Shown here: positions 1-64,000 of the stretch, in pieces
How the letters are laid out: the number at the start of each line of letters is the position of its first letter
How positions within the stretch are numbered: the stretch's first letter is position 1
Assembly (NCBI GenBank): GCA_963737525.1
Contig: CAVTTD010000040.1
Span: 11,337 to 75,336, forward strand
Length of the DNA stretch: 64,000 nucleotides
Reading direction: 5' to 3'
Origin: an uncultured Actinomycetota bacterium
Lineage (GTDB): Bacteria; Actinomycetota; UBA4738; HRBIN12
Notes under the pieces: generated by a model
What the model saw: only the letters and a program-made list of their open reading frames with translations
Database searches by the model: none
Told to the model about the DNA's origin: nothing
Position numbers and translations under genes: made by a program

Positions 1-519
1 GGTTGGTCGGCAACCTGCTCGACCTCGCCCGGATCCGTGCCGGCGCGCTCACGCCGACCCGGCAGCTGGGGGCGATGGACGAGATCGTCGAGGTCGTCCT
101 CGCGAGGATGCGGTCGCGGCTCGCCGATCACGTCGTGACGGCCGATCTCCCGGCGAGGCTGCCCGACGTCTCGGTCGATCCCGTCCAGCTCGATCAGGTG
201 CTCACGAACCTCCTCGAGAACGCCGGCAGGCACGCGCCCCAAGGGAAGCGAGATCAACGTGAGCGTCCTGTGGCTGCACGGCGCCGTCCAGGTCCGGGTC
301 AGCGACCAGGGCCCCGGGATCCCGTTCGATGAGCGGGATCGGGTCTTCGAGGCCTTCTATCGGGGCTCGTCCAGCCCGGAGACCCCCGGCAGCGGCCTGG
401 GCCTCGCGATCGCGAAGGCCGTGGTGGTGGCCCACGGCGGGCGGATCTGGATCGAGGACAACCCGGACGGCGGCTGCGTGGTCGCCTTCGAGATCCCCGG
501 CGAGGATGGCAGGCCGTGA
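1..519 (+). pseudogene. kdpD: KdpD-type sensor histidine kinase, C-terminal catalytic part (5' end outside window); one frame switch near 246-247
   Basis: ORF 3..332 reads NLLDLARIRAG...DPVQLDQVLTNLLENAGRHAP (N-box). The continuation SEINVSVLW...DQGPGIP...GSGLGLAIAKAVVVAHGG (G1/G2 boxes) is in ORF 259..519. An extra A in GGGAAGC at 246-247 explains the switch. GTGA overlap with the kdpE start. Confidence 0.7.
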
Positions 520-1214
520 ACCGCGTCCTGGTGGTCGATGACGAGCCACAGATCCGCCGCGCCCTGCGCACCAGCCTGGAGGCGCACGGCTACGAGGTGC
601 AGACGGTCGGCACCGGTGAGGAGGCGGTGATCGGCGCCGCCGAGATCGCGCCCGAGCTCATGCTCCTGGACCTCGGGCTTCCGGACCTGGACGGGACCGA
701 GGTGATCCGGCGCGTCCGGGGGTTCACGGAGATGCCGATCATCGTGCTGTCCGTCCGGGACGGACAGCACGACAAGGTGGCGGCCCTGGACGCCGGCGCG
801 GACGACTACGTCACGAAGCCGTTCGCGATGGAGGAGCTCCTGGCGAGGGCGCGGGCGGCGATGCGCCGGGCGCAGCCCGGCGAGCCGCCCGCGCCCTCGA
901 TGCGCTACGGCTCGCTCGAGATCGACCTCGGCCGTCGGCTCGTGACGCTGGACGGCGATCCCCTCCGTCTCACGCCGACCGAGTACCTGCTCCTCGAGGC
1001 GCTCGTGACGAATCCCGGGAAGCTCCTGACCCACCAGTGGCTCCTCCGGAAGGTCTGGGGCCAGGGCTACGGCACCGAGACCACCTACCTGCGGACCTAC
1101 GTCCGGGCGCTCCGGAAGAAGCTGGGCGACGACGCGCAGGCGCCACAGCTGATCGTCACCGAACCCGGCGTCGGGTACCGCTGGATCGCGGAAGGTTCGG
1201 GCGCCGAGTCGTAG
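516..1214 (+). CDS. kdpE: KdpE, OmpR-family response regulator
   Basis: Receiver motifs VLVVDDEP, LMLLDLGLPDLDG, DAGADDYVTKPF. Winged-helix C-terminus YLRTYVRALRKKLGDD..PQLIVTEPGVGYRW is typical of KdpE. Intact 232-aa ORF. Confidence 0.85.
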   Translation: MNRVLVVDDEPQIRRALRTSLEAHGYEVQTVGTGEEAVIGAAEIAPELMLLDLGLPDLDGTEVIRRVRGFTEMPIIVLSVRDGQHDKVAALDAGADDYVTKPFAMEELLARARAAMRRAQPGEPPAPSMRYGSLEIDLGRRLVTLDGDPLRLTPTEYLLLEALVTNPGKLLTHQWLLRKVWGQGYGTETTYLRTYVRALRKKLGDDAQAPQLIVTEPGVGYRWIAEGSGAES

Positions 1215-1224
1215 CATCCGACGG

Positions 1225-3604
1225 ATGTCGACGAAGACCGACGGTGCCCATGTCGGCAGCGCCCTGAAGCGTCTCCTGCTCGGGCGGGCCCTGTCGATCT
1301 ATTCGCAGGAACACCAGCTCCTCCCGAAGACGCTCGCCCTGCCGGTCTTCTCCTCGGACACGCTCTCCTCGGTGGCCTACGCCACCGAGGAGATGATGCT
1401 CGTCCTCGTCCTGGCGGGCGCCGCGACGCTCTCGTATCGGCTCCCCATCGCGCTGGCGATCGCCGCCCTCCTCGCGATCGTCGTGACCTCGTATCGGCAG
1501 ACGGTTCGCGCCTACCCTCGCGGCGGCGGCTCCTACATCGTCGCCCGCGAGAACCTGGGGACGGTGCCCGGCCTGATCGCCGCGGCCGCGATCCTCACGG
1601 ATTACGTGCTGACCGTCGCCGTGTCCGTCACGGCGGGCACGGTCGCGATCACCTCGGCGGCTCCCTCCCTGAAGGACCACCGGGTCCTGATCGCATCTCT
1701 GCTCGTCATGCTCGTGACGGCAGCGAACCTCCGCGGCGTCAAGGAGGCGGGCGCCCTCTTCGCGGTGCCGACGTACGGCTTCGTCGCGATCGTCGCGGGC
1801 ACGATCCTGGCCGGGTTCTTCCAGTGCCTGTCGGGGTGCCACGTCGCGGACACGGCCCATCTGCCCATCCAGCCCGCCACGACCGTGACGCTGTTCCTGA
1901 TGCTTCGGGCGTTCTCGTCGGGTGCCTCGGCGCTCACCGGCGTCGAGGCGGTCGCCGACGGCGTCCAGGCCTTCCGACGACCGCAGGCCAAGAACGCGGC
2001 CGCCACCTTGGCCATCATGGGCGCGCTGGCGACGGTGCTGTTCCTCGGCATCACCATCCTGTCCGACCTGCTCAAGGTCCGGATCACCGAGGAGATGGCG
2101 AAGTCGCGGTCCGTGCTCTCCCTCATCGGCGACGCGATCTTCGGCCGTGGCCTCTGGTTCTTCGTCCTCCAGGTGTTCACCGCAGGGATCCTCGTGCTCG
2201 CGGCCAACACCGCGTTCCAGGACTTCCCTCGGCTCTCCTCGATCCTCGCGCGAGATCAGTTCGTGCCGAGTCAGTTCCGGAACCGCGGCGACCGCCTCGT
2301 GTTCTCCAACGGGGTCCTCGTGCTCGCGGCGCTCGCGATCATCCTGATCTGGCACTACGACGCGCAGCTGACGCGCCTGATCCAGCTCTACGTGATCGGC
2401 GTCTTCACGGCCTTCACGCTCTCGCAGGGGGGGATGGTCCGTCGCTGGTTCCGCGTGAAGGGCGCCGGCTGGCGTTGGCGCGCCACCCTGAACGGGGTCG
2501 GCGCCGCCGTCACGGGCATCGTGCTCGTGGTCGCGACGATCACCAAGTTCGCGCTTGGGTGCGTACGTGGTCGTGATCGCGATCCCGATCATCGTGACCC
2601 TCTTCCTGCTGATCAATCGTCACTACCGGCGGATCGGACGTCTCCTCGCCGCCGGCAAGCTCACCGGCGACGTCGCCGCGACGAACTCCTTCGTGCTCCT
2701 GGTCGGCGACTTCGGACCCGCCACGATCGACGCCGTCTCCTACCTGTTCACGATCCGATGCCAGGGGCTGGTCGCGCTCTGGGTGGGGCCGGAGGATCGG
2801 TTCGACGAGGCGCGCGAGACGTGGCGCCGATTCGCCCCTCGTTTCGGCGACCTCGAGCTGCTGCCGCGGGGGGAGGAGCACCCGGTCCGCGCCGTCCGGC
2901 ACTTCCTGAAGGACCGGCGGTTCGGAACGGACTTCGTCACGGTCGTGATCCCCGAGGTGGTGTCCTCCGGATCGCTCTTGCAGCTCGTCCGGCAACGGAC
3001 GACGTTCCTGTTGAAGACCTCGCTCCTTTTCCAACCCGGGATCGTGGTCACCAACGTGCCGCTCGTGCCGGGCGAGCCGCACGCCGCCTCCGGGGCACGT
3101 CCCGTGGAACGGCCCCGGAGCGAGGTCATCGTGCCCGTGTCCACCGTGCACGACGCCACCGTGCGCGCGTTGATCTACGCGAAGTCGCTCCAACCCTCGT
3201 CGGTCGAGGCCATCCACATGGCCACCGACCCGGAGGAGATCCCGAAGGTGGTCGAAGGCTGGCACGACCGCCGGATGGACGTTCCCCTCGTGCTCATCGA
3301 GGCGCCCTTCCGCGACCTCGGCCCTCCGTTGCTGGAGGAGATCCGGAGCCGCACGTCCCGCGGCGACACGGTCGTGACGGTCGTCCTCCCCGAGCTGGTG
3401 CCGGACCATTGGTGGCAGAACCTGCTGCACAACCAGTCGGCGTTGTTCTTCAAGCGGATCCTGCTCTTCGAGGCGGACGTCGTCGTGACGAGCGTTCCGT
3501 TCCACCTGGCCGCCCCGGAGACGCTTCGTGGTGCCGAACCCGAGGCACCGTCGACCCCCAAGGCACCGAGCCCCAGGGCACCCTCGAGGCCCGAGGTACG
3601 CTAG
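1225..3604 (+). pseudogene. kimA: KimA-like K+ transporter (APC superfamily) with two tandem copies of the cytosolic C-terminal domain; one frame switch near 2557
   Basis: Motif-level match to B. subtilis KimA as I recall it: KRLLLGRAL, FSSDTLSSVAYATEE, SYRQTVRAYPRGGGSYIVARENLG, LRAFSSGASALTGVEAV, LVLAANTAFQDFP..LARDQFVP..F..RGDRLVFSNG. After ...TKFALG the sensible frame moves to ORF 2555..3604 (AYVVVIAIPIIV...HWWQNLLHNQSALFFKRILLF). Starts 10 nt after the kdpE stop. Confidence 0.7.
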
Positions 3605-3608
3605 CCAC

Positions 3609-4088
3609 GTGAACATCCGGCCCGCGACCAAGGACGATGCCGACTTCATCGGCACGATGCTCTACGAGGCCGCTCGCTGGAACCCGGACTGGCCGAGGGA
3701 GTCGATCGAGGAGTTCCTGGACGAGCCCAGCCTCCGCCGCTACCACGAGGACTGGGGACGCGAGGGCGACGGCGGCGTGATCGCGGAGATCGACGGAGAG
3801 CCGGTCGGCGCCGCGTGGTATCGCGTGTTCACCGAGGAGGTGCCCGGCCTCGGGTTCGTGAACGAGAAGACGCCCGAGCTGAGCATCGCCGTCGCCCCGC
3901 TCCACCGGCGCAAGGGGATCGGTCAGGCGCTGCTTCGCTCCTGCATCGTGCAGGCCCGAGAGGAAGGGTTCCAGGCGCTGTCGCTGTCGGTCGCGGTCCA
4001 CAACCGCTCGCGGATGATGTACCAGCGAGCCGGTTTCGAGAAGATCGCGGAGTCCGGCGAATCCTGGACGATGCTGTCCAACCTGTGA
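3609..4088 (+). CDS. GNAT-family N-acetyltransferase
   Basis: GTG 3609 in the frame of ORF 3528..4088. Acetyl-CoA binding core IAVAPLHRRKGIGQALL and C-terminal MYQRAGFEK. Confidence 0.75.
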   Translation: MNIRPATKDDADFIGTMLYEAARWNPDWPRESIEEFLDEPSLRRYHEDWGREGDGGVIAEIDGEPVGAAWYRVFTEEVPGLGFVNEKTPELSIAVAPLHRRKGIGQALLRSCIVQAREEGFQALSLSVAVHNRSRMMYQRAGFEKIAESGESWTMLSNL

Positions 4089-4094
4089 TGTCTC

Positions 4095-5126
4095 TTGGCT
4101 CTAGTGGGGGACGGTCGTCCGCTCGTCGCGATCGTCGACGGCGTCGATCGACGGCCTCCCGACCTGGACGCCGTGGAGGAGCTGGCGACCGTGGTCCGCG
4201 TGCGCGGCGTCGACGAGTTGGCGCCGCACCGGGAGCGGGTCGAGGTGATCTTCGCGTGGAACTTCGACCGCCCGCGCCTGCGAGACGTCGATCCCGCGCG
4301 CGCCGCGTCTGCGATGGATCCAGTCGATCTCGGCGGGGGTCGAGGATCTCGCGTTCCCCGAGTCTCGGCGACCCACGGCGTCGTCCTCACCAACGCCGCG
4401 GGCGTCTACGATCCCGGCCTCGCGGAATCCGTGCTCGGTTTCCTGCTGGCGTTCTCGGCGCGGATCCTCGAGGATGCGCGCCTGCGGGCCGGTGATTGGC
4501 CATCGGAGAAGATCGCACTGGTCCGAGGAACGACCGCTCTGATCGTCGGTGCCGGATCGATCGGCACCGAGACGGGACGCCTGCTTCGGTCGGCCGGGGT
4601 GCGCGTGCGCGGAGTCGCACGCACCGCCCGACCCGCCGGACGACGTGTTCGAGTCGATCGTCGGTACCGACGGCTCTGCAGGCGGAGCTCGCCGACGGCC
4701 GATCACGTGGTGAACGTGCTCCCGATCACGCCGGCCACCCGCCGTATGTTCGGCGCACCCGAGTTCGCCGCGATGAAGCCGACCGCCTTGTTCGTGAACA
4801 TCGGACGAGGGGCCACGGTGGACGAGCCCGCGCTGATCCACGCGCTGGAGAGCGGCGTGATCGCCGGCGCGGCGCTCGACGTCTTCGAGGAGGAACCGCT
4901 CCCCGCGGAGAGTCCCTTGTGGAGCATGCCCAACGTCTTGGTCTCGCCTCATCGCGCCGGCGATCACGAACAGTGGACGGAGGACGTCGTGGCGCTCTTC
5001 GTCGACAACCTGAAGCGATTCGTCGCCGGCGAGCCGCTCCGGAACGTCGTCGACGTGTCGCTCGGCTACGCGCCGGCCGGTCGCTCCTCGGGCGTCTCGA
5101 TCAGCGACTCGGCCTCGCGGAGGTAA
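4095..5126 (+). pseudogene. D-isomer-specific 2-hydroxyacid dehydrogenase (NAD-binding), with compensating frame switches
   Basis: GTTALIVGAGSIGTETGRLL (GxGxxG), FVNIGRGATVDE, LDVFEEEPLP, SPHRAG. The family-typical segments LRWIQSISAGVEDL (about 4300-4370) and DDVFESIVGTDG / LQAELADG (about 4640-4700) sit in other frames. The last 60 nt overlap the convergent gene, so the 3' end is uncertain. Confidence 0.65.
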
Positions 5127-8100
5127 CTCGTGGCGCCCATCTGTCGGGAGAGCTCGATCACGCGGTCGAGCTGCGGCCGCGCGTCAGGCCTCCGATCCTC
5201 GGCGATGAGATGGCGGGCTTCGCACAGCCGCGCGTACGCCTCATCGGGCGCGGCGCCGATCTCCTCGAAGATCGCCGCGGCGCCCGGCAGGTCCCCGGCC
5301 GCCCACGATCGCGCCGCGGCGACCCAGCGCGACGGCGACCCTTCGCCCCCGAGCGCGAGGATCTCGTTGGCGCGTCCCACTTCGGTCAACACGATCGCCG
5401 CGGCGACGATCCACCAGGCCCACTCTCCTCCCTGCCGAGGATCGACCGTCCGGAGAACCTCATCGATCGCGATCTCGGCCTCGCCCAGGCGTCCCATGAC
5501 GAGCAGCACACGTGCCCGCTCGGCCAACGCCGGATGAACCGTTTGGGGGTCGCCAGCGGTGCGACCGACCTCGACTCCACGGTCGGCATCGGCGAGCGCG
5601 CCGTCGAGATCGCCCCGAGCCACTCTGATCTTTGCTCGTGTATTCCGATGCTGGACCTCGAGGTAGTGCGACGCGCCGGCCTCCATCCTCGCGAGCTCTG
5701 CATCGGCGATCGCGAGTGCCTCGTCCCACTCCCCGAGCAGCCCGAGGTCGAAGGCGATCTCCGCCTTGTTCCAAAGGATCGCGCCAGCGATGGCGAAGCG
5801 TTCGGCGTAGGCGAGGTTGTGCCGATGGATCTCCAGCGTCCGTCGGATGTCGCCCATCTGGAAGAGCGAGACCGCGAGGTTCGCGTTCCCGCGGGTGACG
5901 TGCCACGGCAGGTTCGCACGCTCCGCGATCGCGATGCTCTCCTCGACGTCACGGAGGCCGGCGACATCACCGAGGAGGACGCGTGAGATACCGACGGAGT
6001 TCAACGCGAACGTCCTGAGCTCGTCGTCGTCCAGCACCTCCGCCACCTGCATCGCTTCGCGTCCCACCGCGATCGCGTCCAGGGAGCGGCCGGTCACCAT
6101 GAGGTAGCGAGCGAGGTGCGCCTTCGCCTGCCCGACATATCTCGACGGCGCCCGGCCGGCGACCAGGGACGCCGCCCGGTCGAAGTGCTCTTGGGCCTCT
6201 TTGCCGCGTCCGCGCCGCCAGATCGTGTCGCCGACATAGAGCTCCGCGACGGCGGCGCGCTCCACGTCGCCGGCTGCAAGGAGCAGGTCCCTCGCCTCCG
6301 AAAGGACCTCCGCACCCTCGTCGCGGTGGAGCCACAGGGCGACTCCGTAGTCGAACAGGAGGAGGGGACGTTCCGGATCATCCGCCGGCCACAGCTCGAC
6401 GGCGGCCGCGTATGAGCGCTCGGCCGCGGCGAACGCGCCGAGGCCGATTGCCCGCTCGCCCGCCGATCGGAGCGCGAGACGGGCGGGTCCTTCCAGCGCC
6501 GCCGTCTCGGCGCCGGCGGCCCGAGCGAGCTCGAGCGCGGAAAGGTAATGGTGGGCCAGCAGTTCCGCTCGATCCTCGAGTCGGTTCGCGCCGAGGGACG
6601 CGATCCACTCCGCCGCGGCGCGGTGCTTCGCAGCCCTCGCCGCCCGAGGGATCTGCCCGTACGCGACGTCGCGCAGGAGAAGGTGCAGAAACGCGTACTC
6701 CGCCTCGGTCCCGACCGAGGATCGACGCGCGCGCCGGACGAAGCGTCCGCGCTCGAGTTCGTGCAGGCGCCGCTCGATGTCGTCACCGTCGCGGCCGCCG
6801 ATGGCCGCGACGGCGCCGACCCAGAACGCCTTCCCGATCACCGCCGCGTCTTGGAGGAGCGACTTGTCGGCCGGATCGAGGCCGTCGAGGCGGGCGGCGA
6901 TGATGCCCTGGACCGACTCGGGGAGCTCGACCCGCGCGAGGTCCGCGGCGGTCCGGCCTTCGGCCATCCGCGCGAACTCCTCCGCGTACAGCGGGTTCCC
7001 GCCCGCGCGCGCCAGGAGTGCCGACTGGAGCTCCGCGGGCAGCAACGCACGCTCCATCAGGCTCGCGAGGATCTTGGAGGTGTCCTCGTCCGACAGGGGA
7101 GCGAGCGAGATCGTCGCGGCGTTCGGCTTCCCTCCGCCCCAGCCCGGGCGTTCGGGCGAGGAGCTCCGGACGCGCCGTGCCGACGACGAGCAGCGGCACG
7201 TCGCGCGTCCAGTCCAGCAGGTAGTCGAGGAAGTCCAGGAGACCGTCGTCGGCCCAATGCAGGTCCTCGAAGATCAGCACGGTGGGCCGTCGCTCGGCGA
7301 GGGATTCGAGGAACCGCCGCCACGCGGCCGGACCCTCGTCGGATCCCTCCTGCCCCGGGCGCGCCTCCTGCGAGAGCCCGGTGAGTGGGCCTAGGTGGCG
7401 AGCCACCCACGCGCGCTCGTGCTCCTCGGGGATCAGCTCTCCCACCATCCGATCGAGCTTCTCGACCGTGGTCGACGTCGGCGTCCGTCTCGAGGATCCC
7501 GGCCTCGGCCTTCACGATCTCGCCGAGGGCCCAGTAGCTGACGCCTTCCCCGTACGGCAGGCTCCGACCCTGCCGCCACGTGATCAGGTCGGGCAGCGTA
7601 TCGATGTGCGCGTAGAGCTCGTGCACGAGCCGGCTCTTGCCGATGCCCGGGCTCGCCCACGAGCGTGACGAGCTGGGGCTCGTCCTGGAGCCGAGCCCGG
7701 TCCAACGCGTCGCGAAGCAGGGCGAGCTCTCGGTCGCGCCCGACGAGCGGCGTGTCGACTCGTCGTGTGATGTCGACGCCGAAGCGAGCTCTCGCTTCGA
7801 GCGCCTCCCACGCCGGGACCCGCTCGGCCTTCCCTTTCGCGTCCACCGGCTCGCCTGGTCGGTACTCGATGGCGCGCTCTGTCGCGCGATACGTCGCCTC
7901 GCCGACGAGGATCCCGTCGACCGGCGCGGCGCTCTGGAGGCGCGCCGCCGTGTTGACCACGTCGCCCGCCGCCATGCCCTCGCCCTGGAGCGGGTCCGCG
8001 CCCGAGCGACACGAGGGCCTCGCCCGTGTTGACGCCGACGCGGACGTGCAGGTCGAGCTCGGGATCTTGCTCGTTCATCTCCGCGATCGCGTCGCGGATC

Positions 8101-8445
8101 GCGAGCGCGGCTCGGACGGCGCGTTCGGGGTCGTCCTCGTGCGGCGATCGGCGCGCCGAACACCGCCATCACCGCGTCGCCGATGAACTTCTCGACGGTC
8201 CCCCCGCGGCGTTCGAGCTCCTCGCGGAGGCGGGCGAAGTACGGCGTGAGGGTCGCTCGCACGTCCTCGGGGTCCAGCTGTTCGCTCCTGCTCGTGAACC
8301 CGACCAGGTCGGCGAACAAGACGGTGACGACCTTCCGTTCCTCGCGCGGCGCCCCCCCGGACGAGTCTTCCAACGCCGATCCGCAGTTGGCGCAGAACCG
8401 CGCGTCGTCGGGATTCTCTCGCCCGCAGGTGATGCAGGTCCGCAC
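5066..8445 (-). pseudogene. Zinc-ribbon / class III adenylyl(guanylyl) cyclase / STAND P-loop ATPase / TPR protein (about 1100 aa), at least 4 frame switches
   Basis: N-terminus CITCGRENPDDARFCANCG. Cyclase motifs VLFADLVGFTS, KFIGDAVMAVFG, AAGDVVNTAARLQ. P-loop GEPGIGKSRL, Walker B VLIFEDLHWAD. C-terminal ~660 aa of helical TPR-like repeats. Pieces lie in ORFs 7057..8445, 7433..7975, 6783..7448 and 5066..7057. Confidence 0.75.
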
Positions 8446-8454
8446 GGCCGGAGA

Positions 8455-9124
8455 CTACTCCGCGACCTGTCCCTCGGCGGCCCGGTCGAGCTCGGCGTAC
8501 GCTGCCCGTACCTTCCGGTACCGGTGGGATACCCACCACACGCCGGCCACCAGCACGATCGCGACGATCGCCCAGGCGATCGGCTGCAGGATGGCCTCCA
8601 CGGCGGTCCAGTTCTCGCCGAGGGCGTACCCGAGCCCTGCCAAGGCGAACGTCCATGGAAGGCACCCGAGCACCGTGTACAGGGTGAACCGCCCGAACGG
8701 CATCCGCGCGACACCCGCGGGCAAGGAGATGAACGTGCGTATCACCGGCAGGAGCCGGGAGGCGAAGACGGCCATCTCGCCGTGCCGCTCGAACCACACG
8801 TGTGCGCGGTCGACCTCATGGGGAAGCACCAAGAGGTACCGCCCGAACCGGTCGATCAACGGCCGGCCTCCCACGTAGCCCGCCCAATACGCCAGCCAGG
8901 AGCCGACCAGGTTCCCCGCCGTTCCGACCAGCGCCACCGTCACGAGGTTCAGCTGCTGGTCCGGGCCTGCGAAGGCGGCGCTCGCGAGCGCCCCTCCGAA
9001 CAGCATCGTGACCTCCGACGGTATCGGGACGCAGGCCGACTCCAGCACCATCAGGACGAAGACGGCCAGATAGCCGTAGTCGCCGATCAGGTTCGTGATG
9101 AAGTCGTTGAGGATCGCGAGCACG
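8455..9124 (-). CDS. DedA-family membrane protein
   Basis: LIGDYGYLAVFVLMVLESACVPIPSE...GNLVGSWLAYWAGYVGGRPLI...FASRLLPVIRTFISLPAG. GTG 9124 was chosen by homology; ATG 9207 is also possible. The stop lies 10 nt upstream of the cyclase-STAND start. Confidence 0.7.
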
Positions 9125-9325
9125 CAGCCGACGCCTTCCGGTGCGGGAATAGACGCAGCGTACCAGCGCGTTCCTGAGGCCCGGGAGCAGCTGTGACCGC
9201 CGCTCATGGTGATCCAGGGCCCCGCCGATGCTCCATGGTGGCCCCGAAGGCCGGTGGTACCGTCCCAACAGAGGCTCGCCTTGACAGCACCCGACAACAT
9301 CCCCTGAACGAAAGCCGATTCCGAT

Positions 9326-11884
9326 ATGCCAGGAACCCTCGTCATCGTCGAATCGCCTGCGAAGGCGAAGACCATCGAGAAGTACCTGGGCGACGACTAT
9401 GCCGTCCGGGCTTCGTTCGGGCATGTCAGAGACCTGCCGAAGAGCCAGCTCGGCGTGGACGTGGAGAAGGACTTCGGCGTGACCTACGAGGTGCCGGAGG
9501 ATTCGAAGAAGCACGTCGCCGAGCTGAAGCGTGCGATGAAGGGCGCGAGCGACCTGATCCTCGCGACCGACTACGACCGTGAGGGTGAGGCGATCGCCTT
9601 CCACGTGGCGACCCTGCTCGGTCTGGATCCCCGCGAGACGAAGCGGATCGCGTTCACCGAGATCACCCGCGACGCGATCCTCGAGGCGGTCCAGCACCCT
9701 CGCCCGATCGACTCCGAGCTCTTCGATGCGCAAGAGGCTCGGCGCGTGCTCGACCGGCTGGTGGGATACCGCCTCAGCCCCATCCTGTGGAGGCGAGTCC
9801 GGCCGGGTCTGTCGGCGGGCCGCGTGCAGTCCGTCGCCGTCCGGTTGATCGTTGAGCGCGAACGGGAGATCCGGGCGTTCAACCCCGTCGAGTACTGGAG
9901 CATCGACGTCCGGCTCACACCCGAGGGCCGGGACGAGGAGAGCGCTCAGCCGTTCGTGGCTCGCCTCACCGAGATCCCCGAGGGCAAGCTCGCGACGGCT
10001 CCCGACAAGAAGGGCATCCTGCTGGGCGCCGAAGTCGACGCCACGCCGCACGTCGATCGGCTCGGTCGAGCCACGTATCGGGTCACCGACGTCCAGAAGA
10101 AGGAGCGGAAGCGGTCACCGGCTCCCCCGTTCACGACCTCGACGCTCCAGCAGGAGGCAGCGCGGAAGCTCGGCTTCTCCGCGCGCAAGACGATGACGAT
10201 CGCCCAGCGCTTGTACGAGGGCGTCAATCTCCCGGGCGAGGGTTCGGTCGGTCTGATCACCTACATGCGGACCGACTCGGTGAACATCGCCGAGACGGCG
10301 CTGCGCGAGATCGCGGAACTGGTGAAGGACGAGTACGGCGGTCCGTATGCGCTCGCGGAGCACCGCCGGTACAAGACGAGGTCCCGGAACGCGCAGGAGG
10401 CGCACGAGGCGATCCGCCCGACGTCGGTGTTCCGCACGCCGAGCCGGGTCGCGGGCTCACTCGATCGCGACCAGCTGCGGCTGTACGAGCTGATCTGGAA
10501 GCGGACCGTGGCCACGCAGATGGCGGAGGCTCGCTTCGATCAGGTCGGCGTCGACATCCAGGCGGTCGACGGGGATGCGCGCTACGGCCTGCGGGCGACC
10601 GGCCAGACGATGGTGTTCGACGGGTTCATCCGCGTCTACACGGAGGGGCGCGACGAAGGGCCGGACGAGGACGCGGAGTCGCGTCTGCCGGAGCTCACGG
10701 CCGAGCAGCTGCTGCGCCTGCTCGAGGTCTTGCCCGAGCAGCACTTCACGCAGCCGCCGCCGCGCTACACGGAGGCGACGCTCGTGAAGACGCTCGAGGA
10801 GCTCGGGATCGGTCGTCCCTCGACGTATGCCTCGATCATCCAGACGATCCAGGCCCGCAACTACGTCCGCCTCGAGCAGAAACGGTTCATGCCCGAGGAC
10901 GTCGCCGAGGTCGTGACGGACCGCTTGGTCCAGCACTTCCCGGACATCGTGGACGTCCACTTCACCGCCCGGATGGAGGAGGAGCTGGACGACATCGCGG
11001 AGGGCAAGGCCACGCGGCTGAAGGTCCTCCAGGACTTCTACGACCCCTTCTCCGAGGCGCTGCTGCTCGCGGAGGAGAAGTGGGAACGCTATCTGGAGGA
11101 GACCGAGGAGCTCTGTCCGAAGTGCCCCACGGAAGGACGGGTCCCCGGGCGGCTGCAGGTGCGGCTGGGCAGGTTCGGGAAGTTCATCGGCTGCGAGAAC
11201 TTCCCCGACTGCGACTACATCAGGAACCTCGACGGCAGCGAGCGGCCGGAGCCGGAGCTGCTCGACGAGAACTGCCCGGATTGTGGACGGCAGCTCGTGA
11301 AGAAGGTGGGTCGCTTCGGGCCGTTCGTGGGCTGCACCGGCTACCCGGACTGCCGCTACATCAAGAAGGAACCGCCGAAGAGCACGGGCGTCACCTGTCC
11401 GCAGTGCGGCCAGGGTGAGCTGGTCGAGAAGCGCACACGCTTCGGGCTGATGTATGGATGCGAGCGGTACCCCGACTGCGACTGCGCCGTGAACAATCCG
11501 CCCGAGAAGGACATCCCGTGCCCCGACTGCGGTGGCTTGCTCCTGCGCCGGCCCAAGAGCCTGCGTTGCTGGCACTGCGGTGCCGAAGTCGATCTCGACA
11601 TGAAGGTGACCAAGCCGGGTGACCGGGAGGCCGAGGCGGCGGCGCGCGCGGCCAAGGCCGAGGCGCGCAAGGCCCGAGCGGCCGCGCGCGCCCCCCGGAA
11701 GACCGGCCAGAAGAGCGGGAAGAAGACCGTGAAGGCGAAGAGCCGATCCCCGAAGCGGCCGACCAAGAAGAAGGCGCCTGCGAGCAAGAAGACCGCGGCC
11801 ACGAAGAAGGCTCCCGCCTCGAAGAAGGTCGCGGTCGCCCAGGAGACGGCGCCGGCGCCGGTCGTGGCGGGCGAGGAAAGCTAG
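9326..11884 (+). CDS. topA: DNA topoisomerase I
   Basis: Toprim LVIVESPAKAKTIEKYLG, active-site region GLITYMRTDS, four C-terminal CxxC...CxxC zinc ribbons, Lys/Ala-rich tail. Intact 852-aa ORF. Confidence 0.95.
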   Translation: MPGTLVIVESPAKAKTIEKYLGDDYAVRASFGHVRDLPKSQLGVDVEKDFGVTYEVPEDSKKHVAELKRAMKGASDLILATDYDREGEAIAFHVATLLGLDPRETKRIAFTEITRDAILEAVQHPRPIDSELFDAQEARRVLDRLVGYRLSPILWRRVRPGLSAGRVQSVAVRLIVEREREIRAFNPVEYWSIDVRLTPEGRDEESAQPFVARLTEIPEGKLATAPDKKGILLGAEVDATPHVDRLGRATYRVTDVQKKERKRSPAPPFTTSTLQQEAARKLGFSARKTMTIAQRLYEGVNLPGEGSVGLITYMRTDSVNIAETALREIAELVKDEYGGPYALAEHRRYKTRSRNAQEAHEAIRPTSVFRTPSRVAGSLDRDQLRLYELIWKRTVATQMAEARFDQVGVDIQAVDGDARYGLRATGQTMVFDGFIRVYTEGRDEGPDEDAESRLPELTAEQLLRLLEVLPEQHFTQPPPRYTEATLVKTLEELGIGRPSTYASIIQTIQARNYVRLEQKRFMPEDVAEVVTDRLVQHFPDIVDVHFTARMEEELDDIAEGKATRLKVLQDFYDPFSEALLLAEEKWERYLEETEELCPKCPTEGRVPGRLQVRLGRFGKFIGCENFPDCDYIRNLDGSERPEPELLDENCPDCGRQLVKKVGRFGPFVGCTGYPDCRYIKKEPPKSTGVTCPQCGQGELVEKRTRFGLMYGCERYPDCDCAVNNPPEKDIPCPDCGGLLLRRPKSLRCWHCGAEVDLDMKVTKPGDREAEAAARAAKAEARKARAAARAPRKTGQKSGKKTVKAKSRSPKRPTKKKAPASKKTAATKKAPASKKVAVAQETAPAPVVAGEES

Positions 11885-11886
11885 GC

Positions 11887-13986
11887 GTGGCGAGCGTCGC
11901 CGACGAGGTTGCCGCGCTTCGCGGCACCCGGTCGGCGACGCTCGGCGATCTGATCACGCATCCGCCGTTCGCTCGCCTGCTGGCGGCGATGTCCGTCTCA
12001 TCGCTCGGGGACTGGGTCGGATTCCTCGCGGTCACGTCGCTCGTCGCGGATCTCGCCGGCGGCACCGGCGGAGCCGCCTTCTCGGTTGCGGGCCTGATGC
12101 TCGCCCGCACGCTCCCCGCCGTCTTGTTCGGGCCGATCGCCGGGACCCTCGTCGACCGGCTCGATCGCAAGCGGATCATGATCATCGCCGACCTCGCCCG
12201 CGGCACGATGTACGTCGCGATGGTGTTCATCGGACAGCTCTGGGCGATCTACGCGCTGTCGTTCGCGATCGAGTGCTTCTCTCTCGTCTGGGGGCCCGCG
12301 CGCGACGCGTCGCTGCCCAAGTTGGTTCCGCGCCGCCAGCTCGCGAACGCGAACTCGATCGCGCTCGCTTCCACCTACGGCACCCTTCCGCTCGGCGGGA
12401 TCGTGTTCACCGTGCTCGTCGGAGTGAACACGCTGCTCAGCCACGCGATCACGGTCCTCCAAGGACGCGACCAAGCCGTGCCGCTGTTCCTCGACGCCGC
12501 GACGTTCGTGTTCTCGGCCGCCATGATCAGCCGCGTTCCGATCCCTCCTTCCCCCGCGATGCTCACCGGGCGTCTGGACTTCTCGCGCATCTGGCGCGAC
12601 GTGCGCGACGGGATCCGTTTCCTCCGCGAGGACTCCATGGCCTCGGCGATGACCGCCGGGATCGTCGTCGCCTTCTCGGCCGTCGGCGCCGTCCTGGCAC
12701 TGGCGCCGATCTTCGTCGTCAACACCCTCGGTGCCGACAAGGGCGGCTGGGGATTCATGGTGACGGCGTTCGGGGTCGGCATCGGTCTCGGGATGGTGAG
12801 CGCCAACCAGGCATCGCGCTTGATCGATCGGGTCTCGGTCTTCCCGTGGTCGATCGTCGTGGCCGCCGCCACGCTGTTCGTGCTCTCGGCCATGCCCACC
12901 TTCGCGCTCGCCGCCGTCGTCACGGTCTGGCTGGGCGCGTTCTGCGGGCTGGCGTGGGTCACCGGCTACACCCTGCTGCAGGAGAACGTCCGGGACGAGT
13001 TCCGCGGTCGCACGTTCGCCTCGCTCACGGTGCTGTCCCGGATGGGGTTGTTCCTCTCCCTCGCTACGTTCCCTACGCTGGCGGGTGTCTATGGCACGTT
13101 GGGCGCCGGCCCCGAGCTCGGGATCCGACTGGCTCTCGCGAGCGCGGGCATCGCGGTGGCCATCGCCGGTCTCAACACCTGGCGTCTCCTCAAGCGATAC
13201 CGACTCTCCCGTCCCCAGGCCCTCACGCTCGTGCCGAAGCTGAAGCGGCCGCCGGCCACCGGGTTCTTCATCGCCTTCGAGGGCGTCGAGGGCTCCGGCA
13301 AGGGCACCCAGGTGGGGATGGCCGAGGAGTTCATGCGCTCCGAGGGCTACGACGTGCTGGTGACGCGAGAGCCGGGCGGCACCGCCGTCGGCGAGCGGGT
13401 ACGCGAGCTGCTCCTGGACCCCGACACCGGGAAGCTCGATGCGCGCACCGAGGCGCTGCTGTTCGCGGCCTCCCGCGCGCAGACCGTCCATTCGGTGATC
13501 CGGCCTGCCCTCGCGGAGGGGAAGGTCGTGATCTGCGACCGGTACGTGGACTCGTCCCTCGCGTATCAGGGCTGGGGGCGAGGGCTGGGCGAGCAGGACA
13601 TCCTCACGTTGAACGTGTGGGGGACGCAGGGCCTGTTCCCGGACCTCGTGATCCTGCTGCACCTGGAACCGGAACGAGGGCTGCTCCGGTCGACCGAGGC
13701 GCCCGATCGGATGGAGCTCGAGGGTCAGGACTTCCACACGAAGGTCGCCGACGCCTACCTGAAGATCGCCGAAGAGCACCCGGAACGCTTCGTCGTCATC
13801 GAGGCCGACAAGCCTCCCGCCGAGGTCTTCGACGCCGTGCGCGCCGCGCTCGACAAGGCGCTGGGCGAGCGGGAGGAAGGTGGCGGCGCCGGATCGCTGA
13901 AGCCGGGCGCCGGCGCCGAGGGGACGGGTGCCGACGCGCCCGCGAGCGACGACGAGCCCGGATCCGAGGCGCTGCCCGCCGACTGA
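11887..13986 (+). CDS. tmk: MFS-type membrane domain fused to thymidylate kinase
   Basis: The first ~440 aa are a polytopic MFS-like region. The C-terminal half has FIAFEGVEGSGKGTQ (P-loop), TREPGGT and DRYVDSSLAYQG (dTMP kinase). Single intact ORF. Confidence 0.85.
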   Translation: MASVADEVAALRGTRSATLGDLITHPPFARLLAAMSVSSLGDWVGFLAVTSLVADLAGGTGGAAFSVAGLMLARTLPAVLFGPIAGTLVDRLDRKRIMIIADLARGTMYVAMVFIGQLWAIYALSFAIECFSLVWGPARDASLPKLVPRRQLANANSIALASTYGTLPLGGIVFTVLVGVNTLLSHAITVLQGRDQAVPLFLDAATFVFSAAMISRVPIPPSPAMLTGRLDFSRIWRDVRDGIRFLREDSMASAMTAGIVVAFSAVGAVLALAPIFVVNTLGADKGGWGFMVTAFGVGIGLGMVSANQASRLIDRVSVFPWSIVVAAATLFVLSAMPTFALAAVVTVWLGAFCGLAWVTGYTLLQENVRDEFRGRTFASLTVLSRMGLFLSLATFPTLAGVYGTLGAGPELGIRLALASAGIAVAIAGLNTWRLLKRYRLSRPQALTLVPKLKRPPATGFFIAFEGVEGSGKGTQVGMAEEFMRSEGYDVLVTREPGGTAVGERVRELLLDPDTGKLDARTEALLFAASRAQTVHSVIRPALAEGKVVICDRYVDSSLAYQGWGRGLGEQDILTLNVWGTQGLFPDLVILLHLEPERGLLRSTEAPDRMELEGQDFHTKVADAYLKIAEEHPERFVVIEADKPPAEVFDAVRAALDKALGEREEGGGAGSLKPGAGAEGTGADAPASDDEPGSEALPAD

Positions 13987-14017
13987 CGTCGTCGGTACCC
14001 CGAGGTAGCGTTCGGCC

Positions 14018-15142
14018 GTGAGCGTTCCCGTCCTCGATCGCGTCCCCGGCCAGGTCGCCGCGATGGCGTTCCTCCAGGGCGCGATCGAGCGTCCCCACCA
14101 CGCGTACGTGTTCGCCGGTCCGGAGGGCAGCGGGAAATCGCTCGCCGCCCGGGCGTTCGCCGCCGCCCTGCTGTGCCGGCGAGGAGGATGCGGCGAGTGT
14201 CGCGATTGCCGTCTCGCGGAGGAAGACCACCATCCCAATCAGTTCGTGATCGAGCCCGAGGGCCGCGACATCCACGTCGAGACGATCCGGACGGAGGTCT
14301 GGCAACCGGCCTATCGCACGGCACCCGAGCCGGGACGGAAGCTCTTCATCGTTCGTGAGGCTGACCGCCTCTCACCGCAGGCCGCCGACACGTTGCTGAA
14401 GGTGCTGGAGGAGCCTCCCGCCGACGCCGTGCTCCTGCTGTTGTCCGCGCGCGCTCACGAGCTGCCCGAGACCGTGTTGTCGCGGTGCCATGTCGTCACG
14501 TTCACGGCGTTGCCCGAGGCGTTCGTCGTCGAGGAGCTGATCCGCGGCGGCGCCGACGACGTCCGGGCTCGACTCGCGGCGCGTCTCGCCGGCGGCAACC
14601 TTGGCCGGGCGAGGAGACTTGCCGGTTCGGAAGAGGGTCTGCGTTTCCGGGACGCCGCGAGGACCGCGATCGAACTGGCCGCGGCCGGACCGGCCGGCGC
14701 CATCGAAGCGGCGGACGTCGTGATGCAGGCCGCGGCCGAGTACAAGAAAGGGATGAAGGACGAGCTCAAGGAGGAGCTCGCTCCGTTCCTGGACGATCGT
14801 GGTCGGCTCGAGGAGGCGTACCGAGGCGCGATCAGGCGTCTCGAGCTCAGGTTCCAGCGGCGGGAGCGTCGCGCCGAGCGCGACTACGTCGACTGGGTGC
14901 TGCTCGGCGTCTCCGCCCTCCTCCGCGACTCGGTGGCTACCGAGGTCGGTGGGGGGATCGAGGTTCTCCTCAACCCCGATCTCGCGGGCGAGGCGGGCGG
15001 CGCGCGCCTCCCCGTCGTCCGAGCCGCGCGCGGCATGGCAGCCGTCGAGGATGCGCGCGCCGCCCTCGCCGACGACATCAACCTCAACACGCGCCTGGTC
15101 CTCGAGCGGGCGTTCCTTCGCCTCGGCGACGTTGCCGCGTAA
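14018..15142 (+). CDS. holB: DNA polymerase III delta-prime subunit
   Basis: HAYVFAGPEGSGKS, zinc module CRRGGCGECRDC, LLKVLEEPP, SRC motif. Position after topA-tmk. Confidence 0.85.
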   Translation: MSVPVLDRVPGQVAAMAFLQGAIERPHHAYVFAGPEGSGKSLAARAFAAALLCRRGGCGECRDCRLAEEDHHPNQFVIEPEGRDIHVETIRTEVWQPAYRTAPEPGRKLFIVREADRLSPQAADTLLKVLEEPPADAVLLLLSARAHELPETVLSRCHVVTFTALPEAFVVEELIRGGADDVRARLAARLAGGNLGRARRLAGSEEGLRFRDAARTAIELAAAGPAGAIEAADVVMQAAAEYKKGMKDELKEELAPFLDDRGRLEEAYRGAIRRLELRFQRRERRAERDYVDWVLLGVSALLRDSVATEVGGGIEVLLNPDLAGEAGGARLPVVRAARGMAAVEDARAALADDINLNTRLVLERAFLRLGDVAA

Positions 15143-15164
15143 GGTCGCTCGGGGGAGCACAACT

Positions 15165-15180
15165 GTGGTGCTGGCACCAC
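15165..15180. promoter_or_regulatory. Palindromic candidate operator GTGGTGCTGGCACCAC, 34 nt upstream of the receiver gene
   Basis: Inverted repeat TGGTGC-TG-GCACCA read directly. It shares the 12-mer GTGCTGGCACCA with the site at 19957-19972. Confidence 0.4.
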
Positions 15181-15213
15181 TGGCGCACGGACCGCTCGGT
15201 GGGACGCTTGCAG

Positions 15214-15603
15214 ATGGAGGAACAGATGACCGTGCGAGTGCTCATCGTCGACGATCAAGAGCCCTTCCGGATGGCGGCCAGGATGGTGGTGGACGCGACG
15301 GAGGGCTTCGAGGTCGTGGGTGAGGCCGAGACGGGTGAGGACTCCGTCACGATGGCCTCCGACCTCTCGCCCGATCTCGTGCTGATGGACGTGAACCTGC
15401 CGGGGATCAACGGCCTCGACGCCACCCGCCAGATCCTTTCCGACAACGCGAACAGTGCCGTCGTTCTGCTCCTGTCCACGTACGAAGAAGAGGAGTACGC
15501 GCCGCGCGCGGCGGAGTGCGGCGCGGCCGCCTACATCCCCAAGTCGGCGTTCGGCCCCGACCGGCTGGAAGATGCGTGGGCCGCCGCGCGCGGCGCCGCC
15601 TGA
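15214..15603 (+). CDS. Single-domain response regulator (receiver only)
   Basis: VLIVDDQEPFR, LVLMDVNLPGINGLD, STYEEEEY..AAAYIPKS. No output domain. ATG 15214 or 15226. Confidence 0.8.
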   Translation: MEEQMTVRVLIVDDQEPFRMAARMVVDATEGFEVVGEAETGEDSVTMASDLSPDLVLMDVNLPGINGLDATRQILSDNANSAVVLLLSTYEEEEYAPRAAECGAAAYIPKSAFGPDRLEDAWAAARGAA

Positions 15604-15614
15604 CGGACCCAGTC

Positions 15615-17720
15615 TTACCCGGCCTCCGGAACCGAGAGCCGTGTCGGGACGGTGCCGCGCAATGTCGTTCCGCTCCCGGTTGTGCTCGTGATCTCCAAGG
15701 TGCCTCCGAGAGCGTCCAGGCGGTCGGCGATCCCTTGAAGGCCGGTCCCGTGAGTCGTCGTCGTCGGGCTCGAATCCCACGCCGTCGTCGGCGACCTCGA
15801 AACGGAGCTCCCCATCGCTCTGACGCAGCCGGATCTCGACGGAGGAGGCGTCGGCGTACTTCGCCACGTTGTTGAGCGCCTCGAGACAACAGAAGTACAC
15901 GGCCGACTCCACGTCCTGGCCGTACCGGCCGACGCCGTCTGGTTGCACGGTCGACGGGAACGGGAGACTTCCTCGCCTGGGCCTCCAGGGCGGCGGGCAA
16001 ACCCTTGTCGGCGAGCAGCGGCGGGTAGATGCCGCGGGCGAGGTCGCGCAGATCCTCCAGGGTCTCGGTCGTCTGGCCTTGCAGCTCCTCCAGCATGGTC
16101 CGTGCCTTCGCCGGGTCGCGTTCGAGCAACCCGCTCGCGAGGCGGAGCTTCACCGAGAGCGCCACGAGCTGCTGCTGGGCGCCGTCGTGGATGTTCCGCT
16201 CCAGCGCGCGGGCTCGCTCGTCCTGCGCGCTCACGATCCGGCGGCGCGATTCCCGGAGGTCCTCGATCAGGCGGACGTTCCTGAGCACCAGGCCCGCCTG
16301 TGCGGCCATGTCGCGCGCGAGCTTCGCCTTCGTCGGGTTCATCGGATCGTTCGCCGCCAGGGAGACGGTGAGCGCACCGAGGAGCTCACCCTGATGTCTG
16401 ACCTCGAACGCATCGTCGCCTCCGAAGTCGGGGAGATCGTCGTCTCGGACGGGCAGGTTCCGGGTCGGCGCGACATCGGGGGGCCAGGACGCCTCAGCGC
16501 GCATCTCGTTCCCGATGCGCAGCCAGACCCGCGCCGCACGCGCGCCGGTCGCCTCACCGAGGAGCTGCGCCATCCGCGGGAGGACGTCCTCCGTCGAATA
16601 GGTCTCGCCCACGCGCTCCGCGAACTCCGACAGGACCTCGTACGGCGTCGATCGCTTGCCGTAGACGATCCTGTTCGCCCATCGTTGTGCCCGTTTGCGG
16701 ACCAGGATGAATCCGATCGCGAGCACCGCACCGATGACGATCATCGGGACATCGACGACGTCTCCGCCGCCCAGGCCGATCAGCGCCACCGGAAGGAAGA
16801 CGGCCAAGAGGGCGACGGCGGCGATGAAGCCGGCCACCAGGAGTCCGTACTGGACGGTCTTCTTCACGACGACATCGAGGTCCCAGAGACCGTGGCGAAG
16901 GATCGCGATGCCGCAGACCGTCGGGATGCCGAGGAACATGCCGATGATGAAGCGCGAAGAACGCGAGGCCCGACACGATGCTTTCGTCGTTGACGACGCC
17001 GGTCGAAGAAGAGGCCGAAGGAGAGCACGAGGACGATCCCGAGGAAGACGCCGAGGAAGGCCAGCCACCTGATCTGTTGCCGCTCGAGCTGAGCGGCGCG
17101 TCGGTACCGCTGGATCAGGGAGACGACGGAGATCAGTGCGCCGAAGAGCCACGACCAGACCAGCGACGGTCGTGATCGCTTCGATCGCCGGCTTCCAGGA
17201 CGAAGGGAGCCCGATCGGGTTCGCCACAGGTCTCGGGAGCTCCGCGAAACCCGCTTCGAGGGGCCCGGGCGTGAGGGCGAACGCGATCATCATGACCGCA
17301 TAGGCGACCAGCATCACGCGCAGCAGCCAGCCCCACCGCCGGGACAGTGGCCGGCCGGTCGGGAAGATGAGGAACAGGAAGGCGAGCGGGCCGAACATCG
17401 CCGCGAATCCGACACGGCCCACCCACGCCGCCGCCGCGAGGAGGGGCAGGTCCCGTTGCTGGGCCAGGCTCGCGTACGAGCCCGCGAGGATGCTGATGGA
17501 TGCGGAGAGCCCGACCCAGGCGAACAGCCACCCGACGCGGTTCCCCGCCTGTCGCGACGTGATCAGAGCTCCGACGGTCGCGTAGAGGAGGATCGCGAAT
17601 ACCGTGAAGGCGTATTCCCCGAGGTTGAAGCCGCTTCGCCAACGTGTTCACGACCACGTACCCGGCGGTGAACGCGACCGAGAGGCCCCAGATCGTCCAC
17701 GCGAGACGCCGCTGGCTCAT
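15615..17720 (-). pseudogene. Membrane sensor histidine kinase, paralog 1 (multi-TM N-domain, GAF, HisKA_3, HATPase), at least 5 frame switches
   Basis: FPTGRPLSRRW, HGLWDLDVVVKK, YGKRSTPYEVLSEFAERVGETYSTEDVLPRMAQ (GAF), ERNIHDGAQQQLVAL (H-box), YFCCLEALNNVAKY, GLQGIADRLDALGG. Pieces lie in ORFs 17133..17720, 15407..17422, 14884..15948 and 15615..15815. Confidence 0.75.
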
Positions 17721-19872
17721 CGGGTCTCCTCGATCACCGGGAGGCTGCCGTTGACCGCGGTGCCCTCACCGGGCGCGCTCCGGATCTCGAACGTGCCGCC
17801 GAGCGCGGCGAGTCGGTCGGCGATCCCCTGGAGTCCCGAGCCGCGCTCGGCGGTCGCCGGGTCGAAACCCCGCCCGTCGTCGGACACCGTGAAGTTGAGG
17901 GTGCCGTTCCGCTGCGCGAGCCGGACGGTAGCGGCCGTCGCCTCCGAGTACTTCGCCACGTTCTGCAGGGCCTCGAGGCAGGAGAAGTAGACGGCCGCCT
18001 CCGTCTCCTGCGGGTAGCGGCCGATCCCGTCCGATTCGACCACGATGCCGACGGCGGACTTCCGAGCCTGACCTTCCAGAGCCGCGACGAGGCCCCGATC
18101 GGCGAGCACCGGCGGGTAGATCCCGCGTGCGAGGTCGCGGAGGTCCTCGATCGCTTCACCGGTCTCGGCTTTCGCTTGTTCGAGCATCTCGACCGCCTTC
18201 GAAGGATCCGCCGGCACGAGACGCTCCGCGAGCCCCAGCTTCACGGAGAGCGCGACGAGCTGCTGCTGCGCGCCATCGTGGATGTTCCGCTCGATCCGGC
18301 GGCGTTCCTCGTCTTGCGCGTTGACGATCCTCCGCCGGGACTCGCGGAGCTCCTCGATGAGGCGGACGTTCCGGAGCACGAGGCCGGTCTGCGACGCGAG
18401 GTCGCCGACGATCCGCTCCTTGGAGGGGTTCATCGGATCGCTCGGGCGCATCTCGAGCGTGAGAGCACCGAGCAGCTCGCCCTGATGGCGGATCTCGACG
18501 GCCGTGTCTTGGAAGTCGGGGAGCTCGCCATCGTGAGCGGGAAGTGACCGGCTCCCGATCGCCTCCGTGGGCCACGCGGCCGCCGGGCGCATCTCGGAGC
18601 CGACCTTGAGCCACACCCGCGCTGCGTTCGCTCCGGTGGCCTGACCGATCAACTGCGCCATGCGCGGCAAGACGTCCTCGGTCGAATACGTCTCGCCGCT
18701 CGTTCCGAGAACTCCGAGAGCACTTCGTAGGGGGAAGCGCGGCCGCCGTAGACGACGCGATCGGCGATCCTCCTCGCCAGTCGGTAGGCGGGGATCACGA
18801 GGAGCCCGAACGCGGCTCCGAACAGCAGGAGCAGGGGAGGGCGGTCGTACAACGAAGGCACGAGCGATCCTCCCAACAGCAGGGCGCCCAGTCCCGCGAT
18901 CGCGAGCAGGAGCAAGACCAGGATCGCGAACACGATCGTCTTCTTGATGACGAGATCGAGGTCGTACAGGCGGTACTTCAGGACGGCGACGCCCATCGCG
19001 ATCGGAACCCCGACGCCGATCAGCGAGAAGATCACACCGAAGAACACCTGAGGACCGATGGATCGATCGAATCGCTCTCCGAAGATGAGGCCCGTCGCGA
19101 GGGCGAGCAGAAGGGAGGCGATCACCGCGACGGCGATGAAGGCGAGCCATCGGATCTGCTGCCTCGACTCACCCTCCGACCGTCGGTACCGCAGCACGAG
19201 CGACGCGATCGAGAGGGGGATCGAAGCGAGCAAACCGATCCACCCGATCCCACCGGTGATCTCGACGATCGGACGGATCGCCTCGAGCCCGAACGGGTTG
19301 GCAACCGCGTACCCGGTCTCGACCTGGAGCGATCCCGGACCCAGTGCCGTTCCCAGCGATGCGATCGACGCAGACGCCACCACGATCCACGGCACCAGTC
19401 GCCAGCGTGGGCTCACGACATGGCCAGTTGGATACAGAAGCGCCAAGACGAGAAGCGCGGAGAACGCGACGGCGTAGTCCCATGTCCCGAACCACGCGGC
19501 GACCGCGCCGAACGGGAGGACGCCGGGATCGATCTCCAAGGTGTACTTGGCGTACGTCTCGGTTGCCTGCGCCAACGCGAAGGCCAGCCCGACCGTCAAC
19601 ATGATCCAGCCCATCGGGTTCCTCGGGTTCCTCGAGGCGAGGATCGCCCCGACGGTCGAGTAGCCCAGGATCGTGAGGAGGACCACCGGCAGGAACACGA
19701 AGTCCTCCGTCGTCAACTCGTCGCCGGAACCACCGACGACGAACACCGTGATCGCCGCGAGGACCAGCAGGATCGTGAGCGCCCACAGCAGCCACGGCCA
19801 CCGAGATCTCGACGATCGGCGCCGCTCGTCCACCGCGAGCGAGTTCAGGTGCGTGCGCTCCTGTTCGTCCAT
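17717..19872 (-). pseudogene. Membrane sensor histidine kinase, paralog 2; one frame switch near 18700
   Basis: N-terminal TM domain in ORF 18649..20412 from MDEQERTHL (YPTGHVVSPRWR, YRLYDLDLVIKK). GAF/HisKA_3/HATPase in ORF 17717..19150 (GETYSTEDVLPRMAQ, ERNIHDGAQQQLVAL, YFSCLEALQNVAKY). ATGA overlap with the paralog 1 start at 17717-17720. Confidence 0.8.
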
Positions 19873-19956
19873 GTCGCCGAATCGTCCCACCGGGTGCCCC
19901 GCGGGCCAAGGGGGCCGACCTGCGGTTCTCCGTGCGGGAACACCCTGCGGGGGGGT

Positions 19957-19972
19957 GTGCTGGCACCAGCAC
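19957..19972. promoter_or_regulatory. Palindromic candidate operator GTGCTGG-CA-CCAGCAC in the divergent HK2/USP intergenic region
   Basis: Two 7-nt inverted arms read directly. The 12-mer GTGCTGGCACCA is identical to 15168-15179. It lies about 78 nt upstream of the USP ATG and about 85 nt from the HK2 start. Confidence 0.4.
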
Positions 19973-20049
19973 GAACTCCGCATGCACGCGCCGTCGCCGG
20001 GGCCCCCCCAACGGCGTAGCTTCGCCATGACGAACGAAGGAGGCCCACG

Positions 20050-20457
20050 ATGACAACGATCCTGGTGGGAACCGACACCTCGGCGGCCGCGGATCTCGCG
20101 GTCGAGGACGCGGCCCGATTGGCCCGCGAGCGCGGCGCCGAGCTCCTGGTGCTGTACGTGAAGCAGGAGCGAGACATCCGGGCGGTCGTGGACCCGGACC
20201 GCGCGGCAGACCCGAGGGCGCACCTGCAGCGGCTCGCCGCACGCTTCCCCGGGACCTCGATCACGACCCGGATCGAGGACGGGGACGCCGCGACTCTGAT
20301 CTGTGATGTCGCCGAGGAGGTTCGCGCCGACACCATCGTGCTCGGGAATCGAGGTACCCAGGGATCCCGATGGCACGTCCGCGAGAGCGTTCCCAACCTC
20401 GTGCTCCGGCACGCTCCCTGCAGCGTCTACATCGTCGACACGCGGAAGGCGCAGTAG
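20050..20457 (+). CDS. Universal stress protein (single USP domain)
   Basis: ILVGTDTSAAA..., IVLGNRGTQG..., APCSVYIV. GAAGGAGG RBS 8 nt upstream of ATG 20050. Confidence 0.85.
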   Translation: MTTILVGTDTSAAADLAVEDAARLARERGAELLVLYVKQERDIRAVVDPDRAADPRAHLQRLAARFPGTSITTRIEDGDAATLICDVAEEVRADTIVLGNRGTQGSRWHVRESVPNLVLRHAPCSVYIVDTRKAQ

Positions 20458-20482
20458 CGTGCGACCTGGCCGGCGCTGGGCG

Positions 20483-21148
20483 CTAAGACTGATCGCGGAG
20501 GAACGCGAGCACCGCCATCACCCGGCGGTGCACATCGGGCTCCTCGGTCAGTCCGAGCTTGTGGAACAGCGAGTTGATGTGCTTCTCGACGGCACGTTCC
20601 GTGAGGAACAGCGACTTCGCGATCGCGGCGTTGTTCTGCCCCTGGGCCATGTGGCCGAGCACCTCGCGCTCCCGGTCGGTCAATCGAGCGAGCGGCGAAT
20701 GCGCGAGGTGCTCCTTGGCCGCGACGAGCGCCTCGACGATCTTCGGGTCGAGGACGCTCCCGCCGCGGGCCACCTCGGTCAGGGCCCGCACCAGCTCCTC
20801 GACGTCGGCCACTCGCTCTTTCAACAGGTAGCCGAGGCCGGCCGCGCCGTCCTTCAGCAGGTCGTAGGCGTACTCCTCCTCCGCGAACTGCGACAGCACC
20901 ACGACGCCGATGTCGGGATGGGACGCGCGGATCTGCTTCGCGCCCCGGATCCCCTCGTCGGTCCCGCTCGGCGGCATGCGGATGTCGGTGAGGACGGCGT
21001 CCGGCCCGTGTTCGTCGACGGCGGAGAGCAGCTCATCGAGGCTCGCCGCCATGCCGACGACCTCGATCTCGTCGGCGGTCGCGAGGAGAGCGGCGGTGCC
21101 TTCCCGCACGAGGTAGTTATCCTCGGCGAAGACCACCCGCAGCGGCAT
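20483..21148 (-). CDS. NarL/LuxR-family response regulator
   Basis: Receiver (VVFAEDNYLVREG, VLTDIRMPPS, VVVLSQFAEEEYA) plus LuxR HTH (LTDREREVLGHMAQGQNNAAIAKSLFLTERAVEKHINSLFHKLG). ATG 21148 preferred over GTG 21163. Confidence 0.85.
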   Translation of the reverse strand: MPLRVVFAEDNYLVREGTAALLATADEIEVVGMAASLDELLSAVDEHGPDAVLTDIRMPPSGTDEGIRGAKQIRASHPDIGVVVLSQFAEEEYAYDLLKDGAAGLGYLLKERVADVEELVRALTEVARGGSVLDPKIVEALVAAKEHLAHSPLARLTDREREVLGHMAQGQNNAAIAKSLFLTERAVEKHINSLFHKLGLTEEPDVHRRVMAVLAFLRDQS

Positions 21149-21186
21149 GCGCGGATGGTACACGCGAGGAAGTTGGGGGCGGTTCA

Positions 21187-22473
21187 GTGACGATCAGGGT
21201 GGTGCTCGGGGAGGACAACGTCCTCGTCCGTGAGGGCGTGCGAGCGCTTCTGAACTCCTACGACGACATCGAGGTCGTCGGGGTCGCGGAGGACGCGCCG
21301 ACGCTCCTCGCGACGGCGGCGGAGCACAGCCCCGACGTCGTCGTGACCGACATCAAGATGCCGCCGTCCTTCCAGCTCGAGGGGATCGACTGCGCCCACG
21401 CGATCCGTGAGCGCCATCCGGAGACAGGTGTCGTGGTGCTGTCCGCGCACGACGACGAGGAGTACGCGATCGCCCTGCTCGGGAAGGGCCACAGCGGGCT
21501 CGCGTACCTCCTCAAGGACCGGATCGCGCAGGGCGACGAGCTCGCCCGCGCGATCAGGGAGGTGCGGAGCGGCGGGAGCGTCGTCGACCCCACGATCGCC
21601 GAGCGTCTCTCGGGGCGGGCCGAGTCCCAGGAAGAGGACCGCGTCGTGCTCGACATGATGGCTCAGGGTCTTGGCTACGAGGCGATGGCGGCCGCCCTGG
21701 GCACGACCCAAGAGGCGGTGGACGGGCGCGTGACGATGCTCTTCCGGCGGATGGCCGGTGACGACGGAGCCGGCACCGGCCTGCTGGGGGAGTTCAAGAA
21801 GCTGCACGCGGCGGTCGTCGAGCAGTCGGCGACCGCCACGTCCCTCAAGTCCTACGTGCCGTCGCAGTTCGTGGACGCGCTGGCTCGCGGCGGGGACGCC
21901 GCCAGCCAGCGCGAGCTCGAGGTGACCATCCTGTTCAGCGACATCCGCGGGTTCTCGACGATCGCGGAGCGACTCACGGCACGGGAGAGCGGCGAGATCA
22001 TCGGCCGTCACCTCGGCGCCATGGCCGAGGTGATCTCCGAGCACGGCGGCACGATCGACAAGTTCCAGGGCGACGCCGTGATGGCGGTCTTCGGTGCTCC
22101 GGAGCCATCCGAGGACCACGCGGAGCGGGCGCTTCGGTGCGCGCTCGCGATGCAGCATCGCCAGTGGGAGCTGAACGCGCAGGGATGGGGGACGGACGCC
22201 GTCGAGGCGCTCAACGTCGGGATCGGGCTGAACACCGGCGTCGTGATGGCCGGCGCGATCGGCGGCGGCGGGCGGCTCGAGTACACGGTGATCGGCGACG
22301 CGGTCAACGTCGCGCAGCGCCTGCAGTCCGAAGCCGGCGGCGGCGAGGTCGTCGCCGCGGCCTCGACCGTCTCGGCGGCGCCCTCGGTCGCCGCCGAGCC
22401 GATCGGCCCGCGTCTCGTGAAAGGGCGCGAGGAGCCCGTGGACGTGTACCGCATCCTCGGAGTCCCCGGATGA
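21187..22473 (+). CDS. Response regulator: NarL-type receiver + LuxR-like HTH remnant + class III adenylyl cyclase domain
   Basis: Receiver is paralogous to the divergent NarL gene (VVLGEDNVLVREG, VVTDIKMPPS, VVVLSAHDDEEYA, GLAYLLKDR, GGSVVDP). HTH-like DRVVLDMMAQGLGYEAMAAALGTTQEAVDGRV. Cyclase motifs VTILFSDIRGFST, KFQGDAVMAVFG, IGLNTGVVMAG, YTVIGDAVNVAQRLQ. Intact 428-aa ORF. Confidence 0.85.
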   Translation: MTIRVVLGEDNVLVREGVRALLNSYDDIEVVGVAEDAPTLLATAAEHSPDVVVTDIKMPPSFQLEGIDCAHAIRERHPETGVVVLSAHDDEEYAIALLGKGHSGLAYLLKDRIAQGDELARAIREVRSGGSVVDPTIAERLSGRAESQEEDRVVLDMMAQGLGYEAMAAALGTTQEAVDGRVTMLFRRMAGDDGAGTGLLGEFKKLHAAVVEQSATATSLKSYVPSQFVDALARGGDAASQRELEVTILFSDIRGFSTIAERLTARESGEIIGRHLGAMAEVISEHGGTIDKFQGDAVMAVFGAPEPSEDHAERALRCALAMQHRQWELNAQGWGTDAVEALNVGIGLNTGVVMAGAIGGGGRLEYTVIGDAVNVAQRLQSEAGGGEVVAAASTVSAAPSVAAEPIGPRLVKGREEPVDVYRILGVPG

Positions 22474-24525
22474 GCGACGCTTCGATCGACTCGCGACCGG
22501 CCCGCTGGCCCTGGTCGATCCTCGCCGGGTTCCTGATCACCGCCGGGATCGCCTCGATCTTCGTCGTCCGCAACGGCGAGTCGTTCGGCGAGCAGGTCCC
22601 CTACATCATCGCGTTCTCGATGTTCGGCGCCGTCGGCGCGCTGATCGTGAGCCGTGAATCGAGGAACCGGATCGGGTTGCTGCTGCTGTGGACCGCCGGC
22701 ATCACCGCCTTGTCCTTCGCGTCCCAGGAGATCGCCACCTACCTCATCCGGCGGGGGGACCACGGCTTCCTGGTCGGCGTCATCGCCATCTTCGGCAGCG
22801 CAGGGTGGCTCTTCGGGATCCTGCCGGCGATCTTCCTCCTCCCGATCCTGTTCCCCACCGGGAGGCCGCACTCACGGCGGTGGCGGCCGCTGCCGTGGAT
22901 CGTCCTCGGGATGCTCGGGTTCCTCGCGATCGGCGTGATCTTCGGGACCCGGATGCTCACCGACGCCAACGACGTGGCGCTGATGCGCAATCCGCTCTAC
23001 ATCCCGGCGCTCGGTGAGCTCGGTCCGATCTGGGACTTCGGCGGCTGGTTCCTCATCCTGCTGATCGCGTCCGGTGCGTCCCAGGTGATGCGGTTCGTGG
23101 CTTCCGAGGGGGTCGAGCGGCAGCAGATCAAGTGGTTCGCGTTCGCGATCATCGCCTTCGTCGCCTACCTGGTCGTCTCGGACCTGATGCACTTCTCCGG
23201 CCTCGCCGAGTCGATCGCGAGCGGCATCTCGTTCATGTTGTTGCCGGTCGCGATCGGGGTCTCGGTCCTGCAGTACCGCCTCTGGGATCTCGACGTCGTC
23301 GTGAAGAAGGCCGTCGTGGCCGGCGTGCTGGTCGTCCTCGCGCTCGCGGTGTACGCCGGGGCCGTCGCGCTCGTCGGCGTCCTCGCCTCGGACCGAGAGT
23401 CGACGGTGACGCTGTTCCTCGTCGCGCTCGCGCTCGGCGATCGCGTTCCGGCCCGTGATGCGGGTGGCTCGGCGCGTCGTGGACCGGCTCGTCTACGGGG
23501 AGCGGGCGACCCCGTACGAGGTGTTGACGGAGTTCTCGGAGCGGGTGGGGACCTCCTACGCGACGGAGGACGTCCTCCCGCGGATGGCCCAGGTCCTCGG
23601 GGAGGGGTCCGGAGCCGAGGTGGCGCGCGTGTGGCTCCGGTCGAGCCGCCGCCTCCTCCAGGCGGCCGTGTGGCCGGCCGATGCGACGACCCACGATCCG
23701 ATCCCGGTGTCCGAAGACGCCGTGCTCGGTCCTTCGGGAGAAACGACCGTCGAAGTGCGTGACCGCGGCGAGCTGCTCGGGGCACTGTCCGTCCGGATGT
23801 CCGCCTCCGACCCGATGAACCCCGCGAAGGAGAAGCTGGTCCGCGACCTCGCGGCGCAAGCGGGCCTCGTCCTGCGGAACGTCCGGCTCGTCGAGGATCT
23901 CCGTGCGTCGCGCCAGCGTCTGGTCGCCGCCCAGGACGAGGAGCGGCGTCGCTTGGAGCGCAACATCCACGACGGCGCCCAACAGCAGCTCGTCGCGCTC
24001 GCGGTCAAGGCGCGGCTCGCACGGCAACTCACGGAGCGCGACCCCGCCAAGACCGCCGAGATGCTGATCCAGATCGAAGCCGAGACCCAGACCGCGCTCG
24101 AGGACCTGCGGGATCTCGCCCGAGGGATCTACCCGCCGCTGCTCGCCGATCGGGGTCTCGTCGCCGCCCTGGAGGCGCAGTCGCGGAAGGCGTCCGTGCC
24201 CGTGAGCGTCGAGTCGGACGCCGTGGGCCGCTACTCGGCCGACGTGGAGGCCACCGTCTACTTCTGCACCCTCGAGGCCCTGCAGAACGTCGCCAAGTAC
24301 GCCGACGCGGACGGCACCGTGATCCGTCTGTTGCAATCGAACGGCAGCCTCTCGTTCGAGGTCGTCGACGAGGGCCGAGGCTTCGACCCGGATGCGGTCG
24401 CCACCGGGACCGGTCTCCAGGGGATGGCCGACAGGCTGGCCGCCGTGGGAGGCTCTCTCGAGATCCGGTCGGCGCCCGGCCGAGGCACCACGGTCGCCGG
24501 ACGCGTACCGGTCACCGCCGCCTGA
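22470..24525 (+). pseudogene. Membrane sensor histidine kinase, paralog 3; one frame switch near 23440
   Basis: ATGA overlap with the upstream cyclase-RR. TM domain in ORF 22137..23762 from MSDASIDS (FPTGRPHSRRWR, YRLWDLDVVVKK). GAF/HisKA_3/HATPase in ORF 23455..24525 (YGERATPYEVLTEFSERVGTSYATEDVLPRMAQ, ERNIHDGAQQQLVAL, YFCTLEALQNVAKY). Confidence 0.8.
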
Positions 24526-24548
24526 TCTCGGAAGGAACGATCGAGGAG

Positions 24549-25313
24549 ATGGGATCCACCTACGCACCGGGCGTGTCTCAGGGGCGGCTGGCCTTCCGCC
24601 TCGTCGGCTGGATCCTCGGAGTGCTCACGATCGGCTACTCACTGTTCCTCGTCGTGCTCTCGATCGTGTCCAGCGACCCCACGAACACGATCCACCGTTT
24701 CCACTTCCTGTCGGGCCTCGCCGGCGGGGGACTGATCGGCGTGTTCTCGATCGTCCTGGTGATGCGGCCGGGCTGGACGTCCGCCTTCCACGTCCTCGTC
24801 GCCCAGGCGATCGCGTGGACGATCGGCGGGTTGATGGGTGGTGATCTCCTCACCGGCTTCTACGTCACCGGACCGATCGGGGTGATCGTCTTGCTGCTGC
24901 TGCACCCCGACCCCCGCTCGCTCCTCCGGTTTCCCGGCCGACCGAGCATCGCGTTGATGATCTATGCCGTGCTCGCGACGATGCCGGCCTGGATCTACGC
25001 GGTGACCGAAGCGGAGCTCCAGCACGGACCGGCCGCGGACCCGCATGTCCAGATGCACCACTGGTCGGGTGTCGCCGTGGCCGCGCTCTCGATCGCGGGC
25101 GCCGGGATCGCGACGTCTCTGCGCGGTCTCGGCTGGGAGTTCGCGAGCGGGGCGACGTCGATCGCGGCGGTCCTCTTCGGCGTGGCCGGCCTCGCGTTCG
25201 CCGAGTACGCGGGCGCGCCGCCGAGGGGATGGTCGTGGCTCGCGGTCGCCGCGGGGGTCGGATTCTGGCTCCTCGCCCGTATCGAGGCGGCCAGGGAGGC
25301 ATCCACCCGGTGA
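24549..25313 (+). CDS. Polytopic membrane protein, unknown function
   Basis: 254-aa ORF with about 7-8 hydrophobic spans, 23 nt after the HK3 stop. I recognise no family. Confidence 0.55.
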   Translation: MGSTYAPGVSQGRLAFRLVGWILGVLTIGYSLFLVVLSIVSSDPTNTIHRFHFLSGLAGGGLIGVFSIVLVMRPGWTSAFHVLVAQAIAWTIGGLMGGDLLTGFYVTGPIGVIVLLLLHPDPRSLLRFPGRPSIALMIYAVLATMPAWIYAVTEAELQHGPAADPHVQMHHWSGVAVAALSIAGAGIATSLRGLGWEFASGATSIAAVLFGVAGLAFAEYAGAPPRGWSWLAVAAGVGFWLLARIEAAREASTR

Positions 25314-25480
25314 GGTCGCAGGGCCGTTCCCCGTTCCGCCGTTTCGAACGGTGGCTCGTCGGTACCTTCATGGCCGTGCTCGTGTTCGTGCTGGAGCGAC
25401 TCGTGATGCGTCAGATCAAGAAGAAGGAGCGGGCGCGCTCGGAGTCGACGACCGCGGCGGTCACGGTGGGAGAGGAGTAG
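25311..25480 (+). CDS. Small hypothetical protein with one hydrophobic helix and a basic tail
   Basis: GTG 25311 overlaps the upstream stop (GTGA). WLVGTFMAVLVFVLERLVMRQIKKKER. Supported only by position in the gene array. Confidence 0.3.
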
Positions 25481-25483
25481 TCC

Positions 25484-26281
25484 GTGCATCGATGGTGGGT
25501 GTTCCTTCACGTCGTCGGGGTCTTCGGCTTCCTGATGGCGCACGGCGTGTCGGCCTACGTCACGCTCCGACTTCCGAAGGAGCGCGACCCCGCGCGTATC
25601 AGCCACCTGCTCGAGCTCTCTGCGTCCTCCGTCGGCTTCATGTGGAACTCGATCGGCCTGCTCCTCGTGGGAGGCATCCTCGCCGGCTTCACGGGTCACT
25701 TCTGGGGGCAGGCGTGGATCTGGGCGGCGATCGTCGTCCTCGTCGCCGTCGTGGCCGCGATGTATGCCATGGGGACGACGTGGGCCGCGCGGCTGCGGAC
25801 GATCTCGGGCGCGATGGCAGGGGGCACCGAGGCGGTCTCCGAGGAGCAGTTCGAGGAGATCCTCGGTTCGAAGCGCCCGTACTCGATCGCGGCGATCGGG
25901 TTCGCCGGATTGCTCGTGATCCTCTGGCTGATGATCTTCAAACCGACGCTCGGGTTCGGTGGGACGGAAGCCGGATGTCCCGTTTCGCCCGGTGCCTCCG
26001 TGACGGTCTGCGCGTTCGACGACCAGGGCTTCTCGAGCGATCGGCTGACCGCGCCGGCGGGCGAGGCGTTCGGGCTGGTCTTCGACAACGAAGACGATGG
26101 CGTGCCGCACAACGTGGCGATCTACACGGACGACTCCGCGGCGGAGTCGCTGTTCGTCGGCGACCTCGTCGACGGGCCCAAGACCGTGACCTACGACGTG
26201 CCGGCCCTCGATCCCGGCTCGTACTACTTCCGATGTGACGTCCATCCGCAGATGAACGGCACCCTGGAGGCGGCGGCCTAG
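25484..26281 (+). CDS. Membrane-anchored cupredoxin (4-TM N-domain + type-1 copper domain)
   Basis: N-terminal hydrophobic domain (WWVFLHVVGVFGFLMAHG...). C-terminal plastocyanin/azurin-like domain with ligand pattern VPHNVAI ... YYFRCDVHPQMNG (His, Cys-x2-His-x2-Met). Confidence 0.75.
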   Translation: MHRWWVFLHVVGVFGFLMAHGVSAYVTLRLPKERDPARISHLLELSASSVGFMWNSIGLLLVGGILAGFTGHFWGQAWIWAAIVVLVAVVAAMYAMGTTWAARLRTISGAMAGGTEAVSEEQFEEILGSKRPYSIAAIGFAGLLVILWLMIFKPTLGFGGTEAGCPVSPGASVTVCAFDDQGFSSDRLTAPAGEAFGLVFDNEDDGVPHNVAIYTDDSAAESLFVGDLVDGPKTVTYDVPALDPGSYYFRCDVHPQMNGTLEAAA

Positions 26282-27568
26282 ATGTCCTACCGAACGATCG
26301 TCGTCGGCACCGATGGCTCGCCCACCGCGACGGTGGCCGTCGAGGTTGCGCAGAAGCTCGCGAAACGTCTCCACGGCAAGCTCGTGCTCGTCGGCGCGCT
26401 CGACGCCTACGGCGTCACCCGGCAGCCCCTGCAGACCGCTCTCTACGAGGCCTCGGAGGCCGCGCGGGCGAAGAAGGTCGATGCGATCGCGGAGCTGATC
26501 GAGGGGACGCCGGGAGAATCGATCCTCGCGGCCGCCCTCAAGCACGACGCCGACCTGATCGTCGTCGGCAACCGCGGCATGGGCCAGGCGACCCGGTTCC
26601 GGCTCGGGAGCGTGCCCGACTGGATCGCGCACGACGCGCCCTGCGATCTCCTGATCGTCGACACGACCGGCCGCGCCGGCCCACGGGAGCCCGCTCCGCC
26701 CTACTCGCGGATCCTGGCGGGGACGGACGGCTCGGGGACGGCGACCGAAGCCGTCCGCAAGGCCTACACGCTCGCCTCGGTGTACGCGGGGACCGTCACG
26801 CTCGTGCATGTGGGCGATCCTCTGATCGGCGCCATCAAGCTCGAGGAGGTCGCGTCGACCCGGCCGGAGGACGTCGAGGTCCAGAAGCGAACCGTCGAGG
26901 GAGACCCCGCTCAGCGCATCTGTGAGCTGGCCGAAGCCGAAGCCGTGCAACTCGTCGTGGTGGGGAACAAGGGGATGTCGGGTGTCCGGCGGTTCCTGGG
27001 ATCCGTGCCCAACAAGGTCGCGCACGAAGTGCCCTCGGACGTCCTGATCGTGAAGACGGTGGATCGTTCGGTCGAGGACCTCGTCGCCGGACACGGGGGG
27101 TTGGTGAACGTCGACGGGCGGCAGCTGGCCGTGTACCGCGACGAGAACGGGCAGACGTACGAGCTCACACCTCGCTGCACCCACATGGGGTGCACGATCG
27201 ATTGGAACGACACGGCCAAGACCTGGGACTGCCCGTGCCACGGATCGAGGTTCGCCGTCGACGGATCGGTCGTGCGCGGCCCTGCCGCCGAAGCACTCGA
27301 ACGGTTGGGAGGTACGGCTCCCGCCGGAGAACGAGCGCCGGATGCCGAGGGAGCTCCGACGCCGACACCGACGCCGTCCGCCGGTCGCGGCGCATCGCGG
27401 GGGCGCCGGGAAGGAGCGGTACGTCGTGGTGGGCGCGAGCCTCGCGGGTGCCACGGCCGCCGCGACCCTGCGCGAGGAAGGATTCGACGGCGAGGTGGTT
27501 CTGATCGGCGCGGAGCCTTCGTTCCCGTACGAGCGGCCACCCCTCTCCAAGACGTTCCTCCGAGGTGA
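26282..27568 (+). CDS. Tandem USP domains fused to a Rieske [2Fe-2S] domain (3' end uncertain)
   Basis: USP1 IVVGTDGSPTA...VVGNRGMGQATRFRLGSV. USP2 ILAGTDGSGTA...VVGNKGMSGVRRFLGSV. Rieske CTHMGC...CPCHGSRF. Recognisable sequence ends near 27305; the remaining 80 aa of the ORF are low-complexity and overlap the reductase gene. Confidence 0.75.
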   Translation: MSYRTIVVGTDGSPTATVAVEVAQKLAKRLHGKLVLVGALDAYGVTRQPLQTALYEASEAARAKKVDAIAELIEGTPGESILAAALKHDADLIVVGNRGMGQATRFRLGSVPDWIAHDAPCDLLIVDTTGRAGPREPAPPYSRILAGTDGSGTATEAVRKAYTLASVYAGTVTLVHVGDPLIGAIKLEEVASTRPEDVEVQKRTVEGDPAQRICELAEAEAVQLVVVGNKGMSGVRRFLGSVPNKVAHEVPSDVLIVKTVDRSVEDLVAGHGGLVNVDGRQLAVYRDENGQTYELTPRCTHMGCTIDWNDTAKTWDCPCHGSRFAVDGSVVRGPAAEALERLGGTAPAGERAPDAEGAPTPTPTPSAGRGASRGRREGAVRRGGREPRGCHGRRDPARGRIRRRGGSDRRGAFVPVRAATPLQDVPPR

Positions 27569-28622
27569 GTCGACGATGCAGGAGGCGATGGTCCGGCCGG
27601 AGGCCTTCTACGCCGACAACCGCATCGAGACCCGGTTCGGCACGACGGTGGTCGGCGTGGACGCGACCGAGAAGACGCTCGCGGTCGCCGGCGGTGACGC
27701 CGTGTCCTTCGACAAGCTCTTGATCGCGACCGGCGCGCGCAACCGCCGCTTCCCGATCCCGGGGATCGATCTCGAAGGAGTGCTCGACCTCCGGACCCTG
27801 GGCGATGCCGCGAGGATCCGAGCCGAGATGGTGCCGGGCCGCCGGGTCGTGCTGGCCGGGATGGGATTCATCGGGTCCGAGGTGGCGGCGTCGCTCCGGC
27901 AGCGGGGCCTCGAGGTCCACGTCGTCGCGGGCGGGAAGGCTCCGTTGGATCGGGTCTTGGGCGAGGACGTGGGTCGCGTCATCGAGGGGATCCACCGCGA
28001 CCACGGCGTCGAGATGACGTTCGACGATCAGGTCGCCGGCTTCGAGGGGAACGGGCGCGTCCGGACGGTGAAGTCCGCGAGCGGTCTCAGCCTGCCGTGC
28101 GACTTCGTCGTGCTCGGCCTCGGCGTGGAGCCCGTCGCAGGGTTCTGCGACGGGTCGGGGATCGACGTGGACGACGGCATCACGGTCGACGAGTACTGCC
28201 GGACGAGCGTCGCCGGCGTCTTCGCCGCCGGCGACGTCGCCAATCACTACCACCCCGTGTTCGGTCGGCGGATCCGGATCGAGCACTGGAACAACGCGCT
28301 GGCCCAGGGACGTGTCGCGGCCCTCAACATGCTGGGCCGCGACACGCCCTACGACGAGATCCACTGGTTCTGGTCGGACCAGTACGAGCACACGATCCAA
28401 TACGCCGGCTACCACCGCGAATGGGACGACCTCGTGATCCGCGGGAGCCTCGAGTCGCGGAGCTTCGCGGCGTTCTACCTGCTCGAGGGCCGGGTCCAGG
28501 CGGTGGTCTCCGTCGATCGTCCCGCCGACGTCCAGGATGCGATGGGCATCATCCGAGCCGGCGGCATGGCCGACCCCGCGAAGCTCCGCGACGAGGCCGT
28601 CGAGCTCGCCTCACTAGGATGA
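27342..28622 (+). CDS. FAD-dependent NAD(P)H:ferredoxin reductase (putidaredoxin-reductase-like)
   Basis: YVVVGASLAGATAA (FAD GxGxxG), PYERPPLSK, LLIATGARNRRFPIPG, VVLAGMGFIGSEVAA (NAD fold), FAAGDVANH. The start could instead be GTG 27426 (AAGGAG 9 nt upstream), or the protein could be fused to the Rieske ORF. Confidence 0.8.
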   Translation: MPRELRRRHRRRPPVAAHRGGAGKERYVVVGASLAGATAAATLREEGFDGEVVLIGAEPSFPYERPPLSKTFLRGESTMQEAMVRPEAFYADNRIETRFGTTVVGVDATEKTLAVAGGDAVSFDKLLIATGARNRRFPIPGIDLEGVLDLRTLGDAARIRAEMVPGRRVVLAGMGFIGSEVAASLRQRGLEVHVVAGGKAPLDRVLGEDVGRVIEGIHRDHGVEMTFDDQVAGFEGNGRVRTVKSASGLSLPCDFVVLGLGVEPVAGFCDGSGIDVDDGITVDEYCRTSVAGVFAAGDVANHYHPVFGRRIRIEHWNNALAQGRVAALNMLGRDTPYDEIHWFWSDQYEHTIQYAGYHREWDDLVIRGSLESRSFAAFYLLEGRVQAVVSVDRPADVQDAMGIIRAGGMADPAKLRDEAVELASLG

Positions 28623-28670
28623 GCGGAGGCCGAGGAGGTGCGCCGGGATGATCATCGGCCGGGAGATGAG

Positions 28671-29096
28671 ATGACGAGCGATGTCGAGGCCCTCCGCAAG
28701 GTCCGCTTCTTCGAGGAGCTGACCGACGACGATCTCTCGCGTGTCGCGAAACTCGGTCAGCGACGCACCTACGCGGCCGGCGACGCGCTCGTCGAGCGCG
28801 ACTCCGACCGCGGCGGGCTCTTCGTGATCCTCTCGGGTCGAGCGCAGGTCGAGGTCGGCGGAGCCGTCCACGACCTGGTGCCCGGCGATTTCTTCGGCGA
28901 GATGGCGTTGCTCGGTCACACGCGCCGGTCCGCGAGCGTCACGGCGGCGGAGCCCGTGGAGGCGTTGGTCATCGAGACGATCTACTTCGACCCGTTCCTG
29001 ATCCAGAACCCGAGCGTCGCGGTCGCGATCCTCCACGGTGTCGTGGAGCGCCTGCGCGAGGTACAGGAGCGCGTCGATAGCGCCGGCTCCGCCTAG
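28671..29096 (+). CDS. Stand-alone cyclic-nucleotide-binding (CAP effector) domain protein
   Basis: LRKVRFFEELTDDDL...GDFFGEMALLGHTRRSASVTA is the canonical cNMP-binding cassette. No HTH or other output domain follows. Confidence 0.8.
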   Translation: MTSDVEALRKVRFFEELTDDDLSRVAKLGQRRTYAAGDALVERDSDRGGLFVILSGRAQVEVGGAVHDLVPGDFFGEMALLGHTRRSASVTAAEPVEALVIETIYFDPFLIQNPSVAVAILHGVVERLREVQERVDSAGSA

Positions 29097-31213
29097 CGGC
29101 TGCGGTTGTTGAAGAGGTCCAGCAGCAACCCGAACGTCAGCAGCCCGCCGACGATGCCGAACGTGATGGGAACCCAACCCGGCACCCGCGCCGACATCGC
29201 CGTCAATCCGCTCGCGAGGATCGCCGCGCCGGCCGTGAGCCCGAGCGCGAGCTGGCGCCCGGCCCGGCGGACCGTGGCCTCGAGCGGCGCCGCCCGGAAA
29301 TTGATCTCCATCTTCTGACCCGGCCGGGCGCCGATCATCCGCTCGATCGCCTCGACCACGCGCATCGCCCGCACCCGGAACTTCTGCGACTGGTAGAAGA
29401 CGGCCTTCGGGTCGATCTTCGATCCCATCCCGCGCAGCAGGCTGCGCATCAGGAACTTGCCCGCCACCTCGAACGGATCCAGGTCGGGATCCAGTTGTGC
29501 GGTCGCCAGCTGCATCTGCGCGAGCGCCTTGCCGGTGAGCGCGAGCGACGCGGGCAACGGCACGCCGAAGCGGAGCGAGATCTCCGTCATCTCCTGGAGG
29601 ATCGGACCGAGCTGGATGTCCTTCAGGGAGGACGTCCGGTAGCGCGCCATGAGCGCCCCGATCTCGGACTGGAACCGGTCCACGTCGAGGTCGCTCCGCT
29701 CGATCGCGTTCGCCAGCATCAGCGTGACGTCGGTCAGGAATCCGACGTCCTCCTGCGAGAACGCCATCAGCAGGAGCATCAGGTGCTCGCGCATCTCGGC
29801 GCCGACCTCGCCGACCATCCCGAGGTCGAGGAAGTAGAGGCGCTCCTCCTGCGGCTGCCACATGAGGTTGCCGGGATGCGGGTCGGCGTGGAAGAAGCCG
29901 TCGACCATGATCTGCTTGTAGAAGGACTCGAGCAGCTGACGGGCCGCCTCGTGCCTCGGCTCGCCCTCGGGCGCCGAATCGAGCGGGCCCCCGCCCACGT
30001 CGTGCATCACCAGGAGCCGCGACGTCGACAGGTCGTGGTGCACGACCGGGACCGCGAGCCTCGGGAAGGGGTCGAGCACCTCGCCGATCCGGTCCATGTT
30101 CGAGGCCTCCTGCCGGAAGTCCAGCTCTCGCTGGAGCGAGTCCGACAGGTGCTGGAAGACCGCCTCCATGTCGATGACGAGCTTCAGGCTGGGGCGCTTG
30201 GACGCCTTCTCCGCGAACACCTCCAGGAGGGCGAGGTCCTGCTCGATCAGCCCGCGCGCGTCGGGTCGCTGGATCTTGATGACCACCTTCTCGCCGGTCG
30301 CGAGCGACGCCCGGTGGACCTGGGCGATCGTGCCGGCGGCCAGCGGCTGCGGTTCCACCGTCTCGAAGACGTCCTCCCACGGGACGCCGAGCTCCTGCTC
30401 CATCACGGAGACGACCTGCGACTCGGTGAGCGGCGGCACGTTGTCCTGAAGGGTCGCGAGCTCTTCGATGAACTCGGACGGGAGCAGGTCCGGCCGCGTC
30501 GACAGGATCTGCCCGAGCTTGCAGAACGTGGGACCGAGCTCCTCCAACGCCGTCCGGAGCCGCTTCGCCTGGCGTCGCCGGCCCACGACACCCTCCTCGT
30601 CGGGCCGGCCGAAGAGCTCCCGCAGGCCGTGCTTCGCGAAGACGACGCCGATCTTCGTGCCGCGCGCGACCAGATGCGGCCGGGTCACGGGTTCCGCGAC
30701 CGACGAGCGGATCACGGTGGAGGAGGACGGGCTCCGCACCGCCGTCGTCTGGCCGTTCGTCGTGTTCACGATGATCACCGTGCAACGAGCGTTGTGGCTG
30801 ATCCGGTTCGGCACGTTGCCGAGCAGGAACTCCTTCCGGCCCGCCATCCCCGCGTTCCCGACGATGAGGACGTCGACCGACTCCTCCTCGGAGGAACGCA
30901 CGATCGCCATCGCCGGGTCGTCGTCGATCACCACGTGGGCGTGTCCGCGCTCCCCGGCGAGTTGCGTGGTGTAGACCTGCAGCTCGTCGGCGGCGCTGTG
31001 GGCACGGGTCGCCTCCGCCGCCCCGTACTCCGTGTCGGCGGGGTGCTCGGGCACGACCACTTGCACGACATGGAGCTCGGCGCCGAACCGCTCGGCGAAC
31101 GACGCGGCCCACTCCACCGCTCTCGAGGCGGTTTCGGAGCGGTCGGTGCCCACCATCACCCGGCGGACGGGGCCCACGGCGTCGGTCTCGATCGGAGCCA
31201 TCCCGCGCATCAT
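29093..31213 (-). CDS. USP domain fused to UbiB/ABC1-family atypical kinase with C-terminal TM helices
   Basis: USP VMVGTDRSETA...IVGNAGMAGRKEFLLGNV. UbiB/ABC1 core GPTFCKLGQILSTRPDLLPSEFIEELATLQDNVPP, AAGTIAQVHRA, FFHADPHPGNL, LDLGMVG. The start is one of ATG 31213/31210/31201; the ORF-track GTG 31273 is less likely. Confidence 0.85.
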   Translation of the reverse strand: MMRGMAPIETDAVGPVRRVMVGTDRSETASRAVEWAASFAERFGAELHVVQVVVPEHPADTEYGAAEATRAHSAADELQVYTTQLAGERGHAHVVIDDDPAMAIVRSSEEESVDVLIVGNAGMAGRKEFLLGNVPNRISHNARCTVIIVNTTNGQTTAVRSPSSSTVIRSSVAEPVTRPHLVARGTKIGVVFAKHGLRELFGRPDEEGVVGRRRQAKRLRTALEELGPTFCKLGQILSTRPDLLPSEFIEELATLQDNVPPLTESQVVSVMEQELGVPWEDVFETVEPQPLAAGTIAQVHRASLATGEKVVIKIQRPDARGLIEQDLALLEVFAEKASKRPSLKLVIDMEAVFQHLSDSLQRELDFRQEASNMDRIGEVLDPFPRLAVPVVHHDLSTSRLLVMHDVGGGPLDSAPEGEPRHEAARQLLESFYKQIMVDGFFHADPHPGNLMWQPQEERLYFLDLGMVGEVGAEMREHLMLLLMAFSQEDVGFLTDVTLMLANAIERSDLDVDRFQSEIGALMARYRTSSLKDIQLGPILQEMTEISLRFGVPLPASLALTGKALAQMQLATAQLDPDLDPFEVAGKFLMRSLLRGMGSKIDPKAVFYQSQKFRVRAMRVVEAIERMIGARPGQKMEINFRAAPLEATVRRAGRQLALGLTAGAAILASGLTAMSARVPGWVPITFGIVGGLLTFGLLLDLFNNRSR

Positions 31214-31316
31214 GCCGCTTGGGATGCCCCTCAGCCAATGGTGAGGGCCGGTCAACGAAGGTGATGCCACCACTCATACCGGCCGCGACCTGGGCCGTTG
31301 GTATCCTGCCTCGTCC

Positions 31317-31388
31317 GCCGGAGTAGCTCAGTGGCAGAGCAACCGCCTCGTAAGTGGTAGGTCATGGGTTCGAATCCCATCTCCGGCT
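31317..31388 (+). tRNA. tRNA-Thr (anticodon CGT)
   Basis: Cloverleaf read by hand: acceptor GCCGGAG/CTCCGGC, D arm GCTC-AGTGGCA-GAGC, anticodon arm ACCGC-CTCGTAA-GTGGT, T arm ATGGG-TTCGAAT-CCCAT. Confidence 0.9.
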
Positions 31389-31442
31389 CGGTCGCCGCCG
31401 GAAGTTGCAGGAGGAGGTCGCAGGTTGGGAGAATCGCGGCGA

Positions 31443-32139
31443 ATGAGGGCCCTCCGAGCGATCCTGTCCGCCGTCGCCCTCGTGGTGTTGCTCCCGGCGA
31501 CCGCCGCGATCGCCCAGGTATCGGTCGACCCTTCCGTCACTCCGGAGATCAACACCGGCGGCTGGATCCACGGGCTCGCGATCCTGCTCGGCGTGCTCGG
31601 ACTCATCGTCATCCTGATGCTGGTGGCCGCCTACGTTCGCTTCGCACCGCGCTTCTCGACCGACGAGTCGACCCTGAAGGTCGTGCGCGCCGACCGTGTT
31701 CGCCCCGGCGAGGAGCTCCCTCGACGCACCGTGGACATCAAGGAGGCCGTTCCGGTGGTGGTCGCGCCGCCGCCCCTGCCGCAGCCGGCCGGTGTCGCCG
31801 CGGCCGCTGCGCCCGCGCCTGCCGCCGCTCCCGCGCCCGCCGCCGCTCCCGCACCCGCCGCACCTGCACCGGCAGCTCCCGCCCCCGCCGCGGCCGCTCC
31901 CGCCGCGCCGGCCGAGCCAACCGCTGAGGCGCCCGGCCCAACCGGCCGCCGAGGCACCCGCACCCGCTCCCGCACCGGCCGCCCCTGCCGAGCGAGTCGA
32001 GGTCGCGCTCGACCAGGAGGTCTTCGATCAGACCTTGAAGGAGCTCCTCGACAAGGGGACCGACAAGCGTGTCGCGGAAGGGCAGGCGCGTCGCGCGGCG
32101 ATGATCGCCGCGCGCAAGAAGGCTGCCGGCGAGGCCTAG
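31443..32139 (+). pseudogene. Secreted/membrane protein with a long Ala-Pro repeat linker and a conserved-looking basic C-terminal helix; one frame switch within the repeat (about 31900-31945)
   Basis: Signal-like N-terminus MRALRAILSAVALVVLLPATAAIA, TM GLAILLGVLGLIVILMLVAAYV, (A/P)n tract. The C-terminus ERVEVALDQEVFDQTLKELLDKGTDKRVAEGQARRAAMIAARKK is in ORF 31696..32139. Confidence 0.5.
31795..31990 (+). repeat. Imperfect 18-nt tandem repeats encoding APAAAP-type units
   Basis: GCGCCTGCCGCCGCTCCC (31815-31832), GCGCCCGCCGCCGCTCCC (31833-31850) and degenerate further copies. Coding low-complexity tract. Confidence 0.7.
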
Positions 32140-32165
32140 CCTCGCCGAGCGCGTAGCCTGTCGGG

Positions 32166-33244
32166 ATGGACGCCACCCGCGTCGACTGGTCCATGGGGTC
32201 CCAAGCCGCCCGTCTGGCGGATTGGGACGTCGCGCTCGCGATCGGCCGCCGGGTCGCCGGACCCGGCGTCCGCGTCCCGCCCGCCGATCGGGCACGGATG
32301 CGCGAGGACTTCGCGGAGCTCGTCACGTTCGCCGAGGAGAAGATCGCCGACTTCACCTCGCTCGATCCCGGTGGGTTCCGATCCCGCGCATGGGTCATGG
32401 GCAGGGGCGAATGGATCCGCGCGAACCTGGGCGGGCTCCAGCGGATGCTCGAGCCGCTGGCCGGGCCGGATCCTCGCCAAGCAGTCCGGCCACGGCACGC
32501 TCCGGCGGAAGGCGCTGGGGGCCCAGGCCGGTGGGCTCCTCGGCTACGTCTCGAGGAGGGTGCTCGGGCAATACGACGCCTTCCTCCCCCCGGATGACGA
32601 GGGGCTCCTCTACTTCGTCGGGCCCAACGTGGGCGAGGTGGAGCAGCGCTTCTCCCTCCCATCCCGTGACTTCCGACTGTGGATCGCGGTCCACGAGGTG
32701 ACCCACCGCGTGCAATTCGGGGCGGCGCCGTGGCTCCGAGGGCACATCCGAGCGCAGGTCGATCGCTACCTCGGCACGATCTCCCTCGAGTCGTCGGACC
32801 TCGGCCAGCAGCTCCGGCGGGCGATCGACGAGGTACGCGCCGGGGCTGACGTCCGAGGGATGGGCGGACTCTTCCTCCTGCTGAACGACGAGCAACGCGA
32901 GATCGTTCGACACGTGCAGGGCGTGATGTCCCTTCTCGAGGGTCACGCGTCGTTCGTGATGAACGAGGTTGCGAAGGATCACGTCCACGACCTGGCGCGG
33001 ATGCGGAAAGCGCTGTCCGAACGGAGGCAGCGCGCGGGGAGCGTGGAACGGTCCTTCCAGCGCGCGATCGGCTTCGACAAGAAGATCGAGCAGTACGACG
33101 CCGGCGAGCGGTTCGTCCGCGAGGTGGTCGCCCAGCTCGGGTATGGACGGGTTCAACCGCGCGTGGCTGGCGCCGGAGGGGCTTCCGACCGTCGAGGAGA
33201 TCGAAGAGCCCTCCCGCTGGATCGCGCGCGTCGCCGGGGGCTGA
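32166..33244 (+). pseudogene. DUF2342-type zinc-dependent metalloprotease; 2 frame switches
   Basis: HEVTHRVQF zinc motif, LLEGHASFVMNEV. Pieces lie in ORFs 32166..32597, 32371..34101 (first part) and 32969..33244. Located upstream of tilS as in other actinobacteria. Confidence 0.7.
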
Positions 33245-33245
33245 G

Positions 33246-34274
33246 ATGCCTCGCCGGCCTCCGGCGGTCGCCAGGGTGCTGGAGCGTGTCACGAAGCACG
33301 GCCCGTGAGCACGAGATGTTCGCGACCCGGGGACCTCGTTCTCGTTTCCTGCAGCGGCGGTCCCGACTCCGTGTGCCTGCTCTACTCCTTGTGGCACCTC
33401 CGGCGCCTGTTCAAGATCCGGCTCGCCGTCTTCCACTTCGATCACAAGCTCCGGCCCGACTCCGCCGAAGGACGGCGCGTACGTGCGCGGAGCTCGCCGA
33501 AGCGACTGAGAGCTCCCGTTCCATCTCCGGCTGGCCGACGACGCGCCCGTCTGAAGGGGGAATCGGTCGAGGCGTGGGCGCGCGACGGCTCGGCATGCGG
33601 CCGCCCACGACGTCGCGGCGCGACATCGGGGCGACGCGGATCGCCGAAGGGCACACCGCTGGACGACCAGGCGGAGACGGTCCTGATGGCCGCCGATCCG
33701 GGGAAGCGGCCTCGCACGGACTCGCGGGGATCTGGCCGCCGAAGGCCCCCGAGCGCGGACGTGTGCAGCCGCTCATCGACGTCGAGCGTGCCGAGTCGAG
33801 GCGTTCTGCCGGGCGCTCGGGCTCCGACCACGCGCGATCCGACGAACGAGACACGCCGACTGCTTCGCAGCTGCCATCCGACATGCAGGGCATCCCGGTC
33901 TGGAGCGCGCGACCGGACGCGAGGTCGAAGCGCCGCGGCGCTCGAGTCGCGGACGGAGATCCGCACCGATCGGCGATCGAGCCGTTGAGCCGCCGACGAG
34001 GGCATCGGGCGACGTGGGCGCGATCCGGCGAGGTGGACGGGTTCGTCTCTCGTGAGTCGTTCGACCACGACGCTGCCGTCCGAGGTCTCTCGCTCGGGTG
34101 AGCCTGGCTGCAGCGACGTTGCGCTGCTGGGCATCGCTCGACGGAGCGCGATCGAAGCGGTCCTCGATCTGGCGAACGGTCGGCCCGGCCGGAGGCGAGA
34201 TCTCTCTCGAGGGCTTGAAGGCGGTCCGGGAGAAGGAGTACGTTCGCGTTTCTCGTTCTTCCCCCGAGAGCTGA
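33246..34274 (+). pseudogene. tilS: tRNA(Ile)-lysidine synthetase; at least 4 frame switches
   Basis: PP-loop LVLVSCSGGPDS, GHTLDDQAETVLM-like segment (PLDDQAETVLM), DPTNE. Fragments are spread over all three forward frames. The end ISLEGLKAVREKEYVRV... stops at TGA 34272-34274. Confidence 0.7.
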
Positions 34275-34302
34275 TGGGTTGCTCGATGCCGAAGGGGGAG
34301 CG

Positions 34303-34882
34303 ATGAGCGCGGTCTCTACACTGACCGACTACGTGCAGGCCTACGAACCGGACATCGAACGCGTCCTGATCTCCTCCGAGGAGATCCAGGGCAAGCTCGC
34401 GGAGATGGGCGGAGCAGATCTCCTCCGACTACGAAGGCAAGTCGTTGTTGCTGGTGGGGGTCCTCAAGGGTGCGTTCGTGGTGATGGCCGACCTCGCCCG
34501 GTACGTTCGCCTGCCGCTCGAGTTCGACTTCATGGCGGTCTCGTCCTACGGCGCGGCGACCAAGACCTCCGGGGTGGTCCGGATCCTGAAGGACCTGGAT
34601 CACGATCTGGAGGGGATGGACGTGCTGCTGGTCGAGGACATCGTCGACTCCGGTCTGACGCTCAAGTACCTGCTGAAGAACCTCGCCGCGCGGAAGCCGG
34701 CATCGCTCGAGGTCGCCGCGCTGCTGCGCAAGACCGGGATCCAGAAGGTCCCGCTCGACATCCGGTACGTGGGCTTCGACATCCCTCCGGACTTCGTGGT
34801 CGGCTACGGCCTCGACTTCGACGAGCGCTACCGGAACCTGCCGTACATCGCGACCCTCAAGCCGGAGGCCTACGGCGGCTAG
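34303..34882 (+). pseudogene. hpt: Hypoxanthine-guanine phosphoribosyltransferase; one frame switch near 34411
   Basis: [18 protein letters not shown] then (other frame) [29 protein letters not shown]...[14 protein letters not shown] (PRPP motif). An extra G at 34410-34412 explains the switch. Confidence 0.85.
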
Positions 34883-34921
34883 CGGAACCGGCCGTCCGAG
34901 CGCCGGACCGTCCAACCGAAC

Positions 34922-35294
34922 GTGAAGCGGTTCGCCCTCGTCCTCGTCGCCGTGGCCGTTGCCTCTTGCGGAGGCAACGGCTCCGGCGACGGGACGTCGG
35001 GGATCCGCGGCCAGGCTTCGGCCGGGCCGCAGTGCCCCGTCGAGGTCCAGGGCTCCCCCTGTCCTCCCGTCCCCTACGAGGGGACCGTCGTCGCGACCGA
35101 CGTCGATGGCGGCGCCGAGTACACGGTCGAGACCGACGCCGAGGGCCGCTTCGAGCTCCCGCTCGAGCCCGGCACGTACGAGGTCTCGATCGTGTCCGAC
35201 ACCTCGCCTCCGATCCGCGAAGCCTCAGACGGTCACCGTCGAACCCGGCTCGTTCACCGAGATCATCGTCTCCGTCGACACCGGCATCCGATAG
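34922..35294 (+). pseudogene. Lipoprotein with a carboxypeptidase-regulatory-like beta domain; one frame switch near 35215
   Basis: Lipobox LVAVAVASC. TDAEGRFELPLEPGTYEVSI, then KPQTVTVEPGSFTEIIVSVDTGIR in ORF 34959..35294. Confidence 0.5.
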
Positions 35295-35360
35295 CCGTCG
35301 GCCGTCACTGTCGCGGACCAGGGCTGGTGCTACGCTGGCAGCGGGCTCGGGCGCGCGCAC

Positions 35361-37327
<1,967 letters not shown>

Positions 37328-37331
<4 letters not shown>

Positions 37332-37990
37332 CCGATCGCTGGGCGACCTTCGACTGCTACGGGACGCTGATCGACTGGGACGGCGGCGTGCGCCGCGCCT
37401 TGGGCAAGGTCTGGCCCGAAGAGGACGGCCAGCGGCTGTTCCAGCGCTACCACGACGTCGAGCCGCGCATCCAGGCGGGGCGGGGCATCTCCTATCGACA
37501 GGTGCTGCGCGAGACGCTGTCGACGATCGCGGAGGAGGACGAGCTCGAGGTCCCGCCGGGACACGAGGACGCGCTCGCGGACTCCGTGCCGTCGTGGCGC
37601 CCGTTCTCCGAGGTGCCGGGAGCGCTCGGGGAGCTCCGCGAGCGTGGTTGGAAGCTCGCGATCCTGTCGAACACGGACCCCGACATGCTCGCGTCGTCGC
37701 TGAAGACGATCGGCGTGGAGGTGGACCTTCGGATCACGGCGGCCGAAGCCGGCTCGTACAAGCCCGCGTACGGGCACTGGGACACCTTCTTCCGCACGAC
37801 GGCGGCCGACCGCGAGCGTCACGTCCACGTTGCGGCGTCGCTCTACCACGACGTCGAACCGTGTGCGCAGCTCGGGCTCCCGTGCGTCTGGATCAACCGC
37901 TTGGACGAATCGAGCGACCTGCCGCGCGCCGGCGAGCTGTACAACCTCGCCTCGCTTCCCGGGACGCTGGACGCGTTGGTTCCCAAGTAG
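37328..37990 (+). CDS. HAD-superfamily hydrolase (haloacid dehalogenase-like)
   Basis: [10 protein letters not shown] (DxYGT nucleophile motif), LAILSNTD, ...[12 protein letters not shown] overlap with the ftsH stop. Confidence 0.7.
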
Positions 37991-38001
37991 CATCCCCCTC
38001 C

Positions 38002-38592
38002 ATGGACCTGCTCGGACCACCCGAGGCGTTCGACGCCAAGAAGGTGGAAGAGGGTGTGCGGCTGATCCTCGAGGGCATCGGGGAGGATCCGGATCGCGGC
38101 GGCCTCCGCGAGACGCCCGCCCGCGTCGCCCGCATGTACGAGGAGACGTTCGCGGGCATCGGGAAGGACGCCTCGCAGCTCGTCACCGTCGTCGAGGGCG
38201 CCGACCACGACGAGATGATCATGGTGCGCGACATCCCGGTGCAGTCCTTCTGTGAGCACCATCTGATCCCGTTCGCCGGGCGTGCGCACGTCGCGTACAT
38301 CCCGAACAAGGCCCAGCAGATCACCGGTCTGTCGAAGATCGCTCGCGTGGTGGACCTCCTGTCGAAGAAGCCGCAGGTCCAGGAGCGGCTCACCACCGAG
38401 ATCGCGGAGGCGATCGATCGGGCGCTCTCGCCCCGCGGGGTGTTCGTCGTGATCGAAGCCGAGCACCTCTGCATGACGATGCGAGGGATCAAGAAGCCCG
38501 GGGCCGTCACCGTGACCTCGACGGTGCGAGGGCTCTTCCGCTCCGATGCTCGAACACGCCAGGAGGCGATGGACCACATCGGCATGCGCTGA
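38002..38592 (+). CDS. folE: GTP cyclohydrolase I
   Basis: [38 protein letters not shown]. Confidence 0.9.
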
Positions 38593-38626
38593 GGTCTCCG
38601 TCCGCTCGGCACTACCATCTGTGTCC

Positions 38627-39478
38627 ATGGACGGCGTGTGGCGCTGCCGTGATCGCGAGCTGCCGCTCGGCGAGCGGACGCTCGTGATGGGCATCGTGAA
38701 CGTCACCCCCGACTCGTTCAGCGACGGCGGGATGTTCGACGACGCCGAGGCGGCCGTGAAGCACGGGCTGCAGCTCCTGGAGGAGGGCGCCGACGTCCTC
38801 GACGTCGGCGGCGAGTCGACCCGGCCGGGCTCCGACCCGGTCGACGAGGACGAGGAGCGCGCCCGTGTGCTGCCCGTGATCGAGGGGCTCCGGCGCGAAG
38901 CGCCGGAGGCGGTCCTGTCGGTGGACACACGCAAGGCCGCGGTGGCGCGCGAGGCGCTCGCGGCCGGCGCCGATGTCGTGAACGACATCAGCGCCGGTGC
39001 CGACCCGGCGATGTTCGGCGTGGTGGCATCCGCCGGGGCGCGGGATGGTCCTGATGCACATGCGGGGCGAGCCCAAGACGATGCAGGCGGACCCGCACTA
39101 CGACGACGTCGTGGCGGAGGTGCGCGCGTTCCTCGCCGCAGCGACTCGAGGCGGCGGTCGCGGCCGGGATCGGCCGCGACCGCCTCTGCGTCGATCCCGG
39201 GATCGGATTCGGGAAGGACCTGACGCACAACCTCGACGCTGCTCCGCTCGATCGGCTCGCTCCGCGAGCTGGGCGTGCCCGTGCTCGTCGGGGTCTCGCG
39301 GAAGCGCTTCATCGGCGAGCTCTCCGGGGCGGACGACCCCGCCGACCGGCTGGAGGGCTCCGTCGCGGCGGCGGTGTGGTGCGCGTCGCAGGGCGTGGAG
39401 ATGGTCCGGGTCCACGACGTGGGGCCGACGGTGCGCGCCCTCCGCGTCGTGGATGCGATCGCCCGGGAGCGGCCGTGA
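38627..39478 (+). pseudogene. folP: Dihydropteroate synthase; at least 3 frame switches
   Basis: MGIVNVTPDSFSDGG, DVGGESTRPG, VNDISAG. Then VLMHMRGEPKTM (ORF 38997..), GIGFGK-like segment and VLVGVSRKRFIG...MVRVHDV (ORF 39275..39478). Confidence 0.8.
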
Positions 39479-40132
39479 CGGACGATCGGCCGATCGTCGT
39501 CCTCCTGCACGACGCGGGGCGCTCGGCGGAGCAGTGGCGTGAGTTCGTCCCGCTCCTCGAGTCCCGCTTCCGCGTCGTCGCGCCGGACCTCCCCGCCGGC
39601 GATGTCGAGGCTGCGCTCGACCATGTCGGCGAGCTGGTCGCCGGGGAGCGCTACGGCGTGATCGGCCACGGCACCGGCGGGGCGCTCGCCCAGACGCTCG
39701 CGGCCGAGGGGTGGCGTCGACGCGATGGTCCTGCTCGACGCGCCGCGCGCCGGAGGGTGTCGGCGACGAGATCCTCGCCGCCTTCGATTTCCCCGTGCTG
39801 CTCCTGTGGGGCGAGGACGACGCCGTCGTCCCCGTCGCGGTCGCCGAGGAGCTGAACGACGCGATCGCCGACCTCCACGCTCGGGCTGCTGCCCGGCTGC
39901 GGCCACGACCTCACGGACGAGGCGCGCCGCCACGATCGCGCCGATGATCCTCGAGTACCTTCGCGCGCGGTACCTCAAGCAGTCCCACTCGGAGGCACAC
40001 GGCCACGACGCCGATCACGCCCACGACGGCGTGGTGCGGATCCAGCTCGAGCGCCGGCCGCCGTGGGTGGACCTCGAGGAGGACGAGCGCGACGATTGGT
40101 TCGTCGACGAGGACGAGGAGGCATCCACATGA
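39475..40132 (+). pseudogene. Alpha/beta-hydrolase-fold protein with His/acidic C-terminal tail; at least 3 frame switches
   Basis: PIVVLLHDAGRSAEQW, VIGHGTGGALA (nucleophile elbow GxGxG variant), PVLLLWGEDDAVVP, GCGHD-like segment, tail HSEAHGHDADHAHDG...EEDERDDWFVDEDEE. GTGA overlap with folP and ATGA overlap with folB. Confidence 0.55.
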
Positions 40133-40499
40133 GCCGAGCCCGGCTGTTCCTGTCCGGTATCCGCGCCGAGGGCCGCCACGGCGCGCGACCCGGCGAGAAG
40201 GACGAGCCGCAGCCGTTCGTCGTCGACCTCGATCTCGAGGTCGAGGTCCACGACGACTCGATCGACGCGACGGCCGACTACCGGGCGGTCACGGACGCGG
40301 TCCGAGAGATCGATCGAACTGCAGTCCTTCGACCTCATCGAGATCGATGGCCGAAGCGATCGCCCATCGCATCGCCTCGATCCCGCGCGGTCCGACGGTG
40401 ACGGCGGTCGTGCACAAGCCGAACGCGGCCGGGCGGCTGGGGATCGACGGGGTGGCGGCCGCGGCGACGGCGACCGGGGCCGCCGCCAGCGGCGAGTAG
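40129..40499 (+). pseudogene. folB: Dihydroneopterin aldolase; about 2 frame switches
   Basis: [34 protein letters not shown]...DYRAV. The C-terminal part ([11 protein letters not shown]...VVHKPNAA) is in another frame. Position between folP and folK. Confidence 0.7.
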
Positions 40500-40513
40500 G
40501 TCGCCGTGGGCGC

Positions 40514-41005
40514 GTGGCCTTCCTCGGGCTCGGCTCGAACCTCGGAGACCGCTTGGCGAACCTCCAGGCCGCGGTCGACGCGCTCCAGGGTGAGCCCGGG
40601 CTCCGGGTGACCGGCGTCCAGCCGTGTGTGGGAGACGGTGCCGGTGGGCGGGCCGCCGCAGCCCGACTACCTGAACGCCGTGGTCCGGGTCGAAGACCGA
40701 CCTGTCGGCACGAGATCTCCTCGAGGTCGCCCGCCGCGTCGAGTCGCGCCTGGGTCGCGTCCGCGAAGGAGCGCTGGGGCGCTCGCACGATCGACGTCGA
40801 CATCCTGCTCTTCGACGACGAGACGATCGACGAGCCCGACCTCGTGGTGCCGCATCCGCGGATGACGCAGCGAGCGTTCGTCCTCCTGCCGCTGCTCGAG
40901 CTCGAGCCCGACCCGATGTTGCCGGACGGCACGCGGCTGAAGGACGTGCGGGTCGACACCGACGGGGTGACGCCGTCGGCGCCTCCGCTCGCCGTGCGCC
41001 GATGA
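40514..41005 (+). pseudogene. folK: 2-amino-4-hydroxy-6-hydroxymethyldihydropteridine pyrophosphokinase; compensating frame switches
   Basis: [41 protein letters not shown]. The middle segment [23 protein letters not shown] is in ORF 40626..40865. Confidence 0.8.
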
Positions 41006-42384
41006 CCGCCACGTGCTTCCGATGCGATTGGGTCGGTGAGACGAGAGGTTCGGCGTGTCCTTCGTGCGGAGCGCCGCTCTACCGCTCGCCTCCGCTCGAT
41101 CGGAAGCGGCGTCCCGCGGCTCCGGGGGGTCCGTCTCCATCAACTCCCCGTCCATCGCTTCATCCTGAACAGCCGTCCCCCTCCCGAGATCCCGAGGATC
41201 GTCCACCGTTGCCCGGGCACCCCGTCACCACGAGCGACCGATCGGTGTTCCTTCTGGTCGGGCTGCTTTTCGCCGTGCTCGCGTTCCTGCTGACGCGGGG
41301 AGGTGGTCCCGACGTCGAGCCGAGGCGCGTCCCCCCGTCTTCGCCTCTGCGCAGGCAGTCGGGCGGGCTGCTCGTCTACGCGGCGCCGGACCGGCAGGGA
41401 ACGGAACGTCTTTGGCGTTGGAACCTCGTCACGGGGACGGTGGCGAGAGGTCCGCTGATCCGTGAGCCGATCGCGATGGTGAACGTCGGACTCCCGGAGT
41501 ACGGTCGGTTGGGGCTGACGTCAGACCTGGGGAACGGGGTGCGGGAAGCCGTCATCCTCGACTCACTCGATCCCGGTGCCGTGATCACTCCGCTCGGCCG
41601 GGCCGACTTCGTCACATGGGCCCGACATGGCGCCTCCGCCATCTTCGTCGACCGTGGGCCGCTGCTCGACGGATGCAGGCGGGAGGTATCGGTGTTCGTC
41701 GAGCAGGTGCGCGTCGAAGGCAGAGAGGTCGTCATGCACGACACGATCTGCGGCGACGTCCTGTCGGTCGGACGAACGGGCATCGGGTATTTCCTGACGG
41801 AACTAGGACTCGGGCGGGTCGACGTCGTCGGCAAGGGATACCCCGACGCGGGGGTGCTCCTCGAGGGCTATGGCGTGATCGCGATCTCTCCCGGCGGCGA
41901 CATGCTGGTGACGCCCGGAACGGAGTTCCTGCCCGCGATCGTGCCGGCGAAGCCGGCGACGGGCGACTACGACCCACCACCTTCCTGGGTCGCCGGGCAA
42001 GCGTTCGCCTACCAGCAATTCCGTGGGCCCCCGGTGCCGTACCTGGTCCGAGGGGTGGCCCTTCGGGTCGACGAGGTGCTCGGCTACGCGCCGGGCGAGA
42101 TCACCGCCCTCGTGATCGGACGCCTCGGCGGTGACCGCCCCGGGTTGTGGGAACTGCCGCTCGGTGTCGCGAGGGTCGAGTCGACCACGCCTCGGTACGT
42201 GGCGGAGGTCGGAGGGGTGACCGCTGCCGCCTACGCGAACGACGGGTCGGCGTTCGTGGTCACGGAAGGGCACCTGTGGTTGCTCAGGAACCATCGCCTG
42301 AGCCCGCTCGACGTCCCCGAAGGCGCTCCGGCGCCGAACGGTCCGCTGGTCTGGATCGCGCACGAGCCGACGGCGGACGGGTAG
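41002..42384 (+). CDS. Zinc-ribbon / Pro-rich linker / single-TM / beta-rich (propeller-like) domain protein, unknown function
   Basis: [37 protein letters not shown], ~350-aa extracytoplasmic domain. ATGA overlap with folK. Intact 460-aa ORF. Confidence 0.55.
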
Positions 42385-42420
42385 CGCGCGAACCCGAGGC
42401 CCGTTCGCACGCAGATGTGT

Positions 42421-42437
42421 TGCGATACTCGAACGCA
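42421..42437 (+). promoter_or_regulatory. Possible extended -10 promoter (TGcGATACT) giving a leaderless transcript for the DUF2520-panC operon
   Basis: GATACT at 42424-42429 is preceded by TGC. Only 7 nt separate it from ATG 42437, and there is no SD. No convincing -35. Confidence 0.3.
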
Positions 42438-43300
42438 TGAAGGTCGCGGTGATCGGCGCGGGGACGCTCGGAACGGCGATCGCGGTGCTCCTCGAGGCGT
42501 CGGGTCATCGGATCGTGGGGATCACCGGACGGGAGGAGACGCGGCGTCGTGCGAGCTCCCATGTGCCGCTGGCGCCCTTCCTCGAGCCGGCTGAGGCGGC
42601 CGCCGCCGCCGAGCTCGTGGTGATCGGCACTCCCGACGATGCGATCGAGCCGATGGTCGAGGCGCTGGCCGGAGCGGCGGCGGTCGGTCCGGGCACATGG
42701 GTGTCGCATCTGTCCGGATCGCTGGGGCTGGACGTGCTTCAGCCCGCCGTCGAGGCCGGCGCGCGCATCCTCGCGATCCATCCCCTGCAGACATTCCCCG
42801 ACGTGGGTTCCGCGCTCGCTCGCCTCCCCGGTTGCCCGATCGCGATCACCGCGAACGACGAGGAGGGGTACCTCCTCGGCGAGCGGCTGGCGGTCGACCT
42901 CAAGGGCGTGCCGTTCCGACTCTCGGATGAGTTCCGGCCGCTGTACCACGCGGCCGCCGTGTTCGCGTCCAACTACGTGGTCAGCGCATCGGCGATCGCC
43001 GAGTCGCTGTTCGCCGCGGCTGGCGTGCCCGATCCCGCGCAGGTGATGGCTCCGCTGCAGCGCGCCACCCTCGACAACATCGAGCGCCTGGGCGCGGCGC
43101 GCGCCCTCACCGGTCCCGCGGTGCGGGGCGATGCCGGGACGATCCGCCGGAATCTCGAGGCGCTCGAACGGAACGCGCCGGAGCTGATCGCCCCTTACGT
43201 CGCGATGGCGAGAGCGACGCTGGATCTTGCCGAGCGGTCCGGTCGGCTGCCGTCCGGCTCGCGAGGCGAGGTGGAGGACGTGCTCGACCGATGGAGCTGA
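42437..43300 (+). CDS. Rossmann-fold NADP oxidoreductase, DUF2520 family (ketopantoate-reductase-like, usual partner of panC)
   Basis: KVAVIGAGTLGTAIA, ...HPLQTFP, LTGPAVRGD. Overlaps the panC start. Confidence 0.7.
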   Translation: MKVAVIGAGTLGTAIAVLLEASGHRIVGITGREETRRRASSHVPLAPFLEPAEAAAAAELVVIGTPDDAIEPMVEALAGAAAVGPGTWVSHLSGSLGLDVLQPAVEAGARILAIHPLQTFPDVGSALARLPGCPIAITANDEEGYLLGERLAVDLKGVPFRLSDEFRPLYHAAAVFASNYVVSASAIAESLFAAAGVPDPAQVMAPLQRATLDNIERLGAARALTGPAVRGDAGTIRRNLEALERNAPELIAPYVAMARATLDLAERSGRLPSGSRGEVEDVLDRWS

Positions 43301-44167
43301 TCCGAGGCGCCGACGACTTGCGGCGCACGACCACAGTCCTTCCGCGCCAGCACGTCCGCAGGCGGACACGTAGCACCGGTGGGACTCGTCCCCACGATGG
43401 GCTCCCTCCACGAGGGACACGCCTCCTTGATCCGGCGCGCGAAGGACGAGACGGCGCGCGTGGTCGTCTCGATCTTCGTCAACCCCGCCCAGTTCGCTCC
43501 CGGTGAGGACCTCGCCACCTATCCACGTGACGAGGAAGGAGACCTCGAGATCTGCAGTCGGCTCGGCGTCGACGTCGTCTGGGCTCCCTCCGAAGACGAG
43601 GTCTACCCTCCCGGTGTGGCGCTGGCGGAGCCCGACCCCGGCCCGATCGGCGAGACGTTCGAGGGCGCGGCACGGCCCGGTCATCTCCGCGGCGTGCTGA
43701 GGGTCGTCCATCGCCTCTTCGACGTGACCGGGCCGTGCCGCGCCTACTTCGGCGAGAAGGACGCGCAGCAGCTGTTCGTCGTTCGCCGCATGGTGGCCGA
43801 GATGGGGCTGCCCGTGACGATCGTCGGCTGTCCGACGGTGCGCGAGTCCGACGGTCTGGCCTTCTCGTCGAGGAACGCCCGTCTCGGCCCCGAGGAGCGG
43901 GAGCAGGCCGGCTGTCTGTTCCTCGCCCTCACCGAAGCGGCCGCGCTCGCTCGCGCGGGCGAGACGGACGCGGCGATCCTGGTGGCAGCGATGGGGCGCG
44001 AGATCGGCGCCACGCCGCTCGCCCGGCTCGACTACGCGGCGGTCGTCGACGACACCACGTTCGAGCCAGTCGCGCACGTCGATGTGCCCGCGAGGGCGAT
44101 CGTCGCGGCACGGTTCCCGTCCGCGAGGCTCATCGACAACCTTCGTCTCCCCGAAGCAACCGGCTGA
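43291..44167 (+). pseudogene. panC: Pantoate--beta-alanine ligase; one frame switch near 43340
   Basis: MELIRGADDLRR (ORF 43291..) then GLVPTMGSLHEGHASLIRRA, FVNPAQF, YFGEKDAQQ, SSRN (ORF 43379..44167). Confidence 0.85.
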
Positions 44168-44242
44168 GTTGTCGCCGCCCGGTCCGTGGGCCACGATGGA
44201 CCGTTCCTCCACCGACCGCACGATCTGTGCCTGGAGCCCGCG

Positions 44243-45009
44243 ATGCTGCTCACCGCCGATGTCGGCAATACGGAAACCGTGCTCGGGGTCTTCGACGGCC
44301 CGGAGCTCGCGCAGACGTGGCGCCTCTCGACCCAACCCGAGCGTTCCGCCGATGAGCTCGCGCTCGTCTTCTCAGGGTTGCTCGAGCATCGAGGCCTCTC
44401 GCTCGAGAAGCTCTCCGGCCTCTGCATCGCTTCGGTCGTTCCCGACGTCACTCAGCAGCTCCGGGAGATGGCGGCCCGGTACCTCTCGTTCGAGCCGCTG
44501 GTCGTGGGTCCGGGCACGAAGACCGGCGTTTCGATCCTGACGGACAATCCGCGCGAGGTCGGAGCGGACCGGATCGTGAACACGCTCGCGGCCTTCACCC
44601 GCTTCGGCGGGCCCGCGATCGTGGTCGATTTCGGCACCGGCACGAACTTCGACGTCGTCTCCGAGCACGGCGAGTTCCTCGGCGGGGTGATCGCGCCCGG
44701 CCTCCAGATCTCCGCGGCCACCCTGGTGCAACGCGCCGCGAGGCTCACCCGTGTCGAGCTGGAGGCGCCGCCGTCGGTGATCGGCAAGAACACCGTGGAG
44801 GCGATCCAGTCGGGTCTCGTCTTCGGCACTGCCGGCGAGGTCGACGGGATCGTCGAGCGGATCCGGCGCGAGCTGGGCGGCGCGACCACGATCGCCACGG
44901 GGGGATTGGCACCGGTGGTGATCCCCACTGCGAGACGATCGACCATCACGAGCCGTTCCTCACGCTCGAAGGCCTCCGACTGGTCCACGGGAAGAACGTG
45001 GATGGCTGA
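44243..45009 (+). pseudogene. coaX: Type III pantothenate kinase; one frame switch at 44923-44926
   Basis: LLTADVGNTETV, GADRIVN, VVDFGTGTNFD, GGLAPVV. With C5 instead of the observed C4 the protein ends IPHCETIDHHEPFLTLEGLRLVHGKNVDG-stop (TGA 45007-45009). As assembled it runs into the lysS frame. Confidence 0.85.
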
Positions 45010-46534
45010 GCAGGGAGGTGCGGGCGGACGCTCCCGAGAAGAGGAGGTCCTGCTCGCCCGGCGGGAGTCCCTCGAGCGCCTCGGCGCCAAGGCGTTCGCG
45101 ATCAACCTCCGGGAAGCCCTCGGCGTTGACGAACCGACGCCCGCCTCGGCGGTCCGGGAACGCTTCGGGTCGCTTCCTCCAGACCGCAGGGAGCAGGAGA
45201 TCGTCACCGTCGCAGGGCGCGTCGTCCTGAAGCGGGACATGGGCAAGCTGAAGTTCGTGACGCTCCGGGACGGAAGCGGAGACATCCAGCTCGTGTGCGA
45301 TCAGACGGAGCTGGACGAGGAGAGCTTCGCGCTGCTGGACGAGATGGACCTCGGGGACATCATCGGCGCCACCGGACGGGTCGGGACCACCCGTCGAGGC
45401 GAGCTATCGATCTTCGTCGAACGCTGGGCGATGCTGACCAAGTCCCTCCGGCCGTTGCCGGAGAAATGGCACGGGCTGAAGGATCCCGATCTCCAGCAGC
45501 GCCGGCGTTACCTGCATCTGATCGCGGACGAGACGCCGCGCCGCTATCTGATGGCGCGGGCGGTGCTCCTCCGCGCCCTGCGCGAGGTCATGCATCAACG
45601 GGGGTTCGTCGAGTTCGAAGGCCCGATGCTGCAGACGGTGGCAGGAGGCGCCAACGCCCGCCCGTTCACGACGTTCCACGAGGCACTCGGCATCGAGACG
45701 AAGCTTCGGATCTCCCTCGAGCTCTACCTGAAGCGGCTGCTCGTGGGTGGGATCGAGCGGGTGTACGAGCTCGGGCGCAACTTCCGGAACGAGGGCATCG
45801 ACCGCGATCACAACCCGGAGTTCACGATGCTCGAGGCCTATCAGGCGTACGGGGACTACACGACCATGATGGAGCTCTCCGAGGTACTCGTCCGAGAGGG
45901 CGCACGCGCCGTGAACGCAACGATGGGGCGCGATCCCGGGACCCTCACGATCCCCTGGCGAGGGGGGGAGATCGATCTGGCCCCGCCCTTCCGGCGACTC
46001 ACGATGCTCGACGCGGTCTCGTCGGCCACGGGGGAGCAGATCACCTTGGATCGCACCGATCTCCCGGACATCGCGGAGCGGCACGGTGTCCCGATCGACG
46101 GTGCCTGGGGTCCGGGCAAGATCGTGGTCGAGCTGTTCGAGAAGCTCGTCGAGGACACGATCGCGGAGCCGACCTTCCTGTGCGACTTCCCTCGGGAGGT
46201 ATCACCCCTCGCGAGACCGCACCGATCCGATCCCGGTCTCACCGAGCATTTCGACCTCATCATCGGTGGCGTGGAGCTGGTCACGGCCTTCTCCGAGCTC
46301 ACGGATCCGTTGGAGCAGCGGGCGAAGCTCGAGCTCCAGCAACAGCTCAAGGCGGCGGGCGTCGAGGAGACCCATCCGCTGGATGAGGACTTCCTCCGTG
46401 CCCTCGAGCACGGCATGCCACCGGCGGGGGGGTTGGGGCTCGGCATCGACCGGCTCCTCATGGTGCTCACCGACGCGCCGTCGCTCCGTGACCTCATCAT
46501 GTTCCCCACGCACCGGCTCGAAGCGACCGACTGA
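45002..46534 (+). CDS. lysS: Lysine--tRNA ligase (class II)
   Basis: OB-fold region VTVAGRVVLKRDMGKLKFVTLRDGSG, class II motifs YELGRNFRNEG, GGLGLGIDRL. ATG 45002 overlaps the coaX end. Confidence 0.9.
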   Translation: MAEQGGAGGRSREEEVLLARRESLERLGAKAFAINLREALGVDEPTPASAVRERFGSLPPDRREQEIVTVAGRVVLKRDMGKLKFVTLRDGSGDIQLVCDQTELDEESFALLDEMDLGDIIGATGRVGTTRRGELSIFVERWAMLTKSLRPLPEKWHGLKDPDLQQRRRYLHLIADETPRRYLMARAVLLRALREVMHQRGFVEFEGPMLQTVAGGANARPFTTFHEALGIETKLRISLELYLKRLLVGGIERVYELGRNFRNEGIDRDHNPEFTMLEAYQAYGDYTTMMELSEVLVREGARAVNATMGRDPGTLTIPWRGGEIDLAPPFRRLTMLDAVSSATGEQITLDRTDLPDIAERHGVPIDGAWGPGKIVVELFEKLVEDTIAEPTFLCDFPREVSPLARPHRSDPGLTEHFDLIIGGVELVTAFSELTDPLEQRAKLELQQQLKAAGVEETHPLDEDFLRALEHGMPPAGGLGLGIDRLLMVLTDAPSLRDLIMFPTHRLEATD

Positions 46535-46749
46535 AGCGATCGAACCGAACGTCCCCCTCGTGCCGAACATCACCCGTCGCTTGTCGTCCGCGTCACATCG
46601 CTCAGCAGGGGGTTGCCGGTACGTTCGACCGTGGTCGACCGCACCGAACCGATGGGGTCGATGAAGCAGATGCCCGGAGCGCCGCGGAACGATGGCGGCG
46701 CGCACGCCGGGGAAACAGGGGGTGGCCCCGTCGCACCCGGGGCATCCAT

Positions 46750-46782
46750 GGGGGCCGGCTCGCCTTCGGCGAGCCGGCCCCC
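46750..46782. terminator. Strong GC hairpin (GGGGGCCGGCTCGCC-TTC-GGCGAGCCGGCCCCC) between convergent lysS and the small membrane gene
   Basis: 14-15-bp perfect stem read directly. It lies 24 nt downstream of the minus-strand stop (46806) and 216 nt downstream of lysS. There is no U-tract on either strand. Confidence 0.55.
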
Positions 46783-46805
46783 ATCCGATTCTCAGGCCGG
46801 TTCGG

Positions 46806-47093
46806 TCAGCGGTCGCGCGCCCAGCGGTTGCCGACGCCCCTGCCGCCGCCGCCGATCGCGCCGAGGTCGATCAGCACGCCGAGGATCACCAACACGAGCC
46901 CCACGCCCTTCACGCCCCCGTAGCGGTTCTGGGCCACGGCGTAGGCGAGGGTCGTCGTGGGGAGGATGAAGAAGCCGATGAGCGGCCACACCCAGGTCCC
47001 GAACGCGGTGGAGAGGTAGTCGGAGAAGAGCCACAACACGACCATGATCGTGCGCGGGAGGAAGAGGACGAACAGGACGATCAGGCACCCCAC
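46806..47093 (-). CDS. Small membrane protein (3 predicted TM helices), unknown function
   Basis: 95-aa ORF, hydrophobic throughout (LIVLFVLFLPRTIMVVLWLF..., WPLIGFFILPTTTLAY, LVLVILGVLIDLGAI), 22 nt downstream of the receiver gene. Confidence 0.5.
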   Translation of the reverse strand: MGCLIVLFVLFLPRTIMVVLWLFSDYLSTAFGTWVWPLIGFFILPTTTLAYAVAQNRYGGVKGVGLVLVILGVLIDLGAIGGGGRGVGNRWARDR

Positions 47094-47115
47094 GCGGGGA
47101 CCTTACCCCGCCGAG

Positions 47116-47484
47116 TCAGCTCGGGGCGGACGTCACCTCGTGGAGCACCAGGAGGATGTCCTGGAGACCCTTGCCCTTGGCGACGAACCCGGATGCTCCG
47201 GCGCCGCGCGCGGCCCGTTCCACTCCCTCGTCCGCGTGCGCGGTCAGGATGATGACCGGCAGGTCGGGCGCGGAGGAGTGGATCCGCTGCATCGCCTCGA
47301 TCCCGGAGATGTCCGGCATCGACAGATCCATCAGGATGACGTCGGGCTCCAGCTCTTTCGCCCCGATGCATGCGTCCTCGCCGCCCGAAGCCTCGCCGGC
47401 GACCTCGATGTCGCCGACGAGGCGGAGCGCCGACGCGAGCGCCTTCCGGAAGGCGGGGTGGTCGTCGACAACGAGCACTCGCAC
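47116..47484 (-). CDS. Single-domain response regulator (receiver only)
   Basis: VLVVDDHPAFR, ILMDLSMPDISG, VIILTAH..., FVAKG. The start GTG 47484 is uncertain; the ORF extends to 47565. Confidence 0.7.
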   Translation of the reverse strand: MRVLVVDDHPAFRKALASALRLVGDIEVAGEASGGEDACIGAKELEPDVILMDLSMPDISGIEAMQRIHSSAPDLPVIILTAHADEGVERAARGAGASGFVAKGKGLQDILLVLHEVTSAPS

Positions 47485-47823
47485 GGGTCTTCTGACTCTC
47501 CTTCGTCGACGCCGAACCGCAGGATCCGGCGTCGAAGCCTCGGGGAGGCTCCCGTGCAGGGACACGAGGAGCGCTTCCCTCGATGCTGCCAGTCGACGCG
47601 TTCCGGTGCCACGGCCTTCCGGGGTGATTCGCCTGGTCCGAATGGTCTATGTTGCGTCTCCCCCATGTCGTCGGAACATATCCGGACCGACTTCTCTCGC
47701 AGAACTCATCCCCGGACGGACTTCTTCCGAAGACGAAGATGAGAGACGGATCTCGCAAGCGGACGGGTCCGGGAAGGACGGAACGGATGTGGCGCGGCGT
47801 GCTGGCGTATCGGGGGCGCTGGG

Positions 47824-47829
47824 TATACT
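47824..47829 (+). promoter_or_regulatory. Candidate -10 hexamer TATACT for clpC (about 120-nt leader)
   Basis: This is the only good TAnnnT in the 380-nt intergenic region. It is followed by a 9-bp hairpin at 47839-47870. The -35 is weak. Confidence 0.3.
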
Positions 47830-47948
47830 GCGTGCAGAGAGGCGCTGTGACCGGAAGGGAGCGGCGCCTCATGTACCTCGAGGGTAGGACGTGGTCCGAC
47901 GATCCTCGGGGCCGGACGGACGAGTCGCCGCCTGGAGGGATGTAGCGC

Positions 47949-50439
<2,491 letters not shown>

Positions 50440-50650
50440 GTCGATCCCGCGTCAGGCGCCGCGCGTCGGAGCGCGGCGTGAAGGCCGAAGCCCGGTCCCC
50501 GTTCGGGAACCGGGCTTCTCGGCACTCTGGGTGGTCGCCGACTCCGGGAACCGGATGAAGTCACCTGCCTGCATCGCCTTCCCGGATGCCGCCGCTAGGT
50601 CGAACGCTTCGGCCATCAGGATGAACCTTGAGGGGATCGCAGCTCGAACG

Positions 50651-52233
50651 TCAGACGACGTCGACCCAGAGGGTGTCCGTCTCGTCGTCGAAGGCCAGAG
50701 CCCTGATCTCGGCACCGAACGGGATCTCCGTGACCGCGCGGGTCTCCTCGTCGACGCGTCGGATCACGCCGTCTTCGTCCCCGACCCACACCGCTCCGGA
50801 GCCGACCGCGAAGCCGGAAGGGATCCGCTCCCACCGGCACTTGGTACCTCACGTCGTTCGTCGCAGGGTCGATCTGGGAGAGCGTCCCAACGCTCAGGGA
50901 CAGCGCCCACACCCCCACGTCACCCGAGACGAGGTAGGCGGGGGAGGTCGGCATGTCGATCTCCGCGACGAGACGCATCGTCTCGGGGTCGTACCTGCCG
51001 ACGGTTCCGGCAACGGTGTCCACCGTCCAGACCGATCCGTGGCCGAACGCGATCGCGTCGATCGGGTCGAGACCCGTTCGAGTCCGGTCCCGGGCCGTCG
51101 CAGGGTCGAAGCGGACGAGTCGCCCGGAGCTCGTGCCGAACCACACGAACCCTCCGCCGGCCACGACGTCGGACGAACCGTACCCCCCGGGGGAAAGGGG
51201 ATCACCGGCCGTTGCTCGTCCGTCGCCGGATTCACCTCGATGAGGCCATTGTCGTACGCGAACCAGATCTTGTCCGAGCCCTCGGCGAGGTTGGCCGAGA
51301 ACGGGACGCCCCGCGTCTCGAGCGTGATGCGCGTTCGAACCTCCGAGCGTGAGGGGTCGACGTGGAAGAGGTCTCTGAACCGGACGGTCCAGACACCCCC
51401 CTGGCCCACAACCATCGAGTGCTGCGACGTCGGGAGCGTGACTCCGGGCACCTACACCCTCCGGACAGGGACGGGGATCGACTTCAAGATGGGTGGCACC
51501 CGCTCGGGATCGACCTGCACGACGGCCCCCGAGGGTGGCCCGGTCGATTCCGTGCGGTCTGGTTCCTCGGGCTGCTGGCCGCGAGTGGCGGCGAAGGCAA
51601 CGGCCCCGATCGTGACGAGGCCGGCCAGGGCACCGACGACGAGGGTCGGGCGGCGCGGCCGCCCCGGCCGGCGGACGGCTCGATCGCTGCGAGACGTTCC
51701 GCCGCTTCGGCCGCCGGGAGCGGCCGCGCCCGCTGCTCGTCGTTCACGCCGGTGACGGCGAAGACCTGCCAGGTACCGGGGACGCCCTTCAGCTCGTGCG
51801 CCGAGAAGTCCTCGAAACCGAACCCCGAGCCGGTCACGAGCTCCTTCGTGGTGCTCGTGACCAGGATGTCGCCGGCATCGGCCAGCGACATCACCCGCGC
51901 ACCGATCACCACCGCGATGCCGTGGGTCTTGCCGGCCTGATCCTCCGTCTGGCCCGTGTGGATGCCGGAGCGGATCTCGATGCCGAGGCTCCGGACCTCC
52001 TCGGCGAGCGCGGCCGCGCATCTGATCGCCCGGTCCGGCTGGGGGAAGGTGGCGAAGAAGCCGTCGCCGGCGTGGTCCTCCTCCTTCCCCCCGAAGCGCT
52101 TGAGGGCGGCCCGCACGAGCCGGTTGAACCGCGACGAGAGCTCGCGGTACCGAGCGTCGCCCAGTTGCGCCGCGATGTGGGTCGACCCCACCACGTCGAG
52201 CATCAGCACCGTGGCGATCCGGCGCTCGGGCAT
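50651..52233 (-). pseudogene. Class III cyclase-homology domain / single TM / beta-propeller (NHL/YncE-like) protein; at least 4 frame switches
   Basis: RRIATVLMLDVVGSTH, HAGDGFFATF, IHTGQ, VVIGARVMS. TM LVVGALAGLVTIGAVAFAA. Repeats with GGVWTV / GSVWTVD / GVWAL / GAVWVGD. C-terminus ...LAFDDETDTLWVDVV-stop (50651-50653). Pieces lie in ORFs 51484..52563, 51452..52939 (end), 50894..51451 and 50616..51164. Confidence 0.65.
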
Positions 52234-52277
52234 GGGCGGAGTATCCGCCCGCGCCCGGGTCGGGCTCAACCGTCGCT

Positions 52278-53034
52278 CTAGAGGAGCGGGCGCAGCTCCT
52301 CCGGGACGAGGTCGGCGAACGTCCACGCCGTCCAGAGGTCGTCGGCGATCCGCGCCGGATCGCGGGAGACCCCGCGACGAGCGAAGTGCTCGCAGATCCG
52401 TTCGACGTCGCGGGCGAGCAGCGACTTCGGCGTGGCGGTTCTTCTTCGGATCGACGGCCTGCGGCAGGTCGATCACGGAGATCCGCCCGTCCCACACGAG
52501 GATGTTGAACGGCGACAGGTCGCCGTGGACCACGTCGTGGAAGAGCATCCGCTCGATCGGCACGGATGCACTGCTCGAGGAGATCCTCGGCCTCCGCGTC
52601 GCCCGTGGGGCGATATCGATGGAGCTGCGGCGCGGCGTCGTCCTCGTCGCCGATGTAGGACATGAGGATCGCGTTGTCGGTGGCTTCGATCGGACGGGGG
52701 ACGGGCGCCCCCGCGTCGAACAGCGCGCGCAGGGTCTCCCATTCGCGGCCGACCCAGATGCCTCCCTGGACCTCGCGACCGAACCGCGTCTTCTTCTCCA
52801 GCGCGACGCGGATCCGCCGCTCCTTGATGAACTCGCCGTCTCGGTAGAGCGACTCGTCGCGGAAGTCGCGCCGGTCGAGCGGGTGGTAGATCTTCAGCGC
52901 CGCCAGCTCTTCACCGGTCGTGCGCGGGTTCGCGCGCACAGGTGCACGCTCGCTTCCTTGCCGCTCTTGATGGGTCTGATGACCCGTTCGATGAGCCCTT
53001 CGTCGAGGAAGTGCTCGATGACTTCGTCATGCAA
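52278..53034 (-). pseudogene. RIO-family atypical serine protein kinase; about 3 frame switches
   Basis: IKSGKEASVHLC (ATP-binding loop), ILMSYIGDE, VVHGDLSPFNILV (catalytic loop), VIDLPQAV (metal-binding loop). TTG 53034 has an AAGGAG 7 nt upstream; in-frame GTG 53169 is an alternative start. Confidence 0.65.
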
Positions 53035-53257
53035 CGCGGGTGCTCCTTCTGATTCGCAGGGATACGGGCATGAGCGAACGCCGCGTCCTACGGGAGCTAC
53101 CGCGTGAGAGCCGGACGGCTCAGCGAGAGACGGAGGGACGCTGCGCGCTGACGGTGACCGTGTGGGCACTCATCTCGCATCCCTCCTTCGTTCATCGGTC
53201 GGCGCGACCTCCGCGCCGAGCCGAGCGAGTATACGGGCTACGGGGCGGCCAGGTCGC

Positions 53258-53662
53258 TCATCGGCGGTCTCGTCGGGTTCCTGCAGCGGCGAGATCGTCT
53301 GCGACGACCGCGGTGGGGATGTGGGTGACCGCGCGGAACCCGTCGCCGTCGGGAAGGACCTCCTGGGCGACCGAGACGAAGCGCGGACCCTGCCGCACCA
53401 GGAATCCGACGGTGTTGACCAGGTAGTCGGCGCGGACGTCCTCGGGGTCCGGCTCGTCGAAGTCGAACCAGGCGTCGCGCCAGGTCACGAGGACGAGGGG
53501 GAACTCGGGCGGTTCGGTGGGGTCCTCGACCGGCTCGGCGAGCCTCTCGGCCGGCCCGATGGCAGGCTCGTCGGGATCTCGATCCCATCCGGCGTCTCCG
53601 CCGCCGATCGGTACGACCTCCACGACCGTGCCTCCTTCGTCCGTCAAGACATCTATCGGCAA
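53258..53662 (-). CDS. Hypothetical acidic protein
   Basis: 134-aa ORF. The N-terminal half is Asp/Glu/Pro-rich and the C-terminal ~70 aa look globular (LVLVTWRDAWFDFDEP...TVGFLVRQGPRFVSVAQE). I recognise no family, and the C-terminus may be affected by an indel. Confidence 0.35.
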   Translation of the reverse strand: MPIDVLTDEGGTVVEVVPIGGGDAGWDRDPDEPAIGPAERLAEPVEDPTEPPEFPLVLVTWRDAWFDFDEPDPEDVRADYLVNTVGFLVRQGPRFVSVAQEVLPDGDGFRAVTHIPTAVVADDLAAAGTRRDRR

Positions 53663-53809
53663 GTCTGACGCAACTCGTAGCCGAAGGGGTCCGATCTCAC
53701 ACCGTCGTCCGCCGATCCGAGCCGATGGTCCTAATCAGAGGAAGGTAGTCGGCGGCGCCGACACCTCCCGCCGAGGTGTGTCACTCCCGATGGCTAGCGT
53801 CAGCCGTCC

Positions 53810-55155
53810 ATGACTCGGCCTCGGACCTTCTTCGCCTGCTCGGAGTGCCGGCAGCAGGTGGCCCAATGGGTCGGTCGATGCCCGGGCTGCGGCGCCTGGG
53901 GCACGATCGAGGGCGCCGTCGGGGAGCGGCCGGGCACCGTGTCTCCCGTCCTGACGCTCGGGGGGTGCCTCCGGGACCGAACCGCGGGTGCCGACCGGGA
54001 TCCCGGGTCTGGACCGGGTCCTCGGCGGCGGGCTCGTCCCGGCCTCGGTGGTCCTCCTCGCGGGGGAGCCGGGGATCGGCAAGTCCACGCTCGCTGCTGC
54101 AGCTGCTGTCTCGCCTCGTCCGAGTCCGGGCGGGAGTGCCTGCTCGTGTCGGGCGAGGAATCCCACGGGCAGGTCGCGGCCCGGTCGCGACGGCTCGGGC
54201 ATGGCGGGGGACGCGGTCGCGTTCGCGCCGGGCCGCGACCTGGCCACCGTGCTCGGAACGGCGCGCGCGCGCGCGCCGTTCCTCCTGGCGGTGGACTCCA
54301 TCCAGGCGGTCCGGGATCCTTCCGCCGCCCAGATGCCCGGCGGGGTCGCGCAGGTACGGAACTGCACGGACGCTCTCGTGGGCATGGCCAAGGAGGAGGG
54401 CATCGGGGTCGTCATGACCGGCCACGTCACCAAGGACGGTGACGTCGCCGGCCCTCGCGCGCTCGAGCACGCCGTGGACGTGGTGCTCATGTTCGAAGGG
54501 GACCCTCGCTCCGGCCTTCGCGTGCTCTCGGGCGGGAAGAACCGGTTCGGCGCCGAGGGGGAGACGGCGTGGTTCGAGATGGGCGCCGAGGGTCTGCGAG
54601 AGATCGATCCGGCGGGCGTGCTCCTCTCGGGGCACGGCGTGCCCCGGGTCGGCCGTCGCGCTGCCCCTGGCGGGACGCAGGGCCCTGGCCGTCGAGGTCC
54701 AGGCCCTGGTGGGATCCGTCGACGGCCCCGCGCGCCGCCAGACGACGGGGCTCGATGCTCGCCGATTCCAGCTCATGGCAGCCGTGCTCGCCCGCGCGGG
54801 CGGCTACCGCCTGGGTCGCGCCGAGCTGTTCGGAGCCTCCTCGGGAGGCATGCGGGTGGACGATCCCGCGGCCGACCTGGCCGTCGCGGCCGCGCTCGCG
54901 TCGGCGGTATCGGGCATCGCCACGCCGGAGGGAGCCGCCTTCGTGGGGGAGGTCTCGCTCACGGGGCTCGTTCGACAGGCGTCGGCGATGCCGCAGCGGC
55001 TGGCGGCCGCGGAAGCGGCCGGGTGTCGCGCCGTCTTCGCCGCCCCTGGTCCGGATACACGGCGGCACCCCGCCCTGGTCCCGGTTCGGGATGTGTCCGA
55101 GGCGCTCTCCTGGACCCACGTTCCCGCAGCCGAGGCACGGCGAAGAGCGTCCTGA
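53810..55155 (+). pseudogene. radA: DNA repair protein RadA; at least 4 frame switches
   Basis: Zinc finger FACSECRQQVAQWVGRCPGCGAWGT, GIPGLDRVLGGGLVPASVVLLAGEPGIGKSTL (Walker A), LLVSGEES..Q, KNRFG, Lon-like C-domain GEVSLTG. Fragments alternate between ORFs 53810.., 53988.. and 54439..55155. Confidence 0.8.
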
Positions 55156-55224
55156 GGCAACTTCCGATAGTCCTTTCGGACCAACCCCGAACCAAGAAAA
55201 GTGGCTCTGACCTGCACTTTTGGG

Positions 55225-55254
55225 TTGCGGGCGAGAGGTGTTCCGTGCTATCCT
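55225..55254 (+). promoter_or_regulatory. Candidate carD promoter: -35 TTGCGG, 18-nt spacer, extended -10 TGcTATCCT
   Basis: Read directly at 55225-55230 and 55246-55254. It lies about 58 nt upstream of the carD TTG start, in a locally AT-richer stretch. Confidence 0.4.
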
Positions 55255-55312
55255 CCTATCCTCGCCGGCCGCGCTTTCGGCCGGAATCCTGCTCTCGTGA
55301 AGGGGGAACCAC

Positions 55313-55828
55313 TTGCCCGCGTTCCGTAAGGGAGACACCGTCGTCCATCCCGAGCACGGGGCGGCCGTCATCGAAGAGCTGAAGGACAAGGATTTCCTCG
55401 GAGAGAAGCGAAAGTACCTCGTACTTCGCGTCGTCTACGGCGACCTGACCCTCTCGGTCCCGGTGGACTCGGCGGAGCAGGTCGGTCTCCGGCCCGTCAT
55501 CAGCAAGGCGCAGGTCAAGAAGATCCTGAAGGTGCTGACCGAGGCCGAAACCATCTCGGCCGCCAACTGGAGCCGGCGATTCAAGAACAATCTCGAGAAG
55601 CTCCACTCGGGAGATCCGTTCGAGGTCGCAGAGGTGCTTCGGAACCTCTCGATCAGAGACCGTGAGAAGGGTCTGTCTGCCGGCGAGAAGCGCATGATCC
55701 ACAAGGCGCGGCAGATCCTCATCTCGGAGCTCTCCCACGCGGCCGGCAAGTCCGAAGAGGACGCGGAGGTCATGATCGACGACGTCCTCGACGGCGCTCA
55801 CGGCGTGAAGATGGCCGCTCAGGCCTGA
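55313..55828 (+). CDS. carD: CarD-family RNA-polymerase-binding transcription regulator
   Basis: FRKGDTVVHPEHGAAVIEE...KYLVLRV (Tudor-like RID), NWSRRFKNNLEKLHSGDPFEVAEVLRNL. TTG start with a GAAGGGGGA SD. Confidence 0.9.
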   Translation: MPAFRKGDTVVHPEHGAAVIEELKDKDFLGEKRKYLVLRVVYGDLTLSVPVDSAEQVGLRPVISKAQVKKILKVLTEAETISAANWSRRFKNNLEKLHSGDPFEVAEVLRNLSIRDREKGLSAGEKRMIHKARQILISELSHAAGKSEEDAEVMIDDVLDGAHGVKMAAQA

Positions 55829-55944
55829 CGCAGCCCCGCGCCCGCCTTTCTCAGCAGGAACTCAGGAGCGGTCCGCCATGCGCCGATGACCCTGAAGGGC
55901 GCCGCGAGCGCCTTCGATCGAGCTTTCCGAGGCGGGGTGAGCAC

Positions 55945-57039
55945 GTGAGTGAGAACGAGAAGGGGCGTGGGAGGGGCGACGTCCGCGGGCGTGTCGCCGG
56001 CGGCATCCGCCTCATCTTCGTCGCCCTGATCGCGACCGCCGGCGCCCGGATCGGCGAAGCCACCGGGACGACCAGCACGAGTCGCGCGCTCCTGTTCGTC
56101 TTCCTCGGCGCCGGGGTCGGCTATCTCGTGGGTGGGGTGTTCGCGCGCCTCACGCTCCAGGCGGTGCACGGCCTCGAGACCGAGCTCGGTAAGAAACCGC
56201 CCGCGGTCTTGGCGGGCGGGGTCGTGGGACTCGTCGTGGGATTGCTCGTGTCCGCGTTGATGATGGTGCCCCTGCTGTTCCTGCCGGCGTCCGCCTCCTG
56301 GCCGGCCATCGTGTTCCTGTACCTCACGTTCGGGACGGTGGGGTATCGGCTGGGGCAGACGAAGTACGAGGACATCTTCGGCCTCGTCGGGATCAAGCCG
56401 AGGGCCGCAGGCGTGACGCGGGGCGACCTCCACGTCCTCGACACGAGCGCCCTGATCGATGGCCGGGTCGCCGACCTGGTCGCGACCGGCTTCGTCGGCG
56501 GCACGATCCTGCTGCACGAAGGGGTGCTCCGCGAGCTCCAGGCGATCTCCGACTCCTCGGATCCGCACCGCCGCTCGCGCGGCCGGCGCGGTCTCGACGT
56601 GCTCGTGGAGCTCCAGAAGGCTCCGACCGTGCAGTTCCAGCTGGTTGAGGAGACGGGTGTGATCGATGTGGACGCCGCGCTCGTGCGCCTCGCGCGCGAG
56701 CGCGGCGCGCAGCTGATCACCGTCGATCACAACATGGCGAAGGTCGCGGAAGCACTCCGCGTTCCCGTCGCGCAGATCAACGCCCTCGCTTCCCGCTTCC
56801 GCGTTCCCTACACGGCCGGCGACGAGATCTCCGTCCGGGTGGTGAAGGAAGGCCGCGAACACGGACAGGCGGTCGCCTACCTCGACGACGGGACGATGGT
56901 CGTCGTCGAGCAAGCGGCCGAACGGATCGGCTCCCAGGTGGAGGTTCGGGTCACGAACGTGATCCAGACCACCACGGGCCGCATGATCTTCGCTGCGCCC
57001 ACGGGCGAGGCGCCCGCCACGGCCGGCGCCGGCGCCTGA
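55945..57039 (+). CDS. PIN + TRAM domain membrane protein (YacL-like)
   Basis: Four N-terminal TM helices, PIN (LHVLDTSALIDGR...LITVDHNMAKVA), TRAM (ISVRVVKEGREHGQAVAYLDDGTMVVV). Position between carD and ispD. Confidence 0.8.
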   Translation: MSENEKGRGRGDVRGRVAGGIRLIFVALIATAGARIGEATGTTSTSRALLFVFLGAGVGYLVGGVFARLTLQAVHGLETELGKKPPAVLAGGVVGLVVGLLVSALMMVPLLFLPASASWPAIVFLYLTFGTVGYRLGQTKYEDIFGLVGIKPRAAGVTRGDLHVLDTSALIDGRVADLVATGFVGGTILLHEGVLRELQAISDSSDPHRRSRGRRGLDVLVELQKAPTVQFQLVEETGVIDVDAALVRLARERGAQLITVDHNMAKVAEALRVPVAQINALASRFRVPYTAGDEISVRVVKEGREHGQAVAYLDDGTMVVVEQAAERIGSQVEVRVTNVIQTTTGRMIFAAPTGEAPATAGAGA

Positions 57040-57066
57040 GCTGTCTCGGTCTGCGATGCTTCGAAC

Positions 57067-57759
57067 GTGGAGCCCGATGGCGCGATCGTGATCTTGCTGG
57101 CCGCCGGCGTAGGCCGTCGGATGGGCGCCGCGGAACCCAAGGCGCTGCTCCCGATCGGCGGCCGGCCGATGCTCTCGGTCGCCGCCGCCGGTGCCGCCGC
57201 GTCCCCCTCGGTCGGTGGGCTCGTCGTGGCGTTCCCGCCGGGCTGGGAAGGACGCGCTCGCGCGTGTGTGGAGGACCTCGAGGTCTCCGCTCGATTCGTC
57301 GAAGGCGGGGACTCGCGTCAGGCCTCGGTGCGAGCGGCTCTGGCGCAGGTGCCGGAGCAGATCGATGTCGTCGCCGTCCACGACGCCGCCCGACCCTTCG
57401 CGTCTCCGGAGCTCTTCGCGCGCGTCATCCAGGCGGTGGCGGACGGTGCCGACGGCGTGGTTCCCGTGCTCGCGGTGACCGACACCGTCCTCCGGGTCCA
57501 TGCGGACCTCGTCGAAGGCGCGGAGGGGCGGGAGGAGTTGGCTCTGGGACAGACGCCGCAAGCGTTCCGGACCTCGTTCCTCCGAGAAGCGCACGCGAAG
57601 GCCGAGGCGGCCGGCGCGTCGTTCACCGACGACGCCTCGGCGTTCAGATGGGCCGGCTTCGAGGTTCGGGCGATCACCGGCGACCCCGCCAACGTCAAGA
57701 TCACCACGCTCGCCGATCTGGCACACGCGGATCGACGGATGGGCGGTGGCGGTGGCTGA
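57067..57759 (+). CDS. ispD: 2-C-methyl-D-erythritol 4-phosphate cytidylyltransferase
   Basis: ILLAAGVGRRMG...PKALL, VHDAARPF, QTPQAF, TDDAS. Confidence 0.9.
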   Translation: MEPDGAIVILLAAGVGRRMGAAEPKALLPIGGRPMLSVAAAGAAASPSVGGLVVAFPPGWEGRARACVEDLEVSARFVEGGDSRQASVRAALAQVPEQIDVVAVHDAARPFASPELFARVIQAVADGADGVVPVLAVTDTVLRVHADLVEGAEGREELALGQTPQAFRTSFLREAHAKAEAAGASFTDDASAFRWAGFEVRAITGDPANVKITTLADLAHADRRMGGGGG

Positions 57760-58222
57760 ATCCTCGGTGGGCTTGGGTTTCGACGTGCACCCGTTCGGCG
57801 CGGGCCGAGAGCTGTGGCTCGGCGGGTTGTTGTTCCAAAGGGAGGACGGCCTGTCGGGGCACTCCGACGGCGACGTCGTGTGTCACGCCGTCGCCGACGC
57901 CCTTCTCGGGGCGATCGCGATGGGAGACATCGGCGAGCATTTCCCGGAGACGGCGCCGGAGACGGCGGGCATCGCGGGGAGCGAGCTCCTGGGCCGCACC
58001 GTACGCATCCTCTCGGACCTGGGTCGCGCGCCCGTGTCGATGGATGTCACCGTCGTGTGCGACCGACCGCAGATCGCGCCGAGGCGGGACGAGATGCGCG
58101 ACCGGCTCGCCGCGATCGCGGGGATCCCGGTCGATCGCGTCTCGGTGAAGGCGACACGGCCGGAGGGACTCGGTCTCGTCGGTGACGGCATCGGGTGCCT
58201 CGCGCTCGCGGTGGTCCGGTGA
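57746..58222 (+). CDS. ispF: 2-C-methyl-D-erythritol 2,4-cyclodiphosphate synthase
   Basis: GLGFDVHPF, GHSDGDVVCHAVADALLGA, GDIGEHFP, KATRPEGLG. GTG 57746 or 57752, overlapping the ispD end. Confidence 0.9.
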   Translation: MAVAESSVGLGFDVHPFGAGRELWLGGLLFQREDGLSGHSDGDVVCHAVADALLGAIAMGDIGEHFPETAPETAGIAGSELLGRTVRILSDLGRAPVSMDVTVVCDRPQIAPRRDEMRDRLAAIAGIPVDRVSVKATRPEGLGLVGDGIGCLALAVVR

Positions 58223-58983
58223 GCGACGAGCTCCTCACCGGGCGACGGGCCGTCGTCGAGGCGCTGCGCGCCGGCCAGGTGAGAGAGGTGCTCGTGGCCA
58301 CCGGCGCGCGTGACACGCAAGGGCTGCGGGCGGTCCGCGAGGCGGCCCGCGCGGCCAAGGTGCCCGTCCGCGCGACGGATCGGCGGGAGTTGGACGGTCT
58401 GGCCCACGATCATCGTGGGGTCGTCGCGCGGACGGTGAGCGGCCGCGCGGGCCGCACCCAGATGGGCGAACGAGACCTCGCCACCTTCCCGTTCGGGCCC
58501 GATGCGATCGTGGTGGTGCTCGACGGGATCACGGATCCGCAGAACCTCGGGGCCGCGGCGCGGACGGCCGAGGCCGTCGGCGCCGCAGCCCTGGTGACGC
58601 GCGCCCGGCGCGCGGCAGGTGTCACGCCCGCCGCCGTGCGCGCGTCCGCCGGAGCGTTGGAGCACCTGCCGCACGCCGTCGTCGCCAACATCGCCCGCGC
58701 GCTCGCCCGGCTGCAGGAGGCCGGCTTCTCCGTGGTCGGCCTGGACGAGGGCGCCCCCGGCACGATCTTCGATGAAGCGTGTCCGGATGGCCGCGTGGCC
58801 GTGGTGATCGGCTCGGAGGGCGAAGGCTTGTCGAGGCTGGTCCGAGAACACTGCGACCTGTTGGTGGCGCTCCCGACGAAGGGGCGTGTGGGGTCTCTGA
58901 ACGCCTCGGCGGCCCTCGCCGCCGCTCTGTACGGGTTCGTCCTTCCGGCTCGAGTCGTTGCCTCGCCCCAGGGGCGTGGCTAG
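58219..58983 (+). CDS. TrmH/SpoU-family RNA 2'-O-methyltransferase (RlmB-like)
   Basis: VVLDGITDPQNLGAAART, VVIGSEGEGLSRLV, IPTKG-like LPTKGRVGSLNASAA. GTGA overlap with ispF. Confidence 0.8.
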   Translation: MSDELLTGRRAVVEALRAGQVREVLVATGARDTQGLRAVREAARAAKVPVRATDRRELDGLAHDHRGVVARTVSGRAGRTQMGERDLATFPFGPDAIVVVLDGITDPQNLGAAARTAEAVGAAALVTRARRAAGVTPAAVRASAGALEHLPHAVVANIARALARLQEAGFSVVGLDEGAPGTIFDEACPDGRVAVVIGSEGEGLSRLVREHCDLLVALPTKGRVGSLNASAALAAALYGFVLPARVVASPQGRG

Positions 58984-59015
58984 GCTCGATCCTGCCGGAC
59001 TCGCCGGCACCACCC

Positions 59016-59477
59016 ATGACATCTCTGCCACCCCCTCCCGCGGATCCCTACAGCGGCCTCCCGACGCCGAAGCCGCTGGCGGTGCCCGTGCGACGGCCCG
59101 GGCCGGTCACGGGCGCCGCCGGGGTCCTGCTGGTCGCCGGGGCGCTCTCGCTCGGCATCGGGCTGATGGGGGTGACCGGAGACCGGGTCAACATCGACCT
59201 CCCCTTCCTGGAAGGGGACTCCGCGGAGCGCGCCGCGGCGTTCTGGCTCGTGATCCAGGGGAGTCTCGCGCTCGTAGCCGGCTGGCTCGTCCTTCGGCTG
59301 CGGCCCGCGGGGCGGGTCCTCGGGATCGTGCTCGCCGTGCTGGGGATCCTGACCGGATTGGCGCAGCTCCGGAGCTCCGGAAGCTCGGGTCTGCTCGGCC
59401 TGGCGCTGGACTCCTTCGTGCTCTACGCGCTCTTCACGTACGGGTTCGTGTTCAAGACCGAGCAGTCACCCCGATAG
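59016..59477 (+). CDS. Membrane protein (Pro-rich N-terminus, 4 TM helices), unknown function
   Basis: ATG 59016 within ORF 58779..59477. Hydrophobic segments AAGVLLVAGALSLGIGLMGV, FWLVIQGSLALVAGWLVL, VLGIVLAVLGILTGL, LDSFVLYALFTYGFVF. Confidence 0.5.
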   Translation: MTSLPPPPADPYSGLPTPKPLAVPVRRPGPVTGAAGVLLVAGALSLGIGLMGVTGDRVNIDLPFLEGDSAERAAAFWLVIQGSLALVAGWLVLRLRPAGRVLGIVLAVLGILTGLAQLRSSGSSGLLGLALDSFVLYALFTYGFVFKTEQSPR

Positions 59478-59488
59478 ACTCAGACGCG

Positions 59489-59561
59489 GCCGGCGTGGCG
59501 CAGCTGGTAGCGCAAGCGATTTGTAATCGCTAGGTCGTCGGTTCGAGTCCGACCGCCGGCT
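59489..59561 (+). tRNA. tRNA-Thr (anticodon TGT)
   Basis: Cloverleaf by hand: acceptor GCCGGCG/CGCCGGC, D arm GCGC-AGCTGGTA-GCGC, anticodon arm AGCGA-TTTGTAA-TCGCT, T arm GTCGG-TTCGAGT-CCGAC. Confidence 0.9.
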
Positions 59562-59598
59562 CCGAACGAGGGATCCCGCTCGCGGATCCGGACGAGCG

Positions 59599-61824
59599 CT
59601 ACGAACCGGGGAGGAACACGTGGAACGACGCCCCGCCGCCCTCGCGTTCCTCGGCCCAGGCATTGCCTCCGTGCAGCTCCGCGAAGCGACGCACGAGAGA
59701 CAGTCCGATGCCCACCCCGGGCGCGTGCACCGAGGAGGACCCCGGCGCCTGCCGGAAGGGCTCGAAGATCGCCTCGTGAAGCTCCGCCGGCACGCCCGGA
59801 CCGTCGTCTTCCACGATGAACAGCGCGCCCTTGTCCTGCACCAGGGCGCGTACCCAGATCTTCGCGTCCTTGGGGGTGTGTCGCAGGCTGTTCGACAGGA
59901 GGTTCTCGAGGATCCGCTCCGTCTTGGCCTGGTCGATCTGCACGCTTCCCGGTTGGATGTCCAGCTCGATCCTCCGACCCTTGGTATCCATCTCCGACAC
60001 GGCCCGCAGGACGAAGTCCTCGAGGTCGGTCGCGCGCCGGTTGGGTGACACGATCCCGCGCTGCAGGCGATCGAGGTCGAGGAGGTCCGAGAGGAGTCGC
60101 TCGAGCTTCCTGGCGTTGGAGGCGATCCTTCCCACCATGTCGAGTGCGTCTTCAGCGGGCAGGTCGAGCTTCGTGCGCTCGAGCGTGAGGGCCGAGCCGA
60201 GGATCGACGTGAGCGGTGTGCGGAGGTCGTGGGAAACGGCCTCCAGGAAGGTGTTCTTCATCTCATCGAGCATGCGGAGACGTTGCGCGGCCTCTCGTTC
60301 CCGCTTGAACGCGTCGGAGTACTTCCGTTCGCTCGCCCGCAGTGCTCGCTCGGCCGACTTGCGTTCGGTGATGTCGACCATGAGTCCTCGCAGGATCGTG
60401 GGTGCGCCTCCACGGCCTCGGATCACGTGGATCAGGTCACGGATCCATCGCGGCGACTCGTCGTCGCCCAGCACTCGATACTCGAGCGCCTCGCCCACGC
60501 CGCTCTCGATCGCGCGTCGGAGTCCGGCCATCGCCTCGTCGTGATCCCGCTCGTCGATATGGGATCCCCAGGCACGAGCATCGTCGGGCCACGACGCCGT
60601 ATCGCCGCCCAGCAGATCGTGCACGGCGCCCCCCACGAACGTGAACACCAGGCCGGGGAGTGATGCCTCCCAGAACGCTGCGTCCAGTCCCGCGACGAGC
60701 TCATGGAACCGTTCGAGCTCGGACATCCGCCTCGCATTGCCGAGCGCGAGCGACGTGAGGTCGGCGACGCCGCGGATCAGCCGGAACTCGCGCTCGGTGA
60801 AGACCCCGTCACCCTCGTGTCCGACCACGGCGATCGTCCCGGCTCCGTCGGGCTCCCACGTCACGGGTGCCACCAGCACCTCACGCGGCTCTTCCGAGAT
60901 GAGGTAGTCCTGGTCCTTGCTGAGCGGGGAGTCTCGAGGGATGACCAAGGGCTCGTCGTTGTCGAACACGACCGTCGTCGCGACGGACTCGGGGACGTCG
61001 CCGATCTCGTGCCACGGGCGGATCGCGTCGGGATCGAGCGTGAGGAGCCGCGCCAGTCGGAAGTCACCGGAGTGTTCATCCCGCACGTGGAACGAGACGG
61101 CCGCCGCATCGATGAGCGAGGAGACGGTCTCGATCGCCCCTTGCAAGATGTCGCCGACCGATCGGAGCTGGGTGAGACGCTTCGACAGTCCGAGGAGGGC
61201 CGACGAGGTCTCCGCCGCCTCGCGCTCGGCGTGCAAGAGCTTCGCGTTGGAGATCGCGATCGCGGCATGTGATGCCAACACTTCGAGGAGACGCTGATCC
61301 TCCTCGTCGAAGGCGCCGTAGCCGAGGCTCGACAGGACGATCACGCCCTGGACCGCCTCACCGACCGTCATGGGGACGGCCAGCATCGATTCGAGGATGT
61401 CCTCGGTGTCGGGGATCTGGACAGCGAACGGGACGAGCCTCGCGTCCGGGGCCAGGACGGAGGTCCGATGCTCGGCCACCCATCCGGTGATGCCTTCACC
61501 GACATGGGTGATCAGCTCTTCCAACGTCTCGTGCTCGTATTCGTAGAAGATCTCGCCGCGGAACGCGATGGGCATCAACGTCCATCCGTCGTCCTGCAAC
61601 ACGTAGACGCGGCAGTTGTGGTAGTCGAGGATCGTCCGAAGCTCCTCGGTGATCGCCGCGGCGATCTCCGAGACGTCGTCCAGGCTCGTCAGCGCGGCGG
61701 CCATGCTGTGGAGCATGTTGAGCTGCGCCACGAAGCGGAGATCAGCCGCCGGGGCGGCTCGCTCTTCGACCTCTTCACCGTGCGCCATGAACCCGGGCCT
61801 TCCTGAACCCTCCCATCCTGCCAT
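59599..61824 (-). CDS. Cytoplasmic sensor histidine kinase (GAF-GAF-PAS-HisKA-HATPase)
   Basis: H-box FLEAVSHDLRTPLTSI, N-box ILENLLSNSLRHTP, G1 VEDDGPGVP, G2 GVGIGLSLVRRFAELHGG. Two GAF-like regions and a PAS-like region precede these. No TM segments. Intact 741-aa ORF with no adjacent cognate regulator. Confidence 0.8.
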   Translation of the reverse strand: MAGWEGSGRPGFMAHGEEVEERAAPAADLRFVAQLNMLHSMAAALTSLDDVSEIAAAITEELRTILDYHNCRVYVLQDDGWTLMPIAFRGEIFYEYEHETLEELITHVGEGITGWVAEHRTSVLAPDARLVPFAVQIPDTEDILESMLAVPMTVGEAVQGVIVLSSLGYGAFDEEDQRLLEVLASHAAIAISNAKLLHAEREAAETSSALLGLSKRLTQLRSVGDILQGAIETVSSLIDAAAVSFHVRDEHSGDFRLARLLTLDPDAIRPWHEIGDVPESVATTVVFDNDEPLVIPRDSPLSKDQDYLISEEPREVLVAPVTWEPDGAGTIAVVGHEGDGVFTEREFRLIRGVADLTSLALGNARRMSELERFHELVAGLDAAFWEASLPGLVFTFVGGAVHDLLGGDTASWPDDARAWGSHIDERDHDEAMAGLRRAIESGVGEALEYRVLGDDESPRWIRDLIHVIRGRGGAPTILRGLMVDITERKSAERALRASERKYSDAFKREREAAQRLRMLDEMKNTFLEAVSHDLRTPLTSILGSALTLERTKLDLPAEDALDMVGRIASNARKLERLLSDLLDLDRLQRGIVSPNRRATDLEDFVLRAVSEMDTKGRRIELDIQPGSVQIDQAKTERILENLLSNSLRHTPKDAKIWVRALVQDKGALFIVEDDGPGVPAELHEAIFEPFRQAPGSSSVHAPGVGIGLSLVRRFAELHGGNAWAEEREGGGASFHVFLPGS

Positions 61825-61891
61825 CTCCTCAAGGTTTCGGGACGCCAGGACCAGTGCTTGAACGGCGCTGCGCGCGAGCTACCCTCGCCGC

Positions 61892-62176
61892 ATGGGTGCG
61901 AGCCGGCGGAAAACGCACACGAGGTCCGACCTGGATCAGAGATCGAGGGAGGTCTTGGACTTCGAACGGGAGGCGTGGAAGCTGTCGGTGACGAAGGAGC
62001 GCGCGATCCGCGAGCGGTTCGGCTTCTCACCCTCGCGCTACCACCAGCTCCTGCACAAGGTCATCGACCGGCCGGAGGCCCTCGTGTACGACCCGATGCT
62101 CGTTCGCCGATTGCGCAGGGTCAGAGAGGTGAGGCGGCGCGCCAGGACGGCCTCGGGGCTGGGCGTACGGGTCTGA
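61892..62176 (+). CDS. DUF3263-family small protein
   Basis: LDFEREAWKL...KERAIRERFGFSPSRYHQLLHKVIDRPEALVYDPMLVRRLRR is the pattern I recognise as actinobacterial DUF3263. Confidence 0.7.
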   Translation: MGASRRKTHTRSDLDQRSREVLDFEREAWKLSVTKERAIRERFGFSPSRYHQLLHKVIDRPEALVYDPMLVRRLRRVREVRRRARTASGLGVRV

Positions 62177-62211
62177 GCCGGCGAGAGGAGATTCGCCGCT
62201 AGGATGGACCC

Positions 62212-62712
62212 GTGAATCCGGGTATCTCTCGGCTCGTCATCGTGGTCGCTCTCGTCATCGGGGGTGTCGCACTTCTCGCCAACGGATTCTCCGACGGCGA
62301 AACCGTGGCCGCGCCACGAGACTCGTCCTCACCGTCCCCTTCCGAGAGTCCCTCGCCCTCACGCTCTCCCTCGCAGTCGATCGTCCCGAACCAGGACGGG
62401 GTGCTGGTCCAGGTTCTGAACGGGACCTCGAAGGCCGGATACGCGGGGGACTTCCAGATCCTGCTGGAGCAGGAGGGCTACTTGCGAGCCGGGGAGCCGG
62501 CGGACGCGCCGGACAAGCCGGTCGTCGACTCGGTCGTGTACTTCCGCAAGGACGACCACAGGGCCCAGAACGAGGCGGACGCCCAACTGCTTTCGAAGAC
62601 CTACCTCGGCAACGTGCCCGTCAAGCCGCTTCCTGCTGACTTGGCGGATCTGGTCTCGGAATCGGCGGACGTCGTGGTGGTGCTGGGCGAGGATCAGGCC
62701 GGCGCGGGCTGA
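62212..62712 (+). CDS. LytR_C-domain membrane-anchored protein
   Basis: N-terminal TM LVIVVALVIGGVALLA, Ser/Pro linker, VLVQVLNGTSKAGYAG...VVYFRKDD (LytR C-terminal domain pattern). Usual neighbour of DUF3263. Confidence 0.65.
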   Translation: MNPGISRLVIVVALVIGGVALLANGFSDGETVAAPRDSSSPSPSESPSPSRSPSQSIVPNQDGVLVQVLNGTSKAGYAGDFQILLEQEGYLRAGEPADAPDKPVVDSVVYFRKDDHRAQNEADAQLLSKTYLGNVPVKPLPADLADLVSESADVVVVLGEDQAGAG

Positions 62713-62719
62713 CGTCGGG

Positions 62720-63097
62720 TCAGCTTGGAGCGTCCGTCGCCAGCAGCGAGTCGACCATCTCGCAGAGCTCGCTCGGGAGGAACGGCTTCGTCAGGAACGC
62801 CGCGGCGCCCAGCCCATGGGAGCGCTCCCGATCCGCGCGGAGGGACTTCGCCGTGAGCACGAGGACCGGGATGCTCGAGGTCGCCTCGTCTTCTTGAAGG
62901 GCCTCGAGGACGTCGTACCCGGTAACCCCCGGCATCATCAGGTCCAGCACGATCGCGTCCGGGTGCCCTTCGCGGGCGAGTTCCAGCGCGCGGCCCCCTT
63001 CTGACGCCTCGAGCATCTCGTGCCCTCGTTGCTGCAGGTTGAGCCTGCACAGGAGGAGGACGTCGGGCTCGTCATCGACGATCAGCACCCGTCCCAT
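62720..63097 (-). CDS. Single-domain response regulator (receiver only)
   Basis: VLIVDDEPDV, IVLDLMMPGVTG, VLVLTAK, FLTKPF. ATG 63097 with GAAGGAGGA 8 nt upstream. Confidence 0.8.
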   Translation of the reverse strand: MGRVLIVDDEPDVLLLCRLNLQQRGHEMLEASEGGRALELAREGHPDAIVLDLMMPGVTGYDVLEALQEDEATSSIPVLVLTAKSLRADRERSHGLGAAAFLTKPFLPSELCEMVDSLLATDAPS

Positions 63098-63140
63098 CCG
63101 ATCTGTCCTCCTTCTGGGGGTAGCCCACTCCACCTACATT

Positions 63141-63157
63141 CGATGATGGAATCATCG
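63141..63157. promoter_or_regulatory. AT-rich palindrome CGATGAT-GGA-ATCATCG in the divergent receiver/Rrf2 intergenic region (candidate Rrf2 operator)
   Basis: Perfect 7-nt inverted arms read directly. It is locally AT-rich in a GC-rich genome. It lies 44 nt from the receiver start and 110 nt from the Rrf2 start. Confidence 0.35.
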
Positions 63158-63266
63158 GATCGAGGGCCGTTCTCGCTGCATACCTTGAATCTGGGTGATC
63201 TGGCTGCTGAGGCGCCGTTGACGGCGCGGGACACCCCTCCTACGCTCATTGAGGAGAGGACGTTTT

Positions 63267-63737
63267 GTGCTGAAGGTCTCCCAGAAGCTCGAATACGCGA
63301 TGCGCGCCATGATCGAGTTGGCGGACGGTACGCACGCGGGCGTGCTCGTCCCGGCGCGGGAGATCGCGCTCCGGCAGCAGATCCCCGTCCGTTTCCTGGA
63401 GCAGCAGCTGGGCGCGCTCTCGAAGGCGGGCCTGGTGGAGAGCTTCCGGGGTGGAGGAGGAGGGTGCCGGCTCGCTCGTCCCGCGGAGGAGATCACCGTG
63501 GCCGAGATCGCGGATGCGATCGAAGGACAGATCTTCCCGATGTTCTGTCTCGAGCCCTCGGATCACACCTGCTTCCAGGACTCACGCTGTGGGCTGCAAG
63601 GCTTCTGGGCTGATGTCGCCAGAGCGGTGCAGGCGGTGTTCGCCGAGACGACGGTGGCGGACCTCTCGGCCCGCCACCGTCTCATGACCCCGGGGCCCGT
63701 GCTCGTCAGCCCCGAGCAGCTGTTGTCTCGTCCCTAG
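63267..63737 (+). CDS. Rrf2-family transcriptional regulator
   Basis: LKVSQKLEYAMRAMIELA, ...REIALRQQIPVRFLEQQLGALSKAGLVESFRGGGGGCRLARP (wHTH), Cys residues CLEPSDHTC...C that may ligate a cluster. GTG 63267 with a GAGGAGAGGA SD. Confidence 0.8.
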   Translation: MLKVSQKLEYAMRAMIELADGTHAGVLVPAREIALRQQIPVRFLEQQLGALSKAGLVESFRGGGGGCRLARPAEEITVAEIADAIEGQIFPMFCLEPSDHTCFQDSRCGLQGFWADVARAVQAVFAETTVADLSARHRLMTPGPVLVSPEQLLSRP

Positions 63738-63898
63738 GACGCCGCTACGTCCGCCTTGCCGAGGATCCGCATGACCTTGGTGCCGCACACGGGACAGGTC
63801 CCCGACGCGGCGTTCCGCCCGTTCTTGAGGGTGACGACCGTTCCCTCGAACTGACGCTTCGCCTTGCACTTCACGCAATACGCCTCGTACTGAGCCAC
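63734..63898 (-). CDS. Small zinc-ribbon protein (about 54 aa; DUF5679-like), absent from the ORF track
   Basis: Hand translation: (M)AQYEAYCVKCKAKRQFEGTVVTLKNGRNAASGTCPVCGTKVMRILGKADVAAS. CxxC...CxxC, GGGAGG SD upstream of GTG 63898. Its stop shares the CTAG with the Rrf2 stop. Confidence 0.6.
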   Translation of the reverse strand: MAQYEAYCVKCKAKRQFEGTVVTLKNGRNAASGTCPVCGTKVMRILGKADVAAS

Positions 63899-63915
63899 TC
63901 TGCCTCCCTTCCCCC

Positions 63916-63960
63916 CATCGTGCTCCGGAGCCGCCTCGATGGGCGGCTCCGAGCACGATG
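63916..63960. other. 19-bp imperfect hairpin (CATCGTGCTCCGGAGCCGCC / GGCGGCTCCGAGCACGATG)
   Basis: Read directly, with one bulged base and a 6-nt loop. On the minus strand it ends 18 nt upstream of the zinc-ribbon gene start, right before its SD. No U-tract. Confidence 0.5.
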
Positions 63961-64000
63961 GTGGCTCTGTCGTTCCACCTATGCAAGCACCCCGGGGCTC

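Follow-up and report, generated by a model that had tools for sequence, protein, structure and literature searches.

The array at 21187-29096 of the window, by which the whole stretch of 64,000 nucleotides that was analysed is meant, consists of seven genes in an operon-like arrangement around a conserved two-protein redox core. What has stayed stable in evolution is the pairing of a 4-TM DUF2269 protein with a USP-USP-Rieske protein: the two adjoin in 31 of 32 full-length loci, at identities as low as 40% and in gene contexts that are otherwise unrelated. The carrier is an uncultured soil-type actinobacterium, and the array is tightly packed and conserved. No description of this system was found in the literature. 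The window region is a housekeeping neighbourhood with topA, tmk, ftsH, lysS and clpC.

Table 1. Features in and around the array (positions are those of the window).
Feature	Position	Strand	Basis or remark
Single-domain universal stress protein (USP), 135 aa	20050..20457	+	Pfam Usp, E 4e-27
NarL-type response regulator (REC + LuxR/GerE HTH)	20483..21148	-	Pfam Response_reg + GerE
REC + degenerate LuxR-type HTH + class III nucleotide cyclase, 428 aa	21187..22473	+	Pfam, PDB alignment, motif positions
Polytopic membrane sensor histidine kinase (HisKA_3 + HATPase_c)	22470..24525	+	Start overlaps cyclase stop (ATGA); 1-nt insertion inside
Extra C	23438	+	Frameshifts kinase; absent from intact L001 orthologue (alignment)
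Polytopic His-rich membrane protein, 254 aa	24549..25313	+	Window clade only (tblastn)
Small single-helix membrane protein, 56 aa	25310..25480	+	GTGA overlap with preceding gene
4-TM DUF2269 + C-terminal type-1 copper cupredoxin	25484..26281	+	Pfam, AF2 model, ligand alignment
USP-USP-Rieske-(low-complexity linker)-FAD/NAD ferredoxin reductase, 779 aa after repair	26282..28622	+	Pfam, fused orthologues
Frameshift interval splitting Rieske from reductase	27250..27419	+	Restoration test; alignment
Stand-alone cyclic-nucleotide-binding domain protein, 141 aa	28671..29096	+	Pfam cNMP_binding; ATG 28671 with GGGAG Shine-Dalgarno sequence
Convergent USP-UbiB/ABC1 atypical kinase, C-terminal TM helices	29093..31273	-	Stop overlaps cNMP stop

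GC3 frame analysis confirmed a run of plus-strand coding sequence along the array. The initial annotation had counted eight plus-strand genes; its co-directional array and domain calls stood, but the count falls to seven after frameshift repair, because the Rieske and reductase parts are encoded as a single fusion in intact relatives. A profile-HMM assignment with Pfam gave REC+Guanylate_cyc, HisKA_3+HATPase_c, Cupredoxin_1, two Usp domains+Rieske, Pyr_redox_2+Reductase_C and cNMP_binding, as well as a weak DUF2269 match in the cupredoxin protein. Almost all of the junctions described earlier were recovered when read from the sequence: the cyclase and kinase overlap by ATGA at 22470-22473 (-4), while 23, 3, 0 and 48 nt precede ATG 24549, GTG 25484, ATG 26282 and ATG 28671, respectively. 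Only the junction given as -3 had to be corrected, being a GTGA overlap at 25310-25313 (-4). The CTAG stop-stop overlap with the convergent gene (29093-29096) is present. Three hairpins were found against 2.6 expected by chance, none of them at a junction, which agrees with the earlier statement that no hairpin terminator separates the genes; this is weak evidence, since T-tailed terminators are rare at 70% GC.

The window contains approximately one assembly frameshift per kb, and two of these affect the array. The kinase had been described as a single ORF, but the sequence as assembled divides it between frame 0 (22470-23762) and frame 1 (23455-24525), with a GC3 frame switch at ~23350-23425. 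Without the extra C, the kinase has 684 aa, compared with 690-693 aa in intact relatives. The Rieske/reductase junction, left earlier as overlapping or unresolved, is indeed not a clean gene boundary; it is a frameshift within the low-complexity linker of one fusion gene. Removing one nucleotide anywhere from 27250 to 27419 brings back the 779-aa ORF, and alignment to L001 and L002 places the extra base in a G-run near 27394. Assembly errors are the most likely cause of the frameshifts, since Zincin_2, HPRT and other housekeeping genes of the window are likewise broken into two or three frames when compared with L162. Genuine decay of the locus, with a split kinase and a split Rieske/reductase, could be argued from the insertion at 23438, which lies outside any homopolymer and has high GC3 on both sides. 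It is nevertheless very improbable: frameshifts of the same kind break essential or housekeeping genes throughout the window, the sister long-read contigs L161 and L175 are fragmented likewise, and all short-read relatives are intact.

In the intact relatives L001, L162 and L170-L174, one fusion of 776-785 aa (785 aa in L001) carries both USP domains, the Rieske domain and the reductase. The reductase often adjoins or is fused to the core. Its fusion with the Rieske domain is found in the window clade and also in L081/P0046, and elsewhere the separate genes overlap by 4 nt; fusion in several lineages argues for direct electron transfer between the two. No export signal was found in the USP-Rieske-reductase protein. 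The reductase resembles FdR9, ArR, PdR, TodA and BphA4, with E-values 50-76 orders of magnitude from chance. The pairing of a Pyr_redox_2 + Reductase_C flavoprotein with a small Rieske [2Fe-2S] domain is likewise seen in BphA4/BphA3, TodA/TodB and HcaD/HcaC. Unlike in those systems, the array Rieske domain belongs to the b6f/bc1 type and has the extra cysteine pair (nearest to cytochrome b6f PetC, E 2e-13; motifs CTHMGC and CPCHGS), it is covalently fused to its reductase with two USP domains ahead, its conserved partner is the 4-TM DUF2269 protein, and an oxygenase component is absent from every locus.

The nearest PDB relatives of the USP domains are MSMEG_3811, TTHA0895, Rv1636 and Rv2623. 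Rv1636/MSMEG_3811 are cAMP-binding USPs and Rv2623 is a tandem ATP-binding USP. The array resembles the mycobacterial USP/DosR/DosS/DosT setting in its tandem USP, its NarL-type regulators and HisKA_3 kinases, and its several clustered USP genes. The initial annotation had suggested that the USP domains read cAMP through G-x2-G-x9-G(S/T). This motif marks nucleotide (ATP)-binding USPs in general, and the literature gives no support for cAMP binding by these USP domains (PMC11107214).

The membrane partner combines a bundle of four helices, in which H9, H20, M93 and M150 are invariant, with a cupredoxin whose type-1 copper ligands (H209, C251, H254 and M257) are also invariant. Structure comparison of the AF2 model (pLDDT 81) relates the cupredoxin part to auracyanin (E 7e-8) and amicyanin (E 4e-7), each with a probability of 1.0. 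It shares with auracyanin, amicyanin and plastocyanin the predicted fold, the His-Cys-His-Met set, the amicyanin-like spacing C-x2-H-x2-M and a membrane tether, but in place of a lipid or one helix it is anchored by a conserved 4-TM bundle in which His and Met residues are invariant. Its predicted orientation, which follows from the positive-inside rule and an extracytoplasmic pair of conserved Cys residues, is outward; if so, the cytoplasmic Rieske domain cannot reduce it directly. The short chain proposed earlier, from reductase through Rieske to blue copper, is thus supported in its first part by the fusion, but its last part would need a putative transmembrane step. The invariant His/His/Met/Met of DUF2269 might bridge the membrane for electrons. 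Transmembrane electron export fed by cytoplasmic flavoproteins is known from MsrQ with Fre and from NOX/FRE/STEAP. By analogy, the array could be likened to these as a route from NAD(P)H to flavin to a membrane bundle that has a ligand pair close to either face and on to an extracytoplasmic redox centre. No sequence or structural relationship between DUF2269 and MsrQ or NOX/FRE/STEAP was found, and the bundle has no significant structural relative. Copper is dispensable for the core, since many DUF2269 partners have no cupredoxin at all.

A Rieske ferredoxin with a BphA4-type reductase normally feeds an oxygenase. For this reason, DUF2269 might itself be a membrane oxidase or hydroxylase like PuuD/HemJ, with the USP-Rieske-reductase as its donor, the cupredoxin as a lineage-specific accessory and no export across the membrane. 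The pairing of DUF2269 with USP-Rieske, invariant with or without the cupredoxin, would suit such an enzyme, as would the distant profile similarity of DUF2269 to DUF989, which forms the membrane part of PuuD, a urate oxidase fused to cytochrome c (PMC4562309). However, that similarity is marginal (E 0.15 in PMC4562309), the bundle has only ~155 aa in four helices, no substrate-related genes are conserved near the core, and the Rieske domain belongs with the high-potential b6f/bc1 domains, not with the low-potential oxygenase ferredoxins. We consider this reading unlikely. Metal handling is more doubtful still. DUF2269 would then move Cu(I) like CopD/Ctr, or the outward cupredoxin would oxidise or reduce Fe/Cu for uptake like EfeO/FtrB, with the flavo-Rieske protein as an electron sink or source. 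The invariant membrane residues are indeed His and Met, the neighbouring polytopic protein is His-rich, and the cupredoxin falls in Pfam Cupredoxin_1, its model also matching Brucella FtrB (8vuk) and Bacillus Cupredoxin_1 proteins. Yet the type-1 site is a complete His-Cys-His-Met set, as electron carriers typically have, the conserved neighbours include no permease, P-type ATPase or metallochaperone gene, and the cupredoxin is absent from many homologues.

Response-regulator-type class III adenylyl cyclases, such as the cyanobacterial CyaC, exist, and the first gene of the array likewise has a REC domain upstream of a class III catalytic domain. Its product is predicted to be a phosphorylation-controlled adenylyl cyclase. 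All phospho-acceptor residues of the REC domain are present. The best PDB matches of the cyclase domain are Cya2 (2w01), which it resembles most, and IlaC (6fht), with D, D, K (not E), T, N and R in place; the Lys is that of the engineered adenylyl-cyclase form 6fht. A catalytically dead cyclase would have counted against the earlier model; by its residues, the domain appears competent, with a complete set of metal ligands (D252, D296), an adenylyl-type substrate pair (Lys292/Thr367), Asn374 and Arg378. Unlike in CyaC, Cya2 and IlaC, a duplicated NarL-type regulator with a degenerate LuxR HTH makes up the N-terminal half. The HTH called in the initial annotation has no Pfam match, in contrast to REC and cyclase, and is seen only via the neighbouring NarL-type paralogue, to which this half is 49% identical over 198 aa (likeness through residue 189); the REC and HTH parts align to NarL/DevR through about residue 190. 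The paralogue is divergent from the array across an intergenic gap of just 38 nt, its start being ATG 21148 by alignment to the L162 orthologue. The architecture is represented by ~4 full-length 50%-identity clusters among the best 150 of 1.84 billion representatives. In the kinase, the earlier HisKA_3 call holds, but the GAF domain stays below threshold (E 0.002, 19 bits vs a cutoff of 22.4).

At the other end of the array, the phosphate-binding cassette of the cNMP protein, FGEMALLGHTRRSASV, is intact and aligns to PKG, PKA and MlotiK1; the protein is 84-96% identical to the 120 closest homologues among the matches listed. It shares the CNB fold and the cassette G-E...R-S-A with the MlotiK1 channel and with PKA/PKG/CRP, but unlike these it is stand-alone (139-174 aa) without an effector domain, and its partner is inferred from gene neighbourhood alone. 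The polytopic His-rich protein has no Pfam match, even at E<=1 for the L172 orthologue. The single-domain USP upstream of the array belongs to the conserved synteny block, with the same position in L162, L170-L173 and L176. The USP-UbiB kinase is conserved in the clade and in L176, and its L172 orthologue matches Usp and ABC1 in Pfam.

Gene spacing is likewise tight in every intact clade relative. Conservation within the clade says little, since synteny in every relative there extends over the entire region from the upstream kinases to FtsH. The DUF2269/USP-Rieske pair also recurs in distant lineages. Of ~18 lineages, ~4 have a stand-alone cNMP gene adjoining the core and 2-3 a cyclase gene, compared with one cNMP and no cyclase match in 142 control loci (1.7 Mb) under the same search; the enrichment is rough, most of the control loci being from other phyla. 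The core has a cNMP neighbour in the window clade, in L081 (divergent, 60% identity) and in the group L007/L088/L089/L090. In this group, the stop codon of the cNMP gene touches the start of DUF2269 or overlaps it, an arrangement with a membrane-protein gene that recalls MlotiK1. L005 has an MFS transporter with a fused cNMP domain 0.8 kb from the core, and in L008 a TM-cyclase lies 90 nt downstream. Most core lineages have no nearby cNMP or cyclase gene, and only one synteny block (the window clade and L176) links the REC-cyclase/kinase to the redox genes.

This distribution also bears on whether the array is one system. It could be a signalling unit (regulator, REC-cyclase, kinase and possibly cNMP protein) with targets elsewhere, beside a separate redox unit (DUF2269-cupredoxin and USP-Rieske-reductase), the tight spacing reflecting a compact syntenic region. 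The synteny up to FtsH and the housekeeping setting of the window would fit such a division, as would the core at 52-57% identity, which stands in unrelated contexts where no cyclase, kinase or cNMP gene was found. On the other hand, cNMP or cyclase genes recur beside the core despite different flanking genes (L081, the L088 group and L008). L176, which has lost four genes, including those for the kinase, the reductase and the cNMP protein, still has the REC-cyclase directly upstream of the small single-helix, cupredoxin and USP-Rieske genes. Gaps of 0-48 nt also leave little room for internal promoters. We regard two separate units as rather unlikely. The earlier model of second-messenger gating keeps the support of an intact cyclase and CNB cassette and of the recurrent cNMP/cyclase genes, but the restriction of REC-cyclase/kinase to one block weakens it.

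Taken together, the predicted domains allow a tentative joint reading, which we favour over the alternatives above but consider somewhat less likely than not: the redox core would export electrons across the membrane under the control of USP-bound nucleotide and local cAMP. NAD(P)H would reduce the FAD of the BphA4/putidaredoxin-reductase-type flavoprotein, which would in turn reduce the covalently tethered b6f-like Rieske [2Fe-2S] cluster. The Rieske domain would dock at the cytoplasmic face of DUF2269, in which a cofactor or metal sites at His20/Met93 (inner) and His9/Met150 (outer) may relay electrons through the membrane to the outward blue copper centre and then to an external acceptor. 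At a first level of control, the two USP domains may bind nucleotide, ATP or possibly cAMP. At a second level, in the window clade, the membrane histidine kinase would phosphorylate the REC domain of the Lys/Thr class III adenylyl cyclase, and the resulting cAMP would be read by the stand-alone CNB protein acting on the DUF2269/USP-Rieske core, much as the CNB domain of a cyclic-nucleotide-gated membrane protein would if it were detachable. The divergent NarL-type regulator, as a paralogue of the REC-HTH half of the cyclase, may provide the transcriptional output of the same kinase network.

Plus-strand coding runs unbroken from 21187 to 29096, up to a convergent minus-strand gene, as judged by GC3 frame analysis, which bears out the co-directional array proposed in the initial annotation. 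Of its six junctions, read directly from the sequence, the first (ATGA) and the third (GTGA) are overlaps, and the others leave, in order, 23, 3, 0 and 48 nt; the array ends, as first read, in a CTAG stop/stop overlap at 29093-29096. The Pfam profiles agree with the domains originally assigned to the receiver (REC), cyclase, HisKA_3, cupredoxin, Usp, Rieske, reductase and cyclic-nucleotide-binding (cNMP) regions. The lack of hairpin terminators between the genes also holds at every junction; such hairpins are no commoner overall than in shuffled sequence (3 vs. 2.6), which is weak evidence, as they are rare at the G+C content of the window (~70%). A promoter scan detected no sigma-70-type sites, which is uninformative at 70% GC. 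Genes spaced at -4 to +48 nt, in conserved order and with no terminator-like hairpin at their junctions, make a single operon a candidate reading.

Coordinates of features in and around the array
Feature	Position	Strand or orientation	Source
REC + Guanylate_cyc	21187-22473	+	Pfam
HisKA_3 + HATPase_c	C-terminal part of kinase	+	Pfam
DUF2269 (weak) + Cupredoxin_1	25484-26281	+	Pfam
Usp x2 + Rieske	from 26282	+	Pfam
Pyr_redox_2 + Reductase_C	to 28622	+	Pfam
cNMP_binding	28671-29096	+	Pfam
NarL-type regulator, REC + GerE	20483-21148	divergent, upstream of array	Pfam
Zincin_2, three frames	32166-33238		
HPRT, split frames	34303-34879		
CarboxypepD_reg protein, split frames	34973-35291		
Two-domain long open frames	11884-13986 and 44225-46534		

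The eight genes originally counted become seven, because the Rieske and reductase parts are one gene split by a frameshift. Their "unresolved" overlap of 226 nt is a frameshift within a low-complexity linker, and any 1-nt deletion within 27250-27419 regains a 779-aa USP-USP-Rieske-reductase frame. In the closest relative (L001, 93% identity) this is one protein of 785 aa, and the two parts are also fused in the relatives L162 and L170-L174 and in the more distant L081/P0046. The kinase, listed as one gene, changes frame near 23400; alignment to L001 places a single extra C at 23438, without which the kinase has 684 aa (690-693 aa in intact relatives). True pseudogenes or overlapping genes were considered for both cases and rejected because housekeeping genes of the window bear the same kind of frameshift. 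Set against the intact genes of L162, Zincin_2 of the window falls into three frames and three further genes, HPRT among them, into two; the sister long-read contigs L161 and L175 are broken up in a like manner. Both frameshifts are almost certainly assembly errors, and genuine gene decay is given very little credence.

Housekeeping genes lying over two or three frames relative to L162 occupy 31443-35291 and 15642-15963. The frameshift rate in the window, about one per kb, is typical of an unpolished long-read assembly and is a caveat for any reading based on open frames. Two long open frames join unrelated domains, namely an MFS transporter with thymidylate kinase and a type III pantothenate kinase with lysyl-tRNA synthetase. 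True fusion is one possible explanation, read-through caused by the error-prone assembly another.

USP-USP-Rieske proteins are widespread in uncultured Actinomycetota (1305 matches at E ≤ 1e-10), and neighbourhoods were compared at 32 loci with a full-length copy. A DUF2269 gene directly adjoins it in 31 of these, the exception being a 1.2-kb contig. Conservation of the complete neighbourhood, as initially envisaged, is confined to the close relatives that form the window clade (76-93% identity). There, the flanks (the upstream HisKA_3 kinases, a single USP, the regulator, USP-UbiB, Zincin_2, TilS, HPRT and FtsH) are syntenic as well, so synteny of the array is uninformative on function. At 52-57% identity, the trio of DUF2269-cupredoxin, USP-USP-Rieske and reductase, with 4-nt overlaps, persists in unrelated contexts, but the cyclase, kinase and cNMP genes are missing. 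Other lineages carry only USP-USP-Rieske and a DUF2269 protein without cupredoxin. What is well supported as a unit is USP-USP-Rieske together with DUF2269, whether or not a cupredoxin is attached; a dedicated reductase, which has been fused to it more than once, usually accompanies it.

In the same synteny block, L176 (60% identity) has a smaller array, made up of genes for the REC-cyclase, the small protein, the cupredoxin and USP-Rieske; those for the kinase, the polytopic protein, the reductase and the cNMP protein are missing. In this locus (5759-10923), the regulator (77%), REC-cyclase (73%) and USP-UbiB (72%) are more similar to those of the window than the cupredoxin and USP-Rieske proteins (only 53-59%), and the genes lying between cyclase and UbiB vary as a cassette would. 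In L162 (12730-14880), an extra 716-aa gene with no Pfam match separates the cNMP gene from the convergent USP-UbiB gene.

Genes for cyclic-nucleotide signalling recur beside the core in several lineages. In L081 (60% identical), a cNMP gene adjoins the core in divergent orientation. In the L007/L088/L089/L090 lineage, a gene for a cyclic-nucleotide-binding (CNB) protein of 174 aa lies so close to a 160-aa DUF2269 gene that its stop codon meets or overlaps the start of the latter, in an arrangement convergent with USP-Rieske. A transporter-fused cNMP domain lies 0.8 kb off in L005, and a membrane cyclase lies 90 nt downstream of USP-Rieske in L008. Genome and metagenome scans yielded at least 600 matches, mostly Rieske-only proteins of unrelated phyla, which were reused as a control; the same tblastn queries gave one cNMP match and zero cyclase matches in 142 Rieske-only loci (1.7 Mb), a rough comparison with the core loci as the control loci are mostly of other phyla. 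This recurrence, together with intact catalytic and binding motifs, suggests a link of cAMP signalling to the core in some lineages only. For the two-component kinase, the case for a link to the core is synteny plus the translational coupling of cyclase and kinase. That two separate units are juxtaposed here would fit the distant loci with the redox trio and no signalling genes, and fits less readily with the cNMP genes abutting the core elsewhere; we regard it as doubtful.

The cyclase is not catalytically dead by sequence, an outcome for which the initial annotation had allowed. Aligned to Cya2/IlaC, it keeps every catalytic residue of an adenylyl-specific class III enzyme, that is, two metal Asp, the transition-state Asn and Arg and the substrate-specifying Lys and Thr, in the motifs FSDIRGF (D252), KFQGD (K292, D296), EYTVIGD (T367) and VNVAQR (N374, R378), with a Pfam score of 87 bits vs. 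a cutoff of 21.9. The closest structures are Cya2 (2w01) and an engineered adenylyl cyclase (6fht); the specificity pair is Lys/Thr, whereas guanylyl-specific Cya2 has Glu/Gly there. The receiver domain (63.8 bits) aligns to NarL, DevR and VraR and has the acidic pair E9/D10, the phospho-acceptor D55 (TDIKMPP), S86 (VLSAH) and K110 (LLKD). Because the catalytic, Lys/Thr and receiver residues are complete, the protein is predicted to be an active, phosphorylation-controlled adenylyl cyclase. The helix-turn-helix (HTH) assigned to it proved to be only a remnant: residues 1-189 of the cyclase protein share 49% identity with the neighbouring regulator, whose HTH the region matches, and align with NarL and DevR, but Pfam gives no GerE match at E ≤ 0.01 and recognition-helix positions are substituted. 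The full-length REC-HTH-cyclase architecture is rare: the 150 best matches in a set of 1.84 billion representatives contain about four clusters at 50% identity that have it.

The GAF domain attributed to the kinase is below threshold in the intact L172 orthologue (19.1 bits vs. a gathering cutoff of 22.4), where it covers the last 38 profile positions only. The polytopic sensor half of the kinase (22470-23420) is 41% identical to the L001 orthologue and the catalytic half (23455-24525) 83%, with neighbouring genes at 79-93%; the input domain is diverging much faster or has been exchanged. Upstream of the array, on the minus strand, 15642-19881 encodes two to three more HisKA_3 kinases, paralogues of the kinase of the array, present in all clade relatives, which suggests that several kinases feed the regulator and the REC-cyclase as a network. 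The 22 nt directly upstream of the regulator ATG (21149-21170, plus strand GCGCGGATGGTACACGCGAGG) are 100% identical in five relatives, and the remainder of the 38-53 nt divergent intergenic region between regulator and cyclase is variable, with a 12-nt indel. The minus strand of this block contains TACCAT 6 nt ahead of the ATG, which looks like the -10 element of a leaderless regulator mRNA and is possibly a shared control site.

The product of the cNMP gene is a predicted stand-alone cyclic-nucleotide binder (57.8 bits vs. a cutoff of 27.5), whose phosphate-binding cassette of the G-E...R-(S/T)-A form, FGEMALLGHTRRSASV, is intact when aligned to PKG, PKA and MlotiK1. Among the 120 closest homologues listed, it is 84-96% identical; for the cupredoxin protein, the 120 best matches are all at least 74% identical, so that both listings cover close relatives.

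The cupredoxin domain has the ligands of a type-1 blue copper centre, H209, C251, H254 and M257, invariant in 22 sequences, with amicyanin-like spacing. An AF2 model of the whole protein (pLDDT 81) matches auracyanin, amicyanin (both with match probability 1.0) and plastocyanin through this domain only. The four-helix DUF2269 bundle alone (pLDDT 78) gave nothing in the PDB at E ≤ 0.001, only generic or de novo four-helix bundles, and thus no fold-based function. Loops 1 and 3 are rich in Arg/Lys and a conserved Cys pair follows helix 4, so the cupredoxin probably lies outside the cell. The USP-USP-Rieske-reductase is probably cytoplasmic, since it has no export signal and would use NAD(P)H. 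All three parts of the short reductase-Rieske-blue copper chain initially proposed are present, but a direct Rieske-to-copper step is ruled out by this predicted topology. In DUF2269 homologues of 40-55% identity, H9 and H20 (helix 1), M93 (helix 3) and M150 (helix 4) are invariant; by position, one pair (H9, M150) would lie towards the outside of the membrane and the other (H20, M93) towards the inside, as a two-site transmembrane relay with a putative cofactor would need. A metal-handling role would also suit the invariant His/Met residues, but the complete type-1 copper site is typical of electron carriers; we consider it improbable. One paper (PMC4562309) reports that DUF2269 marginally resembles, at the profile level, DUF989, which is the membrane part of PuuD, a urate oxidase fused to cytochrome c. 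A role of DUF2269 as a membrane enzyme supplied by the Rieske donor would be compatible with the lineages lacking cupredoxin, and is judged unlikely. The polytopic 254-aa, the 56-aa and the downstream 240-aa proteins gave nothing credible in Pfam at E ≤ 1.

The Rieske domain is, unexpectedly, of the high-potential bc1/b6f type by its motifs: C-x-H...C-x-x-H ligands with the extra cysteine pair, in CTHMGC and CPCHGS, which are invariant in 13 diverse homologues. Its best PDB matches are PetC proteins. Among its closest solved relatives are 9rk3 and 9rk4, recently deposited small soluble proteins annotated as b6f/bc1-Rieske-like, and these and the Rieske domain of the array may belong to the same soluble high-potential-type subfamily. 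The reductase groups with FdR9, ArR, putidaredoxin reductase, TodA and BphA4. An electron-transfer system of a ring-hydroxylating dioxygenase was rejected because the oxygenase gene is absent: neither Ring_hydroxyl_A nor another oxygenase gene occurs within ±8-10 kb of any annotated locus. The glycine motif G-x2-G-x9-G-(S/T) claimed for the USP domains is present in USP1 (GNRGMGQATRFRLGS, x9) and USP2 (GNKGMSGVRRFLGS, x8 in the window, x9 in most relatives); it is that of ATP-binding universal stress proteins, and nucleotide binding is predicted. The closest PDB entries are MSMEG_3811, Rv1636, TTHA0895 and Rv2623, with sequence similarity to 5ahw and 1tq8. The Rv1636-type cAMP-binding USP class has been reported as confined to three genera (PMC11107214).

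In the full model, a nucleotide-gated, NAD(P)H-driven Rieske donor would act on the membrane DUF2269 protein, which would relay electrons to the blue copper centre outside; control by cAMP would come, in the window clade, from the stand-alone CNB protein. This model is held tentatively, at somewhat less than an even chance. A more specific version is distinctly speculative: DUF2269 would be a new, minimal type of conduit for electrons across the membrane, four helices in a bundle whose His/Met-ligated cofactors sit close to either face, and with the nucleotide-gated USP-Rieske-flavoprotein would form an NAD(P)H-driven electron export to the outward blue copper, switched by cAMP via a detachable CNB subunit and by the ATP/cAMP status of the USP domains. 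If true, it would be a second-messenger-controlled redox-balancing or extracellular-reduction pathway in abundant uncultured Actinomycetota.

All of the domains belong to known kinds; the combination and the conserved partner are undescribed. The literature searched contained no description of a USP-Rieske fusion, of DUF2269 function, of cupredoxin, Rieske and ferredoxin reductase together or of the gene combination of the array. USP domains are among the commonest stress-associated domains of bacteria, and few of their biochemical outputs are understood. In the array, two USP domains in tandem are built into a protein with a Rieske/flavin electron-transfer unit, and its output is directly assayable as NAD(P)H-dependent cluster reduction with or without ATP or cAMP. 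DUF2269, an uncharacterised membrane family, gains its first testable functional hypothesis from its invariant pairing with USP-Rieske, its fusion to blue copper and its recurring cAMP-receptor neighbourhood. If the cAMP link holds, a redox chain would be under second-messenger control at the protein rather than the transcriptional level, in uncultured Actinomycetota that are widespread in soil and sediment.
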